DNA from: an uncultured Christensenellaceae bacterium | Lineage (GTDB): Bacteria; Bacillota; Clostridia; Christensenellales; CAG-314 | Assembly (NCBI GenBank): GCA_910587795.1 | Contig: CAJUNH010000002.1 | Span: 3,346 to 67,345 of the forward strand | Direction: 5' to 3' | DNA length: 64,000 bases | In this document: piece by piece, positions 1-64,000 of the stretch | Layout of the letters: every line of letters starts with the position of its first letter | Position numbering within the stretch: position 1 is the stretch's first letter | Made by a program: the position numbers and the translations under genes | The notes under the pieces: generated by a model | What the model saw: only the letters and a program-made list of their open reading frames with translations | Database searches by the model: none | What the model was told of the DNA's origin: nothing

Positions 1-817
1 ATACGCAATCGTAATCGACGTCCTTAATCGGGGATTGAAGCAGCATCTTTGCCAAATCCGCCCTGTACAGTTCCGTTGGCGTTAAAGTCGCTTCGCCGCG
101 CGCAATGCCAAGCTCGTCAAGCAGTTCCATTGTTCCCGTGTAACCGCCCGCTTTCGACCAATGGGTGTCCTGTTTGTAGTAAACTTGATATTGTTGTTTT
201 GCATTAAGCAACGCTTGCTTTGGATACAAAAATTTAACGTTGGATTTTTCTGCAAAATAGTCGTTTATAACATCCATTCTTTTATTCTGCGTATGAGCTT
301 TTATTCCCGTAGGCATATATTCCGTATATATTTGTTCCTTGTTCGGCATTATCATTATAACAAAGTCTTTGCCCTGCGATTTAAAATAGTCGCTAACAAT
401 CCTAGCGCGTTCGGCATAACGTTGCAGTTCGCTTTCGTCAGGCAAATTCGTTCCGCGAAAATAATCCAAACTATTGTCATTAGAGTAAAACAACCACTCC
501 CCTTTGCCGAATACAACAAAATTTTGCTCGATATAATGATCTATATTTAAAGCCGACAGAAGTTTATCGTAAGCCTTGTTAAACATTCTTTGCGTATCGG
601 TGTAAATCTTGATTGAAGTATTGCGAAGCGGAACACGATCTAAAAAATATTTGTCGAACTTTGAAAAATACTCGTTGTCGAAAGTATTGGGATAAGGCGC
701 CGGCGCCCTGTTTTCGTATATCTCGACGTTTTCGACGTAATTAAGCAAGGGCCAAAACGCCATAGGAAATACAAGTACTACTATAAAAATTATTGTCACG
801 GCTAATTTCTTTTTCAT
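1..817 (-). CDS. DHHW/AlgJ-like SGNH-fold protein, partner of the MBOAT acyltransferase; 3' end runs off the window
   Basis: Absent from the ORF track because the window edge truncates it. Reverse-strand ATG at 817-815 follows AGGAGA. Translates MKKKLAVTIIFIVVLVFP... (N-terminal TM anchor) and contains YYKQDTHWS, the DxHW motif of the DHHW/AlgJ family. It starts 8 nt downstream of the MBOAT gene. Confidence 0.6.
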   Translation of the reverse strand, partial: MKKKLAVTIIFIVVLVFPMAFWPLLNYVENVEIYENRAPAPYPNTFDNEYFSKFDKYFLDRVPLRNTSIKIYTDTQRMFNKAYDKLLSALNIDHYIEQNFVVFGKGEWLFYSNDNSLDYFRGTNLPDESELQRYAERARIVSDYFKSQGKDFVIMIMPNKEQIYTEYMPTGIKAHTQNKRMDVINDYFAEKSNVKFLYPKQALLNAKQQYQVYYKQDTHWSKAGGYTGTMELLDELGIARGEATLTPTELYRADLAKMLLQSPIKDVDYDCV

Positions 818-825
818 AATATCTC

Positions 826-2262
826 CTAAAATTGAAAATAAATAAACGGATTAAACGTGTTATTTATAAGCAGCACTACCGACAAAACAAAAAGCAAAAT
901 TTGAACGGCGAAATCAACCCAAAAGAACCATGTTTTTTCTTTTACTTTTAAGTAACATTTTTTAAAAGCAATCTGTAAAGGTCCGCTTAGCAATATACCT
1001 ACAATTAATATCAGCCATTGCCATAAATTGATTACATTGACAATCGATACCGCTTCGGATCGGGACTTGAACATTGCGGCAATATATTCGAATGCATAAT
1101 TTATATTCGGCGCGCGGAAAAATACCCACAGCAAAACAACGGCAAACATTGTGTAAATCCAATTTACGATTTTAACAGGATTTTTATTTAACCAATCGCC
1201 CAAAAACAACCTTTCTATTACAAGCAAAATACCGTAAAACACACCCCACAGCAAAAAAGTATAGTTTGCTCCGTGCCACAGCCCTGTAAGCAAAAATACT
1301 ATAAACAAATTGACGTAGGTACGTATTTTACCTTTTCTGTTTCCGCCCAGCGGTATGTAAACGTATTCTTTAAACCACGAAGATAGCGAAATATGCCAGC
1401 GCCTCCAAAAACCTTGCACCGAAGTAGAAACATAAGGATAGTTAAAATTCTCGCAAAAATCAAAGCCGAACATTTTGCCCAAGCCAATTGCCATGTCGGA
1501 GTAACCGCTGAAATCGAAGTAGATTTGTACGGAATAACAAATTATTCCCAGCCAAGCTGCGCCCGCGCCCAATTCGCTTACGGAAAAAGAAAACACCTTT
1601 TCTGCAACTTGCCCTACAACGTTAGAAACAATAACTTTTTTGGCAAGCCCATACAAAAATCTTTTTATACCGCAAACAAATTTATCTACAGACTCTTTCC
1701 TATATAAAAGCTGGTTTTCGATGTCGGCATATTTAACTATGGGTCCCGCAACCAATTGCGGAAAAAACGAAACGTACAGCGAAATTAGCAGTAAATTTTT
1801 TTGACGCTTTACTTTGCCGGTATATACGTCTATTACGTATGACATAGACTGAAACGTAAAAAACGAAATCCCGATGGGGAGAACTATCTCTTTTAACCCG
1901 AAGTCCGCATTAGCTATACTTTCGATTATGCCGACAAAAAAATTAGTATATTTAAAGTAAAACAGTACGCCCAAATTAAAAATCAAAGCTAAAACAAACG
2001 CGGCTTTGCGCGAAGGTTCGTTTTGCTTATCGGCGGCAGAATCTATCCACAAAGCAAACAAATAATTGCCTAAAATCGATACGAGAATAATTACGAGATA
2101 ATAAACTCCTCCCCAAGCGTAAAAAATCAAACTAGCAAGGAGCAAAACCACGTTTTTGCAAAGCATTTTTACATTTTCGCGCTTAATAAAGGAAAAGGCG
2201 TAATTAACTGCCAAAACCGAAGGTAAAAATATCCATAAAAACGTCATAGAACTGAAGACCAT
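826..2262 (-). CDS. MBOAT family O-acyltransferase (AlgI/DltB-like)
   Basis: 478-aa polytopic membrane protein with the invariant MBOAT histidine context (FWRRWHISLSSWF). It starts MVFSS..FLWIFLP, which is typical of AlgI/DltB-like proteins. Confidence 0.9.
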   Translation of the reverse strand: MVFSSMTFLWIFLPSVLAVNYAFSFIKRENVKMLCKNVVLLLASLIFYAWGGVYYLVIILVSILGNYLFALWIDSAADKQNEPSRKAAFVLALIFNLGVLFYFKYTNFFVGIIESIANADFGLKEIVLPIGISFFTFQSMSYVIDVYTGKVKRQKNLLLISLYVSFFPQLVAGPIVKYADIENQLLYRKESVDKFVCGIKRFLYGLAKKVIVSNVVGQVAEKVFSFSVSELGAGAAWLGIICYSVQIYFDFSGYSDMAIGLGKMFGFDFCENFNYPYVSTSVQGFWRRWHISLSSWFKEYVYIPLGGNRKGKIRTYVNLFIVFLLTGLWHGANYTFLLWGVFYGILLVIERLFLGDWLNKNPVKIVNWIYTMFAVVLLWVFFRAPNINYAFEYIAAMFKSRSEAVSIVNVINLWQWLILIVGILLSGPLQIAFKKCYLKVKEKTWFFWVDFAVQILLFVLSVVLLINNTFNPFIYFQF

Positions 2263-2355
2263 TTTATTCCCTCCTTACTTGGCAATATTAAAAATTGTAT
2301 ACCAAACGGCTAATTATAGCAACCTTTTTTTGATAAAAGCAAAAGATAAAAATAA

Positions 2356-2384
2356 TTGACAATTTGCGGCGACAATGATATAAT
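2356..2384 (+). promoter_or_regulatory. Consensus sigma-A promoter (TTGACA-17 nt-TGaTATAAT)
   Basis: TTGACA at 2356-2361, a 17-nt spacer, then an extended -10 TGATATAAT ending at 2384. It is divergent from the MBOAT gene. No ORF of 60 aa or more lies downstream before tRNA-Ser at 2712. Confidence 0.6.
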
Positions 2385-2711
2385 AGTTGCGTTTAAAAAG
2401 ACAAATCGTGTAAGCGCGATTAATTTTCCGGATATCAATCAAATTTAACCGATTTGGACTTACAACTGACTTTCAAGTATTTATATACGAATTGTTTTGA
2501 AACGGCTCTAAACCGAGCGCAATGTACGCCGAGTTAAAATTTTACGAAATAGAATATTGGATAAAAATTAAACAGTAAACTAAATTAATATATATTGAAA
2601 CGTATCGATAGCGGTCCTTAGCCGGGTCTGCGACGTATACGAGTGCCAACCACGGTTATTGTTAACAACCCCTGTTTGATAGACTGTGGTTTAAAATTAA
2701 AAACAATATAT

Positions 2712-2803
2712 GGAAGTGTATCGAAGTGGTCATAACGGCCCGCACTCGAAATGCGGTTGTCGGGTTAACCGGCACGTGGGTTCGAATCCCACCGCTTCCG
2801 CCA
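2712..2803 (+). tRNA. tRNA-Ser (anticodon CGA), long variable arm, CCA encoded
   Basis: Cloverleaf read by eye. Acceptor GGAAGTG/CGCTTCC, anticodon stem CCGCA/TGCGG, loop CTCGAAA, long variable arm GTTGTCGGGTTAACCGGCAC, T-arm GTGGGTTCGAATCCCAC, 3' GCCA. Confidence 0.93.
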
Positions 2804-2808
2804 AATTA

Positions 2809-2847
2809 AACCTCAGTTGAACCCATAAGGACAACTGAGGTTTTTTA
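2809..2847 (+). terminator. Rho-independent terminator after tRNA-Ser
   Basis: AACCTCAGTTG ... CAACTGAGGTT hairpin followed by TTTTTT. Confidence 0.75.
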
Positions 2848-2864
2848 TCTTACCTATATGTTTA

Positions 2865-3221
2865 TTAAGTAGTATGCGATAAGCGATAATTAGAGATATT
2901 AGGAAAACAATTTTCGTGAAATTTACAATTAAAATATGCTTGTAGCAATGAACGATAGCAGTAAATATTCGGACAAAAGTATGGGTTTTCTAACACATAG
3001 TCATCTTTTTCTTTCAATAATAGCATTAGAGCGGCACAAATTCCCGAACTACGAGAAATCCCATACTCACAATGTACAATAATTCTTTCTGCAACTTGAA
3101 CAAAATTTTCTACAAAGTTTAATATATCTCTCGCATCATTATTAGTTATATGTCCAATTTCCCATCCTTCCACATCATCAAACTGTAATTTAAGTATATT
3201 TAACGTAATTGGTTTTTGCAA
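2865..3221 (-). CDS. Cys-based phosphatase-like protein (HCX5R[S/T] motif), possibly N-terminally truncated
   Basis: VHCEYGISRSSG matches the PTP/dual-specificity phosphatase P-loop. The only start is TTG with no SD sequence, an in-frame stop lies 13 codons upstream, and the length is only 118 aa. Confidence 0.45.
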   Translation of the reverse strand: MQKPITLNILKLQFDDVEGWEIGHITNNDARDILNFVENFVQVAERIIVHCEYGISRSSGICAALMLLLKEKDDYVLENPYFCPNIYCYRSLLQAYFNCKFHENCFPNISNYRLSHTT

Positions 3222-3543
3222 CGAAACTTTACAAAAAAAGTTATATACATTACAGCCTTATTACAATAGAAGATCGTTGCCGTATACAAGATCATTTAAA
3301 AAAGCTGCGGATAAACAGTTAAATTACCGAAGAAAAGCACCGAGATTAAATCCGTATAATTACACTGAAAAATTGCAAACTTTAAAAGAAGAATTCCTTC
3401 CGTCAACAACGATTGGCTGTTTAAACGTAAAAGAGAAGCGCAGATGTATTTTAGAAATATTACCGAGCTGGACGAGGATATGGAAATTATCTGTCCGCAT
3501 TGCGGTAAAATTCATCAATAAAAATAATTAATAGAACTTAAAT

Positions 3544-3574
3544 GAACCCCAAAAGTGTCTAACTTTTGGGGTTC
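3544..3574. terminator. 13-bp hairpin between convergent transcription units (terminator-like)
   Basis: GAACCCCAAAAGT-gtcta-ACTTTTGGGGTTC. The flanking U tracts are weak on both strands. Confidence 0.4.
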
Positions 3575-3673
3575 ACATCATTATTCGGGCGGGTTGTTTA
3601 ATAAATATACAAAACAAATAACCTGTAATTAAAAATTCTGCGTCTATACTGTTTTATTGTTACGGCAGACTGA

Positions 3674-5245
3674 CTATAACAGAGGTGCAAAAATTTTTAT
3701 TACCGAACAAAACAGTCGGTACAGAGCATTGTTTTTTAACATTGTTTCGTCCATTTTAATACACTTTTCCAACGTTTCCTGTATATCTGTCTCCAAATCT
3801 TTTAAGCAATCGCAGCCGTACATCCAAACGCCGTTTTCAAAGTGATGAACAAGACTGCGGTAATCCAAGTTAATAGTACCCACCATACCGCAGTTGCCGT
3901 CGACAAGATAACTTTTTGCATGAATAAAACCCGGCTCGTATTCGTAAATTTCCACGCCCGCTTTCATAAGACGGGAGTAGTATGTGCGAGTCATTGCAAA
4001 AATAATTTTCTTGTCCGGTATATGCGGAGTGATTATTTTAACTTTTACGCCGCGCATTGCCGCGTTTTCGATAGTGGAGCACAGCTCGTTATCTATAATT
4101 AAATAAGGCGTAGTAATATATGCGTAATCGGCGGCGCTGTTAAGCATATTCTGTATTGTCAATTCTCCTATACGTTTATCGTATATAGGCTGCGGACCGT
4201 CGCCGAAAGGCACCACGTAACCGCTTGCGCCGCTTTGAGGTTCTATGTCAGGAAAATACTGTTTTGTAGAAATACTTTTTCCTTTTACATTCATACCGTA
4301 ATCCAACAAAAATAATTCCGTCAATTCCTTTACGGCAGAACCTTCCAAACGTATGCCCGTATCCTTCCAGTGCCCGAAACGCTGCCTTTTGTTGATATAT
4401 TCGTCAGCAATATTTATACCGCCCGTATAGCCGACAACGCCGTCTATAACCAAAATTTTACGATGGCTGCGATTATTAAACTCGCTGTCGGGGTTGCCTT
4501 TAAGCATTGCAAAAGTAGTTGCTTTTATTCCTTGCGCGCGTAACAGTTTTGCATAATTGCCGGGAACTTTCATCATACTGCCGATATCGTCGTAGATAAC
4601 GTACACCTCTACGCCTTCTTCTACCTTTTGCTTTAATACTTCCAAAATAGAATTCCAAAAGATGCCTTCTTCTATAATAAAGTATTCTAAAAAGATAAAC
4701 TTTTTTGCCTTTTTTAAGTCCTCCATCATAGCGGGAAACATCTTGTCGCCCAGATTAAAGTACTTAACCGAGGTGTCGGCAAACAAATGCGTATCGGCAA
4801 TGCCGCACAGCATTTTGGCTTGCATTGCGGCTTGTTTATTTTCTTCAAACAGCCGTTTAAACTGCCTCTCGTCTTCATACGTGTATGCAGAGTGCAAAAA
4901 ATGCTTTATACGTTTTACAAACTTTTTGCGGATTTTGCGTTGAGCAAACATAAAGTAAAGCATAAATCCCGCGACAGGCACAATAATAACCAGCAACAAC
5001 CACGGTATTTTATAATCGGGTTTTGTTTCCTGCGCCACAATATGCACTACCACTAATATCTGCACCGCAAATACCGCAATGTAGCAATACGGAAACATTA
5101 TTATCAGCACGATTAACCCTGCAATAATTATAATCGTTTCCCAAACAGCCAAAAGTACCGCCAAAATATATCTAAACGGAAAATAGCCGTGTCTGCGCCG
5201 TGTATATAATAAGTCGTTAAAAACGTAAGTTTCTTTCTTTTTCAT
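3674..5245 (-). CDS. cls: Cardiolipin synthase (PLD superfamily)
   Basis: Two N-terminal TM helices and two HKD motifs (SHRKILVIDG and IHAKSYLVDG). Length 523 aa. Confidence 0.9.
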   Translation of the reverse strand: MKKKETYVFNDLLYTRRRHGYFPFRYILAVLLAVWETIIIIAGLIVLIIMFPYCYIAVFAVQILVVVHIVAQETKPDYKIPWLLLVIIVPVAGFMLYFMFAQRKIRKKFVKRIKHFLHSAYTYEDERQFKRLFEENKQAAMQAKMLCGIADTHLFADTSVKYFNLGDKMFPAMMEDLKKAKKFIFLEYFIIEEGIFWNSILEVLKQKVEEGVEVYVIYDDIGSMMKVPGNYAKLLRAQGIKATTFAMLKGNPDSEFNNRSHRKILVIDGVVGYTGGINIADEYINKRQRFGHWKDTGIRLEGSAVKELTELFLLDYGMNVKGKSISTKQYFPDIEPQSGASGYVVPFGDGPQPIYDKRIGELTIQNMLNSAADYAYITTPYLIIDNELCSTIENAAMRGVKVKIITPHIPDKKIIFAMTRTYYSRLMKAGVEIYEYEPGFIHAKSYLVDGNCGMVGTINLDYRSLVHHFENGVWMYGCDCLKDLETDIQETLEKCIKMDETMLKNNALYRLFCSVIKIFAPLL

Positions 5246-5250
5246 TATGT

Positions 5251-5901
5251 TTAATCTGTAAACGTTTGCAATACATATATTTGCGGATGCAAATTTTGCG
5301 GAACGTCTTGCAACGTCAAGCTGTCGTTTTGAATTACCTGTATTTGCCGCTTGTCAAACAGCGATAAAAATTTATCTATACCGTCCAACTTAAATTTGTG
5401 ACGGTCTGTGCCGTAATGCATAGGAATAACTATTTTGGGGTTAATTCTATCCACATACCACTTTGCCTCTTGCGCGTCAATAGTATATACACCGCCTACC
5501 GGCAAAAGCAAAACATCGCAGCCGCATATTTTACGGGCAAGTTCGTCGTCTAAGCACCCTATGTCGCCCATATGCACCGCTTTTAATCCGTCTATACAAA
5601 ACACAAACACAAGATTGCCGCCCCGCTTTGCGCCTTTTTCGCCGTCGTGATATGTAGGCAAGGTGCTTATTGCAATATCGTCGGCACAGCAGGTAACTTC
5701 GCAATCCAATACAGCGGGATTATTGATAATATTGTCCATACAATCGTGATCGTTGTGACGGTGCGATACCGTTACCGCATCGCAGCGTACTGCCGGCTTT
5801 TGCAGCCCTACCATATCCGTATTGTACGGATCGCAAACTACGGTTGTGCCCATATCGCTAATTAATCTAAAACAAGAATGTCCCAAATACTGTATTTTCA
5901 T
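5251..5901 (-). CDS. MBL-fold metallo-hydrolase
   Basis: HRHNDHD metal-binding motif. I prefer the ATG at 5901 (MKIQYLGHSCF) over the GTG at 5910 because AAGGAGA lies about 10 nt upstream of it. Confidence 0.8.
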   Translation of the reverse strand: MKIQYLGHSCFRLISDMGTTVVCDPYNTDMVGLQKPAVRCDAVTVSHRHNDHDCMDNIINNPAVLDCEVTCCADDIAISTLPTYHDGEKGAKRGGNLVFVFCIDGLKAVHMGDIGCLDDELARKICGCDVLLLPVGGVYTIDAQEAKWYVDRINPKIVIPMHYGTDRHKFKLDGIDKFLSLFDKRQIQVIQNDSLTLQDVPQNLHPQIYVLQTFTD

Positions 5902-6050
5902 TCTGCCCACCGTTCTCCTTTTGTTTAATTGTACGATACATAGCTTAAAACTTTATTAATTTTATACCGTACATAAATTTACCTATGTCAAATATTATTT
6001 TTATCGAGATACAACGTAATTAAACACAGTTCGAACCGTCAAATCCCTTT

Positions 6051-6262
6051 AATTGCTTAATTATATCGTAAAACAACTATATTAAATCCAACAAATTATG
6101 GTAAGCCTTTTACGATGTAATTAAAACCGGATAAATCCAATTAGACCCGATTGGCTGCTTAATTATATCGAAAACAACGACGTTAAGTTAATAATTTACG
6201 GTATAATTAAAAACGTAAAATTCAGTTATAACCGAATTAGTTGCCCGATTATAGTTTGTTTA
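6051..6262. repeat. Degenerate tandem direct repeat, about 100-bp unit, about 2.3 copies
   Basis: GCTTAATTATATCG(T)AAAACAAC recurs at about 6054 and about 6155, followed each time by similar AT-rich text. A third partial unit starts near 6241 (TTGCCCGATTATAG). Confidence 0.4.
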
Positions 6263-6523
6263 ATGACGCTAAAAGTATCTGTTTATTTGCTGCAAATTGC
6301 AAAAATTAACATTGCACTGCATTAAAAGCGGATTATACGTTAAAGCAAAAAACCGACAAGTAACATTTTTTATTTACAACTTTTTTGCATTACATAGCAA
6401 AAATCGTTGTTAATACACCGTTTTTTTATTATTTTAATAAACAAATCGATTACAATATATTTTAATCCAAATAAATTCCCGTTGTCAATAGATATTATTG
6501 ATTGAACAAAATTTTAAAAAAGG

Positions 6524-6552
6524 TAGATTTTTTTACAAAGATTTGGTATAAT
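6524..6552 (+). promoter_or_regulatory. Candidate extended -10 promoter for the MDR-like gene
   Basis: TGGTATAAT at 6544-6552, with a weak -35 (TAGATT) 17 nt upstream. Confidence 0.35.
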
Positions 6553-6621
6553 ATAAACGTCTATAAAATTTGGCACGTTATAGATTTTTGCGGAACGCAG
6601 TATGCGACGCGCGGAGGTTAT

Positions 6622-7635
6622 ATGAAAGCCTGGATTTTGGAAGAACCTAAAAAGTTACGCTTGCAGGAATTTGGTCCTACGGCGCTGATCGAAAACAAAG
6701 TAAAGGTCAAAATCGAAGAAGTTTTATTTTCTTCTACCGATTACGACATTTACAGCGGAGCGTCTAAGCGCACATACCCGTTTATATTCGGCAGAAACGC
6801 CGTCGGCGCGGTATCGGAGTTAGGCGATAAAAATTCTACTTTACTGCAAAAGCTGGACAGAGTGGTAATAGAGCCGTACATACCCTGCGACGGCTGCGAC
6901 GAATGCCGCGACGGCAACTATCAGGACTGCTCTAACATGCAGGAACTGGGACACAACTGTAACGGTTTGCTGCAAAACTTTATAGATTTGCCCTATGCGC
7001 TGTTGTATAAACTGCCCGACAAACTGTCCAACGAAAAAGCGCTGTTTGTATCGTACGTGGCGTTTTGCTTAAATATCGTAGATTCGCTTAATCTGGAAAA
7101 AGGCAGACATATTGCGATATTTTCCTCTACCAAGACGGGCTTAATACTTGCGCAGCTTGTAGCGTATTATCAGGCGGTGCCGGTATTTATCAGCAATAAG
7201 GACGAGCTGTTGGACATAGCGCGCGACTTAGGAGTGTTTTACTGCTTTAATCCCGAAAAGACCGACGTCGAACACGAAATTTTGATGATTACCGGCGGAC
7301 GTATGTGCAGCGAGTTGGTTTATTTCAGCGACAGCGACTTTAAAATGAAAGACGTATATAACGCGGCGGCGGTAAACGCAAATATTTGCCTTGCGGGATA
7401 TTCCAACAAGGACAGCAACCTGTCCGTTGCGCAGATATGTCAAAAGCATTTAAAAATATTTGGAGTATATAACGGCGCGGGAAATTTCTCTTCCGCTATC
7501 AACCTGCTTGTAACCAACACCGTAAACGTAGATATTTTTATAGGAGACGTAATAAACTTTTCCACTCTCGATAAAGAAATATCGTCCGTTACCCCCGAAG
7601 ACCTGATGCTAAAATCTAAAATTATTAAGGTCTAG
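6622..7635 (+). CDS. Medium-chain (zinc-type) dehydrogenase/reductase family protein with degenerate catalytic and cofactor motifs
   Basis: Start chosen at MKAWILEEP, with GGAGG 6 nt upstream. The structural zinc cluster CDGCDECRDGNYQDC is retained. The catalytic Cys, the GHE motif and the GxGxxG motif are substituted (FSSTD, FGRNAVG, FSSTKTG). Confidence 0.7.
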   Translation: MKAWILEEPKKLRLQEFGPTALIENKVKVKIEEVLFSSTDYDIYSGASKRTYPFIFGRNAVGAVSELGDKNSTLLQKLDRVVIEPYIPCDGCDECRDGNYQDCSNMQELGHNCNGLLQNFIDLPYALLYKLPDKLSNEKALFVSYVAFCLNIVDSLNLEKGRHIAIFSSTKTGLILAQLVAYYQAVPVFISNKDELLDIARDLGVFYCFNPEKTDVEHEILMITGGRMCSELVYFSDSDFKMKDVYNAAAVNANICLAGYSNKDSNLSVAQICQKHLKIFGVYNGAGNFSSAINLLVTNTVNVDIFIGDVINFSTLDKEISSVTPEDLMLKSKIIKV

Positions 7636-7763
7636 CGGCAAATTTATTGTTTTAAAATTAAACGATTAAATTGATTTAACGGAGTACGACAGTATTCAAT
7701 TGCGTCGTATCGCGCTAAAAGTATTTATTTTGTTTAAACATAATTTGTGTACGATATAGTTTA

Positions 7764-7802
7764 AAACGCTTTCAAAGTATCAACTTGAAAGCGTTTTTTT
7801 TA
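7764..7802 (+). terminator. Rho-independent terminator of the MDR-like gene
   Basis: AAACGCTTTCAA ... TTGAAAGCGTTT followed by TTTTTTT. Confidence 0.7.
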
Positions 7803-7823
7803 CACTGTTTAAAAAATTACGCA

Positions 7824-7860
7824 TATAAAAATCCGCAACAGCATACCTACCGTTGCGGAT
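7824..7860 (-). terminator. Terminator downstream of the trxB-like gene
   Basis: ATCCGCAAC ... GTTGCGGAT hairpin, with a U tract on the minus strand (plus-strand AAAA at 7827-7830). Confidence 0.6.
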
Positions 7861-7917
7861 AATATTATATTAAAATATTTACTGCATATACTGCAAATTG
7901 ATATTAATTGGCGAGTA

Positions 7918-8823
7918 CTATTTAACTTTATCCGCATACAGCGCGGCGGAAAAGCCCGCTACTGCGCCGTCGCCCACCGCAGTTGTACATTGACGCACAA
8001 GCTTGGTACGGCAGTCGCCGGCGGCAAAAATCCCCTCGCAGCTTGTTTTGCAATCTTCGCCTGCTAATATATAACCTCTTTTATCCAATTTGACTACGTT
8101 TGCAAATATTTCGTTGTGGGGTTGTTGACCTATCGCAACAAACACTGCGTCTACGTCGACATAAGTTATTGCTCCGTCCGTATCTTTATACGCAACACCC
8201 TTAACATTATCGTCGCCCACCACGTCCGTAACCGTAACGTCGGTTGTCCATTCTATCTTACCGTTATTGACTATTCTGTCCGTTAGCTCCTTATCACAGA
8301 ACAATTTATCCAGCATTGTAAGCATATACACTTTATTGCACAGCTCCGCCAAAAACAACGCATACTGCGCCGCCGAGTTTCCGTCGCCTACAACGCACAC
8401 CGTTTTATTTTTATAAAATGCGCCGTCGCATACCGCGCAATAACACACGCCTTTTCCCTCAAATTGTTCGGCAGAAGCAACAGGCAGTTTTTTGTGGGAT
8501 ACGCCTGTAGAAAGCACTACCGATTTGGTAAAATACGATCCGTACTCGGTTGTTACCGTAAAACCGTTTTCTGCGATCTCCACCGCAGCCGTACCCATAT
8601 CGAATTCCACTCCGTGAGAAATTGCCTGTTCAAACATATTATCCGCAAGGCGCGCGCCCGCTATTTCGTTTACAGAAGGAAAATTTTCTACCCGCGGCGC
8701 GGTTGCAATCTGTCCGCCGAAAGCATTTTGCTCTAAAATAAGAGTGCTTTTGCCTGCGCGTGCGGCGTAAAGCGATGCGGTAAGCCCCGCAGGTCCTCCG
8801 CCTATTATTATAACGTCGTACAT
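7918..8823 (-). CDS. trxB: Thioredoxin-disulfide reductase family flavoprotein (low-Mr TrxR type) lacking the NADPH 2'-phosphate-binding HRRxxxR motif
   Basis: FAD motif IIIGGGPAG, redox-active CAVCDG, second dinucleotide motif VVGDGNSA. The position of E. coli HRRDGFRA reads TMLDKLFC. Confidence 0.85.
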   Translation of the reverse strand: MYDVIIIGGGPAGLTASLYAARAGKSTLILEQNAFGGQIATAPRVENFPSVNEIAGARLADNMFEQAISHGVEFDMGTAAVEIAENGFTVTTEYGSYFTKSVVLSTGVSHKKLPVASAEQFEGKGVCYCAVCDGAFYKNKTVCVVGDGNSAAQYALFLAELCNKVYMLTMLDKLFCDKELTDRIVNNGKIEWTTDVTVTDVVGDDNVKGVAYKDTDGAITYVDVDAVFVAIGQQPHNEIFANVVKLDKRGYILAGEDCKTSCEGIFAAGDCRTKLVRQCTTAVGDGAVAGFSAALYADKVK

Positions 8824-8839
8824 TCTGCCTCGCTTTTAT

Positions 8840-11203
8840 TTACTTTGTAGTTTCTATATATTTGCGTACGTTAGACGCATTTTCGTATACGGCATAGCTA
8901 TCGCCGTCCGCAACTATTAAAGTAGGAGTTAATTTTATATCAAACTTTTTGGACAAGTCGGCATGATCCATAGCGTTTATTACTTCCACGTCGATATGTT
9001 CCTTATTAAGCATAATTTCCGCCATTTTGCAGTTGGGGCAGTTATCCTGAACGAACAGCATCGGGCGTACTACGCACACTTCCGCTTTTTGTTCTTCCGT
9101 CTCGGTAGGCATTAGGCACTTTTTAAGCACACTGCTTTGCGGAGTGTATTCCTTACGCTCTTTCCATTCCTGCGCTTTACCGTCGTTCCAGTTTTGTATG
9201 GGACGGTAATAGCCGGTAATACGGCTGTAAACTTCGGTTTTTTTGCGGCACTTGGGACACTCGTAAACTTCGCCCTTAATGTAGCCGTGATCCTGACATA
9301 CGGAATACGTAGGCGACATTGTGTAGTAGGGAAGTTTATAGTTTTCCGCAATGGTACGCACAAGTTTCATTGCCGACTTCCAGTTAGGCAGACGTTCGCC
9401 CAAGAAAGCATGGAACACGGTGCCGCTTGTATACAGCGTTTGCAACTCGTCCTGAATATCCAACGCGTCAAACACATCGCTTGTAAAGCTTACGGGCAGG
9501 TGCGAGCTGTTTGTATAGTACGGCGTTTCGCCTTTTTTACTGGCAAAAATCATATCGGGATACAGCTTTTGGTCGTGCTTTGCCAAACGGTAAGAAGTAC
9601 TTTCGGCAGGGGTTGCCTCCAAATTATACAAATCGCCGTATTTTTCCTGATAGTCCGATAACCTTTCGCGCATGTGGTTAAGTACGTTTTGCGTAAACTT
9701 TTGCGCGCGTACGTCCGTCATATCGCAAGCCAACCAACTGGCGTTAAGGCAGGCTTCGTTCATACCCACAAGACCGATTGTGGAAAAGTGATTATCGAAC
9801 GAACCCAAATAGCGTTTTGTGTAAGGATACAAACCCGCTTCCATAAGCTTTGTGACGGTAGTACGTTTAATTTTGAGAGAACGCGCGGATATATCCATCA
9901 TTTTGTCTAAACGTTCGTAAAATTCGTTTTCGTTTTTGGACAAATACGCCAAACGTGGCATGTTGATAGTAACAACGCCTATCGAACCGGTGCTTTCGCC
10001 GCTGCCGAAAAATCCGCCGCTCTTTTTGCGGAGTTCACGCAAGTCCAAACGCAAACGGCAGCACATACTGCGTACGTCGCTGGGCTGCATATCGCTGTTG
10101 ATGTAATTGCTAAAATACGGAGTCCCGTATTTTGCCGTCATTTCGAATAAAAGTTTATTATTTTCCGTCTCGCTCCAATCAAAATCTCTGGTTATGGAAT
10201 ACGTGGGAATAGGATACTGGAAACCGCGTCCGTTGTAGTCGCCTTCGATCATCGTTTCGATAAAGGCTCTGTTTACCATGTCCATTTCCTTTTTGCAATC
10301 GCGATAGCAGAAATCCGCTTCTTTACCGCCGATTATGCAGCGTAGGTTTGCCAAATCGTCGGGAACCGTCCAGTCTAGCGTGATGTTGGAAAACGGAGCC
10401 TGCGTACCCCAACGGCTGGGGGTATTTACACCGTAGATAAACGACTCTATGCACTTTTTAACTTGATCGTAAGTCATATTGTCCGCTTTTACAAAGGGGG
10501 CAAGATACGTATCGAAAGAGCTGAACGCCTGCGCGCCCGCCCATTCGTTTTGCATTATGCCCAAAAAGTTTACCATTTGGTTGCAAAGCGTGGCAAGGTG
10601 CTTAGCGGGCGCAGAGGTAATTTTGCCGGGAACGCCGCCCAAACCTTCCTGTATCAGCTGCTTTAACGACCAACCCGCGCAGTAACCCGTAAGCATACTA
10701 AGATCGTGCAGGTGGATTGCCGCAGTGCGGTGAGCCTCGGCAATTTCGTCATCGTAAATTTCGCTAAGCCAGTAATTTGCTGTAATTGCCCCGCTGTTGG
10801 ACAAAATAAGTCCGCCTACGGAATATGTTACGGTGCTGTTTTCCTTAACGCGCCAGTCGGCAATTTTCAAATAATTATCCACTACGCTTTTGTAGTCCAA
10901 AATGGTTTCGCCTACGTTGCGGACGTTTTCGTGCTTTTTGCGGTATAAAATGTATGCCTTTGCAACTTCTACATAGCCTGCTTGTATCAATACCGTTTCT
11001 ACACTGTCCTGAATATCCTCTACCGAAACAACCCCGTCCTTAACCTTATCCATAAAATCGCTTGTTACCTTTAACGCCAACAAATCGATAACGTCGGGGT
11101 TAAACGGCTTGTTCTGCCCTTCAAAAGCGGCTGTGATAGCCTTTGTGATTTTGGAAAGATTAAACTCGATAACTTGACCGTTTCTCTTACGTACTTGATA
11201 CAT
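8840..11203 (-). CDS. nrdD: Anaerobic ribonucleoside-triphosphate reductase (class III) with a C-terminal thioredoxin-fold extension
   Basis: N-terminal ATP-cone (MYQVRKRNGQVIEF), a C-terminal Zn ribbon (CPKCRKK) and the glycyl-radical motif SRITGYY. An extra tail of about 78 aa carries CPNC and a TPT cis-Pro-like motif. AGGAGG lies upstream of the start. Confidence 0.9.
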   Translation of the reverse strand: MYQVRKRNGQVIEFNLSKITKAITAAFEGQNKPFNPDVIDLLALKVTSDFMDKVKDGVVSVEDIQDSVETVLIQAGYVEVAKAYILYRKKHENVRNVGETILDYKSVVDNYLKIADWRVKENSTVTYSVGGLILSNSGAITANYWLSEIYDDEIAEAHRTAAIHLHDLSMLTGYCAGWSLKQLIQEGLGGVPGKITSAPAKHLATLCNQMVNFLGIMQNEWAGAQAFSSFDTYLAPFVKADNMTYDQVKKCIESFIYGVNTPSRWGTQAPFSNITLDWTVPDDLANLRCIIGGKEADFCYRDCKKEMDMVNRAFIETMIEGDYNGRGFQYPIPTYSITRDFDWSETENNKLLFEMTAKYGTPYFSNYINSDMQPSDVRSMCCRLRLDLRELRKKSGGFFGSGESTGSIGVVTINMPRLAYLSKNENEFYERLDKMMDISARSLKIKRTTVTKLMEAGLYPYTKRYLGSFDNHFSTIGLVGMNEACLNASWLACDMTDVRAQKFTQNVLNHMRERLSDYQEKYGDLYNLEATPAESTSYRLAKHDQKLYPDMIFASKKGETPYYTNSSHLPVSFTSDVFDALDIQDELQTLYTSGTVFHAFLGERLPNWKSAMKLVRTIAENYKLPYYTMSPTYSVCQDHGYIKGEVYECPKCRKKTEVYSRITGYYRPIQNWNDGKAQEWKERKEYTPQSSVLKKCLMPTETEEQKAEVCVVRPMLFVQDNCPNCKMAEIMLNKEHIDVEVINAMDHADLSKKFDIKLTPTLIVADGDSYAVYENASNVRKYIETTK

Positions 11204-11271
11204 CTTTTGATCCTCCTGAGACTATTTTTGACTTACTTTTTTACTTTGCTCCAAATTTGCGGTGCCTCACT

Positions 11272-11301
11272 ATTGTATAATAAGGTATTGTTGTTTGTCA
11301 A
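11272..11301 (-). promoter_or_regulatory. Candidate nrdD promoter (TTGACA-18 nt-TACAAT)
   Basis: On the minus strand, TTGACA spans 11301-11296 and TACAAT spans 11277-11272, about 70 nt upstream of the nrdD ATG. Confidence 0.5.
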
Positions 11302-11309
11302 GGCTTAAA

Positions 11310-11325
11310 ACACAATATATTGTGT
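11310..11325. promoter_or_regulatory. NrdR box 1 (perfect 16-nt palindrome)
   Basis: ACACAATATATTGTGT matches the NrdR operator consensus acaCwAtATaTwGtgt. It lies 9 nt upstream of the candidate -35. Confidence 0.7.
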
Positions 11326-11341
11326 TATTTTTTTATTTTTA

Positions 11342-11357
11342 ACACAATATGTGGTAT
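11342..11357. promoter_or_regulatory. NrdR box 2 (half-degenerate)
   Basis: ACACAATATGTGGTAT starts 32 nt from box 1, about three helical turns. This is the usual tandem NrdR-box spacing. Confidence 0.5.
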
Positions 11358-12065
11358 GCGTGGCATAGTGTTTTGTCTGGCATAGAAATAAAAAAATATG
11401 AAAAACAAAGAGGCATATTGTAATATTTATAACGAACGTTGTTCAGTACAGGCAAATAAAAACCAACTCCTAACAGCACCGATTTATATTCGCTGCTATC
11501 AGTTCTTTATGTAAGAATTCAAATATAATTATACGTAAAAAAATTATATTCGTAATTTAACAAAGCACGATTATTTTTTTTACATCGTAAAACGGCCGAT
11601 TGTAATTTACCGATAATGACAGCATTGTTTTAAGATATAAATATACGCTTAACAAAACCTATCGGTTTTGTCCGTATTGCGTATACGCATTGCTTTTTAA
11701 GCAAAACGGCTTAGCACACACTATATAATTTCTTACACTGCCGCAGTCCATAATACGATGTATAAACGAACGATTAGAGGAAAATTGTTATATATAAATA
11801 TTTTTTAAAAACAATTATTAAATACTGAACCAAAGCAAATTTATACCAACAAGCTACAGCCGCATTTAAAACCGTCGTTACGCATACGTAATTAATTGCG
11901 TAGTCTATTTTGTACCGTTAGGTTGCTGCTTGTTAACCTTCACCCACCCAAAGCCGCATTATAAATTTTTTTCACTAATCGTAATACGATGTAATGATTT
12001 GTTTTTATAGTGAAGGTTTGATCGAATACGTGATAAAGAAAAAAATAGAGCTTAGTGATATTTTG

Positions 12066-12170
12066 TAAAAGAAAAAAGACGAGTCGGTAAACTCATCTTT
12101 TTTCATCATGAAGAAGAGAGGAAGTTTTTTGACCGTTTGATAAGTCAAAAACACAAAATGATATAAAAAC
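12066..12170 (-). ncRNA. Candidate small RNA of about 105 nt (promoter, hairpin, pyrimidine-rich stretch, terminator)
   Basis: The predicted transcript contains GUUUUUGAC-10 nt-GUCAAAAAC, then single-stranded CUUCCUCUCUUCUUC. It ends in the terminator AAGAUGAGU-UUACCG-ACUCGUCUU plus UUUUUU. That terminator pairs perfectly with one G-U on the minus strand and has a C-A mismatch on the plus strand. Confidence 0.3.
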
Positions 12171-12176
12171 AATAAC

Positions 12177-12204
12177 AGTATATCACGCTTACAAAAAAAG
12201 TCAA
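12177..12204 (-). promoter_or_regulatory. Strong orphan promoter (TTGACT-16 nt-TGaTATACT) driving the candidate sRNA
   Basis: On the minus strand, TTGACT spans 12204-12199 and the extended -10 TGATATACT ends at 12177. No ORF lies downstream. Confidence 0.45.
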
Positions 12205-12633
12205 TACAGAATTTTAAATTTTACATAAAAAATTAGATAATACCATTAAATTTTTTCATAGAATTACTTTTCGGTAAATACTGCTTGTCATCAAGAGATG
12301 CCTTTTATTATTTTGTATAAAACAACGGCTATAATGTTTTATAATTTGATATAATAATGGTTTTAAGAAATTATTAAAGTATAATAAAAACAAATATAAA
12401 TAATACGTTCTAAAAAAATCACCCTTTTTTGTTAATTATTTTTGAAAACAATAGTCAAACATATTTAAATGCTTTTTTTAGTTTCCTGCATTTACGATTA
12501 CTTCGCTATTACTGTCGGCGCCTAAAATTATAAAGAAATAAATAATAAACGGTATTTTTATATAAGATTACGCAACTGCACTGTGTTTTGCTAAGTTGCT
12601 AAACTATTTTGCAAAAAAGTTTTGCGTATATTG

Positions 12634-12662
12634 TTGACAAGTTTGCGTTTATTTGATATGAT
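12634..12662 (+). promoter_or_regulatory. tRNA operon promoter (TTGACA-17 nt-TGaTATGAT)
   Basis: TTGACA at 12634-12639 and the extended -10 TGATATGAT ending at 12662, about 60 nt upstream of the first tRNA. Confidence 0.6.
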
Positions 12663-12721
12663 AATTAAGCTTTTGACAGCGTAGAGGCGTTAATGCCTGC
12701 GAATTGTCGGGAAAGCGATGT

Positions 12722-12798
12722 GGCGGCGTAGCTTAGATGGTTATAGCGGCCGGTTCATACCCGGCAGGTCGTTGGTTCGAATCCGACCGCCGCTACCA
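12722..12798 (+). tRNA. tRNA with CAT anticodon (elongator Met, or Ile2 if lysidine-modified)
   Basis: Anticodon stem GCCGG/CCGGC, loop TTCATAC, T-arm GTTGGTTCGAATCCGAC, CCA encoded. It has a G1-U72 pair and lacks the three G-C pairs of initiator tRNA. Confidence 0.9.
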
Positions 12799-12803
12799 AA
12801 TAC

Positions 12804-12878
12804 GGCTCCTTGGTCAAGCGGTCAAGACATCGCCCTTTCACGGCGGTAACACGGGTTCGATTCCCGTAGGAGTCACCA
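12804..12878 (+). tRNA. tRNA-Glu (TTC)
   Basis: GGCTCCTTGGTCAAGCGG... with anticodon loop CTTTCAC, T-arm ACGGGTTCGATTCCCGT, and CCA encoded. Confidence 0.93.
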
Positions 12879-12881
12879 TAT

Positions 12882-12957
12882 GGGGAGTTAGCTCAGTTGG
12901 GAGAGCATCTGCCTTACAAGCAGGGGGTCACAGGTTCGAGCCCTGTACTCCCCACCA
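12882..12957 (+). tRNA. tRNA-Val (TAC)
   Basis: GGGGAGTTAGCTCAGTTGGGAGAGC..., anticodon loop CTTACAA, T-arm ACAGGTTCGAGCCCTGT, 3' ACCA. Confidence 0.93.
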
Positions 12958-12964
12958 TACAGTG

Positions 12965-13033
12965 CCCAGTCGAACCCGAAAGGGTTTGAGTGGGTATTTT
13001 AATTAAAAAACACGCATTTGGGCGTGTTTTTTG
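12965..13033 (+). terminator. Two tandem terminator hairpins after the tRNA operon
   Basis: CCCAGTCGAACCC-GAAA-GGGTTTGAGTGGG followed by TATTTT, then AAAACACGC-atttgg-GCGTGTTTTTT. Confidence 0.7.
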
Positions 13034-13341
13034 CGTTTTAACGGCTATTTTACAAAGGTTCGTAAGGATATGTATTTTAACTATGGACAACCAGAACGAA
13101 CATTTCGGTTTAAGTTATTTTTTTAGTCAATATCAGTTTAACGCATACAATTACCTAATACGCCGATTTTTATTTTTTATTTGATAAGTGATAATCTCGG
13201 TAAGCCTGCGCGTTATCCCGTTTTTAGCCGTTGGGTGTGGTTAAAACGATTTGGTTAAACATTGAAATTATATGTCGTTTGTGTTATACTTTATTATAAT
13301 GTAACTACGATAAACAGTAATTTAACGGTGCAATAATAACT

Positions 13342-13971
13342 ATGATACTATTGAAAGAATACATTAAAAATCCTTGCCGTTCGTTGAGTATTCCTTATTG
13401 GAAGCAACGGAACATTAAAGTACCCGACAATATAAAAATCGTGCATAATGATGAGTATAATGCTGCTGATTTCAACGGTTATATTGACGAGCAGTATTTT
13501 CGTTTATATCACGATTTACAATCGGTACGGCGGATAGAAAGGAATGACATAGGTATTGTTGTCGTTAATGATGATATGCTAGATACGATTGTTGATATTA
13601 TCAATAAAAGTTATAACGATTTATCGGTAACAAAAGAGCAAATGAAAAGTTATATGCAAACGCCCGTATATTGTTCCGATTTGTGGATATTGCTTAAAAA
13701 CAAGTCGGGTACTTACGTCGCTTGCGGTATAGCCGATTACGACAAAGAAGCAAACGAAATGATCTTAGAGTGGATACAAGTTATTCCGTCTTGTCGTGGT
13801 CGCGGATATGGACAATATATTGTAAATGAGTTGCTTTCACGGGCGCAAGGGCAAGCAAAATTTGCAACGGTATCGGGTAAAGTAAATAACACAACCGCAC
13901 CCGAAAAATTGTATCGCAGGTGCGGTTTTATTGGCAACGATATTTGGCACATACTATATAAAAACAATTAA
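13342..13971 (+). CDS. GNAT family N-acetyltransferase
   Basis: Acetyl-CoA-binding motif in QVIPSCRGRGYGQYIVNELL (Q/R-x-x-G-x-G/A). Length 209 aa. Confidence 0.7.
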   Translation: MILLKEYIKNPCRSLSIPYWKQRNIKVPDNIKIVHNDEYNAADFNGYIDEQYFRLYHDLQSVRRIERNDIGIVVVNDDMLDTIVDIINKSYNDLSVTKEQMKSYMQTPVYCSDLWILLKNKSGTYVACGIADYDKEANEMILEWIQVIPSCRGRGYGQYIVNELLSRAQGQAKFATVSGKVNNTTAPEKLYRRCGFIGNDIWHILYKNN

Positions 13972-14074
13972 GTAAGACAAATCTTAATTTAGCGTTAAAT
14001 GACAGATAATAGTTAATCATCTTAACTCTGAGAGTTTTAAATGTTCTTATGGAATACATTGTCGCCCACCACTG

Positions 14075-14113
14075 CCAACCCAAATCTAGACTATCGGTTT
14101 GAGTTGGTTTTTT
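14075..14113 (+). terminator. Terminator after the GNAT gene
   Basis: CCAACCCAAA ... TTTGAGTTGG (one mismatch) followed by TTTTTT. Confidence 0.55.
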
Positions 14114-14345
14114 CTTTTAGTTAATATTAGTTTAACGGCTGCCTTTACGTTGTATGCCGTTTTTCTTTTTTATTAAGCACACACAACTTTTTGCCGCAAA
14201 ATACTATTAACACATATTTAAATGCGTTACGTTCGCCGTATACAAGCGTTTACTACCGCGTCATATTTTTTACAGTTGCGAAGATAATATAATTACGTTA
14301 TAATTAAAACGGAAACGGTAATTAATCAAAAAAAGGAGTACATAT

Positions 14346-14759
14346 ATGCTTGATACAATACCCAATGCAGAAGAAATGACGGATTTAGTGGGAGAACATC
14401 TATACGAAGTATGGAATAATTTGCGCGCTTTAATTAACGATAAATATGATATGGATTGCATATGGGATAAGGGCGGAAAAAAGTGGACGTACGAATATAA
14501 ATATCGCAAAGGCGGCAAAACGCTTTGCGCATTGTATGCAAAAGAAAATTGCATAGGGTTTATGATTATATTTGGTAAAGACGAACGTCTAAAGTTTGAA
14601 ACACACAGGGAAACCTATTCAAAAAAGATACAAGAAATATATGACAACACTCAAATTTACCATGACGGAAAATGGATAATGTTTGAACCGACGGACACGT
14701 CTTTGTTTGATGATTTTATCCGGCTGTTGAACATTAAAAGAAAACCAAACAGAAAGTAA
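14346..14759 (+). CDS. DUF3788-like small protein
   Basis: 137 aa with AAGGAG upstream. The pattern ...WTYEYKYRKGGKTLCALYAKENCIGFMIIFGKDE... resembles the DUF3788 family as I recall it. This was not verified by a search. Confidence 0.45.
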   Translation: MLDTIPNAEEMTDLVGEHLYEVWNNLRALINDKYDMDCIWDKGGKKWTYEYKYRKGGKTLCALYAKENCIGFMIIFGKDERLKFETHRETYSKKIQEIYDNTQIYHDGKWIMFEPTDTSLFDDFIRLLNIKRKPNRK

Positions 14760-14834
14760 AGATAAATTTATTTTTAATGAAAAAACACTTACTGAACAAA
14801 TGACAATTTTGGAATTTATTAAGGAGGAAAATCA

Positions 14835-15227
14835 ATGAACAAAGAATGGGAAAGGTTATATGAAGAAGCATTGAGCGTTTTAAATCCCCGCGATGTTTCA
14901 AATAAAATGTGCGTAGGCAGTGTGGCATCTGCCGTACTAACGAAAAAAGGTAATATTTATAAGGGTATATGCATCGATACGGACGGCTCTATAGGTATGT
15001 GTGCGGAAAGAAATGCTTTATCAACAATGCTTACATATGGAGAAAGTGAGATTACAAAAGTAGTTTCAGTATATGAAGATGGAAATATAATTCCATCTTG
15101 CGGTATTTGCAGAGAATTTATGATGCATTTAGGCGGAGATGCGGAAAATATTGAAATTCTATTGGACAAAGAAGGACGGACAGCAAAATTGATTGAATTG
15201 ATGCCTGAATATCCACGGCATAAATAA
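14835..15227 (+). CDS. Cytidine/blasticidin-S deaminase-like zinc deaminase (130 aa)
   Basis: Zinc ligands CAE (GMCAERNAL) and SCGICREF, corresponding to PCGxCR. GGAGG lies upstream. It lacks the PYSxF ribose-binding motif of housekeeping Cdd, and SVASAVL..G.IY.G resembles blasticidin-S deaminase. Confidence 0.7.
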   Translation: MNKEWERLYEEALSVLNPRDVSNKMCVGSVASAVLTKKGNIYKGICIDTDGSIGMCAERNALSTMLTYGESEITKVVSVYEDGNIIPSCGICREFMMHLGGDAENIEILLDKEGRTAKLIELMPEYPRHK

Positions 15228-15281
15228 ATTTCAATTCGGCGAAAATATTCGTTTTTAATTACTACTGATTTACCGCATAAC

Positions 15282-15317
15282 GACTGATAAGAACATCTAT
15301 CTTGTCAGTCTTTTTTT
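15282..15317 (+). terminator. Rho-independent terminator after the deaminase gene
   Basis: GACTGATAAGA-acatcta-TCTTGTCAGTC (11 bp including one G-U) followed by TTTTTTT. Confidence 0.75.
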
Positions 15318-15702
15318 CTGTTACAAGGAAAGAAATTCCACAATATCATTATACAATTTTAAAATTGTTTTTTTTTGCCGTTATAAAACAAAAACTATCG
15401 CCTATTTTGCACGCCAAATATCCTGCGCGCCGCGCAAGCTCGCTTGCACTGCGGTTCTGCCAAATTATTTTCCTGTTCCTCTGCGCCACCGTTAATCCCC
15501 TCGCTGACGAGGTTTAACGCGACCAGGACGGGGTTTATTGCAAACGACGCCCCAGCACACCTATTAATCTAGATGCCACGTTTAAACCGTTTTGTACGCT
15601 CTCCCGCAAAACGTAGCTGCCCGTCCTGCTGCCGATAAAACTGACCTATCCGCAAAATAACCTGCGTTAATTTTCTTGATTTTATTACGGATAATAATTT
15701 AA

Positions 15703-15731
15703 TTGATTTATTTAACCGTCTGTTATATAAT
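15703..15731 (+). promoter_or_regulatory. Candidate promoter of the MATE gene (TTGATT-17 nt-TATAAT)
   Basis: TTGATT at 15703-15708 and TATAAT at 15726-15731. Confidence 0.5.
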
Positions 15732-15789
15732 AGACAGCGCGCCGCTTAGCAGGCGAATATAAAAACACAACAAGGTTGTACCGTAAAAC

Positions 15790-17178
15790 ATGAACTCCAC
15801 CGAACAATTAGAAAACGGAAAAATTCTGCCGTTGGTTTTTAAGTTAACCGTCCCCGCCGTAATAGGACAGCTAATTACGTTTTTATATAATATTGTAGAC
15901 AGAATGTACGTTGCCAAAATAGACGGCGCAGGGATGGACGCTTTGGCTGCGTTGGGCATAGTTTTACCCATTACGCTTATTATTCAGGCTTTTGCCAACT
16001 TAATAGGTCTTGGCGGCGCCCCGAGGGCAAGCATAAAACTGGGTGAAGGAAACGGTGACGAAGCAAACAAGGTATTTAACACGTCTTTTGTTTTGTTAGT
16101 AATAACCGGCATAGCGTTAAGCATAATAACCTTTTTTTCCGCAAGGCAATTAGTAATACTGTTCGGCTGTCCGGAAAGCGCAGTGGATTTTGCGGAATCG
16201 TACTTAAAAATTTATTCTACGGGTACGGTTTTTGTGCTTTTGGCGCAAGGACTAAATCCGTTTATCAACGCGCAGGGACACTCGTTTATCGCGATGTTTT
16301 CCGTACTGATAGGCGCACTGATTAACATAGCGTTAGATCCCCTGTTTATTTTTGTGCTGAATATGGGCGTAAAAGGCGCAAGCCTTGCTACTGTAATTTC
16401 CCAAGGTTTGTCTTTTGTGTGGATTACAGTCTTTTTCTTTTCAAAAAAAAGTATTTTTAAATTGCATTTAAAAGAAATGAAGCCCAACGGCAAAATAATA
16501 CTGTCGATACTGGCATTAGGCTTATCGCCGTTTATAATGACTATAACCGAATGCGCCATACAAATTGTATTTAACATAAATCTTAAACTAGCTACAAACG
16601 GAGATAAAGATTACACCGCTGCGCTTACAATAATGCTAAGCGCATTGCAGCTCATTTCTCTGCCGCTGAACGGATTGGGGTACGGAATGCAGCCGTTTGT
16701 AAGTTACAATTACGGCAAAGGCAACGCCGAAAGATTAAAACGCGGCATACAATGCGTTACCGTAATAGCGTTTGTTTTTGCTGCGGTAATGTGGTCGCTT
16801 TCGATGGCTTTTCCGCAAGTATACGCATATCTGTTTTCCGCAAGCGAAAGCGTACATAAAATTGTAAAGCAGTATACGCCGTTTTTCCTGATGGGATCTA
16901 TTATGTTCTTTGTGCAAATGACTCTCCAAAACGTAAACGTAGCTTTGGGCAGAGCAAAATCCGCGCTGTTCCTTGCCGTATTGCGCAAAGTAATTATTTT
17001 AATTCCGCTGTGCTTTGTGCTTACTGAATATTTAGGATTTAAAGGCGTATATCTGTCGGAAGGTATCGCAGACTTAATTGCAGGAGTAATAACCGCCGCA
17101 GTTTTGTTTTCTACGTTCCCCAAAGTATTTAAAAAGCGCGAACAGGAAGTCCGCGCCGACAAAGAAAACGACAATTAA
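15790..17178 (+). CDS. MATE family efflux transporter
   Basis: 462 aa with about 12 TM segments. The N terminus (L.ENGKILPLVFKLTVPAVIGQLITFLYNIVDRMYV) is typical of the MATE/DinF-NorM family. Confidence 0.88.
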   Translation: MNSTEQLENGKILPLVFKLTVPAVIGQLITFLYNIVDRMYVAKIDGAGMDALAALGIVLPITLIIQAFANLIGLGGAPRASIKLGEGNGDEANKVFNTSFVLLVITGIALSIITFFSARQLVILFGCPESAVDFAESYLKIYSTGTVFVLLAQGLNPFINAQGHSFIAMFSVLIGALINIALDPLFIFVLNMGVKGASLATVISQGLSFVWITVFFFSKKSIFKLHLKEMKPNGKIILSILALGLSPFIMTITECAIQIVFNINLKLATNGDKDYTAALTIMLSALQLISLPLNGLGYGMQPFVSYNYGKGNAERLKRGIQCVTVIAFVFAAVMWSLSMAFPQVYAYLFSASESVHKIVKQYTPFFLMGSIMFFVQMTLQNVNVALGRAKSALFLAVLRKVIILIPLCFVLTEYLGFKGVYLSEGIADLIAGVITAAVLFSTFPKVFKKREQEVRADKENDN

Positions 17179-17692
17179 TGATAACGGCTAGAAGTCTCTA
17201 TTTTCTATTTACTTAATATGTCGGCATGTAGGCTGTTTTTAACAAAAAGTTTTACGCCATCGATATTAAATTATTTTTCTTTCGGGTTGCTATACTCTAA
17301 CCGCACCGCTGTTTTGTGTAAACAGATGAAAATTAAAAACACAAAAAATACTAACGCAACGTATTACGCACAAGATATACGGTTGCAAATTGCATTTTAC
17401 TTTGATATAATAACATACACAACCACGAATAACGACGATTAACCACTATTAACTACTGCTATCTATATTATACAACACATCACGTTAGCGGTTAAATATT
17501 GCGGTAAATAATGTTCGTGTGTGTTATATAATGTTTTGTGTGTTTACTTAACAAAACACATAAGCATTGCACAAACGGAAAGAAACGTTTTTTGTTTTAT
17601 AGACAAGACATACCGTTAAACAAAAAAACGCATTACAAAAAAAACAAACCGTAAAATATTTGCAGAAAGTTTAAATTATTAAGGAACAATAT

Positions 17693-18970
17693 ATGAACGA
17701 ATCGAAGCTGCTACCTTATTTAGAAAATCAAACTTATGCAGGCACTGTTTGCGAAAGCGCCTGTAAAGATATGACGTCCGCTTCTTTTGATGACCTTTGC
17801 AAATATTACAACGAATTAAACGCAGCCTCCCACCACAAACAGTCCACGGACGATATATGTACGCCGATGGAATGCGTTAAAACCATGATCGACTATATAC
17901 CCGACGAATTTTGGCAACGAGCAAGCATTAAAGTGTTAGACCCGTGCTGCGGAAACGGCAATTTCGGCGCGTATTGCAAATTTAAAACGCCGTTGAACAA
18001 TATTTGGTTTAACGAAATAAACCCTATTAGATACGCTAATTGCAAAAAAATATTAAATCCCGCGCATATCAATAACGAAGACTTTTTTAAGTTAACAGGA
18101 AACTTTTCCGCCAAATGGGATTTGATTATGGCAAATCCGCCCTACTCCGGCGGCGGAAACAAAAACCGAAGCTTATCCAACGACTTTTTGGAATTAGCAA
18201 TCGATTTATTAAACGACAGCGGGTATTTATGCTTTATTGTTCCCAACAACTGGATGACTTACAATAACAATAACACTACGCTAAAAAAATTTCTAACGCA
18301 AGGCTCGTTTATTATTATCGATAACGACGCTAAAAAGTTTTTCCCCCAAGTGGGATCGTCTTTTACGATTATAGTATGGCAAAAAGGCGTGTTGGATAAC
18401 AAAACGAAAATTATAAACAATTACCTTATTAAAGACGTACAGCAAGACGTTATTATACCCAACGACCTGCCGTTTATTCCGTTATACGTTTCTCAAAGCG
18501 TATTAGACATCGTTAAAAGAGTTATACAGAAAAACGAAAATACTTTTAGGTACAGATGCGATCTGCATAACTTTACGAGAAAAGACTTATTAAGCGACCT
18601 ACAAGAGGGAGAATTTAAATACCCTACCGTACACACACCCAGAAAAATACGGTACGCCAAAATAAAGCAGGATATTTACGATAAGTGGCTGATAATCGTT
18701 CCCTTATCCACTTATTATATTCCGTATATAAAAACCAACGTAAACACCACTCAATCCGTGGGATACTTTGCTTTTGAAACAAAAAAAGAAGCCGAAGAAT
18801 ATTCAAAAATAATTCAACAGCCTCAATTTAAAGTTATTGTTCACTTAACGCGTTACGGAAACTTTAACAATATAATGGTATTAAAGCATCTTAAATTCGA
18901 CTCAAAAGTCGAATTGAGCGAAACGCAAATAAAAGAAATAGAGAAGCTTATCGGCAAAATAAAGTATTAA
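17693..18970 (+). CDS. Type II N6-adenine DNA methyltransferase (gamma class)
   Basis: AdoMet motif I VLDPCCGNGNFG precedes catalytic motif IV MANPPYSGG. The C-terminal half probably forms the target-recognition domain. Length 425 aa. Confidence 0.85.
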   Translation: MNESKLLPYLENQTYAGTVCESACKDMTSASFDDLCKYYNELNAASHHKQSTDDICTPMECVKTMIDYIPDEFWQRASIKVLDPCCGNGNFGAYCKFKTPLNNIWFNEINPIRYANCKKILNPAHINNEDFFKLTGNFSAKWDLIMANPPYSGGGNKNRSLSNDFLELAIDLLNDSGYLCFIVPNNWMTYNNNNTTLKKFLTQGSFIIIDNDAKKFFPQVGSSFTIIVWQKGVLDNKTKIINNYLIKDVQQDVIIPNDLPFIPLYVSQSVLDIVKRVIQKNENTFRYRCDLHNFTRKDLLSDLQEGEFKYPTVHTPRKIRYAKIKQDIYDKWLIIVPLSTYYIPYIKTNVNTTQSVGYFAFETKKEAEEYSKIIQQPQFKVIVHLTRYGNFNNIMVLKHLKFDSKVELSETQIKEIEKLIGKIKY

Positions 18971-19512
18971 TTTTGTTTATTGCCGATAGGCTTTGTTTTA
19001 TATTTTTTTAAATACGCCTCGATAATTTTACTTTCGATTTCTTTTGATATTCTGTTATGGAAATTCCAACCCCTAAACGTACTTTCCGTACGGGGAATAT
19101 CGTACAAAGCATACACCATAACGGGTTTATTTATGGACAGCACCGACTGCAAAACAAACCAGTTGGTAGCGGAATTGGTTGCGTTTGCTTTTTCTCTGTA
19201 CGACTGCTTGCCGCAATGATACGATTGTATGCGTTTTTTCATTGTAGTAATACTTTTACCTATTTTTAAAAGCTTACCCTCAATAACCAAAGCATAAACT
19301 AAATCTTGCAGGGTATTGTATCTGTCGTCTAACACTTCCATATCCCATCTTTCTTTTTGCCTATTGGGATTGCCCACGGCAATCAACGTAAAATCGTCAC
19401 TTGACAATGCGTTTCCGTCAGGGGTATCTATTTTAAATTCTTTCCAGTCTAGTTCGTTTTTTAATTCCTCTATATTTGTTAAGTGCGTAGCCGATATTGT
19501 TTCTTTTGCCAT
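18967..19512 (-). CDS. Candidate GIY-YIG-type restriction endonuclease, partner of the methylase
   Basis: 181 aa. DLVYALVIEGKLLKIGKSITTMKKRIQSYHCG fits the spacing GIY...YIG...R...H. A later acidic helix reads SKEIESKIIEAY. The gene is convergent with the methylase, and their stop codons share the tetranucleotide TTAA at 18967-18970. Confidence 0.45.
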   Translation of the reverse strand: MAKETISATHLTNIEELKNELDWKEFKIDTPDGNALSSDDFTLIAVGNPNRQKERWDMEVLDDRYNTLQDLVYALVIEGKLLKIGKSITTMKKRIQSYHCGKQSYREKANATNSATNWFVLQSVLSINKPVMVYALYDIPRTESTFRGWNFHNRISKEIESKIIEAYLKKYKTKPIGNKQN

Positions 19513-19566
19513 AGATGTTTTTAATCTCCCTATTATTTTATCTTTTAACGTTTGAAAAGGCTTGCT

Positions 19567-20712
19567 CTATTTGAATTTAAAGGTTAGTTTAACGGGATTA
19601 TGGTCGGAATAAGCAAAGTCCGTATCTATAATTTGTACGCTTACTACATCTAAATTGTCCGATACGATAAATCCGTCTATCACGCAAGTATAGTTCTTGT
19701 CCCTTTCCCACACTACATCCGCGCCCCTGCACGAGCCGACAGTCGAGTTGTTGTCCGCAACTATGGAAAAGTGTTCGGGAATGTCTTTTTGATCGTATGT
19801 GCTTACCCAACCCGGCACTTGCTGATTGCTGGGAAACTTAGACAAATTTCCTATTAAATCCTGATTAAAATCTCCGCCCGCAATAACGTAGTAACCTTTT
19901 TGATATTCGCTTGCAAGCACGTTTTTAAGCAGCTCCGCTTGCTGTTTGCGAATAACGCCGCCCTCGTCGTATGCCGACATATGCAGAGAAATTACCGACA
20001 AAACCTTGCCGTTATCGGTAGGCACGCGGGTAATTGCAAAACAACGGTCCAAATCGGTAAACTTGGAAAAGTCGTCCGCTATGGGAAAAGCGTACCGCGT
20101 GCTGTCTGCTATCTTGTACTTACTTAACGTCATAATACCGGCATTATTTTTGCCGTGAGGATCGTTAAAAGGATAAAACAAATAACTGCTGTGATAATTT
20201 ATTGCAAGAGTAGACGCATATCCGTCCAACGAGGCAAACGCAACGCGCTGATCCACTTTGTAACTACGCGTAGAATCGTAGTCCACTTCTTGTATAATTG
20301 CAAAGTCGGGATTATGCGTTTTTATTACGCCCGAAGATCCTTTAATATTCTTTTCCACGTCGGCTTTGGATATTGCCGTGCCGTACTTTCCCTGCGTAGG
20401 CGTTCCGTCCTTCATAGTGCCGGTATCCATAAAAAATGTGTATTCAGGACTATACGCTCCGAACCCTACGTTATAGGTAATAACGGTATGTTCGCCGCCG
20501 ACCGAGATTATTTCCTCGACATTATTGTTTATTTCCAACGTCAAATTATCGTCTAATCTATGGTAATCGCAGATTACATACAACAGATATATTACTACCG
20601 TCAAAATAAACAATCCTACCAAACCGCCTGCGGTAATTGCGGTAATTCGCACCGCTTTTTGTACTTTGGTAGGCGGTTTTCTCGTTTTTTGTTCTCTGCT
20701 TTCGGCTGTCAT
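19567..20712 (-). CDS. Membrane-anchored endonuclease/exonuclease/phosphatase (EEP) family protein
   Basis: Basic N terminus, one TM helix (ITAITAGGLVGLFILTVVIYLLYVI) and the C-terminal EEP signature AYSDHNPVKLTF. Confidence 0.8.
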   Translation of the reverse strand: MTAESREQKTRKPPTKVQKAVRITAITAGGLVGLFILTVVIYLLYVICDYHRLDDNLTLEINNNVEEIISVGGEHTVITYNVGFGAYSPEYTFFMDTGTMKDGTPTQGKYGTAISKADVEKNIKGSSGVIKTHNPDFAIIQEVDYDSTRSYKVDQRVAFASLDGYASTLAINYHSSYLFYPFNDPHGKNNAGIMTLSKYKIADSTRYAFPIADDFSKFTDLDRCFAITRVPTDNGKVLSVISLHMSAYDEGGVIRKQQAELLKNVLASEYQKGYYVIAGGDFNQDLIGNLSKFPSNQQVPGWVSTYDQKDIPEHFSIVADNNSTVGSCRGADVVWERDKNYTCVIDGFIVSDNLDVVSVQIIDTDFAYSDHNPVKLTFKFK

Positions 20713-21189
20713 AATAATCTCCTAAAAATATATGTTTATATTATAAAAAACAGTTTTTCGTTTATATTTAACGCAATCGCTAATTTGCAAAAATATAACC
20801 TTACGGACAAAACTTGTGCACGGTTAAATTTTTTTATGCGGCTGTCGTATTTAACAACTATTCGATTGTCAACGTCGTTTTATTCCGCGTCTTTAATCGG
20901 TTAAAATACAATTATTAAATTAAGATTAATATACACTATTAAACGGCAACTGTCAATACGGACTTTTTTCGCATTTACTAATTAGCGTATATTTTGCAAT
21001 ATTGTAAAACAATCGCCCCACACGGCTAAGCAATCTGCACGCAAACGCGCAATACGTATTGCTGCAAAGCACAAAAAATTATTAAACGATTAACCTTGCG
21101 CGCTTAATTATCCGCTTAATGTTTTCTAAAAACGACGTCAAATACCTCGCTTAAAATATTTAATGATATTTAATTTATACAAAGTTAAA

Positions 21190-21229
21190 GGAACGGTCAA
21201 AGCAATTTAACCGTCCCCTTTTTTATTTT
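21190..21229 (+). terminator. Orphan terminator-like hairpin in an ORF-free region
   Basis: GGAACGGT-12 nt-ACCGTCCC followed by CTTTTTTATTTT. No plus-strand ORF lies upstream. Confidence 0.4.
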
Positions 21230-21619
21230 AACATTAAAATACAGATTATAAGTAAAAAACTTTTCAACGCGTTTTATTACAGTCAGTTACGGAAACATCA
21301 AAACGCTTGGCTTTATAAATTAATATAACTGCCTTTGATTAATTAGCTTTTGCGTCAGCGTCGCATATCGAACCCATTTTTACGCCAAAGCACTGTTTTT
21401 TTATTTATTAAACTTTACTCAACGAGCTTACGGCACATTTTCTGTTCTTTGAATAACCTAAATATACCTTTACCTAGTGACATAAAAACACTGCGCGCAT
21501 TAAAAATGTGATATTCGGGATTTTTTGCGAACGCGATAAAACCCGTAACGACGGACGGCAAAAAAGCAATCTCAAAAATTTAACCGCAGTTACGGGATAT
21601 TTTTTGTAACATCGATTGA

Positions 21620-23323
21620 CTAAGCTTTTTGACCGTATACGGCAAAAGAATTATTAAGCATTGTATTGCCGTCGCAGTTAAAAGTATATATAGGCGTACC
21701 TGTAAGGAACTGCTTTTTACCGCTGCTGTTGACTGCAAGAGTAAGCTGTTTGCCCTCCAACGTCCGTGTAATCGTCGCAAGTTCGCCGTCGGCGCATACC
21801 GTAATATCGCCTTTTTTCAGGATATCGCGCTGCCTCATTGCAAGCAAATCCAAAACAACCTTATGCTCTGCACCGTCAAACTCCGCGCTGTCCCAGCGCA
21901 TACACTTACGATTGTACGGGTCTTGTTTGCCGTCCATAAATATTTCGTCGCCGTAATACAACATAGGACAGCCTTGATAAAACATCATACATGCCATCGC
22001 CGATAACATCGCGTTTTTATCAAAACCGACGCTGTTAAAAAATCTTTCGATATCGTGCGAATCCAGCAGGTTAAGCATCATACGGTTAGTGCCGTCCTTA
22101 TAGCTCATAAGGCGCATATTTAAGTAATCGCAAAACTGCTGCGCGTTGTAACGCTCTTCGGCAAAATAACGCTGACAAGCGTACAAAAACGGGTAGTTCA
22201 TTACGCTGTCCCACTGGTCATTACCCAAAAACGATTCGCTGTTTTGCCAGTCCTCGCCTATTATAAACACGTCGGGATTGACCTTTTGCAAACGGTATTT
22301 AAACACCCGCCAGAACTTATGCGATACGTCGAAAGCGACGTCCAATCTAAAACCGTCCACACCGTAGTCTTTTAAATAAAACTCGCCCACACGGCACAAA
22401 TAATCCTGTACTTCGGGATTGTTTGTGTTTAATTTAGGCATCATTTTAACGTCGCAAAACGTGTTGTAGTTACCTTCGTCCCAGGAGGGCTTATCTCCGT
22501 ACACAAAATACCAGTCGTAATACTTACTGTTTCGTCCGTACTTTACCACGTCCTGAAACAGCACGTTATAAAAGCTGGAATGGTTAAAGACCAAATCCAT
22601 TACAATTTTAATATCCAGCTTGTGAGCTTCGTCCACAAGCGCTTTAAGACTGTTTAAATCGCCGAACATTTTATCGACGGAAAAATAATCGTCTATATCG
22701 TACTTATGCGCGCTTACCGATTGATGTATAGGCGTCATATACACTGCGCCTATACCTAATTTTTTAAGGTACGGCAGTTTTTCTCTGATACCGTCCAAAT
22801 CTCCGCCGGCAAATTTATCGTTTGCAGGCTCGTCGGTATTCCATTCCATATTTATGTAGCCCGTATTTTTTTTATCGGCTCCGCGCGCAAATCGCTCGGG
22901 AAAAATTTGATAAAACACTCTGCCTTCAAACTGCTTATTAGGAACAACAATATCGTCCTTATTTGGGAATACTACCGTAAAATTATCTTTAAACGCTTCG
23001 CGTATATTCTTAACGGTAATTATTCCGCTTTCGTTGTAATAATACGTTGTACCGTCGCCGTCGATAATTTCAAACAAATACGAGTATCCCGGGCAGCCGT
23101 TATCTAATTCGCCTATATAGTAATCAAACAATTCGTCGCTGCACTTTACATTAAGCTGAGTGATATTTTGATTTAAATAAAACTTGTGACACGTATTCCA
23201 TATTACGTTTACCCGTTTAATAGTATCGTTACGCTTAACGCGCAGACGAATCTGCGCCTTAGTTTCGTTTACGGGAAACGAAAATCGGGAATCGCTTTGG
23301 TGCAATATTGCACATTTTTCCAT
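21620..23323 (-). CDS. Cytoplasmic GH13 alpha-glycosidase (neopullulanase/cyclomaltodextrinase-like)
   Basis: No signal peptide. The N-terminal domain pattern (AILHQSDSRFSFPVNETKAQIRLRVKRND) is typical of this subgroup. GH13 regions are present: VMDLVFNHS, DGFRLDVA, IIGEDW and LLDSHD. Confidence 0.85.
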   Translation of the reverse strand: MEKCAILHQSDSRFSFPVNETKAQIRLRVKRNDTIKRVNVIWNTCHKFYLNQNITQLNVKCSDELFDYYIGELDNGCPGYSYLFEIIDGDGTTYYYNESGIITVKNIREAFKDNFTVVFPNKDDIVVPNKQFEGRVFYQIFPERFARGADKKNTGYINMEWNTDEPANDKFAGGDLDGIREKLPYLKKLGIGAVYMTPIHQSVSAHKYDIDDYFSVDKMFGDLNSLKALVDEAHKLDIKIVMDLVFNHSSFYNVLFQDVVKYGRNSKYYDWYFVYGDKPSWDEGNYNTFCDVKMMPKLNTNNPEVQDYLCRVGEFYLKDYGVDGFRLDVAFDVSHKFWRVFKYRLQKVNPDVFIIGEDWQNSESFLGNDQWDSVMNYPFLYACQRYFAEERYNAQQFCDYLNMRLMSYKDGTNRMMLNLLDSHDIERFFNSVGFDKNAMLSAMACMMFYQGCPMLYYGDEIFMDGKQDPYNRKCMRWDSAEFDGAEHKVVLDLLAMRQRDILKKGDITVCADGELATITRTLEGKQLTLAVNSSGKKQFLTGTPIYTFNCDGNTMLNNSFAVYGQKA

Positions 23324-23357
23324 AAAGTTTCTCCTTTGATATACAATTTTTTTGATA

Positions 23358-23385
23358 TTGACATTTTAATAAAATTCAGTATAAT
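23358..23385 (+). promoter_or_regulatory. Promoter (TTGACA-16 nt-TATAAT) ending 7 nt before an ATG, suggesting a leaderless mRNA
   Basis: TTGACA at 23358-23363, TATAAT at 23380-23385 and the ATG at 23393. No SD sequence lies between them. Confidence 0.5.
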
Positions 23386-23392
23386 TACAATT

Positions 23393-23884
23393 ATGAACAG
23401 ACAGTATCCGCGTAAAAACTTAATATTTAAATCGATTTACTTGGCGTGCTCCGCTGCATTAATGGGATTTTTAATATACCTTTTAATAGATTTTATCGCT
23501 TACGGTTTTAAAAAGGGAGTAACCTTTGACGACTGTATCGTGCTTATTGCGTCGGTTATAGCCGCACTGTTCGAAGGTTCGATAATAGGCTTTATCGTAC
23601 GGTCTTTCCGCGCCCCGACAATTTTGATGAAAAATTTAGTCTTCAAAAACGACGGCGCGCCCTTTATACCGGGACTGGCGCTGACGTTGACGGGCTGCCT
23701 TTTAACGCTGGGATTAAGCATAGTTTTCGGTATATCATCGTTTATTACGCCGTTATTTAAAATTGCAGTCCGCGCGCAATACTTTATTTTTACCGTAGGA
23801 TTAATAATGTTTGTCAACTTTTTGTTTACGGATATTTACTTTGTAACTTACCGTCACGAATCAGGTTCGTTTGCAATTATATAG
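23393..23884 (+). CDS. Hypothetical integral membrane protein (163 aa, about 4 TM)
   Basis: Internal ATG of the 23186 ORF, chosen because the upstream part overlaps the GH13 gene and the promoter. The sequence is hydrophobic, with LACSAALMGFLIYLLIDFIAY among its hydrophobic stretches. Confidence 0.5.
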   Translation: MNRQYPRKNLIFKSIYLACSAALMGFLIYLLIDFIAYGFKKGVTFDDCIVLIASVIAALFEGSIIGFIVRSFRAPTILMKNLVFKNDGAPFIPGLALTLTGCLLTLGLSIVFGISSFITPLFKIAVRAQYFIFTVGLIMFVNFLFTDIYFVTYRHESGSFAII

Positions 23885-23920
23885 CAGTTATATATCCGCT
23901 ATACGGTAAAATTCGCCAAT

Positions 23921-23990
23921 AAAAACCAATAGCCAACGTTGCGTTTGCAATTACTGCATATCAGCCGCGTCGGCTATTTTTTATATTTTT
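23921..23990. terminator. Bidirectional terminator between convergent genes
   Basis: AATAGCCAACG ... CGTCGGCTATT is an 11-bp stem. The single A-C mismatch on the plus strand becomes a G-U pair on the minus strand. TTTTTATATTTTTTT follows on the plus strand and GGTTTTT on the minus strand. Confidence 0.55.
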
Positions 23991-24000
23991 TTCCTACAAA

Positions 24001-24732
24001 TTAATTTACGTATTTATACTGTGCGATAACCTCGCTTATAACTATCTGATCGCTGTCCTCGCCTACGTACTTTTCGTAATCGTATTCCAACAATCCCAAT
24101 CGGTTTATTTTTGTTGTTTGGTACAGACGTACTTTGCCTATACGGTCGTGGATAATAAGCATTTTTTCGTCAAATACGCACAAATCGCTTTCCGTATCCA
24201 AACAGAACGATTCGGGCGGATATTTGTATATGCTTAGCATAAACGTATCGCCGTAATACAAACCTCCGTTATCGTACGCGCCGTTATCGGTATAGACCAA
24301 AGCAGTTATAAGGTCCTGTGCAAACTCGTCGTCCACCTGCCGTATTTTATTTTGCGAAGAAACGTTTGTTTCAACGGCATAAATATATTTACCGTCCTGT
24401 TTGCCGAGTTTTACTAATTGTTCCGTCACGCCGTTTTCGACGTAACTTCCCGAAAAAGTCTGTTCCATTACAAGTAATAAATTTTCTTTATCCGTAACGT
24501 TAAAGCTTACTTTATTAGTCTGCTTTCCCTGCTCGCTGCCGTTTTTATTTTGTATAGTGACAGTCGAGGTGTAATTGCATTCCGCTATTTTTTCAAAACT
24601 CTTTTCTGCCGTTAATCCGCTGTTTAGATACTGTTCCACTTCGGGACGGGGAGTATACTGCTTTCGGCATCCCGATAAAAGTACGCCGAAAAGCAGTAAT
24701 ACGGTTACGAGTATTGTAATTTTTTTATTCAT
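24001..24732 (-). CDS. Hypothetical lipoprotein (243 aa)
   Basis: Signal peptide with lipobox LLSGC. It starts 4 nt downstream of the pullulanase gene. I recognised no domain. Confidence 0.6.
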   Translation of the reverse strand: MNKKITILVTVLLLFGVLLSGCRKQYTPRPEVEQYLNSGLTAEKSFEKIAECNYTSTVTIQNKNGSEQGKQTNKVSFNVTDKENLLLVMEQTFSGSYVENGVTEQLVKLGKQDGKYIYAVETNVSSQNKIRQVDDEFAQDLITALVYTDNGAYDNGGLYYGDTFMLSIYKYPPESFCLDTESDLCVFDEKMLIIHDRIGKVRLYQTTKINRLGLLEYDYEKYVGEDSDQIVISEVIAQYKYVN

Positions 24733-24736
24733 TAAG

Positions 24737-27394
24737 TTATCCCTTGTAGGCTATTATCGTTTGATAGGGCTTTATTGCCGTTGTGGCGGACATTTCCACG
24801 TCTGTCGACAGAGTGTCAAGATACAGCGTATAACCCGAGAAATCGCTCGTGACGGTTTTTTTAGATATAGTCCCGTTAGCGTGGATTATTTTGTACGTAC
24901 GGTTTGTTTTGCTGTCTTTTACCGTTATTTGAATTACCGCGCCGTCGCTTAACGTTGTAACTTGGTAATTATCCGCAATTTGGCTTTCCTCTAAATGCAA
25001 GCCTTTGCAGGTTGTTTTAAACTCTACCAACTTTTGATAAACTTCAAATACCTGTAAGTTGTTGGCTTTTAAATCGTAATTCAGCTCGTTTACTTTATAG
25101 CTCGATTCGTACGAGTTGTGGTCGCCGCCCTTAGTGCGCAAAAATTCCTCGCCCGCAAGTATAAACGACGTTCCGTTAGACGTTAATACCATAGAATTTG
25201 CCAACACCGCCATGTTACGTATCAGCTGCCAGTTGGTTGTGCGTACGCCTGACGCAACAATGCGGTCGTACAACGTGTAGTTATCGTGACAGGTTACGTA
25301 GTTGACTGTTCTGTTTGGATCGCTGATTTTATTTGTACCGCAATCCGTAATACCCTTTAAGCCCGAAACGATTTTTGTTACGTCGCCCGCGTTTACCGTA
25401 CTCATGTTAGTTACCCAACCCGTACTGCTGTCCGAATTCATACCGCCTTTAATAAGCGCGTCGCGCATTTGGTCGTTGAACTGTCCCACTCCGTTAAGCT
25501 TGTTTGCATTTGCTTGGTCGGCTTGTTTGTCCGCGGGCAATGCGGAAGTGCCTCCCTCCCACGGTTCGCCGTAAATTACGATATCGGGATTGATCTTTTT
25601 AAGTTCGGCTGCAATAAGGTTCATCGTATCTATGTCGTGTACGCCCATAAGGTCGAAACGGAAACCGCCCAACTTATATTCCTTTGCCCAGAAACACAGG
25701 GAATCAACCATAAACTTTTGGAACATCTTGTGGTCGCTTGCCGTTTCGTTACCGCAGCCTGATCCGTTTGCCGCAGAACCGTCGGCGTTATAACGGAAAT
25801 AGTAATTAGGCATCAAAACGTCGAAGTTAGAGCCGGTTGCCGCGCTTACGTGATTGTATACAACGTCCATTATTATGTTGATGTTCGAACCGTTAAACGC
25901 CTGAATAAGCTGTTTAAATTCTTTAATGCGGACATATCCGTCGGCTGCGTCGGTAGAGTAACCGCCTTCCAATACGTTATAGTTTAACGGATTGTATCCC
26001 CAGTTAAACTTCATGTTGCTTTCGTCGTTGGATTGGTCGAAAATAGGCAATAACTGCACCGCGTTTACGCCCAACTCGCGTATGTGGTCAAATCCTGTTT
26101 TTACGGTAACTACTTCGCCGTTAGCCTTGGTTTTGGTGTATGTCGTACCTTGCTCGATCATGCCGAGGAAAGTTTTGCGCAGCGATTCCGTTCCGGTCCA
26201 GGTTGCCGAAGAAGTTACGTCGGCAACGTGCGTTTCCCACACCACCAGCTCTTTACGGTCGTACGCCTTGGGAGAAACGTCGTTCCAACCTGTCGGGTTT
26301 GTTTTAGAAAAGTCAACGATTTGTCCGCGCGCGCCACTTAGTCCCGCGCTCTTTGCGTACGGATCTACGATTTCTTTTCCGTTGGGATAGACGGAGTTAT
26401 ACACCGTATATGTGTAATACTTACCTGCCAAATCCTCCGCTACCGTCGTTTCAAATACGCCCTTGCTGCCTTTCGTCATTTCCTGCGTGACAGGCGTTTC
26501 CTTTTGATGACCGCTGTTATAGAGATTTAACACAATTTTACTCGAAACGGGCGACCACACTTTAAACGTTGTTTTGCCCGCTTCGTATAATGCGCCCAGT
26601 TCTCCGTCGTAATAATACGTTTCGTTAAACGATTCCGTTCCGTACAGTGCAAATACGGCAACTTCCTGTTTGACGGAGGCCGAACTGTCGGCAAACTGTA
26701 CTTCCACGCTGTAACCTTTGGTTAAATCGGGTTGTTTGTCCTTTGGCAAATTGTAACGTACGCTTACCGTCTTTTCCGTTTTGGTTTCGGCAAGCAATTC
26801 GCTTCCTTCAAATACTTTTATGTGTTTGATAGGTTCCTTGGTTTTTACGGAAATTTGTGTTTCCGATACAAAAGCGGCGTTAGCGCTAAACCTCATAGTT
26901 TCTACATCCTTATAAACGTTTTTATCACCTTGAGTGATGTATACGTGATAGTAATTGTCTTTTAAAGTATATTCGGCAAAATTTACCAGTCTGTCGTCGT
27001 CGCAGTCCTTAGTCCAGGATGACTGCAAACGCGGAATAAAACCTATACCGCCCGTCAATGCTTTATCGCCGAACGCAGACAAAGGATAAACCGCCACGCC
27101 TCCGTTATCGTCCTGATACTGCATAGTGTAAACCGCGCCGTCTTTGCCGTCCGCCCATATCCAAAAGCCCCAGGTTTTGTAGTCGTTGGAATTGTTGCGG
27201 TGATAGTGAATCTGCACCGACGGTTCGGTTGCCGCGGGGATTTCCGTCGGCAGCACAATTTCGTTGCTTCCGCCGGCAGACGGGGTATAATCGTCAAATT
27301 CAAATGCTTCGCTGTTGGAATTGTTGCACGCAGCAAGCGTTATGCTAACGGCAAAAACAATTACCAACAACACAAATAAAATCTTTCTTTTCAT
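24737..27394 (-). CDS. pulA: Type I pullulanase (GH13), lipoprotein-anchored
   Basis: Lipobox TLAAC. An N-terminal CBM-like region is followed by the GH13 regions MDVVYNHV, GGFRFDLMG, YGEPWEG and YVTCHDN. Length 885 aa. Confidence 0.9.
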   Translation of the reverse strand: MKRKILFVLLVIVFAVSITLAACNNSNSEAFEFDDYTPSAGGSNEIVLPTEIPAATEPSVQIHYHRNNSNDYKTWGFWIWADGKDGAVYTMQYQDDNGGVAVYPLSAFGDKALTGGIGFIPRLQSSWTKDCDDDRLVNFAEYTLKDNYYHVYITQGDKNVYKDVETMRFSANAAFVSETQISVKTKEPIKHIKVFEGSELLAETKTEKTVSVRYNLPKDKQPDLTKGYSVEVQFADSSASVKQEVAVFALYGTESFNETYYYDGELGALYEAGKTTFKVWSPVSSKIVLNLYNSGHQKETPVTQEMTKGSKGVFETTVAEDLAGKYYTYTVYNSVYPNGKEIVDPYAKSAGLSGARGQIVDFSKTNPTGWNDVSPKAYDRKELVVWETHVADVTSSATWTGTESLRKTFLGMIEQGTTYTKTKANGEVVTVKTGFDHIRELGVNAVQLLPIFDQSNDESNMKFNWGYNPLNYNVLEGGYSTDAADGYVRIKEFKQLIQAFNGSNINIIMDVVYNHVSAATGSNFDVLMPNYYFRYNADGSAANGSGCGNETASDHKMFQKFMVDSLCFWAKEYKLGGFRFDLMGVHDIDTMNLIAAELKKINPDIVIYGEPWEGGTSALPADKQADQANANKLNGVGQFNDQMRDALIKGGMNSDSSTGWVTNMSTVNAGDVTKIVSGLKGITDCGTNKISDPNRTVNYVTCHDNYTLYDRIVASGVRTTNWQLIRNMAVLANSMVLTSNGTSFILAGEEFLRTKGGDHNSYESSYKVNELNYDLKANNLQVFEVYQKLVEFKTTCKGLHLEESQIADNYQVTTLSDGAVIQITVKDSKTNRTYKIIHANGTISKKTVTSDFSGYTLYLDTLSTDVEMSATTAIKPYQTIIAYKG

Positions 27395-27515
27395 AATTCT
27401 TTCCTTTATTTTTATTTAGCCGACTAAGAATCAGTTCGGCTTTATGATTTGTTGTAATATCGTTTTTTGCAAGTCACAGAATATTCGTTCAGTTACTCTA
27501 TGGCTAACACATCAC

Positions 27516-27548
27516 ATTGCCACAAGGTAAAAATTATCTTGTGGCAAT
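27516..27548 (-). terminator. Perfect 11-bp hairpin between the ATPase and pullulanase genes
   Basis: ATTGCCACAAG-11 nt-CTTGTGGCAAT. There is no clear U tract on the minus strand, so it may act as an attenuator, a processing site or a stabiliser. Confidence 0.4.
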
Positions 27549-27572
27549 ATTTTGCTTGTTTTATCTAAATTT

Positions 27573-30182
27573 TTAATACAGCCTGATATCAAACAGATTT
27601 TCGTAGATGTTTGATTTTTCCACGTCGATAGTCAAGCATAATTCCTCGCCCACTTGGGGGATTTCGTCCACTTTTACGTAGACTGTATCGTTATTGAGAG
27701 AACATCTTACGAATTTATCCTTACCGTAATCGATAACTTCCTCAATCTTAACTTTAATGCCCTGCTCGCCTATCGTGTATGCGTCGTGAGGAACTTCAAA
27801 GCGGTAATGACTGAGGAACAGCTGCGCGCCTAAGCCCTTAACTATCTTTTTATTGATATCCAAAGAGGTTATGCAAGCCTGACCGTTTATGTAAGACACA
27901 AACACCTTCGATTGGAAAATAATGTCGTCAACCTCGGCATTTTGCATCGTTCTAATTTCCGCAAGTTTATCGGCTTTAACGCGCCGAGCGTCTTTAAACT
28001 CGATAACGGCATTATCTTTGTCCGTGCCCGTCATTGTTTCGATATCGGCTTTAATTTTTGCGATATCTTCGTTAAACTCACGTCTTTTTTCAATAAGGAG
28101 ATTGTTGTACTTAGCCTTAGCATCGGCAACGTCTTTGTTTGCTTTAAGCGCCTTTTCCTGCTCGATAGGCAACAGTTTTGCTTCGACGGTTTTAACGTTA
28201 TCCTCTGTTTCTTTTATGATTTTTGCATAACGCTGTTCGATTGCGTCGCTTTTAACTTTGTACTCGGCGCGCAATTCCTGCTCGCGCTGCTTACGCACGC
28301 TCTTTTCCCCTTCGGGCAAAGCCGCATACGCAGCTTTCTTATCGTTATAATCCGCAACCTTCGCGTCGTACTCCGCCTTTGCTTTATCCAACGCTTCCTT
28401 TGCTTCGCGCTCTACGTTTTTCTTACCTTCCTTACCTAAACTTTCCGTACCTAAGCGGTAAGATTTGTTGCCCAAAATTTCCTTTTTCTGCTCGGCGTAC
28501 TCGTTTTTGATTTCCGTAAACAGCGATTCTTGCAATATAAACTGCGACAGCTCGGCATTAAGTTCCTTATTAAGCGCAGCAAGTTCCTTTTTCTTTTGTT
28601 CGTTATAATACTTAACCAAATACGACACCGATCTCTTGGCGTTTGCTCTGTCAAAATACGATCCGTAAAATACGTCGCGTTTCGGCAAAGGAACAACGTC
28701 CGTTTGCTCGCCGTTTATGCTGACGCTTTTAAAATCGATACCCAACGATACTTGATCGCCCGCCTTGTGTTCTTTTCCGCCCAACATAAAGAAAGTACGG
28801 TTTTGCAATTTAAGGTGCGTAATCAAAGTTTTATTGATAACTTCCTGCTCTGCAACTTCCGCTTTAATGTCGTTTCCGCCCTCAAACAATGCAGACGTAG
28901 GAATAATCATCGTCGCGTCCGCTTTGTCTGCCGTCAGTTGATTTACGATTGCCTGCGGCAAAGTAATTTTATTGCCTAACAGCGTAAGCGATTGTTTATC
29001 AACCGTCACGTCAAAGACGTTTTCTTCGGGAATACGCGGACAAATAGTTTTTTCCGTAACGCTATCGAAGAAATGCGCTTTGTCAATTTCAAACGCAACG
29101 TCAATAACGTCGCCGATTTTTGTGGTGTGCGTTCCGCCGTACTGCTTGATAATTATACGGGTGTTACTGTCGCCCAAGCCCTCTACGTTCATATTTAAGT
29201 CGCCGTAAATAAGCGTTTCGTTGCCGAGTTCCTCAAAGTGAGAAATTTTAACTTTAAGTACGTTTTTGGAGCCTTTTACGATTTCCGGATCCACCGAAAG
29301 ATTTTCGCAGCGCAATCCTACGATAACTTTTTTATCGCCCTTTAAATATTCGGGACGTACCTTTAACATATTTTGGAAAGGTATTTTAAGAGTATCGTCT
29401 ACGCCCTCGAAATTAATTTTTACCGTATCGCCCTCGCGCTTTAACGTAGCCCCGAAAAAGTTCATTTGCGGAGTGCCGATAAAGCCCGCTACAAACTTGT
29501 TTTCCGGATGATTATACAGGTTTTGGGGTGTATCGATTTGCTGTACGTAACCCATACTCATAACAACTATACGGGTACCCATAGTCATAGCCTCTACTTG
29601 GTCGTGAGTTACGTAAATAAATGTGGTTTTAATTTCGTTATGTAATTTGGCGATTTCCGCGCGCATTTCGGTACGCAGTTTTGCGTCCAGGTTGCTTAGC
29701 GGTTCGTCCAGCAAAAATACTTTGGGCGTGCGCAGTATCGCTCTGCCTAAAGAAACGCGTTGACGCTGTCCGCCAGAAAGAGCCTTGGGTTTACGTTCGA
29801 GATACTCTTCAAGTTTAAGTATCTTAGCCGCCCATAAAACCCTTCTGTGTATTTCCGCATGCGGCACGTGACGAAGTTTTAAGCCGAAAGCCAAGTTTTC
29901 GTAAACCGTCATATGGGGGTATAATGCGTAGTTTTGGAAAACCATCGCTATATCGCGGTCCTTAGGTTCAACTCGGTTGACAAAGGAGTCGCCTATGTAT
30001 AACTCGCCTGCGGTTATTTCTTCCAAACCGGCTATCATTCTCAGCGTGGTGGATTTTCCGCATCCCGACGGTCCTACGAATACTATAAATTCCTGGTCTT
30101 CGATTTCCATATTAAAATCGTTAACCGCTTTTACACCGTTAGGATATACTTTATAAATATGTCTTAAACTTAAATTTGACAT
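27573..30182 (-). CDS. MalK/MsmK-type sugar ABC ATPase with a C-terminal extension of about 500 aa
   Basis: Walker [10 protein letters not shown], signature LSGGQRQR, Walker [12 protein letters not shown] and H-loop VTHDQ. The first regulatory domain ends with AHFFD at about aa 378. Two more TOBE-like segments and a K/E-rich helical block follow. Start chosen at MSNLSL, with GGAGG upstream. Confidence 0.85.
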
Positions 30183-30196
30183 GTATTGTTCCTCCA

Positions 30197-31810
30197 TTAA
30201 CCTTGTTGTAAAATTGCAAAAGACTGTTTCGGCATAATAAGCTTACTGCCTTTAAGCGAGGGCGTTTTATCTACCGACAGCGTGCCAGCAAGTTTAAATT
30301 TTCCCCCGAGCGCCGATAAGTCGTACTCCAAAGTGTAATTGTGAGACACGTTCATTACAACATACACTGCGTCTGCGCCCGTACCTTTTTTTACTATCGC
30401 AAGCAAGCCGTCTTCGCTTAAATAAACGCTTTCGCCGTAATTGCGGGCAATCTGCGGGAAAGAACGCCTTAAAGCGTTTGCACGCGTTATGTAATTGATG
30501 ATAGACGATTTGTCTTTAAGATTTTCCGCAACCGTTCCCAGCGGATATTTTACCGAAAAGCTTGCGCTTGACGAAGCGGGAGCGGGTTTACACGTATAGT
30601 TATCTCCCCACGGGAGAGGCTGACGTCTGTTTTCGTCGATAATCTTATCTCCGGAATTAGCATATACGTTCATTCCTATTTCGTCGCCGTAATACCAAAA
30701 CGTAGTTCCGTAACACATCGTCATAAGACCGTAACCCATTTTGACGTTGTTTACGTCGCTTCCGCCTTGCAGTATGCCCCAAGCTCTTGCCGTATCGTGG
30801 TTGGCAATAAACATCGCGGGTATACCGCCTGCAACGTTTTCCTTATTTGTCTTGTCGATGTTTTCCAAATAAAACGCTTTTTCCAAACGGACTGCATAAG
30901 ACAGCGTACCGTTGCCCGTAAATCCGTGTTGGAATGCAAAAAAGCTGTCTACGCCGGACTCGTGATAAGTTTTATTTTCTTCCACGTTGCCCCAGGCACC
31001 TTCGCCGACAATGTAACAATCGGGCTTAATAGATTTTGCGGTGTCGTTAATCCAAGTTAAAATTGCCTTGTTGTTTTGGTTATTGCCGGTAAAGTAACTT
31101 GTAACAGCGTCCAACCTAAAACCGTCTACGTTGCGGTCAATCAGCCAAAACCGCATTATTTCTTTTAATTCTGCGGCAAGATATCCGTTCGGTTCGTCCA
31201 ATACGTTTTGCAAATTAAGGTCGGGCATTCCGCCGCCGAACTGACATTCGTAAATCCAGTCGCCGCTGTATACTTCCCAACCGGCGGGGATAACGGCGCT
31301 GCCGTCGCGCTTTTTAAGATTATAGTAGTTGTAATATTGATCGTCTTTTTTGTTACGTACGCGCGCGCCGTAACATTTTTCCAGCCACGGGTTTGCCTTT
31401 GCCGTGTGATTAATTACAAGGTCCAGCAAAACGGTCATTCCGCGTTTGTGACATTCGCTTACAAGGTTATCGTAATCTTCTATCGTACCGAAAGATTTAT
31501 CTACCGATTTGTAATCCAATACGTCGTACTTGTGATAAGTGGGCGAACTGTGTATGGGAGTAAGCCAAACGCCCTCGAAATTCATATCCGCAATATAATC
31601 CAGTTTTGCGGTTATACCGTTAAAGTCGCCTATGCCGTCGCCGTTGGAATCGGCAAAGGAATAGGGAAATATCTGGTAATAAGTGCGCATTTTATCGGTC
31701 GTTTCGCCGAAGTCCGTCATTACCTTTTCGCCGCAGGAACACAGCGCAGTAAGGCTTAACGCTAATATCAGCGCGACAACCGCTATTTTAACAAATTTGT
31801 TTTTTGTCAT
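30197..31810 (-). CDS. GH13 alpha-amylase family enzyme, lipoprotein-anchored
   Basis: Lipobox ALCSCG. GH13 regions [24 protein letters not shown] and IANHDT. Confidence 0.85.
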
Positions 31811-31814
31811 AATG

Positions 31815-32693
31815 TTAACCCTTTACGGAACCTCCCGTAACGCCTTCTACGTAAAACCGCTGCATCACAAAGAACATAATAATCGGCAGAATCGACACTA
31901 CGACGCCGCCCGCGCAAAATCGGGTAAAATTGTCGGACATCTTTACGTCGCTGTCTATCATCTGGAATAAACCGATAGCAACAGTCTTAAATTCCGAACC
32001 GCCGCGTCCTACGATGTAGTTTGCCATCATATAGTCGCCCCACGGCGCAACAAACGCGCCCAAAAGTGTTTGGATAATAATGGGTTTAGACAACGGCAAA
32101 ATAATAGAGAAAAATATTTTACTGCGCGACGCGCCGTCTATCATTGCCGCTTCGTCCAGCGACTTGGATATAGTGTCGAAAAATCCCTTAGATACGTAGT
32201 AGCCCATCATAGATCCGGATACGTACACCAGCATAAGCCCTACAATGGACAGGTTTGTACCGATAAGCCCCATTGCGTTAAGTATGTAGTAAATGCAAAT
32301 CATTCCCAAAAATCCGGGGAACATTCCCAAAATCAGCATAAACTTCATTAAAGGCTGTCTGCCGCTAAAACGCATACGGGATAACGCATAAGCCGTAAGC
32401 AGCGTTATTAAAGTATTGATAACGGACACAACTATTGCAATCAACAGTGTATTTACATACCAGTTTATAAACTGCGATTTCGGGTCGGTAAACAGCCATT
32501 CGTAATTTTTAAACGACCATTCCTTGGGAAACAGATACGAAACGATTGCGGTGCTTTCGCCCCTTAAAGAGGTAACTATGAGATAGAAAAACGGAAACAC
32601 CCATACTATGCTTATTACCGTAAGCAGTACGTATATAAACGAGTCTATAACTATGTTTTTAGGACTCTTTTTTGCTGTCTTAAAATATCTCAT
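31815..32693 (-). CDS. Sugar ABC transporter permease (MalG-like)
   Basis: 292 aa with six TM segments. EAA-loop context SLDEAAMIDGASRSKIFFSIILPLSKP. Confidence 0.85.
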   Translation of the reverse strand: MRYFKTAKKSPKNIVIDSFIYVLLTVISIVWVFPFFYLIVTSLRGESTAIVSYLFPKEWSFKNYEWLFTDPKSQFINWYVNTLLIAIVVSVINTLITLLTAYALSRMRFSGRQPLMKFMLILGMFPGFLGMICIYYILNAMGLIGTNLSIVGLMLVYVSGSMMGYYVSKGFFDTISKSLDEAAMIDGASRSKIFFSIILPLSKPIIIQTLLGAFVAPWGDYMMANYIVGRGGSEFKTVAIGLFQMIDSDVKMSDNFTRFCAGGVVVSILPIIMFFVMQRFYVEGVTGGSVKG

Positions 32694-34213
32694 TGGAAAT
32701 CCTCCTCGTTTTTAACCGATCCTATCCTCGAATAAACAAACAGCGAGAAGAACGCTACTACAATAAATATCAAAATACCTAATACGGACGCCATATCGTA
32801 TTGCGAACTGTTTACCGTAAGCTTATACAGCCATGTTATCAGCAAGTCTACGTCGCCCGCCGACATTGCAAGTTTGGGATCCATCGTACCCGACTGTCCG
32901 CCCGTAAGCAGGAATATGATATTAAAGTTGTTGATATTGCCTACAAACGTGGTAATAAGGGACGGCCCCAAAACAAACATCATATAAGGCAATGTGATTT
33001 TGCCGAACATCCTGACGGGATTTGCGCCGTCGATTTTTGCCGCCTCGTACAAGTCGTTGGGGATGTTCATCAAAATACCGGTACAGGTCAGCACGGTATA
33101 AGGCACGCCTATCCAAATATTTACCAAAATAATAACAATCTTTGCCAACTGAGTGGAATCGTTCAGCCATTTGACAGGCGCTACGCCTAGGTAGCCCATC
33201 AAAGTATTGATAATACCCTCGTTGCGGAACATTTTGGAAACCAACAACAGCGAAATAAACTGCGGAACGGCAATAACCGTCACTAAGCAAGTACGCCAAA
33301 ACTTTTTAAGTTTAATGCTTCTTTTGTTGATAATAAGCGCCAAAATCATACCCAAAAACAAATTGCTTAACGTTGCGATAATAGCCCATTCCAAAGTCCA
33401 ACCGAGTAAGTGCCAGAACGTGTAACTCCATTTGCCTGCGTCCTGCGCGGTACCGCCCAAAGCCTGCCCCGTTAAAATAGACGCAAAGTTATCGAATCCT
33501 ACCCAGGTAAACAAGTTTGCCGGCGGCAGCGTGTTACGGTTGTAGTTGGTAAAAGCTACCAGTATCATAAACAGCAGCGGTACAATGGTAAACACAGCCA
33601 ACGTCAGCGACGGTAACGCAAGTATCGTTAAATGGAATTTGTGGTTTAAAAACTGCTGCGCGTCGTCTTTCATAGTTGCGGCTCGTTCCGCAATGGAATA
33701 ACCCAACTGATTGCTGTACGCGTCTTTTATAGATTTAAGCATAACCACAGCCGTAAACAAAATAATTACGAGGGTAAGCATAGAATACAGCAATATTTCA
33801 AAAGAGTTATCGCCCTGCACTATTACAAAACCCATTTCGTCGCGTTCCTGCAATACAGTGCCCAGCGTACCGAACTTGGCAAGATAAGTCGAACCGAAAA
33901 ACACTATGTACAAAATAAAAATAATTTGATAAGCCAAATATACAATTCCCCTGGCTATTTGACGGTAGGCAAAACAGCCGAATCCCCAAACCAGCGCGGA
34001 CATACGCGTTTTCCAGTTGCCGTAATGAATTGCGTCGATTACGCCCATAAACCAAGCGCCGATTCTTTTCATCAGCTTCCAAATTGCTTTTGGAATATTG
34101 CAAATAAATTTGCCTATTGCACGCGGAATATCTAAAATGAACGAACAAATTTTATACCAAATTTTCCGCCCGCGCGACATTGCCAAATATTCCAGCGATG
34201 ATATTTGTCGCAT
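32690..34213 (-). CDS. Sugar ABC transporter permease (MalF-like)
   Basis: 507 aa with EAA loop YEAAKIDGANPVRMFGKITLPYM. It overlaps the next permease by 4 nt. GGGAGG lies upstream. Confidence 0.85.
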   Translation of the reverse strand: MRQISSLEYLAMSRGRKIWYKICSFILDIPRAIGKFICNIPKAIWKLMKRIGAWFMGVIDAIHYGNWKTRMSALVWGFGCFAYRQIARGIVYLAYQIIFILYIVFFGSTYLAKFGTLGTVLQERDEMGFVIVQGDNSFEILLYSMLTLVIILFTAVVMLKSIKDAYSNQLGYSIAERAATMKDDAQQFLNHKFHLTILALPSLTLAVFTIVPLLFMILVAFTNYNRNTLPPANLFTWVGFDNFASILTGQALGGTAQDAGKWSYTFWHLLGWTLEWAIIATLSNLFLGMILALIINKRSIKLKKFWRTCLVTVIAVPQFISLLLVSKMFRNEGIINTLMGYLGVAPVKWLNDSTQLAKIVIILVNIWIGVPYTVLTCTGILMNIPNDLYEAAKIDGANPVRMFGKITLPYMMFVLGPSLITTFVGNINNFNIIFLLTGGQSGTMDPKLAMSAGDVDLLITWLYKLTVNSSQYDMASVLGILIFIVVAFFSLFVYSRIGSVKNEEDFQ

Positions 34214-34300
34214 ATTTCCTCCCTAAAAAAACAGCTAAACGTCCCTGTCTAGAAACAGCTCTAAACAGGGCGTAAACGTTTAGCCTAAGTAATTTTTGTT

Positions 34301-35794
34301 TTATTGAGCCGCTTGTGAAATTTCCGTTTGCAAAGCAGCAAGGTAATCCATTATTTTGCCTCTCGATGCAAAATTTTCCAACTTGCCGGAGCTAAATTCT
34401 ATATACAGATTGTTGCCGAACTTTTGTATGGGAGTCCAGTAGTTAGCGGGAACAGAGTCCTGAATACGGTAACCGAGACCGTTGCCTATTACCTGTCCGC
34501 GCAAATCCGCCTTAGAATAATTGTCGGGATATTTGCAAACGCGGTCGTATTGAGCGTTTAATGCAATCAAAGCCGAGTCAGCCGCAATTTTGGGATCCTT
34601 CAATGCTTCCAAGTTAGAGGGACCTGCACCCGTAGCTTCGTATCTTGCCAAAGAAGCTTCCTTGTCGGAAAGATACTGAGCAAGTTTGTGGAGTAATTCC
34701 AGATTTTCGCGGGATTGCTTAGCAAATTCGTTCTGCGGGTTAACGCCGATGTGCTTGTAGCCTGCAAAGTTTTTCATAGCAAACAGTTCGCCATCGTTCG
34801 TTTCCAAAGTGGGCAGTACAGTTGCGCCGTAATCGTCCCCCCAAGCTTCTTGCAGCTTCTTGGCTTTCCAAGTTCCGCAAACAGCGGCTGCAAGCGGAGT
34901 GTTCTTACCTTGCGCGTTATCGGGGTTTGTGTAAATATCGATATTGTCGTTTAAGGGGTTTTTGTCACCGTCACTGTACAAATAGTGAGAGTTTACCGTA
35001 TTATCGGTATTAGAAACTGTAATAGTGTTTTTAAGGCACTCGTACGCGTCCATACCAACTGTGTAATCGCCTTTTTTATTATCGGTTACGCCTTCGGGTA
35101 ACGTAAAACCGAACCAGCAGTCTGCCGAGCTTTGCTTACCTGCCTCGTCGTACTTAACTTCGTAATCGCCGCCTACTGCAAAGAATACGCCGGAAACGTA
35201 CCAGCTGTCGCCCAATGCCCAGGTAACTTTACCTTTAGCCCAGTCGCCGCCCTTTTCGTCAAGAGCCGCATACAAATCACGGAAAGTATAGCCTTCCTTT
35301 AACGTGTCGTTCGTGCTATCCCATACAGCCGTTCCGCGGAAAGCAGACTTGTTGTAATACATATAGTATCCGTTATCCGCTTGGCAGGGATAAGCGTAAG
35401 ACTTGTCGCCGATAAACGTTGCGTCAAACGCAGCTTGCGAGTTATGTTCCTCAGACCAAGTAAGGTTATCGCCTATAACGGGAGATAACGAAGCAAGGTT
35501 TACCAGGTTAGCCATTTGGTCGTTAGAAAACGTGTAAACGGCTGCACCCGTGCTGGGGTCTACGTTCATTGCCGCATACGCGCCGACGTCGCCCGATCCT
35601 GCAAACTGTACTTTGTATCCCTCAAACTGTTCGGGATATTGATCCATAAATTTTTGTACCCATTCCAAATAAACGTCTTCGTGGTCGCCGGGACCCCAAA
35701 TCAGCAAGGTCTTAGTATTATCACAAGCGGCAAGAGTTACCACGCTTGCAACAACAAGCATAAGGACAAGTACAAAACATAATATTTTTTTCAT
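34301..35794 (-). CDS. Extracellular solute-binding lipoprotein (maltodextrin/sugar family)
   Basis: Lipobox TLAAC. 497 aa. It heads the permease genes, with AGGAGA upstream. Confidence 0.8.
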   Translation of the reverse strand: MKKILCFVLVLMLVVASVVTLAACDNTKTLLIWGPGDHEDVYLEWVQKFMDQYPEQFEGYKVQFAGSGDVGAYAAMNVDPSTGAAVYTFSNDQMANLVNLASLSPVIGDNLTWSEEHNSQAAFDATFIGDKSYAYPCQADNGYYMYYNKSAFRGTAVWDSTNDTLKEGYTFRDLYAALDEKGGDWAKGKVTWALGDSWYVSGVFFAVGGDYEVKYDEAGKQSSADCWFGFTLPEGVTDNKKGDYTVGMDAYECLKNTITVSNTDNTVNSHYLYSDGDKNPLNDNIDIYTNPDNAQGKNTPLAAAVCGTWKAKKLQEAWGDDYGATVLPTLETNDGELFAMKNFAGYKHIGVNPQNEFAKQSRENLELLHKLAQYLSDKEASLARYEATGAGPSNLEALKDPKIAADSALIALNAQYDRVCKYPDNYSKADLRGQVIGNGLGYRIQDSVPANYWTPIQKFGNNLYIEFSSGKLENFASRGKIMDYLAALQTEISQAAQ

Positions 35795-35844
35795 TATATT
35801 TCTCCTAATTTTTTGCTTATAATTTTATTATCTTTATTAATTAA

Positions 35845-35878
35845 CACTGTCATAGCGGACGTATCCGCTACGACAGTG
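35845..35878 (-). terminator. Intercistronic hairpin between the CBM lipoprotein and binding-protein genes
   Basis: CACTGTCATAGCGGA-cgt-ATCCGCTACGACAGTG (about 14 bp). Only a weak U tract follows, so it may be a partial terminator or a stabiliser. Confidence 0.4.
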
Positions 35879-35944
35879 AAAAATAATCTTTCGATTCTAT
35901 TCGTTTGCCCTATTTTACAGCAAAGAAATTTAATATATTTTTAA

Positions 35945-37753
35945 TTATGCCGCGGGCTTAACCGTGGGAGCAACCAAAGTTAAACCGGAGAACAACACAA
36001 CCGTAGCGCCGTCTTTTGCGGGAACAGTTACTTTCGCGTTTTGTCCGTCATATTCGGGGGCGTTACCTACAAGTTTATTTTCCCACAGATTCGTCGCGCC
36101 GGGTTTGCATACAAGAACTGCGAATTCGTGTTCTTTTGCAGTAACTACCAACGTAATAGTAAATTCCGTATTATCTTTATTTGCAGTCATCTTAGCAGGC
36201 GTCCAAGTATTTAAAGTTCCCGCTATATAAACTTCCCAGTCTGTGAGAGCTTCGCTGAACGTAACTTTAAACGTTACTTTAACGCTCGGGATAACCGTCA
36301 ACTCGGGAGCGGTCTGAGCTTCCTCAAACAATTGTACCGTGCTGTCTTTCATTCCGCCGTCAACAGTAAACTTATGGTTTCCGTTTTGATTAATCTTAAC
36401 GCCGTTATCGTAAACCTCTTGCGCGCTTGCCACTTTGTAGTCGGCATGAACGGCTATAATGTTAGCCTCGTATTGGCCGGGAAGAACGGAAAGGGTAATG
36501 CTTGCGCTCTTGCGGTCTTCCGCAATAGTCATCTTAGCCTTGCCTGCTTCAAAAGACGCATTCCAATCGTTTACGGTACCGAAAATATACATTTCCGCCG
36601 TTTCGGGCAATGCGGTTGTAAAATTAACAACCAACGTCTTTTGGGGAAGCTTAGCTTGATATTTGTACGTAAAGATATTGTTGGGAGTTTCGCCTTCTTT
36701 GCCTTCTACAAGTTCTACCTGAGCAAGGTTAAGACCTGTCTTAACTTCTTCGCGGTCAGCGTTTGTTTCGCTGATGGTACCAGCCATATCGATATAAGAT
36801 CCGTCGTCGGATTTCATAATAGACATCTTGATATTGCCGCCGTCTTCCGCGCCGATTTCGATATAAGCGCGCATTACGCTTTCTTCATCGCCGACGCCTT
36901 CGGGGAATTCGGGGTCGGCAATGTTCCAATCCCAAATGCCGAGTTCCTTTGCGTCATCGCCTTCGCCTTCCGTTGTAACGGCAAGAGATTTATCTTTAAC
37001 TACAAGGATTTTGTAATCGTAATCCGTGCAGAGGATATCTTCCAGCGTCAACGTATAAACGGTTCTGTCTTCGTTAGCCACAGCCTTACCTTTTGCAGCG
37101 TCCCAACCTGCAAAACCGCCCATAAAGTAAACTTCTGCGGTTTCGGGAAGAGCTTCGCTGAACGTTACTCTCAATTCAACTTTGTCTGCGGTTTCGGGCG
37201 CGCCTATTGCCGCAGAGAATTTATGAGTGCCGAGGTCGATTTTTGTTGCGCCTTCGGTATATGTAAACGTAGCGTTTGTGCCGTATTCGAACGTTGCGCA
37301 TAAATCCGACTTTTTGTTCCAGTCGATACCGCATTTATCAGCGGGCAAACCGCTCTTGCTGTTGTAACCGAGAGTAAGAGAATATTCCGTAGCTTGCTCT
37401 TTAGTTGCGTCGTAAGCGATTTGAATGTAGTAAAGCTTTGTGCCTTCTACGTTTTTAAATTCGGGAACTTCTTCGCCGTGTTCAGCCCAACCGGTTAAAC
37501 CGCCCGCATAAAATACGCTGGCATATTCCGGCAATGCAACGGAGTCGTCAGCCATTGTAAAGTAAATAGTAACTTTACCGTCCGCAACGGGAACGTCCGC
37601 GTCTCCTCCGGGTTTATAGTTGGGGTCTTTATCTCCGCACTTTGTGCATTCGCCGTTTACGAAATCGTGATCGCAGTTATTACATGCGATTAACGCAAAC
37701 GCGCTGAAACAAAGAACGAGAGCAAGTAATATTGCTAATAATCTTTTTTTCAT
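35945..37753 (-). CDS. Surface lipoprotein with four CBM20-like starch-binding repeats
   Basis: Start at MKKRLLAILLALVLCFSAFALIAC, with AGGAGG upstream. Four modules follow the pattern V.F.V..ALPETAEVYF.GG..GW......M......Y...L......Y.YK... Confidence 0.6.
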   Translation of the reverse strand: MKKRLLAILLALVLCFSAFALIACNNCDHDFVNGECTKCGDKDPNYKPGGDADVPVADGKVTIYFTMADDSVALPEYASVFYAGGLTGWAEHGEEVPEFKNVEGTKLYYIQIAYDATKEQATEYSLTLGYNSKSGLPADKCGIDWNKKSDLCATFEYGTNATFTYTEGATKIDLGTHKFSAAIGAPETADKVELRVTFSEALPETAEVYFMGGFAGWDAAKGKAVANEDRTVYTLTLEDILCTDYDYKILVVKDKSLAVTTEGEGDDAKELGIWDWNIADPEFPEGVGDEESVMRAYIEIGAEDGGNIKMSIMKSDDGSYIDMAGTISETNADREEVKTGLNLAQVELVEGKEGETPNNIFTYKYQAKLPQKTLVVNFTTALPETAEMYIFGTVNDWNASFEAGKAKMTIAEDRKSASITLSVLPGQYEANIIAVHADYKVASAQEVYDNGVKINQNGNHKFTVDGGMKDSTVQLFEEAQTAPELTVIPSVKVTFKVTFSEALTDWEVYIAGTLNTWTPAKMTANKDNTEFTITLVVTAKEHEFAVLVCKPGATNLWENKLVGNAPEYDGQNAKVTVPAKDGATVVLFSGLTLVAPTVKPAA

Positions 37754-38236
37754 TTTGTTTCCTCCTAAAATTTTGTCCACAGCTTTGCTGTGTAAACCTA
37801 AATTAATTTCCCCTTGCCGCAAAAGCAAATATCAACCGTATTGTGATTACTATTGTTTTTTGTTAAAAAATGCGGCGCTTTCGTCCACAAAGTTATCGTT
37901 TGTATTTTCCGGTAGGGGTATATGTTTTCGTTCTTTCTAAAACGAAAACTGCCCATGGGCAGTCCACGGTATTATTTTACTTATATTATTTTCTAGTTAT
38001 CCACACATTAACGGCATTTGCAAGCCCGTGCGCGGCAGCTATACTTAAACGCAACAAGGTATTTCGCCGATATTAATTGCAATATATTATTTAAATATAT
38101 TATATTGAAATTAAATACGCAAAATTAAATGCACGGCTAAGTCAATAGTTTCTTAATTATATACTAACAGACAAAATCGTGCAAGATTTTTATTAAATAA
38201 TGAAAAAATTAAGTTTAATTTTCTTTAATAAACATA

Positions 38237-38277
38237 TTAAAAACAAAAGTTTAGGTATAATTATACCTAAACTTTTG
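38237..38277 (-). terminator. Terminator after the nucleotidyltransferase gene
   Basis: CAAAAGTTTAGGTATA-at-TATACCTAAACTTTTG is a perfect 16-bp palindrome, followed by a U tract on the minus strand. Confidence 0.7.
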
Positions 38278-38336
38278 CTGAAAGCTACTGCTTAGTAAAA
38301 TCAGCAGTTAACGCCGTAACCTCTTTAAGAAATCGT

Positions 38337-39182
38337 CTAATCCGGATATAAACCTTGCGCCCTAAAACGGGACAATGCTTTACGCACCTCCTCCAAATCG
38401 GCGCGGTGAGTAATACCGTACCACTTATCTTTGCTTTGATACGCTTGTACCTCGGCTTTGCCCCGATTGACGGCGGAAAAGATTACGGACGGTAAAGTAA
38501 ATTCGTCGCTCTGCAAGTTTGCCGTATTCAAAAAGCCGTCAAACTCTGTTTGTAAGATATCGAACACGTCGCAGGTAAGACCCCAAATATTCATAGATAC
38601 AGCCGTAGACGGACTGAATCGTTCGCCCGTGGACAAACTTACGCAATCCTGCGTTATTTGGTACGTTTCTTTTATGCTAACCAATTTACCCTGCCGAATA
38701 TCGCATACGCCGCGCGTTACCGAGCCGTTTGCACTTACGGTATTGCCCAGAAGATAAGCTACCATAGAGTATTGCCCAGCCTGCGCCGAGGTAAGATGAT
38801 TGTAAATATCCAAATATGCGTTTTTGCCGTAATAATCGTCGGCATTGATAACGGCAAACGGTTCCTTTACCGTATCCTTACAGCACAGCACCGCATGCGC
38901 CGTACCGAAAGGCTTTGTTCTGCCCTTCGGAAGAAGGGACGTATCCTGCAAAACATACTCCGCTTTGACTTTATCCGCAATACGGTTGCCTACAAGACGT
39001 TTAAAGTCCTGCTCGATTTCCTTGCGGAGTATAAACACCACTTTATTAAAGCCCGCTTTAATTGCATCGTACACGGAAAAATCCAGCAGTCCCCTGCCGT
39101 CGTCCGTAACAGGCTGAGCTTGCTTTAAACCGCCGAACCGACTGCCCATGCCCGCAGCCATAACAACCAAGGTTATATTCAT
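38337..39182 (-). CDS. Sugar-phosphate nucleotidyltransferase family protein
   Basis: N-terminal LVVMAAGMGSRFGGLKQ (GxGxRxxxxxK pyrophosphorylase motif). Length 281 aa. Confidence 0.7.
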   Translation of the reverse strand: MNITLVVMAAGMGSRFGGLKQAQPVTDDGRGLLDFSVYDAIKAGFNKVVFILRKEIEQDFKRLVGNRIADKVKAEYVLQDTSLLPKGRTKPFGTAHAVLCCKDTVKEPFAVINADDYYGKNAYLDIYNHLTSAQAGQYSMVAYLLGNTVSANGSVTRGVCDIRQGKLVSIKETYQITQDCVSLSTGERFSPSTAVSMNIWGLTCDVFDILQTEFDGFLNTANLQSDEFTLPSVIFSAVNRGKAEVQAYQSKDKWYGITHRADLEEVRKALSRFRAQGLYPD

Positions 39183-39329
39183 AACTTACACTCCGCTTAA
39201 ACCGTTTAATAAATTTAAATTTTATATAGAATATTCGCTTTGTTAAAAAACAGTGAAAAGAAAAGAGCTGCGGTGACATTTAGACATCCCAACTCTCCGC
39301 CGTGCGCTTCTGCCGACCTACCGCTGCGG

Positions 39330-39734
39330 TTATTCTTCGGTTTTTTCCGTATCCGCCGCCGTTTTATCGGTTTTATCCGCCGTAACGTTGTTTTCGGTAG
39401 GTTCTTCCTGCTTAGGAGCGTCCTTTGCCAGCCCTACCACATCGTCTACGGGCAACGAAAAAGCAATACCCTGACCCTCGCTCTTTAAACCTGCCGAACG
39501 GTAAATTGCATGCAAAACGTCATCTTTAATTTCCACGGGGACAAGAATTAACACCATTTCCTTATCGGGCTGGATTGTGATATGAAAAAACTGTTCCGCT
39601 TCCTTATTTGCAGTGCCGCGGGCGTGAATTACCGTACCGCCGCGCGCGCCCACTTCCTTAGCCGCGTCCATGACCGTTTCGGAAAAACCTGCGTTTACTA
39701 TACACAAAATCATTTCAAACTTATTGCTTGCCAT
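39330..39734 (-). CDS. PII-like signal-transduction protein with an acidic C-terminal tail
   Basis: The beta-alpha-beta pattern parallels GlnB: ILCIVNAGFSETVMDAAKEVGARGGTV...MVLILVPVE...GQGIAFSLPVDDVVGL. AAGGAGG lies upstream. It overlaps the preceding gene by 14 nt. Confidence 0.6.
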   Translation of the reverse strand: MASNKFEMILCIVNAGFSETVMDAAKEVGARGGTVIHARGTANKEAEQFFHITIQPDKEMVLILVPVEIKDDVLHAIYRSAGLKSEGQGIAFSLPVDDVVGLAKDAPKQEEPTENNVTADKTDKTAADTEKTEE

Positions 39735-40191
39735 TGTTTGCCTCCTTAACGGTTTCGCGGTTATTGCTTAAAAAGCCGTAAATCAACACGCCTATTATAC
39801 TGGATATTCCAACCGTACACGCCACGCCTTTACCGCCCTTGATGGTATTAAATTTACTTTCCAAAGTCTGCATTGCGTCGGCAACTTTATTTTCCTGTAT
39901 TATACTGAAAATCACCGCTTTGTCGCTGTCGGTAAGCCCTAACAAGCCCAACATACTTTTATCCGCCGTACCTTGACCCAACAGCAGGCATTGCATATTA
40001 ACGTCGAAAGACTGTATCAAATCCAAATAAAACTCCGCCTTATTGCGGTTAATTATTGTAACAAGCAATTTTAAGCGGTTACTTGCCACAGTATTTTTAC
40101 TTTGCTGCGACAAATGGGACTTAACTTTTATTTTACTTTTGACGGCGGTTTTCGCCGATTGTACTTTATCTGTCAATTTTTTTTGAGCCAT
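39721..40191 (-). CDS. Second, divergent PII-like protein with a basic N-terminal extension and a hydrophobic C terminus
   Basis: LKLLVTIINRNKAEFYLDLIQS...AVIFSIIQ...GKGVACTVGISSIIG fits a PII-like fold. The protein ends in VLIYGFL. Confidence 0.5.
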   Translation of the reverse strand: MAQKKLTDKVQSAKTAVKSKIKVKSHLSQQSKNTVASNRLKLLVTIINRNKAEFYLDLIQSFDVNMQCLLLGQGTADKSMLGLLGLTDSDKAVIFSIIQENKVADAMQTLESKFNTIKGGKGVACTVGISSIIGVLIYGFLSNNRETVKEANNGKQ

Positions 40192-40203
40192 TTTGCCCCC
40201 GCG

Positions 40204-41748
40204 TTACTTAAAATAAATAATTTGCTCGTCGTCGGCGTTTATAATGCGCTTCATTGCTATATTGTGGCGTACCTTTGCCGACATAACCGCCTTAAAGCCC
40301 AAAGCTTGTATTGTAATAAGCGGCGTCATTGCCACCATTGCCACCACGCCGAAAGCGTCGGTTAAAATATTGTTTGGACTGCCCCCGTTTAACGTTACGC
40401 ACGCGCCTACTACCAACGGCAATATAAAACCGGACGTCAGCGGACCGCTGGCAACTCCGCCCGAGTCGAATGCGATTGCGGTGTATATCCTCGGTACAAA
40501 AAACGACAAACCGAGAGAGATAAGATAGCCGGGAATTAGATAGTAAAGTATGGAAAAATGGTATATCATACGTATTACCGACAGGCAAATAGATACGCCC
40601 ACCGCCAAAGACAGCGCAATAAGCATTTCTATCTTTTTTACTCCGCCGCCCGTAATTTCTTCTACCTGACGGTTTAATACGTGCACTGCCGGCTCGGCAA
40701 GCACAACCACCATACCGATACCGAAACCGAACGCCGCAAGCACCGCAGGGTGGAAAGCGGCTATACTTTGACCGAGTTTAAACCCGATAGGCATATAGCC
40801 AACTTCTACCGCCACCAAAAAGATTACCAAGCCGAAAAACGTGTACAAAATACCTATGCCTATTTGCATCATTTTTTTGCGCGGAAGTTTTAATACGGTA
40901 AACTGCAGCACCATAAAGAATATTACCACAAGACCCAACGCCAGCACTACGTTTTGCATTGTGTGCAAAATTTTACTGCCTATACCGTTTAAAGCCTCCT
41001 GTACGGTATCGTAATGCGCAAGCATATCTAAACTTTCCTGCGACATAGAACCGCTAGACGACATTGCTAAAATTACCACGGCAAGTATAGGACCGATAGA
41101 ACACATTGCAATAAGACCGAAGCTGTTTTCGTTGGCGTGACGTCCGCCGATAGTCGTTGCAATACCTACGCCTAGAGCCATAATAAAAGGCACGGTAATC
41201 GGTCCCGTAGTAACCCCGCCCGAATCGAACGACAGCGCCAAAAAGTTGTTTTTACCGCTGTCTATCAACAATGCCGCAAGCCCGAACAGCATAATATAGA
41301 AAAACATCAGCAAAGCAGACAGATTCTTTTTAAATATAATTTTAAGTACGGCAATAACCAAAAACAGACCTACGCCCACGCCCACAGTTACAATTAACGC
41401 GGTGTTGTCTATTACGTCGGCAACCTGTTCGGCAAGCACCGACAAGTCCGGCTCGGCAACGGTAATAAGCACGCCCATTACAAAGCAAACCGACAGCAGC
41501 ACGCCGACTTTTTTGGATTTGGTAAGCCCAGCGCCGACATGTTCGCCCATAGGCGTCATAGCAAGGTCTGCTCCCAAATTAAACAAACCTATGCCTATTA
41601 TCAAAAATACCGAACAAACGGCAAAAGTAACTTGCTCTACCCAGTTAAAGTCCGCTAACGGCGTAAAGGAAATTATCAGTACTATTACCGCAACGGGCAG
41701 CACCGAAATTACCGATTCCTTCAACTTTAACATTAGCGCTTTAAGCAT
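40204..41748 (-). CDS. DUF1538-type polytopic membrane protein with an internal duplication
   Basis: 514 aa and very hydrophobic. The repeated motifs are SFDSGGVTTGPITVPFIMALGVG and AFDSGGVASGPLTSGFILPLVVG. From memory, DUF1538 proteins are typically encoded beside PII-like genes. Confidence 0.6.
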   Translation of the reverse strand: MLKALMLKLKESVISVLPVAVIVLIISFTPLADFNWVEQVTFAVCSVFLIIGIGLFNLGADLAMTPMGEHVGAGLTKSKKVGVLLSVCFVMGVLITVAEPDLSVLAEQVADVIDNTALIVTVGVGVGLFLVIAVLKIIFKKNLSALLMFFYIMLFGLAALLIDSGKNNFLALSFDSGGVTTGPITVPFIMALGVGIATTIGGRHANENSFGLIAMCSIGPILAVVILAMSSSGSMSQESLDMLAHYDTVQEALNGIGSKILHTMQNVVLALGLVVIFFMVLQFTVLKLPRKKMMQIGIGILYTFFGLVIFLVAVEVGYMPIGFKLGQSIAAFHPAVLAAFGFGIGMVVVLAEPAVHVLNRQVEEITGGGVKKIEMLIALSLAVGVSICLSVIRMIYHFSILYYLIPGYLISLGLSFFVPRIYTAIAFDSGGVASGPLTSGFILPLVVGACVTLNGGSPNNILTDAFGVVAMVAMTPLITIQALGFKAVMSAKVRHNIAMKRIINADDEQIIYFK

Positions 41749-42019
41749 TTGTTTATCTCCGTAAATTTAAGCTTTTACAAATTAAATAAAACAATAATAC
41801 AAGCATATTGCCGCATAAAATATGCCAAAGACAAATGCTTACAAGTATTTATTATATAAGATTATATTATATTGCATATTTTAGTATATCACAAAAAATA
41901 CCTGTTCGCAAGTCTATATCACTTCGCAAAATGATTTTTATCGGTTATTTTGTTGATTTTTTTAGAAGAAATATAGTATAATCAAATTAAATTAAAACCC
42001 TGTTTTAAAGGAGATTAAT

Positions 42020-42568
42020 ATGAAGACAGCAATTCTTGTTGTAGATATGCTAAACGATTTTGTAACGGGCGCTTTAAAGTGCGACAGAGGACTTGCCATC
42101 GTCCCCAAAACCGCCGAATTGTTAAGCGGCGCGCGTAAAGCCGATATTCCCGTTATTTTTTGTAACGACGCCCACGTAAAAGGTATCGATCACGAGCTTA
42201 AACTGTGGGGCGACCACGCAATAGCCGGCACAAAAGGCGCGGAGGTAATACCCGAACTTAACCTGTGCGACAAGGATTACGTTGTTCCCAAACGCCGTTA
42301 CAGCGGATTTTTCCATACCGATTTAGACTTGCTTCTTAAAGAACTTGACGTAGACACCGTTGTAATGACGGGACTGCACACCCATATGTGCGTACGCCAC
42401 ACCACCGCAGACGCTTACTGCTTAGGCTACAACATAGTGGTTGCAAAAGACGCTACGGACTGCTTTACGCAGGAAGATTACGACTACGGCATTAAATACC
42501 TTGTAGGCACCTACGGCGCCGAAATTACCGACGTAGACAGTCTGCTTAAAAAATGGGGAGTAAAATAA
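42020..42568 (+). CDS. Isochorismatase-family cysteine hydrolase (nicotinamidase-like)
   Basis: Candidate catalytic triad: D in AILVVDMLNDF, K in VVPKRRYSGF and C in GLHTHMCVRH. AGGAGA lies upstream. Confidence 0.78.
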   Translation: MKTAILVVDMLNDFVTGALKCDRGLAIVPKTAELLSGARKADIPVIFCNDAHVKGIDHELKLWGDHAIAGTKGAEVIPELNLCDKDYVVPKRRYSGFFHTDLDLLLKELDVDTVVMTGLHTHMCVRHTTADAYCLGYNIVVAKDATDCFTQEDYDYGIKYLVGTYGAEITDVDSLLKKWGVK

Positions 42569-42583
42569 TAGAAAAAACAAAAT

Positions 42584-42625
42584 GAAAAAAATCGGGAGGT
42601 CCTTAACGGAGACCTCCCTTTTTTA
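42584..42625. terminator. Bidirectional terminator
   Basis: AAAAAAATC-GGGAGGTC-cttaacgga-GACCTCCC-TTTTTT between convergent genes. Confidence 0.75.
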
Positions 42626-42632
42626 TTAAATA

Positions 42633-43103
42633 TTATCTGTAAATATACACCGGTTGAGTATGGTCGCGCGTAGCTTCGCCTTTTACAAAATCGATTTCGT
42701 AACGGTGATAACGCGTAAACGTTTCTGCCGTGATTACGGCAATTTCTACAATACGCATTTCCGTATCGTGCTCGGCTACGTACTCGTCGTAGTTTAGGGA
42801 AAATTGCTTTTTCAACAGCTTGCGCAAAGCTGCGTTTTTAGCTTCCAACGGATGTCCCAAAGAACGCGCCGTGCCGTAAATGTTGTGCGAGCCGTGGCAC
42901 AAACCTACGCGGGGATTAACCGCTATATCGTGCATAAGCGAGTTGCTTGACTTGCTTAACACATAAAACTTGCCGTCGTTGTAGTACGTGTTTAAATCGC
43001 GTACCGATACGTTATTCTCCACGCACGAAGCCAAACACATTTCCACCACGTGACCGAAATTATCGTGCATTACTTCCTGCGCGCGCTTAAAACAATTATC
43101 CAT
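42633..43103 (-). CDS. Pyridoxamine 5'-phosphate oxidase-like (split-barrel) family protein
   Basis: 156 aa. The pattern ..VSVRDLNTYYNDGKFYVLSKSSNSLMHDIAVNPRVGL.. is typical of PNPOx-like proteins. GGGAGGG lies upstream. This was not verified by a search. Confidence 0.45.
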   Translation of the reverse strand: MDNCFKRAQEVMHDNFGHVVEMCLASCVENNVSVRDLNTYYNDGKFYVLSKSSNSLMHDIAVNPRVGLCHGSHNIYGTARSLGHPLEAKNAALRKLLKKQFSLNYDEYVAEHDTEMRIVEIAVITAETFTRYHRYEIDFVKGEATRDHTQPVYIYR

Positions 43104-43279
43104 AGATAAAACCCTCCCTATCTGTATAATATTGTATCAGTATTAACGGTTAAAGTCAATACCGAACTTTAAATGCGGCGCAAAAAAATTTTTACGCAAA
43201 ACGTAAATTGCCAAAAATTTTACTAGGATAAAAGCATAAAAGCGGCAAGATGCACTTGCCGCTTTTGCCGTTTATATTT

Positions 43280-46200
43280 TTACATTCTGTCCATTGTTAC
43301 GGGTTCGCCGTCGGCTTCCTGATAAATCAGCTGAGTAATTATACCGTTTTCGCCTGCAACTCCTTTAAGAGTAGCTTGCTTGCCGTCAATATTAAGTACA
43401 AAACCGTCGGCTTCGGTATACGATACTACGATAATATCCGCAGCCTCTACCTCGTTTATCATCACAAAAGCAAAACCGCTTTGCTCAATCGACAGCATAG
43501 AAGAAGTGTCCTCCGTAGAATAATCGCCGTAATACGCTTCGGGAATCGTTATGCTCGGCGCGGGGTCGGGGTTAGGTTCTTCTGTCTTGGTAAGTTCAGC
43601 AAACGTTTCGCCTTCGGCGTCCAACGTAACGGAAATACTTCCGCCGTATCCCTCTACAATTTCGCGCTGTTCGCCGTTAACAGTAATTACGGCAGCATAA
43701 TATTCGCCAAAGCCGCTGCGCTTTTCGATACGTACGATTTCGACATTTTGTTCAACGCCGTCGATTGACAATGTCACACTGTTGTTTGTTATTACCGCGC
43801 GGAATACCTTACCATCATTATTTCCTTCAAACGTGCCACGCAAAATTTCGGGAATTTCAACAATCGGTTCTACAGGATCCGGTTCGCTGCCGCCATTCTT
43901 AACCAACGTTACATAAACGTCTTTACCGCTGTCATAAGACGACATAAAGTAAATTTCTCCGTCTCCCAGCGACAAAGTATGTTCTTTGCCGTTATACAAA
44001 ACCGTCAGCACGTCGCCGTAGGGAGAACTTTCGAAGCCCGTCACTTCGGCGATAGACGTATGAGTGTTTCCTTCGCTTACGGCAGTTATTTCTATGCCGT
44101 CCGCGGAAATAACCACGGTAAAATCCGTTTCGATGTTTGTAGTCATCGAAGTGTTTTTACCCGTAAACGTACCGTGAAAGCTTTCGGGGATATCCGTTAT
44201 AACAGGTTTGTCGCCGTCGTCTAATGTCAGCTCCACTTCGATTAGCGTTCCGTTATCGTCAGTAAATTTAAGGTTATAGGAATAATAGTACTGCACGATA
44301 TATTCTCTGTCGCCCACAGCAAAAGTTAATTCCAAAGCGAGCTTTTCTTCAACTTTTAATGCTTTGCCGTCGTACGTATTAGTCCCTTCGCTGTTTTCCA
44401 CCACCATTTTAATAGAACTTTCCGTAATAATCAGGGTGTAATTTGCAGGCTCTTTGGACGTTCCCGTAAACGTACCGTGAAAATCCGTCGGGATTTCTAT
44501 ACCGGGCTCGGGGTCGGGCTGTTCGCCGCCGCCGTTACGCATAAGATTAACGTCTACGTCCTTGCCCGAAACGGAATAGTTAAAACCGTTTATTACGTCA
44601 AAGCCGTCATTGATTCCGTCGCCGTTAAAAATCATTAAGCTGACTTCGTCTTCGCCGACAGTTAAGGTAATCAGTTCAAACGCGCCTTCGCTAACCGTGT
44701 AATCCGTAACTACCGCTTTTATTTCCGCGCCGTTATCAACAGTGACATAAACGCCTGTTTCGTCAATTACAACAACGTACACGACGCCGTTGTCGTCCGT
44801 ACCCCTAAACGTACCGTAATACTTAGAAGGAATTTCTATGTTAGGTTGAGGGTCGGGCTGTTCAACGCGGTTCAACATTACATATAAAGAGTAATCTTCT
44901 TTTGCGAAAATAATTGTGGTTACAAACGTATCACCGCCGTTACTCGCAATATTGTACGCATCGCCGTTTAGTAAAAAGTCAATGCCGAAATCGTTTGGAA
45001 CGATACCGCTTACCGTTTGCAGTGCGCCGTCGATTTTAACGGTAATACTGTCTTTGCCGATAGTAACCTCGTATTTAACGCCGTTTTTTTCGCCCGCATA
45101 CGTGCCTACAAATCTATCGTTAATCGTAACGTCGCCAGGGTCGGGATCGGTTGTGCTTACTCTGTCTAAGTTTGCAGACTTACCGTTTTGCGAATAAACG
45201 GAAATCTTAGTATCGTCGTACCATTCGGAAATTTCGTACTCTACGCCGTCAATAACAACAATCAACGCAGTGTAACTGCCGAAATCTTCCATGCCCTTAA
45301 CTTCAACGTTTTGCTTTATGCCGTTAAACAAAATCGTCACGTCTCGGTCTGTAATTTCCGCGCGGATAGGCGTTCCGTCGTTTGCCGTACCTTCAAACGT
45401 ACCTTGAAGCGCCTCGGGAATTTTTACGGCGTTGGGGTCTACTCGTTCCAGCACCGCCAACAAATCAAGGTTGCCTTCGGCGTCCGCCTTGCACAGAGAG
45501 TAAGTCCCGTCGCCGTTTATAACAACCGCCATAAGCATGTCGTTAGTTACCGAATAAAACATCGCCGCTTGCTTGCCGTCTTCGGTTTCGATGACGCTAT
45601 TCAAGACAAGCGCCGTATTAAGCGCAAGTCCGCCGTCTGCAGCTTTTACTATAACGTACTTATCTGTAACGCGTAGAGTGCATTCCGTACCGTCGCCGCC
45701 CCGTCCTTCAAATTCGCCTATAAGCTCGTCGGGCAGTTTGTCCTCGCCCAAATTTGTAAAACGGTTGAGTGTAAATCCGCCCAAACGCGAGCCGTTTACA
45801 AATATTACAAGATACATTTGGTCTTGCGTCAAACCGTCCAGATCCAACCAAAGCGCATACGTCCAACCGCTAGAATCCATTGCGATAACTTCGCTGTATT
45901 CGTCGTAGGACAATACCGTAAGTTCCAACCCGTCCATCATTACGGAGTGGTCGAACACTTCCAACACAAGCAGTTTTTGGTCGTCGCCCTCGCCTACGGT
46001 TGCTGCCCACATACCCTTGTATCTTTCGGGGATGTCCACCGTTACTATATTAACATTGGTTACTACATACTGCACACGGTCGGCTTCGTTTTCCGGTTCG
46101 TTGTAAACAACAAGCTGCTTTTGGAACATATTTAAGATGTAGTACTTTTCGCCGTTGACAGTGCCCACAAACGTGCTGTTTGCAGCGCTGTACATTTCGA

Positions 46201-48304
46201 TTACAAATTGCTCGCCGTCTACAAGTATGCCATCCTCGCTTACTGCTACGGTGTGAGTTTTGTCTATACTTACGTATTCGCCTATGTAGTCGTCCAAAAC
46301 GCTGGAATATTCGATATTAGACGTGTCGATATCTATCGTTGTGTTGTTCGCGTCCGTAAAGGTCAACGTACGTTTTACCAACGCTCCGTATACGTAATAG
46401 CTGAATTCTACGGTATCGAGATTGCCTTCGGGGGATAACGTTACGGTTAAGTCCAACACGTAACTTAAATACAGTTTTTGGTTATCGCGGCCGTCCGCAA
46501 AATAGAAGGCGTAGTCTCCCGCATACTGCGAATCGCGCAGTACAAACTTATTGTTGTCCGCGCACTTAAACATTTCGGCATGGAAAGCGCCGTCCGTAAA
46601 CATAGCGCATACGGTTGCAAAGCTCTTGTCCGCAAGAGGATCCAACAACGTAAGCAAAGATGCGGTACTGTCGGTTGCAGGCTTGTAATCGAACGGATAT
46701 ACCGTTTCGTTAGTCCACCAGTATCCGGACTGCCAACCTTCGCAGTCGATATAAATCATGTCGTCGGTTACGTATATATTGTAATCCAAATCTTCGTAAC
46801 CGTCTTCCTCCTCGTGGACGCGCCAGGTATAGTTTTGCGCCGCCTTAGCGTTTGTTAAAGCCGCCTCAAGCCTTTCGTGATCGGCAGTTTTGGCATAAGG
46901 CAAAAAGTACGCCGGATCCACAACGGCTGTGCCGTGCTGACTTAAAACAAATTCGTAAGTGGATTTGCTTACAAACGTTTCGTCGTTTTCGTCGGGATGC
47001 ATTTCGGCTGATTCTATTGTAACTTCTACAACTTTGCCGCCGTCTATCTTAACTAAAAAATTATCTATCGTTTCCGTCCAGCCCGTAAAGTTGCTTGCCG
47101 CTTGTTTAGCTTTTGCCGCGTCCGTAAGTCTATATACGTTGGGCACGGCGGTTGCTTCAAAATCGTCAACCGTCAGCGTTTTAAAAGGATTGTCGTACAA
47201 GGCGTAATCCTCGGCAGACAGTTTATAGTCTACGGTATTTTCCTTTGTATGGTACGGCATAGCCAACTTACCGTCGCGGTTTACCAAAACGTCTTCGTAC
47301 AAAATTTCGCCCAAAGACGTGCTTTCCACCGTGGTTCTCTTGCCTTCGCCGAATACCGTTACGATTTTATTTAAAACCGCAGTACTGCCCGTTTCCGTAT
47401 GGATAGATTCGCCGTCGGCGCGGAAAGTGGTTTGTACGCTTGCCAAAGCCGCGGCAAGAGCGTCAAGCCGACCGTCTACCGTAAACTTAATGGCATTGCT
47501 TTCGGCAGACGCTGCGTATGCAGTATCGCCAGATACCGCCTTTACCGTAAGATTATACGTACCTGCGGCTGTTTCCGCAAAGGTATACGTACAATTCGTT
47601 ACGATTGCTTTCTTTGTGCCGTTAAGGTATATTTCGTAACCGGTGGCGTGTTCTACGGCAGTCCAGGTTACAACGTTGCCCTCGGCGGTAATTACGGGCG
47701 CCGTAAGCGTCTGTTCCGCACCCACGACAAAAGTCACTTCGTTGCTGGCGGCGGACGTTAAATATGCATTATCTGCCGACTTCGCTTTGACGGTAAGCGT
47801 ATACTTACCCGCTGCGGTTTCCGCAAAAGTATATGTACACTCGGTTACGTCGGCTTTTTTTGCACCGTTGACGTAAACCTCGTAGCCTGTGGCGTGTTCT
47901 ACCGCAGTCCAACTGACAATGCTGCCTTCCTTTGTAATTACGGGAGCTACAAGCGCTGCAGCACTTTTAGCGGTAAACGTAACGCTGAATACGGTATCCG
48001 CCGTAACCGTATGCGTATACGTGCCGTCTTTATCCGTTTGCTTATCCTCGCCGTTTACCTTAAACGCCGTAACTTCGTATCCGTCGTTAGGCGTTACTTT
48101 TACGGTAACGGTTGCGCCTTCTTCTATTTTTTCAGCAACGTTGCCTTTGCCGTCCCTAAGCTCTACAGTACCCCCCCCCGCGTCGTATTCCGCAGAGACA
48201 AGATAGAGGTTAGCTTTACAGGAAACAAACAACGCGCAGGAAAGCGCAACTACAAGCACTGCAATAAGAGTAACTAATAGTTTTCTGTTTAATACTCCTT
48301 TCAT
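43280..48304 (-). CDS. Giant surface lipoprotein (1674 aa), function unknown
   Basis: Lipobox LFVSC, with AAGGAGGAG upstream. The domain order is an N-terminal InlB-B-repeat-like module, two Fn3-like repeats, a 388-aa unique region, then ten repeats of about 100 aa separated by PDP-rich linkers. Confidence 0.75.
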   Translation of the reverse strand: MKGVLNRKLLVTLIAVLVVALSCALFVSCKANLYLVSAEYDAGGGTVELRDGKGNVAEKIEEGATVTVKVTPNDGYEVTAFKVNGEDKQTDKDGTYTHTVTADTVFSVTFTAKSAAALVAPVITKEGSIVSWTAVEHATGYEVYVNGAKKADVTECTYTFAETAAGKYTLTVKAKSADNAYLTSAASNEVTFVVGAEQTLTAPVITAEGNVVTWTAVEHATGYEIYLNGTKKAIVTNCTYTFAETAAGTYNLTVKAVSGDTAYAASAESNAIKFTVDGRLDALAAALASVQTTFRADGESIHTETGSTAVLNKIVTVFGEGKRTTVESTSLGEILYEDVLVNRDGKLAMPYHTKENTVDYKLSAEDYALYDNPFKTLTVDDFEATAVPNVYRLTDAAKAKQAASNFTGWTETIDNFLVKIDGGKVVEVTIESAEMHPDENDETFVSKSTYEFVLSQHGTAVVDPAYFLPYAKTADHERLEAALTNAKAAQNYTWRVHEEEDGYEDLDYNIYVTDDMIYIDCEGWQSGYWWTNETVYPFDYKPATDSTASLLTLLDPLADKSFATVCAMFTDGAFHAEMFKCADNNKFVLRDSQYAGDYAFYFADGRDNQKLYLSYVLDLTVTLSPEGNLDTVEFSYYVYGALVKRTLTFTDANNTTIDIDTSNIEYSSVLDDYIGEYVSIDKTHTVAVSEDGILVDGEQFVIEMYSAANSTFVGTVNGEKYYILNMFQKQLVVYNEPENEADRVQYVVTNVNIVTVDIPERYKGMWAATVGEGDDQKLLVLEVFDHSVMMDGLELTVLSYDEYSEVIAMDSSGWTYALWLDLDGLTQDQMYLVIFVNGSRLGGFTLNRFTNLGEDKLPDELIGEFEGRGGDGTECTLRVTDKYVIVKAADGGLALNTALVLNSVIETEDGKQAAMFYSVTNDMLMAVVINGDGTYSLCKADAEGNLDLLAVLERVDPNAVKIPEALQGTFEGTANDGTPIRAEITDRDVTILFNGIKQNVEVKGMEDFGSYTALIVVIDGVEYEISEWYDDTKISVYSQNGKSANLDRVSTTDPDPGDVTINDRFVGTYAGEKNGVKYEVTIGKDSITVKIDGALQTVSGIVPNDFGIDFLLNGDAYNIASNGGDTFVTTIIFAKEDYSLYVMLNRVEQPDPQPNIEIPSKYYGTFRGTDDNGVVYVVVIDETGVYVTVDNGAEIKAVVTDYTVSEGAFELITLTVGEDEVSLMIFNGDGINDGFDVINGFNYSVSGKDVDVNLMRNGGGEQPDPEPGIEIPTDFHGTFTGTSKEPANYTLIITESSIKMVVENSEGTNTYDGKALKVEEKLALELTFAVGDREYIVQYYYSYNLKFTDDNGTLIEVELTLDDGDKPVITDIPESFHGTFTGKNTSMTTNIETDFTVVISADGIEITAVSEGNTHTSIAEVTGFESSPYGDVLTVLYNGKEHTLSLGDGEIYFMSSYDSGKDVYVTLVKNGGSEPDPVEPIVEIPEILRGTFEGNNDGKVFRAVITNNSVTLSIDGVEQNVEIVRIEKRSGFGEYYAAVITVNGEQREIVEGYGGSISVTLDAEGETFAELTKTEEPNPDPAPSITIPEAYYGDYSTEDTSSMLSIEQSGFAFVMINEVEAADIIVVSYTEADGFVLNIDGKQATLKGVAGENGIITQLIYQEADGEPVTMDRM
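43283..46300 (-). repeat. Ten divergent protein-level repeats (87-113 aa each) inside the giant lipoprotein
   Basis: Units begin with (I/V)xIP(E/S/T)xxxGT(F/Y)xG and are often followed by linkers such as EQPDPQPN, GEQPDPEPG, SEPDPVEP and EEPNPDPAP. My residue count places them at aa 669-1674. Confidence 0.7.
47477..47947 (-). repeat. Tandem duplication of 246 bp encoding two Fn3-like modules
   Basis: APVITKEGSIVSWTAVEHATGYEVYVNGAKKADVTECTYTFAETAAGKYTLTVKA versus APVITAEGNVVTWTAVEHATGYEIYLNGTKKAIVTNCTYTFAETAAGTYNLTVKA. The antisense ORFs starting at 47643 and 47889 both begin MACSTAVQ, which shows the similarity also holds at DNA level. Confidence 0.8.
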
Positions 48305-48467
48305 AACTCCTCCTTAAAAATTTAGGCGCCGAAAAATACTATTTCGACGCCATTGTATTTTTAATTATTTTACCATATGCAAAAATATATGTCACGCATT
48401 TTACATTACGCATTTTAACTTTCGGCAATTTTTGCGCAAAAAAAACCTATTTAATCACAGTATTGTA

Positions 48468-49628
48468 CTAGTATGTTTCCACTCCGCGCTTAAGCCGCGC
48501 AAGACCGTCCGTTAAGCGCGAACGCGGACAAGCCACGTTAAGGCGTATAAACCGTTTGCCGTTGCCTCGGTATTGATTGCCCGCCGTAACGTACAGCCCC
48601 GTAGATTTACGGATATGTTTGCACAGCTTTTCCGCATCGTCCGTTACTGCGCCGCAATCTATCCACATAAGATACGTTGCCTGCTGCGGCACGACTTTAA
48701 GCATAGGTAAATTTTGCCGTACAAACTGACACACCTGCGCGCGGTTATCCCATAAATACTGCCGTAACTCGTCCAGCCAGTCCATACCGCGGGTAAAAGC
48801 CGCGACGGTACCTTCTATTGCAAAGCAGTTGGGTTCGGCAACTTCGTCGCTGTTTAATCCGCGCGTAACCTTTGCGCGCAAATGAGCGTCGGGCACGGCT
48901 ACCGCCGCCGATTGCAGTCCCGGCGTGCTAAACGCCTTACTTGCCGACATACACATAACGCCCACTTGACGGCACTCTGCCGACACGGACAAAAACGGCG
49001 TATATTCTACGTTCGGCGCGGTTAAATCGCAATGAATTTCGTCCGTGATTACCGTAACGCCGTGCTTAAAACACAGCTCGCCGATTTTTGCAAGTTCGCC
49101 GCGAGTCCACACCCGACCTACCGGATTGTGCGGATTGCACAGAATCATAAGCGTAGTAAGAGGGCAGGCAAGTTTACTTTCCAAATCGGCAAAGTCTATA
49201 CCGTATCCGCCGTCGGCGTAAACAAGCTCGTTTTCTAAAACGTGCCTGCCGAAGTTTTCTACCGAGTGAAAAAAAATATCGTAAACGGGAGTTTGAACAA
49301 GCACGTTATCGCCGACGTTTGTCAGCCGTTTTACCATACTGCTTATTGCCGGCACTACGCCGGTGCAAAAACACAGCCACTCGGCGGGGATATCCATACC
49401 GTGACGGTTACGCCACCAGCCGCCGACGGCGTCGTACCACCTTTGGGGCACGGTTGTGTAACCGTAAATACCTTGCCGCGCTCTATCGACTACCGCCTGC
49501 GTAATTTCGGGGGCGGTTGCAAAATCCATATCCGCAACCCACATAGGCAGTTCGGTATCCGCAACGTCCCATTTAAGCGAATCCGTTCCTCTGCGGTTAA
49601 TTTCTGCGTCAAAATTATATTTACCCAT
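48468..49628 (-). CDS. PLP-dependent C-S lyase / aminotransferase class I-II (MalY/PatB type)
   Basis: 386 aa with the PLP-lysine context MSASKAFSTPGL. The N terminus (YNFDAEINRRGTDSLKWD) is typical of the MalY/PatB family. Confidence 0.82.
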   Translation of the reverse strand: MGKYNFDAEINRRGTDSLKWDVADTELPMWVADMDFATAPEITQAVVDRARQGIYGYTTVPQRWYDAVGGWWRNRHGMDIPAEWLCFCTGVVPAISSMVKRLTNVGDNVLVQTPVYDIFFHSVENFGRHVLENELVYADGGYGIDFADLESKLACPLTTLMILCNPHNPVGRVWTRGELAKIGELCFKHGVTVITDEIHCDLTAPNVEYTPFLSVSAECRQVGVMCMSASKAFSTPGLQSAAVAVPDAHLRAKVTRGLNSDEVAEPNCFAIEGTVAAFTRGMDWLDELRQYLWDNRAQVCQFVRQNLPMLKVVPQQATYLMWIDCGAVTDDAEKLCKHIRKSTGLYVTAGNQYRGNGKRFIRLNVACPRSRLTDGLARLKRGVETY

Positions 49629-49631
49629 ACG

Positions 49632-50483
49632 CTAGTCTCCCTGTTTGCGGCAGACGATTTCCGTCTGCGAGCGGTCTATACCGCTATCGTCCAAAGTAAT
49701 TTTGCCTATGCTGTCCGCAACTATACGTCCGCTTAAAGGATTGACGATACTTTGAATATGCCCTACTACGTCCGCATGGACTGTGCAATACTCAAATGCG
49801 CGGTCGGTGTTTGCAAGACGGCAGTTTACCAAAGTTAAATTTTGTATATAGCAAAAGCCTTGCAGACTGTCTACCGTACAATCGACAAGCGTTAGGTTAC
49901 GCGAGTTCCACCCGAAATATTCGCCCGAAATATAGCTGTTGCGTACCGTGATGTTTTGACTGTTCCAAAACGCGTCCTTCGTAATCATTTTACTGTTAGT
50001 AACCGTTACGTTTTGCGCGCCATCAAAAGCATAGTCGCCCACTAAGTCTAATCCGTCCGCTATGACGTCGGCGCAGTTTTTTGCAAAATAGCTGCCGCCC
50101 CCTGCCGTAACTCGGGCAAGACGTACGTCGGTGCAATTCCACAAAGTTTCCGCTGCGTTTGTAAAAGTTATGTCTGTAAGATTTATATGCGACGAACGGC
50201 GGAAATTTTTAGGCGAATCGATTACGGAACGGCTAATTTTGATTCCGTCGGTGTACCAAATGCCAGCGCGTGCGGTTTCTGCAAAACGGCTGTCGGCAAC
50301 GCAAACGTTTTTTCCGTACCATAAGGGATACTTCCACTTAAAATCGCAATTATTAACCGTAATATTGCAGCACTCCTTTAAAGGCGATTCGCCGTCGGCA
50401 AAGGTACAGTCCGTAACGTTTAAGTCGGTCTGTTTAAAGAGGGCGCGTTCGCCCGTAAACAAATTGTTAGATACTGTTTTCAT
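49632..50483 (-). CDS. DUF3737-like beta-helix protein
   Basis: Start set at MKTVSNNLFTGERALF because a terminator and a promoter occupy the upstream part of the longer ORF. The sequence has repetitive ..C.F..GESPLKE...KYPLWY.. beta-helix turns. The gene ends 3 nt before the PatB-like gene. Confidence 0.55.
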   Translation of the reverse strand: MKTVSNNLFTGERALFKQTDLNVTDCTFADGESPLKECCNITVNNCDFKWKYPLWYGKNVCVADSRFAETARAGIWYTDGIKISRSVIDSPKNFRRSSHINLTDITFTNAAETLWNCTDVRLARVTAGGGSYFAKNCADVIADGLDLVGDYAFDGAQNVTVTNSKMITKDAFWNSQNITVRNSYISGEYFGWNSRNLTLVDCTVDSLQGFCYIQNLTLVNCRLANTDRAFEYCTVHADVVGHIQSIVNPLSGRIVADSIGKITLDDSGIDRSQTEIVCRKQGD

Positions 50484-50489
50484 AGTCAT

Positions 50490-50518
50490 ATTGTAACACA
50501 ATGCGACATAATAGGCAA
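50490..50518 (-). promoter_or_regulatory. Promoter (TTGCCT-17 nt-TGtTACAAT) placing the transcription start on an ATG (leaderless candidate)
   Basis: On the minus strand, TTGCCT spans 50518-50513 and TACAAT spans 50495-50490. The ATG at 50483 lies 7 nt downstream, and there is no SD sequence. Confidence 0.5.
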
Positions 50519-50523
50519 GTACA

Positions 50524-50558
50524 GCAAAAAGGCTTAACTCGTATCGGTTAAGCCTTTT
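50524..50558 (-). terminator. Terminator after the Cys/His-module lipoprotein gene
   Basis: AAAAGGCTTAAC-8 nt-GTTAAGCCTTTT followed by a U tract on the minus strand. Confidence 0.7.
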
Positions 50559-50589
50559 CAATACTATGTTTGTTATTTAACCATATAGA

Positions 50590-51636
50590 TTATGCGTAAA
50601 CAACGGTAATGCTTGCAATTCTTCTATGTCCGCTTGTTCCGCCGATTGTAAACGTTACGCTTTCGGCGCTGCCCGTCCAAACGTCGGTAGTAAACGTTCC
50701 AACGTCTACGGTTATTTCGTTACCCTTATCGTATTGAGCATAAGTAAACGCAATATACTTAATCGTGCCTTGCGCTGCGGAAATTGTAATTGTGTTTCCG
50801 CTGTACAGTCTTAAACTTTCGGTAAAATATTTAGGACCGTTGGCAGTGTTTGAACCTTGTCCGCAAGTTGCTGAAATTACGCCGTCTATTGCAAAATCAG
50901 TTGCCGGAACAGCGCCTTCCGTACCCGTACCGCCTTTTCCTGCCAAACTGATATCCGCCGTTGTTCCTTCGGGCATTTCGGGAGGATTTGGATCGGGTTT
51001 TTCTTCGCCTCCGGGATTATCTCCGCCTGCGGGAGGCGTCGTGCCGGGGTTGCCGCCGCCGGAGGGTTTTGCCGCACCGCAGCTTGTGCATTTATCGTTG
51101 CCGCCCCACACGTGTGCGCCCGCATTGATATCAGGCTTATCGCAGCCGGACACACCGCAATGCTGCTTGTGCGTTCCGTCGCCGTTATCTACCCATTGAT
51201 AGCTGTGATTGTGAGTAGGATCGGTGTTTCCGCCTTGATTTCCGCCGACGTAAACAGCGTGCGATACCGTTACGATTTCTCCGCCCAGCTTAATGGGGGC
51301 GTCCTTTTCGTCCACAAGCGTGCCCGTTAAAATATATGCAGTAACATCGGCAGGTACTGTAACGCCGACTTTATTCTCTATAGTACTAAAAGTGATTTTA
51401 TCGTTATCGGCAGTCCACCTGATTTTACAAGAGACTTCTTCGCCCTTTTCGTTAATAAAGCTTATTGTGTTATCCAACGAATAAGACGCGCCCACCGCCT
51501 TAGAATATTGCGCGTCCATTTTATCGCGCAGCAGACCGATACTGAAATCGTCCAAGCCGTTACAGCCGACAAGTACAGTCAAACATACCGCAGCCAACAT
51601 TGCTGCCAGTACAATTAGCGAAAGTTTTCTTTTCAT
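50590..51636 (-). CDS. Hypothetical lipoprotein with a Cys/His-rich module and a Gly/Pro linker
   Basis: Start at MKRKLSLIVLAAMLAAVCLTVLVGC (lipobox), with AGAGGTGA upstream. The central module reads HNHSYQWVDNGDGTHKQHCGVSGCDKPDINAGAHVWGGNDKCTSCG, followed by a GGNPGTTPPAGGDNPGGEEKPDPNPPE linker. Confidence 0.6.
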   Translation of the reverse strand: MKRKLSLIVLAAMLAAVCLTVLVGCNGLDDFSIGLLRDKMDAQYSKAVGASYSLDNTISFINEKGEEVSCKIRWTADNDKITFSTIENKVGVTVPADVTAYILTGTLVDEKDAPIKLGGEIVTVSHAVYVGGNQGGNTDPTHNHSYQWVDNGDGTHKQHCGVSGCDKPDINAGAHVWGGNDKCTSCGAAKPSGGGNPGTTPPAGGDNPGGEEKPDPNPPEMPEGTTADISLAGKGGTGTEGAVPATDFAIDGVISATCGQGSNTANGPKYFTESLRLYSGNTITISAAQGTIKYIAFTYAQYDKGNEITVDVGTFTTDVWTGSAESVTFTIGGTSGHRRIASITVVYA

Positions 51637-51744
51637 ACCGCTCACCTCTAAAAATAAATAATTTCGATGTGCGCCCGACCGTTATAAGCATTTGGACTAC
51701 GCATCTTTTTGCAGAAAAATTTGCTTAAAATATCCTGTATTTCT

Positions 51745-51773
51745 ATTATATCACCGATATATAAGATAATCAA
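51745..51773 (-). promoter_or_regulatory. Promoter (TTGATT-17 nt-TGaTATAAT) for the 50590-51636 gene
   Basis: On the minus strand, TTGATT spans 51773-51768 and TATAAT spans 51750-51745, with TG at -15/-14. Confidence 0.55.
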
Positions 51774-52202
51774 TAGGGTTATGAAAATTTTTCAGTCTGT
51801 TTTCTAAAAATAATTCTACGTTTTTTTTACTTTTTTCGGCACAAGATTTGCAAAACATAATCGTAACGATAAAACCATACCGTTATCGAACTCTGCAAGC
51901 AGAATAAACATATCTTGCACGGTTTTGCCGCATTCCGCCGTTTTACGCGCTTTTAAACCAACTCCGTATAATGCGCAGTCAGCACTATTTCCGCTTTATA
52001 AACGGTGGTTTTAAATTACTGTATGCATACGTAAAACGAAAACAGACGTTCAAAACCGTACAAATAAAATAAAGTTTGTCATAAAAAACATTGTTTTTAA
52101 ATTACACCGTAAAATCTTGCAGGGTAAAACACTGTATGTTTTAGCGAAAACTGTTTTTTACACGCATTAATAATTTTTGCTGCCGAACAAAAAAACCGCT
52201 TA

Positions 52203-52240
52203 AATACAAAAACAACCAAGCGCAGGGCTTGGCTGTTTTG
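52203..52240 (-). terminator. Terminator closing the nuclease/ABC operon
   Basis: CAAAACAGCCAAGC-CCUGC-GCUUGGUUGUUUUUG on the minus strand. The single A-C mismatch on the plus strand is a G-U pair on the minus strand. Confidence 0.65.
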
Positions 52241-52415
52241 TACATTTAATAAACACATAAAATTATCAATCTGCAAACTTTATTGTGACAGAATCGATTT
52301 TATTACCGTAACTGTCCCCGTCTTCAATAAAGATGACCTTAAAGCCGCCTGTTTTGATAATAGCTTGCGCGGTATGTTCTTAACGGTATCAGCGTTTAGA
52401 ACAGTTTTAAGCGCA

Positions 52416-54848
52416 TTAAGCTTTGGCAGTTACTTCCGCAAGATAAGCAGGGAATACTTTTGCTTCCGTTGCGTTTGCACCGGTACGGAAACTGAATGTT
52501 GTAAAGGTTTTGTCCTTTTGCGTTCCCAGGCAAACGGACGTTGTTTCGTCAATTTTAATAACCATACTGTCTGCGGTTATAGTCCAAACGTTATATGTCT
52601 TAGCTTCTGCCTTAGGATCCTCCGGCGTACCGTTTGAACTGCCTACTTTGCCGCCGATGTTGACGTTGCTGTAAGTTCCGGAACGTGTTACGCCAAGGTA
52701 AAGTTTTGTTTCGCCGTCTTTGAAGTAAAGTTTTACTCCGCCGTCAACCTTTTCTACAAAGATATCGCTTGCCTTGTCGGCATCTTGAGTAGAATCGAGA
52801 TAGAAACCGTTAAATTTTCCAACGGCAAACAACGTTTTATTCGCCTTGTTTTGATCCATAACAAGCTTATAAGCTTTGGTTGTGCTTAAATTCGCCGTAT
52901 CTGCTTTTGTAATCGTATAAAGAGAAGCCTTAACTGTAACCGTAAACGTTTCGGTTGCGCTTTCCGCTCCGCACGTAATAGTTGCTTTAAGAGTAATTGT
53001 TGTGTCTGTTTCGGGAAGTGTGTTTACAACCAACTTGCCGCCTTTTATTTCGGCAAAAGCTACTTTGCCTACGATTTCCCAAGTTATAGCAGCCGTAGTA
53101 AACGTAGAGCCGTTTGCTCTAAGTTCAATCGTACCGCCGGCTTTGGAAATTTCCTTGGAGGGCAGGGTAAGAGTGTTCTTTTCCGCTTCGACAATTTCTT
53201 TATCGGTCATCTTTTGAGACTCTATCGCAAAGAATACGCTTGTTGTGTAGTCTCCGTGCTTGATGTCGACCTGAACGTTGACTTGTTCGTGTTTAGCAGG
53301 TGTGATTGTAAATTTACTGCCTTCAAGTTTTACGGCGTTGGATACCGAGCAAAGCTTGTATGTTAACGTTGCTCCGTCTTCGGCTGTCGGCAGCGTAACT
53401 TCCTTGTCGGCAGTTACAATGCCCTTTAAGCCTTCCGTTCCTAACGCTGCTACAAGTTTATCGTATGCCGCGCCGACCTTTGTTCCGTCGTAAACCGTAC
53501 CTGCGGGGTCTGCCGTACCGGCTTTAACGTCGTTTACGCTGCGGGGAAGAATTTGGATACCGTTTGTAGAAGCGGTCGTTTTACCGTCATCATAGTAACT
53601 TAAAATACCCGTTACGCTTACTACGTCGCCTGCTTTATAAGTTTTGCAGAGATTAGCGATTGCTTTTCCGGCGTCGTCAAAGTCGCTGCCTGTATGTTGA
53701 TAGAAGGAAGCCATATACTTAGACGTGCTAACCGCAACGTCTTTTCCGCCCTTTGTTAAGATAAGCGCAGCTGTTTTGCCGCTCGTATCGGGGGTGGAAG
53801 CAACGCTCTTAACCGTCCAGTTGGTTAAAGATACAAGCGTACCTGTATGGCGTCTTTCTGCGGGGCTGCCTGCAAGCACGTCGTTATCGATAGAGTAAAT
53901 CAATTCGTCGATATTAACCGTCTTGGAAGAATCTATTGTCCAAGTTGCATTGCCTGCGTTTGTAGTTTCGTACAATCCGTTATACAAACCATTAACTTTA
54001 CCGCTGATTTCCATATAAACGCCGGGAACAATCTTATTTGCCTCATCTTGATTGTTTTCGCCGATATCAAGACGGTAAACGTAGTAACCTGCATTCTTTT
54101 CTTCGTCTAAAAGATAGAAAGAAATGAATTTGTCGTACTTAGGATACGCTTCTGCTATTGCAACTACGTAACCTTTTAAGTCGCGGCCTACGCCTGTATT
54201 GTTATACCAGTAATCAATTTCTTCGAGGTGAGATCTTTGGATAGAAACGGTAAACTTAAAGCGACGGTCAGCCGTTCCTCCTTTATAGGAGAATGTTGCC
54301 ATAATTTCAACTTCGGGATTTAAACTGGAAGGATAAACGACGCACTGTCCGTTTTTAACTTCGATATAATCCTTATGCGCATCGTTAGGAACACTCCAAG
54401 TTATATCAGCTTTTTTTCCTTGATATTCAAAAGAACCGTCAAGATTAAAACTTTCTACAACTATCATATCTTTTTTTGCAAAGATATATTCGTCGGCGAT
54501 ATCGTCTACGATTAATGGATTAACTTTAACCGTAAACGTCCTACTTGCGTTTTTATACGAAACGGTAAGATTAACTTTTACCTGATCATCTTCAGGGAAA
54601 GTAATTTTAGCCACATAAGCGGAGCCGTCAGCTGTTTTTTCCAACTTTACAGCTTCGTTATCCGATGTCCATGTGACGTTCTTACCGCCTACCGTTGCAG
54701 GAAGTTCGAACTCGGTTGCTACTGCCTTACCGTCATTTTCAAAAACAATGCTTTTGAGAACGTCTTCGGCATCGCCGTTACAAGCAGTTAAGCAAACACC
54801 GCAAACCATTACTAAAAGCAGTAACAGTCCAATAAGTCTTTTTTTCAT
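52416..54848 (-). CDS. 810-aa lipoprotein with Ig-like repeats and OB-fold-like core modules
   Basis: Lipobox CLTAC, with AAGGAGAA upstream. Repeated LP..V.G..VTW.S.N-type Ig-like segments are present. The central segments KGYVVAIAEAY...FYLLDEEKNAGYYVY and GTLVSLTNWTVKSV...ALILTKGGKDVAV resemble the OB modules of extracellular nucleases. Confidence 0.55.
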   Translation of the reverse strand: MKKRLIGLLLLLVMVCGVCLTACNGDAEDVLKSIVFENDGKAVATEFELPATVGGKNVTWTSDNEAVKLEKTADGSAYVAKITFPEDDQVKVNLTVSYKNASRTFTVKVNPLIVDDIADEYIFAKKDMIVVESFNLDGSFEYQGKKADITWSVPNDAHKDYIEVKNGQCVVYPSSLNPEVEIMATFSYKGGTADRRFKFTVSIQRSHLEEIDYWYNNTGVGRDLKGYVVAIAEAYPKYDKFISFYLLDEEKNAGYYVYRLDIGENNQDEANKIVPGVYMEISGKVNGLYNGLYETTNAGNATWTIDSSKTVNIDELIYSIDNDVLAGSPAERRHTGTLVSLTNWTVKSVASTPDTSGKTAALILTKGGKDVAVSTSKYMASFYQHTGSDFDDAGKAIANLCKTYKAGDVVSVTGILSYYDDGKTTASTNGIQILPRSVNDVKAGTADPAGTVYDGTKVGAAYDKLVAALGTEGLKGIVTADKEVTLPTAEDGATLTYKLCSVSNAVKLEGSKFTITPAKHEQVNVQVDIKHGDYTTSVFFAIESQKMTDKEIVEAEKNTLTLPSKEISKAGGTIELRANGSTFTTAAITWEIVGKVAFAEIKGGKLVVNTLPETDTTITLKATITCGAESATETFTVTVKASLYTITKADTANLSTTKAYKLVMDQNKANKTLFAVGKFNGFYLDSTQDADKASDIFVEKVDGGVKLYFKDGETKLYLGVTRSGTYSNVNIGGKVGSSNGTPEDPKAEAKTYNVWTITADSMVIKIDETTSVCLGTQKDKTFTTFSFRTGANATEAKVFPAYLAEVTAKA

Positions 54849-54862
54849 TTTTTTTCTCCTTT

Positions 54863-56131
54863 TTATTTTATTGCTATATTGCTATAGTCCAAAATTGTAA
54901 TTTCTCCCGAGTCTTTAACAAGCTGCAAACCCGTAAGGCTAAGTACGCTGCCTACACCGATTTGATTGTTATAATTAGCGGGAGCTTTAACGGTAAAGGT
55001 AAACGTCTTTTCGTCGTCCTTAACTCCGTTGGCAATGCGCTGTTTTGCTGTGCCTTTAAATGTAATAACTCCGTTATTTACGGAAACTTCCGTAACGGTC
55101 ACGTTAGTGTACAGCACATCGGATAATTGCATGATAAACGCTTTTTGGGAGTCGAATATCATATAATAATTGCGCTGCGTCACCGTCGTTTCGCCTTCTA
55201 CGGGTATAAACGCCCCGTAAGACAGACCTGAAACTTGGAACGATCCGTTGTACTTTTGTATATTACCGATAATATGGTACATGTGACCGATTTTAAGCTT
55301 AGATACGGAAGAAGAGCTGTAACCGGCGTACACGTTGATGGAATACGTCTTGCCTGTTTCCGGTTCGTACTGCAAAGCGGTAAACGTATACGTATCGCTT
55401 GGAGATACTCTTAAATCGGTTATATACGCAGTAAATTCGACCTTTGCGCCCACATCCGTTTCCGGAATGTAAAATAATTCGTTATTTTCGATAAATTCCT
55501 TAATAGTCATTGGGATAGGATCGTTTGAATACATCGGGTCTTCCAAATCGGAATATATGCGGAGCTTGATCGATTGTGCAAATACGTTTGCCTTTTTAAA
55601 ATATTCGTTATAAGGGTACGAAGACGTGTTATCGCCCTTATTTGCCGAAAAACCGTTTTCTACTACTTCGAGATTGAGGTTTTTAAAATCGTGATCCGCC
55701 GTTTTATACCAAACGTAGCCTAAATAACGGGTGCCGTAGCTGTCCTTAACAGCTTTGGGTTCGGTTGCTTCCAAAACAACTTCCGTTGCCTGCGACAATC
55801 TGTCTTCCACAAATTTTGAAGCGGCTTTTCCCCATTTTTCTACGTTTCCCGTGCTTTCGGGCGTATCTATTTGGTAGTAGCGGATACTGACTATAGTACC
55901 TTGTACAAGCTTAAAACGCGTTGTATCTCCGTCGGTATAAGAATCGACGGTTGCAAGTCCTACTCCGTCGTCCAGGAAGGACTTGCCCTCATAATTTTTA
56001 TTTAATTTTAGCGTGGATGTTATTTTGTCGTAGTATTGCGTATTGTCCGCCACTTCATTACACGCTATAAGCCCGAATAAACAGGCGCAGGCAATAGACA
56101 AAATAATTATTATGCTAAATATTTTTTTCAT
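54863..56131 (-). CDS. Staphylococcal-nuclease (SNase/thermonuclease) family lipoprotein with an OB-like C-terminal domain
   Basis: Lipobox GLIAC. The alignment with SNase is DGDT / IRYYQIDTPES (SNase RLLLVDTPE) / KWGKAASKFVEDRL (KYGPEASAFTKKMV) / DSYGTRYLGYVWY (DKYGRGLAYIY) / NLEVVENGFS (NEALVRQGLA). Confidence 0.82.
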   Translation of the reverse strand: MKKIFSIIIILSIACACLFGLIACNEVADNTQYYDKITSTLKLNKNYEGKSFLDDGVGLATVDSYTDGDTTRFKLVQGTIVSIRYYQIDTPESTGNVEKWGKAASKFVEDRLSQATEVVLEATEPKAVKDSYGTRYLGYVWYKTADHDFKNLNLEVVENGFSANKGDNTSSYPYNEYFKKANVFAQSIKLRIYSDLEDPMYSNDPIPMTIKEFIENNELFYIPETDVGAKVEFTAYITDLRVSPSDTYTFTALQYEPETGKTYSINVYAGYSSSSVSKLKIGHMYHIIGNIQKYNGSFQVSGLSYGAFIPVEGETTVTQRNYYMIFDSQKAFIMQLSDVLYTNVTVTEVSVNNGVITFKGTAKQRIANGVKDDEKTFTFTVKAPANYNNQIGVGSVLSLTGLQLVKDSGEITILDYSNIAIK

Positions 56132-56164
56132 TAATATTTCCGTCCGTTAAATTATTTGTTTAAA

Positions 56165-57568
56165 TCAGTTGACGTTGTTACCGCCGCAGTTCTTCAATGC
56201 GTCTCTCAGCGCTTTTGCACCGTCTTTTTCCTGCTTGAGTACAAACACAATAACGTTTCCTACCTGAGTACGTGCTTCGGATGAACCGATAAACGCGGGA
56301 GAGGTAAAGTACTGATCTGTAATAGACGTTGCGATTTTTGCCGAAATAGCTGTGATTTCGGAATCGTTACCCAAAAATTCCTGATAATCGGGAAGGTCGA
56401 TTGCCGATTGAATACAGGGGTTATAACCTTGCAATTTAGCTACGGACGCTTGGTAAGCGGCGTCATACAGTTCTTTCATAAACATAAACGTCATCTTTGC
56501 TTTTGCGTCGGGGTCGGATGCTTGATCGTTTTTAAGCATAACGAGAGAAGGACCTTGAGAAATAACTTTGTTGCTTATCGTTCCGTCTTCGAGTTTGCTG
56601 CCGGGCAATGCGGAAACGCCCCAGTTAAATGCCGTAGTAGCTTGGTTTTTAGCTCCGCCGGAAGAACCTATGCAGTAAACCGCGCCGCCGGCATTGTCGT
56701 TAACGCCTTTTTTAAACAGGTTAGACGTATACGAACCGTAAATAGTTTGAGTTGTAACGTATCCCAGCTTAGCCTTGTCTTGAAGAGTATCAAGCCATGC
56801 CGCAGCCTTGTCGTTGCTGAACAAATAGTGCTTGTCGTTATCCGTACTGGTATATCCCCAACCTTGTCTTTCCGATTCGGTAATAAACCAGTTGGATTCG
56901 CTGTCGTAACCCAAAACGGTTGCCGTGGGGAATTTCTTTTTGAGAATAGGAGCTTGTTCCCACAATTCGTCCCAAGTTTTAGCAGGCTGCAAACCGCAAG
57001 CGTCCAAAGCGTCCTTGTTGTAGAACAGCAACTCTGTCGACTTAACAAACGGAAGGGTGAGCATGGAGTTTTCGTTATAACCGTATGTTTCGTAATTACT
57101 GAACATTGTTGCTTTACCTTCTTCGTAGTAGGAAGGAATAAAGTCTGCAATTTGTTCCGCCGTCATACCGAGAGTATATTCTTTGTCGCCGTTTTCGCCG
57201 CCCTTAATAACCTCTGTGGAAGTCATCATCGTGCTAAGGTCTACAACCTTTTGCGTGGGCATATAAAGCGCTACGTGGTCGGGATAGCAGTATGCCAAGT
57301 CGGGTTGAGATTGTCCCTGCAAGTCCTGAACAATCTTTTTTCTAACTTCGTCGTAGCCGCCGGGCTGTTGGTGGTCTACCTTCCAACCGGGAAACTTGTC
57401 TTCAAAAGTTTTAATGACCGTTGCAGTATACTTTTGCAAATCGTCGTTTTGTGTGGAATAGAAGACAATGGTATGATCATAGTCCACTCTCTCACAAGAC
57501 GCGAGCAAAGCTACGCCGCAAGTCAAAACTATAACTAATACCAACAAACTTGTAATTAGTTTTTTCAT
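56165..57568 (-). CDS. Extracellular solute-binding lipoprotein (family 1, sugar/CUT1 type)
   Basis: Lipobox LLASC, 467 aa, with AAGGAGAA upstream. It follows the permease genes. Confidence 0.78.
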   Translation of the reverse strand: MKKLITSLLVLVIVLTCGVALLASCERVDYDHTIVFYSTQNDDLQKYTATVIKTFEDKFPGWKVDHQQPGGYDEVRKKIVQDLQGQSQPDLAYCYPDHVALYMPTQKVVDLSTMMTSTEVIKGGENGDKEYTLGMTAEQIADFIPSYYEEGKATMFSNYETYGYNENSMLTLPFVKSTELLFYNKDALDACGLQPAKTWDELWEQAPILKKKFPTATVLGYDSESNWFITESERQGWGYTSTDNDKHYLFSNDKAAAWLDTLQDKAKLGYVTTQTIYGSYTSNLFKKGVNDNAGGAVYCIGSSGGAKNQATTAFNWGVSALPGSKLEDGTISNKVISQGPSLVMLKNDQASDPDAKAKMTFMFMKELYDAAYQASVAKLQGYNPCIQSAIDLPDYQEFLGNDSEITAISAKIATSITDQYFTSPAFIGSSEARTQVGNVIVFVLKQEKDGAKALRDALKNCGGNNVN

Positions 57569-57647
57569 AATTTCTCCTTTTTATGTTTTTATTTAATTAT
57601 TACGCATTGCCGCGCAAAAATTTACAATATAGAAAAAGTTTTTAATA

Positions 57648-58715
57648 TTAACCTTTTGTTCCGCTCTTCGATACGCCGTGCATAATATACTTACGGCAGA
57701 AGATAAACAGTATAAACAACGGTGCGGATACGATACATACAGCCGCCATACGCAATGTGGTAAGGGGTTCCGCCATGTACGCGCTGCCGACGCCGGACGG
57801 GTCGGGATACAGGAACGATCCGTTTATTTGTTTATCGTAGAATCCGCGCGTTACCCAGTTAGTTATCATTTGCCAGTTTGTACCGTTAACTAATCTCGGC
57901 CAAATGTAGGAGTTCCAACTGCCGATAAACTTTAACAAAGTTATCGATACGAGCGTAGGCGCGGTCAGCGGAACCATTACCTTAATAAGATATCCCATGT
58001 CGGACAGTCCGTCCACTTTTGCCGCTTGATACAGCGAATTGGGTATCTGCATAAAGTTGTTACGCAGTAAATAAATGTAATAAACGCTTACAAGGAAAGG
58101 AACAATCAAAACCGTAAACGTATTTTGCCATTTCCAACCCGTGATAGTAATATAGTTGGTTAGCGTATACATTTCGCCGGGAATCATCATTGTTGCAAGC
58201 ATCAGCGAAAACAATACGTTTTTACCTTTGAAATTCATTCTGGCAAGTGCGTACGCGGTAATAATGGTTACAATTACGCCTATCGTTGTGGACAAAAATC
58301 CAACAACCAGCGTGTTAAGCAATATCTGCCAGAAGTTACTGCCCGCAGTGTCGGTTTGCGCCAATACCGCCGAGTAGTTTTTCCACATAAACGTATGAGG
58401 GAAAAACGTCGGGGGAACAGCCTCGCGGTATTCCGTTTCCGTCTTAACGGAAGAAATTATCATCCAGTAGAAGGGAAGGAACGCAAATATCGCGCAAACA
58501 GTCAAAAAGAAATATACAAATACGTTTTTTGTAATTGTTGCCGCGCGTTGCTTTTTTCTTACTTTTTCTACGTCAAAATCGGTAGTCGTTTCCATCAACG
58601 TCTTAGGTTCGTCCAAAACAACGGGTTCTGTTTTGTTAGTAGTTGCTTCTTCGTTTACCACTGCCATTTTTTCCATTTCCAAGTTATTAGCAGTTTCTGT
58701 CTTTTTCTTAGCCAT
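57648..58715 (-). CDS. CUT1-type ABC permease (MalG/UgpE-like) with a polar N-terminal extension of about 60 aa
   Basis: EAA loop YQAAKVDGLSDMGYLIKVMVPLTAP. The N terminus MAKKKTETANNLEMEKMAVVNEEATTNKTEPVVLDEPKTL... precedes TM1. AGGAGG lies upstream. Confidence 0.85.
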   Translation of the reverse strand: MAKKKTETANNLEMEKMAVVNEEATTNKTEPVVLDEPKTLMETTTDFDVEKVRKKQRAATITKNVFVYFFLTVCAIFAFLPFYWMIISSVKTETEYREAVPPTFFPHTFMWKNYSAVLAQTDTAGSNFWQILLNTLVVGFLSTTIGVIVTIITAYALARMNFKGKNVLFSLMLATMMIPGEMYTLTNYITITGWKWQNTFTVLIVPFLVSVYYIYLLRNNFMQIPNSLYQAAKVDGLSDMGYLIKVMVPLTAPTLVSITLLKFIGSWNSYIWPRLVNGTNWQMITNWVTRGFYDKQINGSFLYPDPSGVGSAYMAEPLTTLRMAAVCIVSAPLFILFIFCRKYIMHGVSKSGTKG

Positions 58716-58727
58716 TCCGCTTTCCTC

Positions 58728-60047
58728 CTAATAACTCACTTTCTTTTTACTGACGTATCGGTTAAGCGCAGTTATTGCCATAATAATTATAAACAACAGC
58801 AGCGAACCCGCATACGCATAGCCCATATTACCGTCTTCGATGTATCGGTAAATGTATCCTACCATTGTACCGACGTCGTATTCGATACCCATTTGTTCGC
58901 CGAAGATACCTACTACTGCCGAATACTGCTTCATTCCGCCCATAATTCCCGTAACAAGAAGGTAGGAAATCATAGGAGAAATCATAGGAACGGTAATCTT
59001 CCACAAAACAGTATTTTTGTTTGCGCCGTCTATTTTTGCCGCGTCGTAGTACTGTTTGTTTACGTTCATAAGCGAACTGAACAAAATCAGGATTTTAAAC
59101 GGCAAACCCGACCAAATTTCGTAAACTATAACAACTATGTATTTTGCCCAAGGTATAGTAAGCGAATCGCCCAGCACCCATTTGGGAGAAGTAAAGGGAC
59201 CTTTACCTATCCAGTTTATCTGCGTACCGAAAATAAGATTTACAATACCCGGAGTTTCAAGGTGACTGTCCGTACCGATAGCGGCAAAGAACGTTGCGAA
59301 AACCGCGCCCATTGCCAAAGAGTTGGTAAGATACGGCAGGAACAATACCGTTTGATAAGCCTTTTGCAAAGGTTTAATAGAAGTAAGCGCAACCGAAATC
59401 AAAAGCGCCAACAATGTGGATAAAGGTACGGAAACAAACGTAAACACAAGCGTATTTACCAAACACTGAACAAACGACGCGCCGCCTGTTCCCGTATCGC
59501 CCCTAAGCACTTTGCCGAAGTTTGCAAAACCCCAACCGTTAAACGGATTGTTTACATCAAGAGGTCTGTAATCTTGTTTAAATGCGTTGATAAACGCGCT
59601 GACAATGGGCCATAGCGTAAATACAAGCATAAGTATTACTGCGGGCAAAACAAACAGCCAACCGGACTGAGATCTAATAAAACGTCCTGCCCTTACCTTT
59701 AAGGGGAGTTGCTGTTCAAAAGTAACGGCGGCAGCCGCAGCCTCGGCAGAATCTTGCGGCTGAGCAGTTTCGGCCGCTGCTTCTTCTCCTTTGTCCTTTT
59801 TGAACACTTTACGACAAACGGTTTTTGTCTTTACACCTATATTTACAAAAAAGTTTTTAGTTTTGCCGCCAAACGATTTAAGCCCGTCGACAAAGGCGTT
59901 GCTTTTTTCGGGAGCAGAGGCTTCGTCCGTTACAGCTTCCGCCGTCTGTTCGACGGGTTCGGTTTCCGCTACGGCAGTTTCCTCAACTTTTTGTTCCTCA
60001 ATCTCGGTCTTAACGTCGTTGGGAACAGATTTCTTTTTGTTTGCCAT
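58728..60047 (-). CDS. CUT1-type ABC permease (MalF/UgpA-like) with an acidic, low-complexity N-terminal extension of about 130 aa
   Basis: EAA loop YDAAKIDGANKNTVLWKITVPMISP. The N terminus is rich in E/A/T (EEQKVEETAVAETEPVEQTAEAVTDEASAPEK...EEAAAETAQPQDSAEAAAAAV). Confidence 0.85.
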   Translation of the reverse strand: MANKKKSVPNDVKTEIEEQKVEETAVAETEPVEQTAEAVTDEASAPEKSNAFVDGLKSFGGKTKNFFVNIGVKTKTVCRKVFKKDKGEEAAAETAQPQDSAEAAAAAVTFEQQLPLKVRAGRFIRSQSGWLFVLPAVILMLVFTLWPIVSAFINAFKQDYRPLDVNNPFNGWGFANFGKVLRGDTGTGGASFVQCLVNTLVFTFVSVPLSTLLALLISVALTSIKPLQKAYQTVLFLPYLTNSLAMGAVFATFFAAIGTDSHLETPGIVNLIFGTQINWIGKGPFTSPKWVLGDSLTIPWAKYIVVIVYEIWSGLPFKILILFSSLMNVNKQYYDAAKIDGANKNTVLWKITVPMISPMISYLLVTGIMGGMKQYSAVVGIFGEQMGIEYDVGTMVGYIYRYIEDGNMGYAYAGSLLLFIIIMAITALNRYVSKKKVSY

Positions 60048-61135
60048 TATCTTAACCTCTCTTCTGTTTCTGCTGTAAATAGGAACACCTTATTAGGTTT
60101 GAGATTAAACGTAAGCTTCGCTGCGCCTTCGGGCAGTTTAATATCCGAATCGATAATAGAACGAACGGTAGGTTTCGTAGACGCTTCGTGCGTAGAAACA
60201 ATGGTCTTATCTCTGCCCATAACTTCTATGTGGTCGAGATCCAACGTAAGTTTTCCCTTAGCATCGTAAATAAAGCCTTCGGGACGAATACCTACAAACA
60301 CCTCTTGATCTGCAAGCTTGGTTTCCATAACTGCCTCAGCGCCGATATAAACCTTACCTTTTTTGATTTGTCCTTTAAATATGTTGATAGGAGGCGTACC
60401 GAGGAAGTTAGCGACAAATAAATTATCGGGATCGTCGTAAATGTCCTGCGGAGCGCCCACTTGCTGAACAACTCCCAACTTCATAACAACCATTATGTCG
60501 CAAATAGACATGGCTTCTTCCTGGTCGTGCGTTACGAATACCGTTGTAATACCCGTTTCGCGCTGAATACGTTTGATTTCCTCACGCGTTTGCAATCTTA
60601 AACGTGCGTCAAGGTTACTTAACGGCTCGTCTAACAGCAAGACGTTAGGCATTTTTACAAGGGAACGTGCAATAGCAACGCGCTGCTGCTGACCGCCGGA
60701 CAGCTCGCTGGGTTTACGTGCCATCAAATCCTCTATTTGTACCAAACGTGCGGTATCCAAAGCCCTTGCTTTAGCTTCTTCCTTAGGAACGCGCATATTG
60801 GTAAGAGGGAACATTATGTTTTGCTCTACCGTCATATGGGGATACAATGCGTAGTTTTGGAAAACAAGACCGATGCCGCGTCTTTCGGCAGCAAGACTCG
60901 TTACGTCCTGATCGTCAAAGTAAATCTTCCCCGACGTGGGACTTTCCAGACCGGACAACATAAACAACGTAGTAGATTTACCGCAACCGGAAGGCCCTAG
61001 CAGACCGACAAGTTTACCGGAGGGGATTTCGATGCACATATTGTTGACAGCCGTTACACCGCCCTTCTTTTCTTTTCTGTCCTTCTTGTTTCTGCTGGGG
61101 AAAGTTTTGGTTAGGTTTTGAATTGTGATTTTCAT
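60047..61135 (-). CDS. MalK/UgpC-type ABC ATPase (canonical length, 362 aa)
   Basis: Walker [10 protein letters not shown], signature LSGGQQQRV, Walker [12 protein letters not shown] and H-loop VTHDQ, with a single C-terminal TOBE-like domain. Confidence 0.9.
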   Translation of the reverse strand: MKITIQNLTKTFPSRNKKDRKEKKGGVTAVNNMCIEIPSGKLVGLLGPSGCGKSTTLFMLSGLESPTSGKIYFDDQDVTSLAAERRGIGLVFQNYALYPHMTVEQNIMFPLTNMRVPKEEAKARALDTARLVQIEDLMARKPSELSGGQQQRVAIARSLVKMPNVLLLDEPLSNLDARLRLQTREEIKRIQRETGITTVFVTHDQEEAMSICDIMVVMKLGVVQQVGAPQDIYDDPDNLFVANFLGTPPINIFKGQIKKGKVYIGAEAVMETKLADQEVFVGIRPEGFIYDAKGKLTLDLDHIEVMGRDKTIVSTHEASTKPTVRSIIDSDIKLPEGAAKLTFNLKPNKVFLFTAETEERLR

Positions 61136-62331
61136 ACGCTTTCTTCCTTTCGCTTTATTATTTTTATTTTTACGTCCATTCTATAGCCTTCTACAATTAA
61201 ATTTTCCGGCATATCGACAGGCGCATAGTCCCTGTTTAAATCTATCCAAGCATTTACGCACTTACCCGCCCTAACGCGCTCGGTTACGGTGTAACCGTTT
61301 TGTTTAAGCAATGTAAATGTAACGTCTCCGTCGTTGTTGGTATACCGCACTTGTACGCTCTCGTTAAAATCGGGCAGTTCGGTAAGATCCAACGACACAG
61401 TAACCTGACAGTAATAATCGTGACCGAACGATTCCTTGTTTTCCGTCTTGCGTTTTTCCGCTTTCGATTTGCCGAGAGGAGTTTTATAATACAGCCAACG
61501 GAAAAATCTAAATATATAATGTCTGCCAACAAGGAAATCGCCAACAATATAAATAAATACAAAATAAACCAGTATCCATATTGTGGCTTTTGTATCGGCG
61601 TGTTTACGGGTTTCTCCGTACGAACTCATTGCATAATTATCGCTTTTTGCAATAAATTCTTCGTGCAATGCATTTAAGTTTTCGGACTTGTAGTCCCGAT
61701 TATATTCTTCTACAAACGCATTTACATCAGCAAAAAACTGCTGACTGTAATCAAGGACAGAGGGCAAATTAAATTCTTTAAAAACTTTGCCGTCCCTATC
61801 GATAAAAGTCAATTTGGACAGCGACCCCAACGAATCCTGATCCAAATCCAAATATATAAAACCGTTGCTTTCGTGAGTGGTTATATATCCGGCAAATTTT
61901 TTATCGCCGGTTTCTTTGTCCACAGTGTAATCAAGCAGGGTTACGTCGCAGTTCTTGCCGTTTCCGTCCGTTACAATCAGTTTGGTTTGATTGCCCTCTT
62001 CGCGCGTAACGTTGTATGTTTTACCTACCCCAAACAAAAAGCCCGTATACGATTTGTGCATTTTCTTTTGGCTTTCGTCAACCAAAGGCGCGGCTTCGAA
62101 CAGCACGACTCCTCCGCCCTCGTCAAAAGTTTGCACATATATAGGCTGACGGTTGAAATATCCGCTCGAAAGCTCAATCGCTTTATCGTAAGCACCTTGA
62201 TTAAGATAAGCTTCGATATCTATGGGAGCGCAGTACAAAATCAGTATGTACGGCAGCGTAAAAGCCATCAATAATCCAAGCGAAAACGTAAAAAGGTAGT
62301 AAATAATTTTAGGAAATAACTTTTTCTTCAT
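61132..62331 (-). CDS. Hypothetical bitopic membrane protein (399 aa) translationally coupled to the ABC ATPase
   Basis: TM1 at the N terminus, an external domain of about 220 aa, TM2 (IWILVYFVFIYIVGDFLVG), then a cytoplasmic beta-rich domain of about 110 aa. The stop overlaps the ATPase start (ATGA). Confidence 0.5.
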   Translation of the reverse strand: MKKKLFPKIIYYLFTFSLGLLMAFTLPYILILYCAPIDIEAYLNQGAYDKAIELSSGYFNRQPIYVQTFDEGGGVVLFEAAPLVDESQKKMHKSYTGFLFGVGKTYNVTREEGNQTKLIVTDGNGKNCDVTLLDYTVDKETGDKKFAGYITTHESNGFIYLDLDQDSLGSLSKLTFIDRDGKVFKEFNLPSVLDYSQQFFADVNAFVEEYNRDYKSENLNALHEEFIAKSDNYAMSSYGETRKHADTKATIWILVYFVFIYIVGDFLVGRHYIFRFFRWLYYKTPLGKSKAEKRKTENKESFGHDYYCQVTVSLDLTELPDFNESVQVRYTNNDGDVTFTLLKQNGYTVTERVRAGKCVNAWIDLNRDYAPVDMPENLIVEGYRMDVKIKIIKRKEESV

Positions 62332-62334
62332 AAA

Positions 62335-62616
62335 TTACTTACTATCTTTTTCGTTTAATTCCATTATGGTTTCGTTAGTACTATCGGTATTTTCAGGAGC
62401 AGTTTCTTGGTTTGCTTGCGCGCGGGATAAAGCGTTGGACTTAAAAGCTTCCTCGCGTTTTCTTAAATTTTCACGTTGTTCTTTATATTGTTTTTTATTC
62501 AATACCGGTATCAAAAAATATATACCTACGGCAATAGCAACAAGCGCTGCGCAAACAATAAAAAATACAATGTCCACGGCTTTAAGACCATTTATAAACA
62601 TCGCCAAGCTTATCAT
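62335..62616 (-). CDS. Small single-pass membrane protein (93 aa)
   Basis: Start MISLAMFINGLKAVDIVFFIVCAALVAIAVGIYFLIP, with AGGAGG about 11 nt upstream. A charged C-terminal tail follows. The gene ends 3 nt before the next gene. Confidence 0.45.
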   Translation of the reverse strand: MISLAMFINGLKAVDIVFFIVCAALVAIAVGIYFLIPVLNKKQYKEQRENLRKREEAFKSNALSRAQANQETAPENTDSTNETIMELNEKDSK

Positions 62617-62755
62617 ACTCGTCAATTCCTCCTGACAGTGCAGATTTAAGTCGGTAAACACTAAAAATCGAATATATTTATATGCCAAACAATAGGCGTC
62701 TACATCAAATTAAAAAATACATCGGGGCATAAATTGCCCTTTCGTCTATAAAGAC

Positions 62756-62784
62756 ATTATACACAAAGTAACCCCTTTTGGCAA
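62756..62784 (-). promoter_or_regulatory. Candidate operon promoter (TTGCCA-17 nt-TATAAT)
   Basis: On the minus strand, TTGCCA spans 62784-62779 and TATAAT spans 62761-62756, about 130 nt upstream of the 62616 start. Confidence 0.4.
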
Positions 62785-63078
62785 TACCTTTTGTTTAAAA
62801 AGTAGCAAAATATCTCGGTATTTTGCCTCTTATTCATTTAAAAACCTATTTAATTTTATTAATTGCAGCCTAATATCTTTGTTATGCTATGTCACCACTA
62901 TAACATTGTCGGTCTGCCGCAAAGAATGTCGAAATTTACGGAGAAATCCTTTCCTGCCGTATTCGGTACACGTTTATGCCCGCCTTTTGACACAGTATAA
63001 TTATTGCAAAAAAATTAATTTCATATGTATTATTTACTTACCTATATCTTGCGGCAGAGTGCATTTGCAAACGGACAT

Positions 63079-64000
63079 CTACGCGGCAAAGCGGTAACGG
63101 ACCGGCAAAACGGCGACTGTATTTCTTTGTATTGCGTTTATAAAAAGCGTCTCCGCATGTGCCGACGCGCCGTTTATTTCAACCTCAGCGGGGAAGTCTA
63201 ACGTTACGTCTTGCTTCAACAGATTTTTATTTGTATTTTGATTATCGTAAATGTAATCGTCCACGTCAACCGCGTTGTTAAGCAAATAATCTCTTGTGAT
63301 AAATCTGTAATTATAAACGCCGTCGAAATTACTGTTGGTCAACTCCGCCGGTTCGGGTGCGCCTTTGCGGAATGCCGACGGAAAATAATTATAATCTCGG
63401 TTTGTATTTTGATGGAACAGTAAATAGTCGATTACTGCAATATTATAATATTTATCCGCTTGTATAGCTTCGCCCGTAACGCGCCAAACGGAGTTTGAGC
63501 TAAAACCCGCCTCGTATAAAATATCCTTGCCGCTGACGTTAGCGACGTATACTATATTATCAAACGGAATCGCCTCGTACAATGCAGAGTAGGTAACGTT
63601 ACCTTTTGAAATTCCGCTGCGGGCATTGTTTGTCATAGCCAACGTAATATCGTGTCCCTGATTTAATGCATAGTTTGCAATAGCTCTGCACACCAATTTA
63701 GGAATCTGCGTACGGCTGTCCATATTATTTGCAAATTCAGCTACCACTTTATTACGCTCTTCCTCTATCTGCGCGTTAGAGTTGTCTACCAGCGTATCTA
63801 CGGCATGCAGATTGTCCCAATTACTGCTGTACCTAACGTTTTGCGTCAACGTACAGCTAACCGCACCCGAAGAATCTACCGAAAGCGTTACGTGCGACAC
63901 ATAATCGCCGTATCCGCCTCCCTGCACAAAAGGCAGCCCGTCTACAACAAAAATTTCCTCCTGATGGGTATGCGCGCAAAAAACCAAATCTACGTAATCT
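63079..64000 (-). CDS. 5'-nucleotidase / UshA-like metallophosphatase (C-terminal part; N terminus lies outside the window)
   Basis: The reading frame stays open to the window edge (..DYVDLVFCAHTHQ, matching the metallophosphatase GHxH-type motif). The C-terminal domain pattern GNVTYSALYEAIPFDNIVYVANVSGKDIL is typical of 5'-nucleotidase substrate-binding domains. Confidence 0.72.
   Translation of the reverse strand, partial: DYVDLVFCAHTHQEEIFVVDGLPFVQGGGYGDYVSHVTLSVDSSGAVSCTLTQNVRYSSNWDNLHAVDTLVDNSNAQIEEERNKVVAEFANNMDSRTQIPKLVCRAIANYALNQGHDITLAMTNNARSGISKGNVTYSALYEAIPFDNIVYVANVSGKDILYEAGFSSNSVWRVTGEAIQADKYYNIAVIDYLLFHQNTNRDYNYFPSAFRKGAPEPAELTNSNFDGVYNYRFITRDYLLNNAVDVDDYIYDNQNTNKNLLKQDVTLDFPAEVEINGASAHAETLFINAIQRNTVAVLPVRYRFAA

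Follow-up and report, generated by a model that had tools for sequence, protein, structure and literature searches.

The sole ribonucleotide reductase (RNR) of an uncultured Christensenellaceae bacterium is a class III enzyme whose NrdD polypeptide runs on, past the glycyl-radical domain, into a redoxin domain with a predicted thioredoxin fold, and whose gene is followed directly by one for a thioredoxin reductase (TrxR)-like flavoprotein. Because the redoxin is fused and the TrxR-like gene adjacent, the locus suggests that this RNR has its own thiol-based electron supply. The reading we lean towards, with somewhat better than even confidence, is that the redoxin, held on its tether, reduces the NrdD disulfide and is then recycled by the TrxR-like flavoprotein, the two genes making up a self-sufficient, NrdR-controlled class III RNR. 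Class III RNRs are oxygen-sensitive enzymes. The window analysed here is a stretch of 64,000 nucleotides, to which all positions refer; within it, the fused gene and its parts are as follows.

8840–11203, minus strand: nrdD–redoxin coding sequence, 787 aa plus stop (open reading frame; PF13597, E 5e-188; NF006126, 1118 bits)
10928–11197, minus strand: ATP-cone, an allosteric on/off domain, residues 3–92 (PF03477, E 1e-25; dN/dS 0.08)
9146–10843, minus strand: NRDD catalytic barrel and glycyl-radical domain, residues 121–686 (PF13597; alignment to Thermotoga maritima NrdD, 4COI)
9248–9298, minus strand: zinc-ribbon-like C636-x2-H639 ... C649-x2-C652 of the glycyl-radical domain (read from the sequence)
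9212–9214, minus strand: Gly664, the glycyl-radical site in SRITGYY (sequence; invariant in 32 homologues)
9065–9145, minus strand: linker, residues 687–713 (27 aa), predicted to be a disordered, flexible tether (pLDDT <50 for 657–707; dN/dS 0.31)
8843–9064, minus strand: predicted thioredoxin-fold redoxin domain, residues 714–787 (74 aa; tail-only model, Foldseek, profile matches, dN/dS 0.09)
9029–9040, minus strand: CPNC redox motif, residues 722–725 (C722 and C725), immediately N-terminal to helix 1 (sequence, models, conservation)
8921–8929, minus strand: T759-P760-T761, cis-Pro loop ahead of strand 3 (sequence, conservation, tail-only model)

The NrdD core matches PF13597 over profile positions 1–562 of 562, and the protein scores well above the cut-offs of both TIGR02487 (506 bits; cut-off 326) and NF006126 (cut-off 548). 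It contains the glycyl-radical motif and the zinc ribbon expected of NrdD, both invariant in homologues, the latter in a pattern that is identical in fused and unfused relatives. Unfused NrdDs end at the position of the linker, and the linker itself differs in both length and sequence from lineage to lineage. A first-pass annotation of this DNA had located SRITGYY, a CxxC pair at 9029–9040 and the TPT motif, and the open reading frame and motif positions bear these out.

The same annotation had proposed that a thioredoxin-fold redoxin is covalently joined to NrdD, and had asked whether structure prediction would find such a fold; model, Foldseek matches, conservation and dN/dS all uphold the proposal. 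In particular, when the tail alone was modelled with AlphaFold2, the prediction reached a pLDDT of 96.9 with the topology β1-α1-β2-α2-β3-β4-α3. Foldseek matched this model to thioredoxins at a probability of 1.0, and nearly all of its best matches in the PDB were thioredoxin-fold proteins, with TM scores of 0.65–0.79 for most. The CPNC motif, which lies in the segment TGCCCCAACTGC, and TPT are invariant across 32 close homologues; both CPNC cysteines are invariant in 24 distant homologues too, and the Pro is found in at least 90% of that distant set. Purifying selection acts on the redoxin domain, whose dN/dS is about 0.09 as compared with 0.31 in the linker. The tail is thus, by prediction, a real thioredoxin-fold redoxin domain. 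A full-length AlphaFold2 model, built with the 32 close homologues as input, is silent on how the tail docks, because its pLDDT was 50.3 and its core unusable; the tail region (711–787; pLDDT 81–87) was its one informative part.

NrdH-redoxins are marked by a CVQC-type motif and a WSGFRP signature, and classical glutathione-dependent glutaredoxins by a CPYC-type motif together with glutathione-binding TVP and GG-x-DD segments. The tail scores 17 bits against the NrdH-redoxin model TIGR02194 (cut-off 86), has CPNC as its motif and lacks a WSGFRP-like segment. Against the glutaredoxin model TIGR02181 it scores 18 bits (cut-off 90), and its motifs are CPNC and TPT; GGxDD is missing, the sequence ending in ...ADGDSYAVYENASNVRKYIETTK. 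Of the thioredoxin/NrdH hallmarks that had been read from the tail, the predicted thioredoxin fold stands, but by motif the domain is neither an NrdH-redoxin nor a classical glutaredoxin. Matches of the tail alone to Thioredoxin_2, Thioredoxin_3 and Glutaredoxin (E 3e-5 to 2e-4) fall slightly under the Pfam cut-offs (PF13098, 24.6 against 27; PF00462, 21.7 against 22.9; PF13192, 21.9 against 24.8), and no Pfam or NCBIfam redoxin model scored above its curated threshold for the tail alone; PF00462 is present in the precomputed annotation of more typical members of the fusion family. The best solved structures for a profile of the tail family were the small archaeal-type thioredoxin MJ0307 and the C-terminal unit of the protein disulfide oxidoreductases (PDOs) (E 2.5e-12 to 3e-9), NrdH (1R7H) reaching E 1e-5 only. 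Like MJ0307 (1FO5) and the PDO unit (1A8L, 1J08, 2AYT), the tail would combine a CxxC motif with the thioredoxin fold in its minimal, four-strand form; those proteins, however, are free-standing or tandem, have other CxxC sequences, and none of them sits on an RNR.

The gene downstream of nrdD had been annotated in the first pass as a TrxR homologue, and profile searches agree. It and the signals flanking the pair are listed here.

7918–8823, minus strand: low-Mr TrxR-like flavoprotein, 301 aa (TIGR01292, 306 bits; PDB matches; synteny)
8428–8439, minus strand: CxxC of the TrxR-like protein (C129-A-V-C132), its redox-active disulfide (sequence, alignment)
8290–8319, minus strand: TMLDKLFCDK, which replaces HRRxxxR (HRRDxxRA), the motif for the NADPH 2'-phosphate (alignment to 7AAW/5UWY and E. 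coli TrxB)
11311–11356, minus strand: two NrdR-box-like palindromes, one exact (11311–11324) and one with two mismatches (11343–11356) (pattern search)
11272–11301, minus strand: σ70-like promoter TTGACA-18-TACAAT, 11 of 12 matches (sequence)
7831–7860, minus strand: putative intrinsic terminator, 13-bp stem and T run, 3' of the TrxR-like gene (sequence)

The TrxR-like protein has TrxRs as its best PDB matches (E 3e-60), and it carries the GxGxxG (GGGPAG, residues 8–13) and CxxC (C129-AV-C132) elements of TrxB. It departs from TrxB in lacking HRRxxxR and in scoring under the TIGR01292 equivalog cut-off of 343 bits. CAxC is kept in all partner TrxR-like proteins, and of the 38 that were aligned, 37 share T[LM]FD[KR][LF]F.

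The TrxR-like gene starts 16 nt past the nrdD stop codon, with no comparable terminator between the two genes on the coding strand, and together they are predicted to form a bicistronic operon with one promoter and one terminator. The two NrdR-box-like palindromes lie 32 bp apart, centre to centre; counted across the entire window, this pattern occurs no more often than expected by chance, and the case for the boxes lies in their position and spacing. The genome encodes NrdR (TIGR00244, 196 bits). An Rfam scan of 7500–13500 returned three tRNAs only, with no riboswitch upstream of nrdD.

This arrangement recurs. A TrxR-like gene lies directly downstream of fused nrdD at all 38 loci examined from several families of the order, and follows it at 7 of 20 fused loci from other Clostridia orders, 13 of the 20 being without an adjacent one; at 17 of 17 loci of unfused sister nrdD genes, nrdG follows and there is no TrxR gene. 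The first-pass annotation had called for a survey of how often the fusion occurs: it is present in 70 of 201 sampled genomes of the order (~35%) and in 76 of 399 of the class (~19%), making it a major NrdD subfamily in Clostridia and not a rare one. It was also found in 5,438 wider protein clusters, with the same continuous frame in 68 close clusters, and complete genomes are among the carriers, as is the formate-producing acetogen Acetobacterium woodii (AFA47237.1).

To place the enzyme among class III reductant subtypes, we examined three sites of its catalytic barrel.

10679–10681, minus strand: Cys175, the conserved βA active-site cysteine and counterpart of T. maritima C125 (4COI alignment; invariant in 32 homologues)
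10055–10066, minus strand: finger-loop M380-C381-C382-R383, equivalent to T. maritima S328-C329-C330-R331, a double cysteine with Met kept (alignment, conservation)
9617–9619, minus strand: Glu529, within NLEATPAE, the counterpart of T. maritima E495 (alignment; invariant)

A third active-site cysteine together with a Glu defines the thioredoxin-type NrdD2 (Wei 2014, as summarised in PMC4493059); the Glu, at the T. maritima E495 position defined in PMC9669993, has been proposed to supply the proton in thiol-dependent NrdD2. Both are present here, C381-C382 beside C175 and E529, so that a check of the signature suggested in the first pass leaves the thiol idea standing. The finger loop, the motif classes of which are defined in PMC9669993, nevertheless retains its Met (M380-CCR). 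Absence of this Met marks the "thioredoxin only" clades (PMC9669993), and some NrdD2 enzymes keep it (PMC4493059); enzymes with MCCR plus Glu are regarded as able to use either reductant and hence as ambiguous, and the Met-plus-Glu class makes up 83% of double-Cys sequences (PMC9669993). Read from sequence, then, the active site has a thiol-capable "NrdD2 with Met" signature. We rejected this signature as a means of telling fused from unfused enzymes, since unfused sister NrdDs of the same order have an identical C175/MCCR/Glu set; because these sisters, encoded in nrdD-nrdG operons, share it, the signature does not settle the reductant.

In this small, 94%-complete genome of a gut bacterium we found one PF13597 match and zero PF02867 matches, and because the fused NrdD is the sole RNR, its operon must supply all dNTPs. 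The activase required for a class III RNR is encoded elsewhere: the first-pass remark that nrdG is not adjacent proved correct, an nrdG2-type gene (TIGR02495, 196.5 bits; cut-off 131) lying on contig C5, unlinked to nrdD. Neither pyruvate formate-lyase (PFL) nor the formate dehydrogenase α-subunit (Fdh-α) was found in the genome, which does encode formate-tetrahydrofolate ligase (FTHFS). An argument from absent formate metabolism is therefore upheld only in part, PFL and Fdh-α being absent but FTHFS present; and given this FTHFS and the occurrence of the fusion in an acetogen, A. woodii, lack of formate is not a general driver of the fusion.

In the mechanism we favor, the unlinked NrdG2-type activase would install the glycyl radical at G664, and NTPs would be reduced in the double-Cys-plus-Glu active site (C175, C381/C382, E529), each turnover leaving an active-site disulfide. 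The CPNC domain, on its flexible linker of ~27 aa, would re-reduce this disulfide, either in cis or across the dimer, and would itself, once oxidised, receive electrons from the TrxR-like flavoprotein (FAD, CAVC) encoded in the same operon. The electron source of the latter is probably NADH, ferredoxin or flavodoxin, because the NADPH-specific HRRxxxR has been lost. Counting for this mechanism are a real, conserved redoxin, the NrdD2 signature, the 38/38 synteny, the shared promoter and terminator, the status of sole RNR, the absence of PFL and Fdh-α, and known precedents; counting against it are the retained Met, the same signature in unfused sisters, FTHFS, A. woodii, and the 13 of 20 loci without a TrxR gene. 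Accordingly, of the disulfide-based turnover with a dedicated electron chain that the first pass had envisaged, the fused redoxin and the TrxR homologue in the operon are borne out, but the turnover chemistry is unproven, because the Met of the formate mechanism is kept, the unfused sisters are the same, FTHFS is encoded and A. woodii has the fusion.

These same points bear on a rival that we consider rather unlikely, in which formate is the turnover reductant, acting through Met380 and Cys175, and the redoxin serves activation or maintenance. It would then keep C636, C649 and C652 or the finger-loop cysteines reduced, permitting radical installation by NrdG or recovery after an oxidative insult in the gut. 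Such a role is consistent with the Met kept in MCCR, with a tail that begins ~50 residues past G664 and adjoins the zinc ribbon, with FTHFS in the genome and with the fusion in formate-producing A. woodii. However, unfused relatives with the same zinc ribbon do without a tether, no PFL or Fdh was found as an internal source of formate, and a dedicated reductase in the same operon suggests a stoichiometric flux of electrons rather than occasional repair.

The tether also adjoins the mobile glycyl-radical domain, and NrdD already has one regulatory add-on, the ATP-cone; these features, together with the lack of an adjacent reductase at most fused loci outside the order, would suit a CPNC domain that is no reductant at all but senses the thiol/disulfide or oxygen state and gates activity, for instance by blocking the glycyl-radical domain when oxidised. 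We hold this to be improbable, as a disulfide reductase gene accompanies the fusion at every locus examined in the order, active oxidoreductases typically combine a CPxC dithiol and a cis-Pro, and the literature searched offered no precedent. Virtually no weight attaches to an artefactual or neutral fusion (read-through, frameshift, assembly error or a decaying tail), in favor of which we can cite the sub-threshold Pfam scores of the studied tail and nothing else: the conservation data refute it, with a continuous frame in the 68 close and 5,438 wider clusters, carriers among 70/201 order and 76/399 class genomes, some of them complete, a dN/dS of 0.09 and invariant catalytic motifs.

Extending the favored mechanism, we tentatively raise the possibility that the reductant has been internalised by a major lineage of Clostridia class III RNRs, which comprises thousands of sequences and is present in about a fifth of the species sampled, electrons passing from a non-NADPH donor through the dedicated HRR-less TrxR-like protein and CPNC to the Cys175–Cys381/382 disulfide. 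If so, the widespread MCCR-plus-Glu class would normally run on protein thiols instead of formate, and dNTP synthesis in many gut Clostridia would be tied directly to the low-potential redox pool. Fusion and same-operon reductase together provide a Rosetta-stone type of argument for thiol turnover in double-Cys RNRs with Met and Glu, and make the question of their reductant testable; two genes plus NrdG would be enough for a minimal bench system, with culturable A. woodii as a further carrier. Since dNTPs can be made in this genome by way of the operon only, what donates its electrons matters directly for growth when redox conditions or oxygen cause stress.

According to PMC4493059 and PMC9669993, Trx and TrxR serve the NrdD of Neisseria bacilliformis. 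The NrdD2 enzymes of N. bacilliformis and T. maritima (Wei et al. 2014, as cited in PMC4493059, PMC9669993 and PMC4390871; 4U3E, 4COI) share with ours the βA Cys, the finger-loop double Cys and the active-site Glu, and their proposed reductant is likewise a thioredoxin-type protein recycled by TrxR. Unlike them, the present enzyme has its redoxin fused C-terminally and its reductase in the operon, MCCR instead of SCCR, an N-terminal ATP-cone, and a partner TrxR without the NADPH motif; its HMMER match to T. maritima NrdD is only 139 bits over the core. Methanosarcina barkeri NrdD3, which works with an NrdH-like redoxin and ferredoxin:disulfide reductase (as cited in PMC9176816 and PMC9669993), is, in those citing accounts, similarly a class III RNR with a small Grx/NrdH-like redoxin and a dedicated non-NADPH reductase, but it has a QCCR/A motif and no Glu, its redoxin is a separate protein, and its reductase is of the Fe-S FTR type and not a flavoprotein TrxR homologue. 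The TrxR-like protein resembles DvTRi, NADH-dependent DvTR3 and the clostridial ferredoxin-dependent FFTR (PMC5627308; 6GNA-6GND) in having a low-Mr scaffold with FAD and CxxC from which HRRD has been lost. It differs in having T[LM]FD[KR][LF]F where TRi has TQ/NGK, in a sequence that resembles canonical TrxRs (207 bits) more than FFTR (118 bits), and in its presumed substrate, a domain of NrdD and not a free thioredoxin.

A redoxin covalently fused to an RNR component is also found in the Grx::ATP-cone::NrdB of Facklamia ignava, where the fused Grx is a working RNR reductant (PMC6187632); that fusion, unlike ours, is class I and glutathione-linked, with the Grx N-terminal on the radical-generating subunit. 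Table S1 of the same paper lists, without studying it, a single "Glutaredoxin:NrdD" entry, from Lachnospiraceae bacterium TWA4 (subclass NrdDd), which may have the same architecture as the NrdD studied here; against that one case stand the thousands found here, whose tails mostly score near the Pfam Grx threshold or under it. In the literature searched, we found no description of an NrdD with a redoxin fused C-terminally and a TrxR gene next to it, and this layout, common in Clostridia, has apparently never been bench tested. Public records label the fused proteins "ribonucleoside triphosphate reductase" only, and the architecture is under-reported because the tail falls below Pfam thresholds in the studied lineage. 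A locus search by single protein returned close relatives only, plus unrelated Listeria redoxin matches without NrdD nearby. A search of a representative library with the tail, the source of our diverse tail alignment, gave mostly fragments of NrdD C-termini and small open reading frames, because full-length fusions clustered under other representatives; intein-bearing fused NrdDs were also spotted in this search.

The nrdD gene is a single ORF encoding a class III ribonucleotide reductase (NrdD) of 787 aa, in which Pfam recognizes an ATP-cone (residues 3–92) and a complete NRDD domain (residues 121–686; E 5e-188), and of which residues 1–687 match NCBIfam NF006126, "ribonucleoside triphosphate reductase", with 1118 bits. 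The positions that the first-pass annotation had assigned to the glycyl-radical, CPNC and TPT motifs were all reproduced on the sequence. The gene after nrdD is, as had been proposed, that of a low-Mr thioredoxin reductase (TrxR) homologue, whose best matches in the PDB are TrxRs (E about 1e-60).

Features of the nrdD locus (window positions)
8840–11203, minus strand: nrdD ORF
within 8840–11203, minus strand: glycyl-radical motif SRITG664YY
9029–9040, minus strand: CPNC codons
8921–8929, minus strand: TPT codons
7918–8823, minus strand: TrxR-like gene, beginning 16 nt past the nrdD stop; TIGR01292, 306 bits
11301–11272, minus strand: predicted near-consensus promoter TTGACA-18-TACAAT, just downstream of NrdR-box-like palindromes
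11311–11324: NrdR-box-like palindrome, exact, upstream of the predicted promoter
11343–11356: NrdR-box-like palindrome with 2 mismatches, at 32 bp spacing from the other
7860–7831, minus strand: predicted terminator with a 13-bp stem, after the TrxR-like gene

On the coding strand, the gap between nrdD and the TrxR-like gene contains no terminator comparable to that at 7860–7831. The genome (1.55 Mb, 94% complete) encodes only one NrdD and, as far as it is complete, no class I or II ribonucleotide reductase (RNR); nrdR lies on another contig, an NrdG2-type activase is encoded on contig C5, and one canonical WCGPC thioredoxin is encoded elsewhere (L004 1492–1803). An AT-rich stretch of about 1.2 kb (11480–12720) separates the nrdD promoter region from three clustered tRNA genes (12722–12954, plus strand); we found in it no ORF of more than 55 aa and no Rfam match.

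The last 86 residues of NrdD, when scanned by themselves, gave only sub-threshold matches to Thioredoxin_2, Thioredoxin_3 and Glutaredoxin (E 3e-5 to 2e-4). Structure prediction supports a thioredoxin fold: residues 711–787 reached a pLDDT of 81–87 within an otherwise poor full-length AlphaFold2 model, and a tail-only model built from a diverse alignment reached 96.9, with the topology b1-a1-b2-a2-b3-b4-a3 and CPNC immediately ahead of helix 1. Nearly all Foldseek matches of this model in the PDB were thioredoxin-fold proteins (thioredoxins, fold-switched KaiB and PDI domains), most with TM 0.65–0.79 and a probability of about 1.0. A profile of the tail family matched best the C-terminal unit of protein disulfide oxidoreductases (E about 3e-12), then an MJ0307-type small thioredoxin (3e-9), along with many other thioredoxins, and NrdH weakly (1e-5). 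The motifs of the tail match neither NrdH nor the classical glutathione-dependent glutaredoxins.

C722, P723, N724, C725 and T759-P760-T761 are invariant among 32 homologues; in a more distant set (35–52% identical) both CPNC cysteines and the cis-Pro are still invariant, and the CPNC Pro is present in at least 90%. Such conservation excludes an artefactual fusion. Pairwise median dN/dS values over 25 species-level orthologues, of which the ranking of regions alone is reliable because dS is near saturation, were 0.04 for the catalytic core, 0.08 for the ATP-cone, 0.09 for the redoxin domain and 0.31 for the 27-residue linker. The linker is predicted to be disordered, differs in length among lineages, and starts at the point where unfused NrdDs end. 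The resulting picture is that of a functional redoxin, flexibly tethered to the enzyme.

When the protein is aligned with T. maritima NrdD (4COI), C175 corresponds to C125, M380-C381-C382-R383 to S328-C329-C330-R331, and E529 to E495, positions defined in PMC9669993. This is not the formate-type signature, which the first-pass annotation had held to be contrary to its proposal of disulfide-based turnover; rather, the enzyme has the third Cys and the Glu that define NrdD2, some members of which keep the Met (Aurelius et al., PMC4493059). Because MCCR enzymes, which make up 83% of double-Cys sequences, are equipped with components for formate or thioredoxin (Burnim et al., PMC9669993), the signature permits thiol-dependent chemistry and does not prove it.

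The proposed survey of fusion frequency found tail matches in 70 of the 201 sampled genomes of the order Christensenellales (42 of 118 genera, many families), nearly all inside open frames of 790–870 aa. A search of the same genomes with the NrdD core resolved two clades: one that shares at least 71% identity with the query and always has the tail where the contig allows, and one about 50% identical, 700–750 aa long and without the tail. A TrxR homologue lies directly downstream of the fused gene at 11/11 order-level and 27/27 species-level loci; at the 17 unfused loci examined, nrdG is directly downstream at all and TrxR at none. The active-site motifs of the two clades are identical, and the fusion is, to judge from sequence, a mark of subfamily and operon type, not of an altered active site. 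Among 399 genomes of the class Clostridia, 76 (19%) held 77 strong tail matches, separated by a clear score gap from ordinary free thioredoxins; 65 of the 77 lie in frames of 784–868 aa, and most others are apparently cut off at contig ends. At 20 fused loci from other orders, a TrxR homologue was downstream at 7 and nrdG upstream at 11. Seeded with one fused NrdD from these orders, a protein database search returned 5,438 clusters, in which the NrdDs are about 790 aa long and end in this tail, many with a precomputed Pfam Glutaredoxin match and with source labels including Acetobacterium, Acidaminococcaceae, Ruminococcaceae and Oscillospiraceae; Acetobacterium woodii AFA47237.1 belongs to this family. 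The feature is real, functional-looking and widespread.

The CAxC disulfide is kept in all 38 aligned partner reductases. The NADPH 2'-phosphate motif HRRxxxR is replaced by a conserved T[LM]FD[KR][LF]F in all but one, which also lacks HRRxxxR, and GxGxxA is changed to GDANTA in some lineages. Since neither the window's TrxR-like gene nor the genome's second one, on contig C6 (L007 1486–2388, minus strand), encodes HRRxxxR or reaches the TIGR01292 cut-off, the organism seemingly has no canonical NADPH-dependent thioredoxin reductase. TrxRs without HRR are documented in anaerobes, with NADH, ferredoxin or an unknown donor (PMC5627308); sequence cannot assign the donor here.

In the best-supported model, which we favour by a modest degree, a disulfide would arise in the NrdD active site during turnover, the tethered CPNC domain would reduce it, and the flavoprotein, predicted to be co-transcribed, would recycle that domain. 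The main rival, which we regard as rather unlikely, holds that formate is the turnover reductant and that the redoxin activates or repairs the adjacent glycyl-radical and zinc-ribbon cysteines. It accords with the retained Met, with a tether adjoining the glycyl-radical/zinc-ribbon domain, and with an earlier report that thioredoxin activates E. coli NrdD (noted in PMC4390871); formate is, moreover, plainly on hand in some hosts, because formate-tetrahydrofolate ligase is present here and A. woodii has the fusion. However, neither pyruvate formate-lyase nor a formate dehydrogenase alpha subunit was found in this genome, which weakly favours thiol-dependent turnover. That the tail is a regulatory sensor is possible, at a distinctly low probability.

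The system is best classified as a class III RNR that is capable of thiol chemistry, has its redoxin built in and is paired with a reductase of an atypical kind. In its proposed way of working it resembles NrdD2 with Trx/TrxR, and also the Facklamia ignava fusion of Grx to NrdB, where the attached Grx acts as the reductant (PMC6187632). The RefSeq survey in that paper lists one "Glutaredoxin:NrdD" protein, from Lachnospiraceae bacterium TWA4 (PMC6187632). The literature that we searched, with incomplete coverage, yielded no description of the C-terminal NrdD-redoxin fusion, its prevalence or its HRR-less dedicated reductase. To an RNR specialist the arrangement would be unsurprising in principle, yet it gives experiments a clean way to address which reductant such enzymes use.

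A second NrdD, an unfused 695-aa paralogue (L072, G021:C46:93900-101700, ORF 3061–5145, minus strand; 64% identical), occurs in a genome that encodes the fused enzyme as well. Its double-Cys finger loop is gone (DVRDM-LRDVE vs DVRSMCCRLRL), whereas the beta-A Cys, the Glu and RITGYY are retained; no nrdG or TrxR adjoins the gene, and the protein may be inactive or repurposed. An 817-aa fused NrdD (L076, G140:C1:681800-689900, ORF 3010–5460, minus strand; 63% identical) bears a tail with just 26% identity to the query; TrxR and nrdG are absent within 3 kb, and the genome has an unfused nrdD-nrdG pair (L071). Weak matches of the tail to small redoxin-like proteins in seven Listeria genomes (L051–L057; 28–32% identical) are probably unrelated glutaredoxin-like genes, because no NrdD or TrxR is nearby. 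In A. woodii a second, truncated copy (G502 C1:532050-532274, 409-aa frame; AFA47252.1, 408 aa) lies about 16 kb away from the full-length fused gene, comprising the C-terminal half of NrdD and the redoxin tail. In the fused proteins P0190 (1314 aa), P0124 and P0131, the NRDD core is interrupted by inteins that contain an HNH or LAGLIDADG endonuclease domain. Finally, the linker carries Cys pairs in several lineages (CEKHC, CKC, CTC and CKTDC; loci L018, L019, L020 and L023), and the window's clade has C697 (KKCL) and C711 there (9065–9145); these cysteines are not conserved family-wide, yet are reminiscent of the shuttle cysteines at the C-terminus of class I and II RNRs.

Follow-up and report, generated by a model that had tools for sequence, protein, structure and literature searches.

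An eight-gene, minus-strand operon in the 64,000-nt window (the whole stretch of DNA analyzed) joins a staphylococcal-nuclease-type (SNase) lipoprotein, an OB/Ig lipoprotein and an ABC importer in one conserved unit, and it probably (at a probability of roughly 0.6) serves nucleic-acid scavenging, by which a gut bacterium would feed on extracellular nucleic acid. The firm ground for this reading is the gene content, the domain identities, the intact catalytic and phosphate-binding residues and the deep synteny of the locus.

The initial annotation had placed eight close-set ORFs here, and these were recovered at 62616 to 52416 (g1 to g8), uninterrupted under the standard code (table 11), with spacing of -4 to 79 nt and successive intergenic gaps of 3, -4, -1, 12, 79, 33 and 14 nt. 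A single promoter and a single terminator had also been proposed, and both were located. Upstream lies a near-consensus sigma-70-type site (TTGCCA-17-TATAAT; 62756..62784, minus strand) that matches 11 of 12 consensus positions and is the top match in 51.5-64 kb. Promoter-like sites were not enriched over shuffled sequences (29 found, 24 expected), so this site is a candidate only, by its consensus match. The 130-nt leader downstream of it contained no significant structure (z -0.04) and gave no match in an Rfam search. The operon ends in an intrinsic terminator (52209..52239, minus strand), where a 13-bp stem forms a strong hairpin (-21 kcal/mol, z -3.49) with a T-run; beyond it, the following gene has a promoter-like site of its own (51773-51745). 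Tight spacing and the strong terminator count for nucleic-acid scavenging, and g1 to g8 are likely to be co-transcribed.

The order of all eight genes was the same in ~40 genomes at species level that bear the label Clostridia or Christensenellaceae, and the core, which runs from the ATPase through both permeases and the binding protein to the SNase, reached lineages related to the Mollicutes, in Acholeplasmatales, Anaeroplasmataceae, ‘Bacilli’ and Erysipelotrichaceae MAGs. This strong synteny upholds the earlier proposal that nuclease and importer belong together. Downstream of the operon, at a distance of 1-5 kb, 14 of the ~26 relatives with enough flank carry surE and two DHH/DHHA1 (NrnA-like) genes, and NrnA-like pairs are also present at Acholeplasmatales loci, which counts for scavenging; neither surE nor NrnA was found within this window, which counts against it. 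The linkage in relatives may be due in part to shared ancestry.

The nuclease, g7 (54863..56131, minus strand; 422 aa), is a lipoprotein (lipobox LIAC) with an N-terminal SNase domain (~60-195; PF00565, E 1e-12, over the Pfam cut-off) and two C-terminal beta-rich modules (~200-422). All four motifs quoted initially are present, DGDT at 67-70, RYYQIDTPE at 84-92, KWGKAASKF at 99-107 and YGTRYLGYVWY at 132-142, but the spacing is R-x4-DTPE and not R-x4-IDTPE. When aligned to S. aureus nuclease, D67/D69 correspond to D19/D21, R84 to R35, D89/T90/E92 to D40/T41/E43 and R135 to R87. The catalytic and Ca2+ residues are complete and invariant across 15 diverse homologs, and the family comprises more than 2000 homologous clusters. 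With its active-site residues intact, the domain is predicted not to be catalytically dead, a possibility that the initial annotation had named as speaking against its proposal. The C-terminal modules gave only weak OB hints, and a profile comparison with the OB modules of g8 found no match.

Directly downstream of the nuclease in ~35 loci is g8 (52416..54848, minus strand), an 810-aa lipoprotein (lipobox LTAC) composed of an Ig-like/OB-like mosaic and a C-terminal beta domain, whose relatives are frequently 1200-1400 aa. Pfam detected aBig_2 in g8 (E 2e-11). The profile PF01336, for nucleic-acid-binding OB folds, is sub-threshold in the window’s own g8 (18.6 bits, cut-off 27), which counts against scavenging; 16 of 23 family members match it (best E 3e-14), which counts for scavenging. 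In the AlphaFold model (pLDDT 88), two beta-barrel-like modules stand between Ig-like domains; from the strand pattern, the Ig-like domains were read at 40-110, 125-201, 482-544 and 573-639, the barrels at 221-310 and 338-434, and the beta domain at 644-808. Family profile and model together bear out the OB-like cores suggested earlier, and g8 may bind nucleic acid.

The transporter is UgpAEC-like, with scores far under the NCBIfam equivalog cut-offs. Its ATPase, g3 (60047..61135, minus strand; 362 aa), is of the UgpC/MalK type (Pfam ABC_tran, E 5e-37, and a weak MalK OB match; best NCBIfam match UgpC, E 6e-105), and its identity is 59-89% in 44 of 49 related loci. Both permeases are syntenic: g4 (58728..60047, minus strand; 439 aa) is of the UgpA/MalF type and is extended at its N-terminus by ~120 hydrophilic residues (BPD_transp_1, E 1e-11; best NCBIfam match UgpA), and g5 (57648..58715, minus strand; 355 aa) is of the UgpE/MalG type (BPD_transp_1, E 4.5e-12; best NCBIfam match UgpE, E 4e-29).

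The substrate-binding protein, g6 (56165..57568, minus strand; 467 aa), is a lipoprotein (lipobox LASC) matching SBP_bac_8 and SBP_bac_1 in Pfam. It had been described as sugar-family; its membership in CUT1 stands, and the assignment is now sharpened to the UgpB (phosphate-ester) clade. The best solved relatives of the g6 family profile were 7C0F and its mutants (E 7e-34), followed by UgpB 4AQ4, 6X84, 9LFF and then M. tuberculosis UgpB, such that every match next after 7C0F is a G3P or GPC binder. 7C0F is a dinucleotide (UpG)-binding protein of Thermus thermophilus (Chandravanshi et al. 2021, cited in PMC12718374). The phosphate-coordinating residues Tyr64, Ser143, Ser266 and Tyr342 have aligned counterparts in g6 at Y72, S177, S302 and Y382, and these four do not vary within the g6 family. 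As an internal control, the window’s other CUT1 binding protein, located among amylases and a pullulanase, matched maltodextrin binders and not UgpB. Since g6 falls in the UgpB clade and its best solved relative binds UpG, homology suggests that its cargo is phosphorylated fragments of nucleic acid and not sugars or nucleosides. NCBIfam UgpB matched 19 of 19 g6 family members, all far under the equivalog cut-off; the window’s own g6 scored 43 bits against a cut-off of 411, which counts against scavenging. In addition, an insertion of ~50 residues (~113-165) with its own invariant residues is missing from the solved relatives. Given the sub-cut-off score and this insertion, the g6 pocket is not readable by homology.

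Two membrane proteins open the operon. g1 (62335..62616, minus strand; 93 aa), a single-pass protein with a charged C-terminal tail, has an AGGAGG ribosome-binding site preceding its ATG at 62616, is kept immediately upstream of g2 in ~33 related loci, and gave only sub-threshold, meaningless matches to Pfam and NCBIfam and thus has no known family there. g2 (61132..62331, minus strand; 399 aa) is a two-TM protein of an orphan family, with no match in Pfam or NCBIfam and only generic beta-sandwiches in a Foldseek search of the PDB; among 1.84 billion representatives it matched 129 clusters, none of them named. Its AlphaFold model (pLDDT 85) has TM helices at 5-45 and 239-268 and strand-rich regions at 58-235 and 307-393, which suggests an extracellular beta domain and a cytoplasmic beta-sandwich. 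g2 invariably adjoins the ATPase (34 loci) and overlaps it by 4 nt, its stop codon overlapping the g3 start, and g1 and g2 may be lineage-specific membrane accessories translationally coupled to the ATPase.

The activities of all eight products are predicted from sequence, and together they would form the following pathway. The OB/Ig lipoprotein g8 would retain extracellular DNA or RNA on the cell surface, where membrane-anchored g7 would cleave it, presumably in a Ca2+-dependent manner, to 3’-phosphorylated mono-, di- and short oligonucleotides. These phosphate-ester products would be bound by g6 and imported through the g4/g5 permeases powered by the g3 ATPase, and nano-RNases and nucleotidases could finish them in the cytoplasm, as the surE and NrnA-like genes near the operon in many relatives would suggest.

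The classical view, in which nucleotides lose their phosphate before uptake (PMC8289736), counts against scavenging of this kind and favors external dephosphorylation by the neighboring 5’-nucleotidase, followed by ABC import of nucleosides or ribose/deoxyribose. The upstream gene (63079..64000, minus strand) was correctly named a 5’-nucleotidase: the C-terminal part of 302 residues visible before the window end matches 5_nucleotid_C (E 2e-11), and its full-length L001 ortholog (55% identity) is an 878-aa lipoprotein with Metallophos and 5_nucleotid_C. However, among the ~36 loci whose upstream flank is available, such a gene adjoins the operon only in L001 and, weakly, in L021; it therefore falls outside the conserved unit, and so does the dephosphorylation step proposed initially. 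The nucleoside ABC importers known to us use BMP/PnrA-type binding proteins and not CUT1 proteins, whereas g6 keeps the phosphate-coordinating Tyr/Ser set of its clade, which makes this route unlikely.

Canonical Ugp-like import of G3P or glycerophosphodiesters, with the nuclease co-expressed for general phosphate scavenging and not for ligand supply, is quite improbable, even though UgpB/A/E/C are the top NCBIfam names for the four transporter parts and G3P and GPC binders rank just under 7C0F. The Y221/W227 aromatic pair of g6 aligns with the Trp188/Trp191 clamp of UgpB, but Trp is replaced by Tyr and a 3-residue insertion is present. In M. pneumoniae the homologous transporter carries a G3P annotation (PMC3178575), which favors G3P import, and nucleotide cargo in Mollicutes is putative; both points count against scavenging. 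The low equivalog scores and the linked genes (nuclease, OB protein, NrnA, SurE, and no glycerophosphodiesterase or glycerol-metabolism gene among the loci compared) argue against G3P import. Least of all do we favor a non-nutritional nuclease and OB lipoprotein (eDNA/biofilm matrix remodelling, DNA-trap escape or competence-like DNA processing) beside a transporter for an unrelated glycan. Mollicutes homologs do break down NETs and are cytotoxic (PMC9740415, PMC7954426), and sugars are the usual cargo of CUT1 systems, but the nuclease-binding protein adjacency holds across deeply separated lineages, the operon lacks the glycoside hydrolases of the true sugar locus in the same window, and no glycan binder matches g6 better than phosphate-ester binders do.

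Nucleic-acid scavenging by such a locus is less novel than was first claimed. A capture-cleave-import model is already published for Mollicutes (PMC4045577, PMC3585158, PMC5533444), in which the homologous genes are co-transcribed and MslA, an SBP-like lipoprotein, binds DNA in both ss and ds form, which counts for scavenging here; the Mollicutes operon, a single transcription unit, is likewise proposed to bind, cleave and import (PMC3585158, PMC4045577, PMC5533444, PMC9740415). Examples of this ‘nucleotide transporter’ operon are M. agalactiae MAG_5030-5070 with P80, M. gallisepticum MslA-MGA_0676, M. hyopneumoniae mhp379, M. hominis MHO_0720-0760 and M. bovis MBOVPG45_0307-0311. Both arrangements place an SNase-domain lipoprotein immediately after an SBP-like lipoprotein and link them to one UgpC-type ATPase and two permeases, and Acholeplasmatales and Anaeroplasmataceae loci are intermediate in form. 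In the window, however, the order is rotated (transporter first, lipoproteins last), g6 is a compact 467-aa UgpB-like protein while P80/MslA is ~700 aa, g7 has ~220 additional C-terminal residues, three extra conserved genes are present (g1, g2 and OB/Ig g8), and the hosts are labelled Clostridia/Christensenellaceae, not Mollicutes, with operon genes that stay uninterrupted under table 11.

Nuclease-plus-ABC ‘DNA degradation loci’ are also known in Ca. Izemoplasmataceae and Hujiaoplasma nucleasis (PMC8289736, PMC10470597), where extracellular nucleases cluster with ABC transporters, phosphohydrolases and NrnA, and the Hujiaoplasma locus is DNA/RNA-induced. The NrnA-like and SurE association in relatives of the window operon resembles these by gene content, whereas those loci differ in composition, with several nucleases and an ABC transporter for phosphate, and their hosts are marine wall-less bacteria, not gut Firmicutes. 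The E. coli/marine UgpBAEC G3P importer has the same transporter architecture and is the best family-level match for four components, but the window operon falls under the equivalog thresholds, its Trp clamp for glycerol is modified, and its genomic partners are nucleases and not glycerol/phosphate genes. 7C0F shares the UgpB branch of CUT1 and the phosphate-coordinating Tyr/Ser with g6, but is ~60 residues shorter and lacks both the lipid anchor and the ~50-residue insertion; we know of no nuclease neighbor reported for it. B. subtilis YhcR carries OB folds, an SNase domain and a 5’-nucleotidase module at the cell surface, and the locus had been pictured as its disaggregated form. YhcR is a single sortase-anchored polypeptide without a linked transporter, whereas the window’s modules are separate lipoproteins with an importer and without a nucleotidase as conserved partner; the likeness is one of analogy and not of relationship. 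What is new here is the two unannotated membrane proteins (g1 and g2), the OB/Ig lipoprotein g8 and the host lineage, and the window operon is a larger relative of the mycoplasma SNase/ABC system.

Eight co-directional genes, numbered here g1 to g8 in the order of transcription, run along the minus strand of the window from 62616 to 52416: g1 (62616-62335, 93 aa), g2 (62331-61132, 399 aa), the ABC ATPase g3 (61135-60047, 362 aa), the permeases g4 (60047-58728, 439 aa) and g5 (58715-57648, 355 aa), the binding lipoprotein g6 (57568-56165, 467 aa), the SNase lipoprotein g7 (56131-54863, 422 aa) and the OB/Ig lipoprotein g8 (54848-52416, 810 aa). Successive genes are 3, -4, -1, 12, 79, 33 and 14 nt apart, and a purine-rich Shine-Dalgarno-like sequence precedes most of the starts, being weak or absent at g2 and g7. 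The best promoter-like site of the region, TTGCCA-17-TATAAT (62784-62756, minus strand, 11/12 match), remains a candidate because promoter-like sites in this region do not rise above the shuffle level. The hairpin at 52239-52209 on the minus strand (13-bp stem followed by a T-run, -21 kcal/mol, z -3.5) makes a convincing intrinsic terminator, and the gene downstream of the operon has a separate promoter-like site of its own. The close gene spacing, together with a single promoter-like site and a single terminator, suggests that g1-g8 form one transcription unit. The initial annotation had described the operon accurately, as its ORF coordinates, tight gaps, promoter candidate and terminator were all recovered. 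A leader RNA or riboswitch 5' of g1 was rejected (no Rfam match at the gathering or E-value threshold, and a fold at the shuffle level), and a 9-mer search of 33 regions 5' of the operon returned A/T-rich words only.

Scanning one genome per species yielded 49 related loci (designated by L numbers such as L001), with which all proteins of the window were then compared by tblastn. Conservation of the neighbourhood, which the initial annotation had named as a point to check, was borne out: the full order g1-g2-ATPase-permease-permease-binding protein-SNase-OB/Ig occurs in about 34 of the 49 loci, truncated contigs being consistent with it, and the arrangement of SNase and transporter cluster is conserved in 44 of 49, those that include the transporter region. 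The core from the ATPase through both permeases and the binding protein to the SNase is also present in MAGs of Anaeroplasmataceae and Acholeplasmatales, at 35-40% identity, and, with a short SNase, in MAGs of 'Bacilli' and Erysipelotrichaceae. The taxonomic labels of these records are unreliable. Candidatus Fimimonas (taxid 2840821), the closest named relative, is placed by NCBI under Myxococcaceae, which conflicts with gene content and with the labels of the other records; MAGs of the lineage are partly titled 'Corallococcus sp.' (L002 and L032 among them), and other records of the gene cluster are filed under Clostridia, Christensenellaceae, Oscillospiraceae, Bacilli or Anaeroplasmataceae. 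The host is taken here simply as an uncultured Firmicute with a Clostridia/Christensenellaceae label.

The g7 lipoprotein (lipobox LIAC) contains an SNase domain at residues 83-194 (PF00565, E 1e-12, 49 bits against a cut-off of 21), and the same profile matches 15 of 15 family members. In alignment with the S. aureus nuclease, D67/D69 correspond to D19/D21, R84 to R35, D89/T90/E92 to D40/T41/E43 and R135 to R87; in the S. aureus enzyme D21, D40 and T41 are Ca2+ ligands and R35, E43 and R87 are catalytic. All of these aligned residues are present in g7 and invariant across the 15 homologs, down to 53% identity, in agreement with the earlier observation that the catalytic constellation is kept. 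Nothing suggests a dead enzyme, and g7 is predicted to be active, presumably as a Ca2+-dependent nuclease that leaves 3'-phosphate ends. The C-terminal ~220 residues are conserved as well. In this half Pfam gave scattered weak OB hints only, and assignment of its modules as OB folds was rejected after profile-profile comparison with the OB modules of g8 (probabilities <10%). A G-x-(V/I)-x-(V/I)-x-G...Q-(I/V) signature is shared by g7 and g8, its Gly and Gln being invariant; in our reading it is of the kind seen in OB beta4-beta5 hairpins. The g7 nuclease family comprises more than 2158 clusters, and its full-length relatives, 50-72% identical, stem almost exclusively from uncultured bacteria. 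Two relatives (L040, 122-2566; L035, 240-2162) also encode, about 1 kb before the start of the operon, an extracellular nuclease of another type, an 814-aa Endonuclease I + Big_2 protein.

The g8 lipoprotein (LTAC) contains an aBig_2 domain. The OB profile PF01336 is sub-threshold in g8 itself (18.6 bits, cut-off 27) and matches 16 of 23 aligned homologs (best E 3e-14), the relatives with these OB folds often being 1200-1400 aa long. The AlphaFold model (pLDDT 88) has barrel-like modules at the place homologous to the OB folds of the relatives, and we read its strands as two such modules (221-310, 338-434) together with four putative Ig-like domains and, at the C-terminus, a beta domain. Whole-chain Foldseek against the PDB was dominated by multi-Ig proteins, the Ig repeats swamping the search.

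The transporter consists of an ABC ATPase (g3) and two binding-protein-dependent permeases (g4 and g5). Both permeases bear hydrophilic, acidic N-terminal extensions of about 120 (g4) and 60 (g5) residues, which relatives keep in part only. Pfam and NCBIfam searches returned no family for g1 or g2. The predicted model of g2 (pLDDT 85) has long helices at 5-45 and 239-268 on either side of a segment rich in strands, and a further such segment at 307-393; we read this as two probable TM helices, with a beta domain outside the cell and a beta-sandwich in the cytoplasm. Foldseek of g2 against the PDB found generic beta-sandwiches only and no informative structural neighbour. An exhaustive profile search of 1.84 billion representatives returned 129 clusters for g2, and 0 of 10 distant relatives looked up was named or annotated. 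The gene occurs solely beside the ATPase and is missing from the Mollicutes-like loci.

The cargo of g6 had been left open in the initial annotation. A profile of 19 g6 orthologs matched best to the 7C0x series of solved structures (E 7e-34), then to E. coli and marine UgpB, with M. tuberculosis UgpB third; the best 19 matches all belong to these groups, and sugar binders come lower. With phosphate-ester binders, not sugar binders, as its closest solved relatives, g6 falls in the UgpB clade of CUT1. According to PMC12718374, 7C0F is the uridylyl-3'-5'-phosphoguanosine-binding protein of Thermus thermophilus, and its pocket is four times larger than in the G3P-binding UgpB. Binders of G3P, GPC and UpG, unlike glucose binders, strictly conserve a phosphate-coordinating set of two Tyr and two Ser; in the UgpB-type structure 9LFF they are Tyr64, Ser143, Ser266 and Tyr342 (PMC12718374). 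Profile alignment to 7C0x and pairwise alignment to 9LFF place Y72, S177, S302 and Y382 of g6 at this set (Y72 by the 7C0x alignment only), and all four are invariant in the family. The place of the Trp188/Trp191 glycerol clamp of UgpB is taken in g6 by Y221 and W227, set further apart by three inserted residues, and g6 carries a further conserved insertion of about 50 residues. As an internal control, the second CUT1 binding protein of the window (34301-35794), encoded among amylases and pullulanase, matched maltodextrin-type binders and no UgpB. From the profile ranking, the Tyr/Ser set, the altered clamp and the control protein we conclude that the ligand of g6 is probably a phosphate ester larger than, or different from, G3P, and a nucleotide, dinucleotide or short oligonucleotide would be the obvious candidate.

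Flanking ORFs were also clustered across the related loci. A surE gene and two DHH/DHHA1 (NrnA-like) genes in tandem lie 1-5 kb downstream of the operon, mostly convergent to it, in 14 of the ~26 loci with enough downstream sequence (L001, 15992-18630; L002, 16075-18811; L015, 14918-17588; L020, 14646-17407; L043, 15480-17412; and 9 further loci). Two loci of Acholeplasmatales likewise have an NrnA-like pair behind the operon, and a fusion of NT5C, a 5'(3')-deoxyribonucleotidase, with guanylate kinase lies just past the surE/nrnA cluster in five relatives (L039, 18518-19831; also L016, L020, L021 and L029). Within the window itself neither surE, the NrnA-like pair nor the fusion is present. 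SurE removes phosphate from 3'- and 5'-nucleotides, and NrnA breaks down very short oligonucleotides; these activities would be the cytoplasmic steps that imported SNase products need. Shared ancestry may account for part of the linkage.

We estimate a probability of about 0.6 that this is a nucleic-acid scavenging operon, in which g8 would capture extracellular nucleic acid, g7 would then cut it, and g6 would bind phosphate-bearing fragments for import by g3-g5. Import of nucleic-acid breakdown products as such is likely; for a cargo that is still phosphorylated, the odds fall slightly short of even. The initial annotation had instead suggested that dephosphorylation comes between cleavage and uptake, read here as a nucleoside route through the 5'-nucleotidase. 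A 5'-nucleotidase gene does neighbour the operon in the window (63079-64000); among the related loci its counterpart is adjacent in L001 only (449-3085), with a weak match in L021, and synteny rules it out as a component of the system. We regard the nucleoside route as rather unlikely.

A canonical Ugp system for G3P or glycerophosphodiesters, placed within a phosphate-scavenging unit, would agree with the top NCBIfam names of the transporter (UgpC for g3, UgpA for g4, UgpE for g5). Every one of these scores is under the equivalog cut-off, g6 reaches 43 bits against a cut-off of 411 for the G3P-binding UgpB equivalog, and we consider this explanation unlikely. It is very unlikely that a non-nutritional nuclease stands beside an unrelated glycan transporter: in the g6 profile ranking, sugar binders come below the phosphate-ester binders. 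Within the scavenging reading, a more specific and tentative proposal is a dedicated importer of phosphorylated fragments (3'-nucleotides, dinucleotides, short oligonucleotides) that works without external dephosphorylation. Here the long Ig/OB lipoprotein might act as a stalk catching polymer at the surface, and g1 and g2 might represent a new class of membrane accessory, one that couples the surface nuclease complex to the ABC transporter.

The kind of system to which the operon belongs is already known. Mycoplasmas encode an SNase lipoprotein beside an ABC transporter (mhp379, MAG_5040, MGA_0676, MG_186, Mpn133, MHO_0730), with an SBP-like lipoprotein (P80, MslA, MHO_0720) directly 5' of the nuclease gene. 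M. agalactiae co-transcribes the lipoprotein and transporter genes, and in M. hominis they are co-regulated (PMC3585158, PMC5533444); MslA binds ss and dsDNA (PMC3585158, PMC4045577, PMC5533444). PMC4045577 explicitly sets out a model in which oligonucleotides are bound, cleaved and imported through the ABC transporter, and reviews restate it (PMC9740415, PMC12115388); in M. pneumoniae the transporter bears a G3P annotation (PMC3178575). Loci combining nuclease, ABC and phosphohydrolase genes occur in Ca. Izemoplasmataceae (PMC8289736), and a nuclease/NrnA/ABC locus of Hujiaoplasma is induced by DNA and RNA (PMC10470597). As in the Mollicutes operon, an ATPase of the UgpC type, two CUT1 permeases and the SNase lipoprotein are encoded in one direction as a single cluster. 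A candidate counterpart of P80/MslA is g6, which agrees with it in fold class and in its position directly 5' of g7; 13 of 19 members of the g6 family give sub-threshold matches to the NCBIfam 'P68 family surface lipoprotein'. Unlike the Mollicutes operon, the variant in the window is larger and rearranged, belongs to another host group and includes three additional conserved genes, of which two fall in no known family. What is new is this host group, the extra genes and a testable hypothesis for the g6 ligand; a literature search of incomplete coverage found no report of such a system in Clostridia-type gut bacteria. The operon does not conform to the YhcR type cited in the initial annotation: YhcR joins OB, SNase and 5'-nucleotidase in one wall-anchored polypeptide, whereas the domains here are on separate lipoproteins and the nucleotidase is not syntenic in relatives.

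Several other features of the window were recorded. The 5'-nucleotidase gene stops about 125 residues short of its L001 ortholog, whose C-terminus has an OB-like signature (GDEILLYAKG...NGSPQIG); tblastn found no remnant of that C-terminal part in the window. Just downstream of the operon, a 351-aa lipoprotein (50590-51645) without a Pfam match has His/Cys-rich segments (HNHSYQW...HKQHCG..GC) resembling the N-terminal repeated units of the L001 5'-nucleotidase lipoprotein (449-1270). Besides alpha-amylases and a pullulanase, a starch/maltodextrin utilisation locus (21620-37828) encodes a CUT1 binding protein with two permeases and a MalK-type ATPase of unusual length (874 aa, ~500 extra C-terminal residues). 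Between this locus and the operon region is a predicted 1674-aa surface protein (43280-48304) with DUF2846, InlB-B-repeat-like and fn3-like segments. Another surface nuclease or phosphodiesterase may be encoded at 19567-20712, where the 381-aa product belongs to the endonuclease/exonuclease/phosphatase family and has a membrane anchor at its N-terminus. An anaerobic ribonucleotide reductase NrdD with ATP-cone (8840-11203) adjoins a thioredoxin-reductase-like flavoprotein (7918-8823), a pair consistent with an anaerobe making dNTPs from NTPs.

The virulence link of the mycoplasma counterpart is more than 15 years old. The version in the window is far easier for ligand screening and structure determination because of the standard genetic code and a compact g6 whose closest solved relative binds a dinucleotide. 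It is chiefly of value as a tractable model for the cargo of the nuclease-linked transporter of mycoplasmas. If the dedicated importer of phosphorylated fragments is real, one ligand class would explain the MslA/P80-nuclease-ABC virulence locus of Mollicutes. Nucleotides are commonly assumed to lose their phosphate before uptake, an assumption that a phosphorylated cargo would call into revision. DNA and RNA outside cells are plentiful in the gut, and through a widespread, conserved capture-cleave-import module nucleic acid would become a defined nutrient niche of a little-known group of uncultured Firmicutes.
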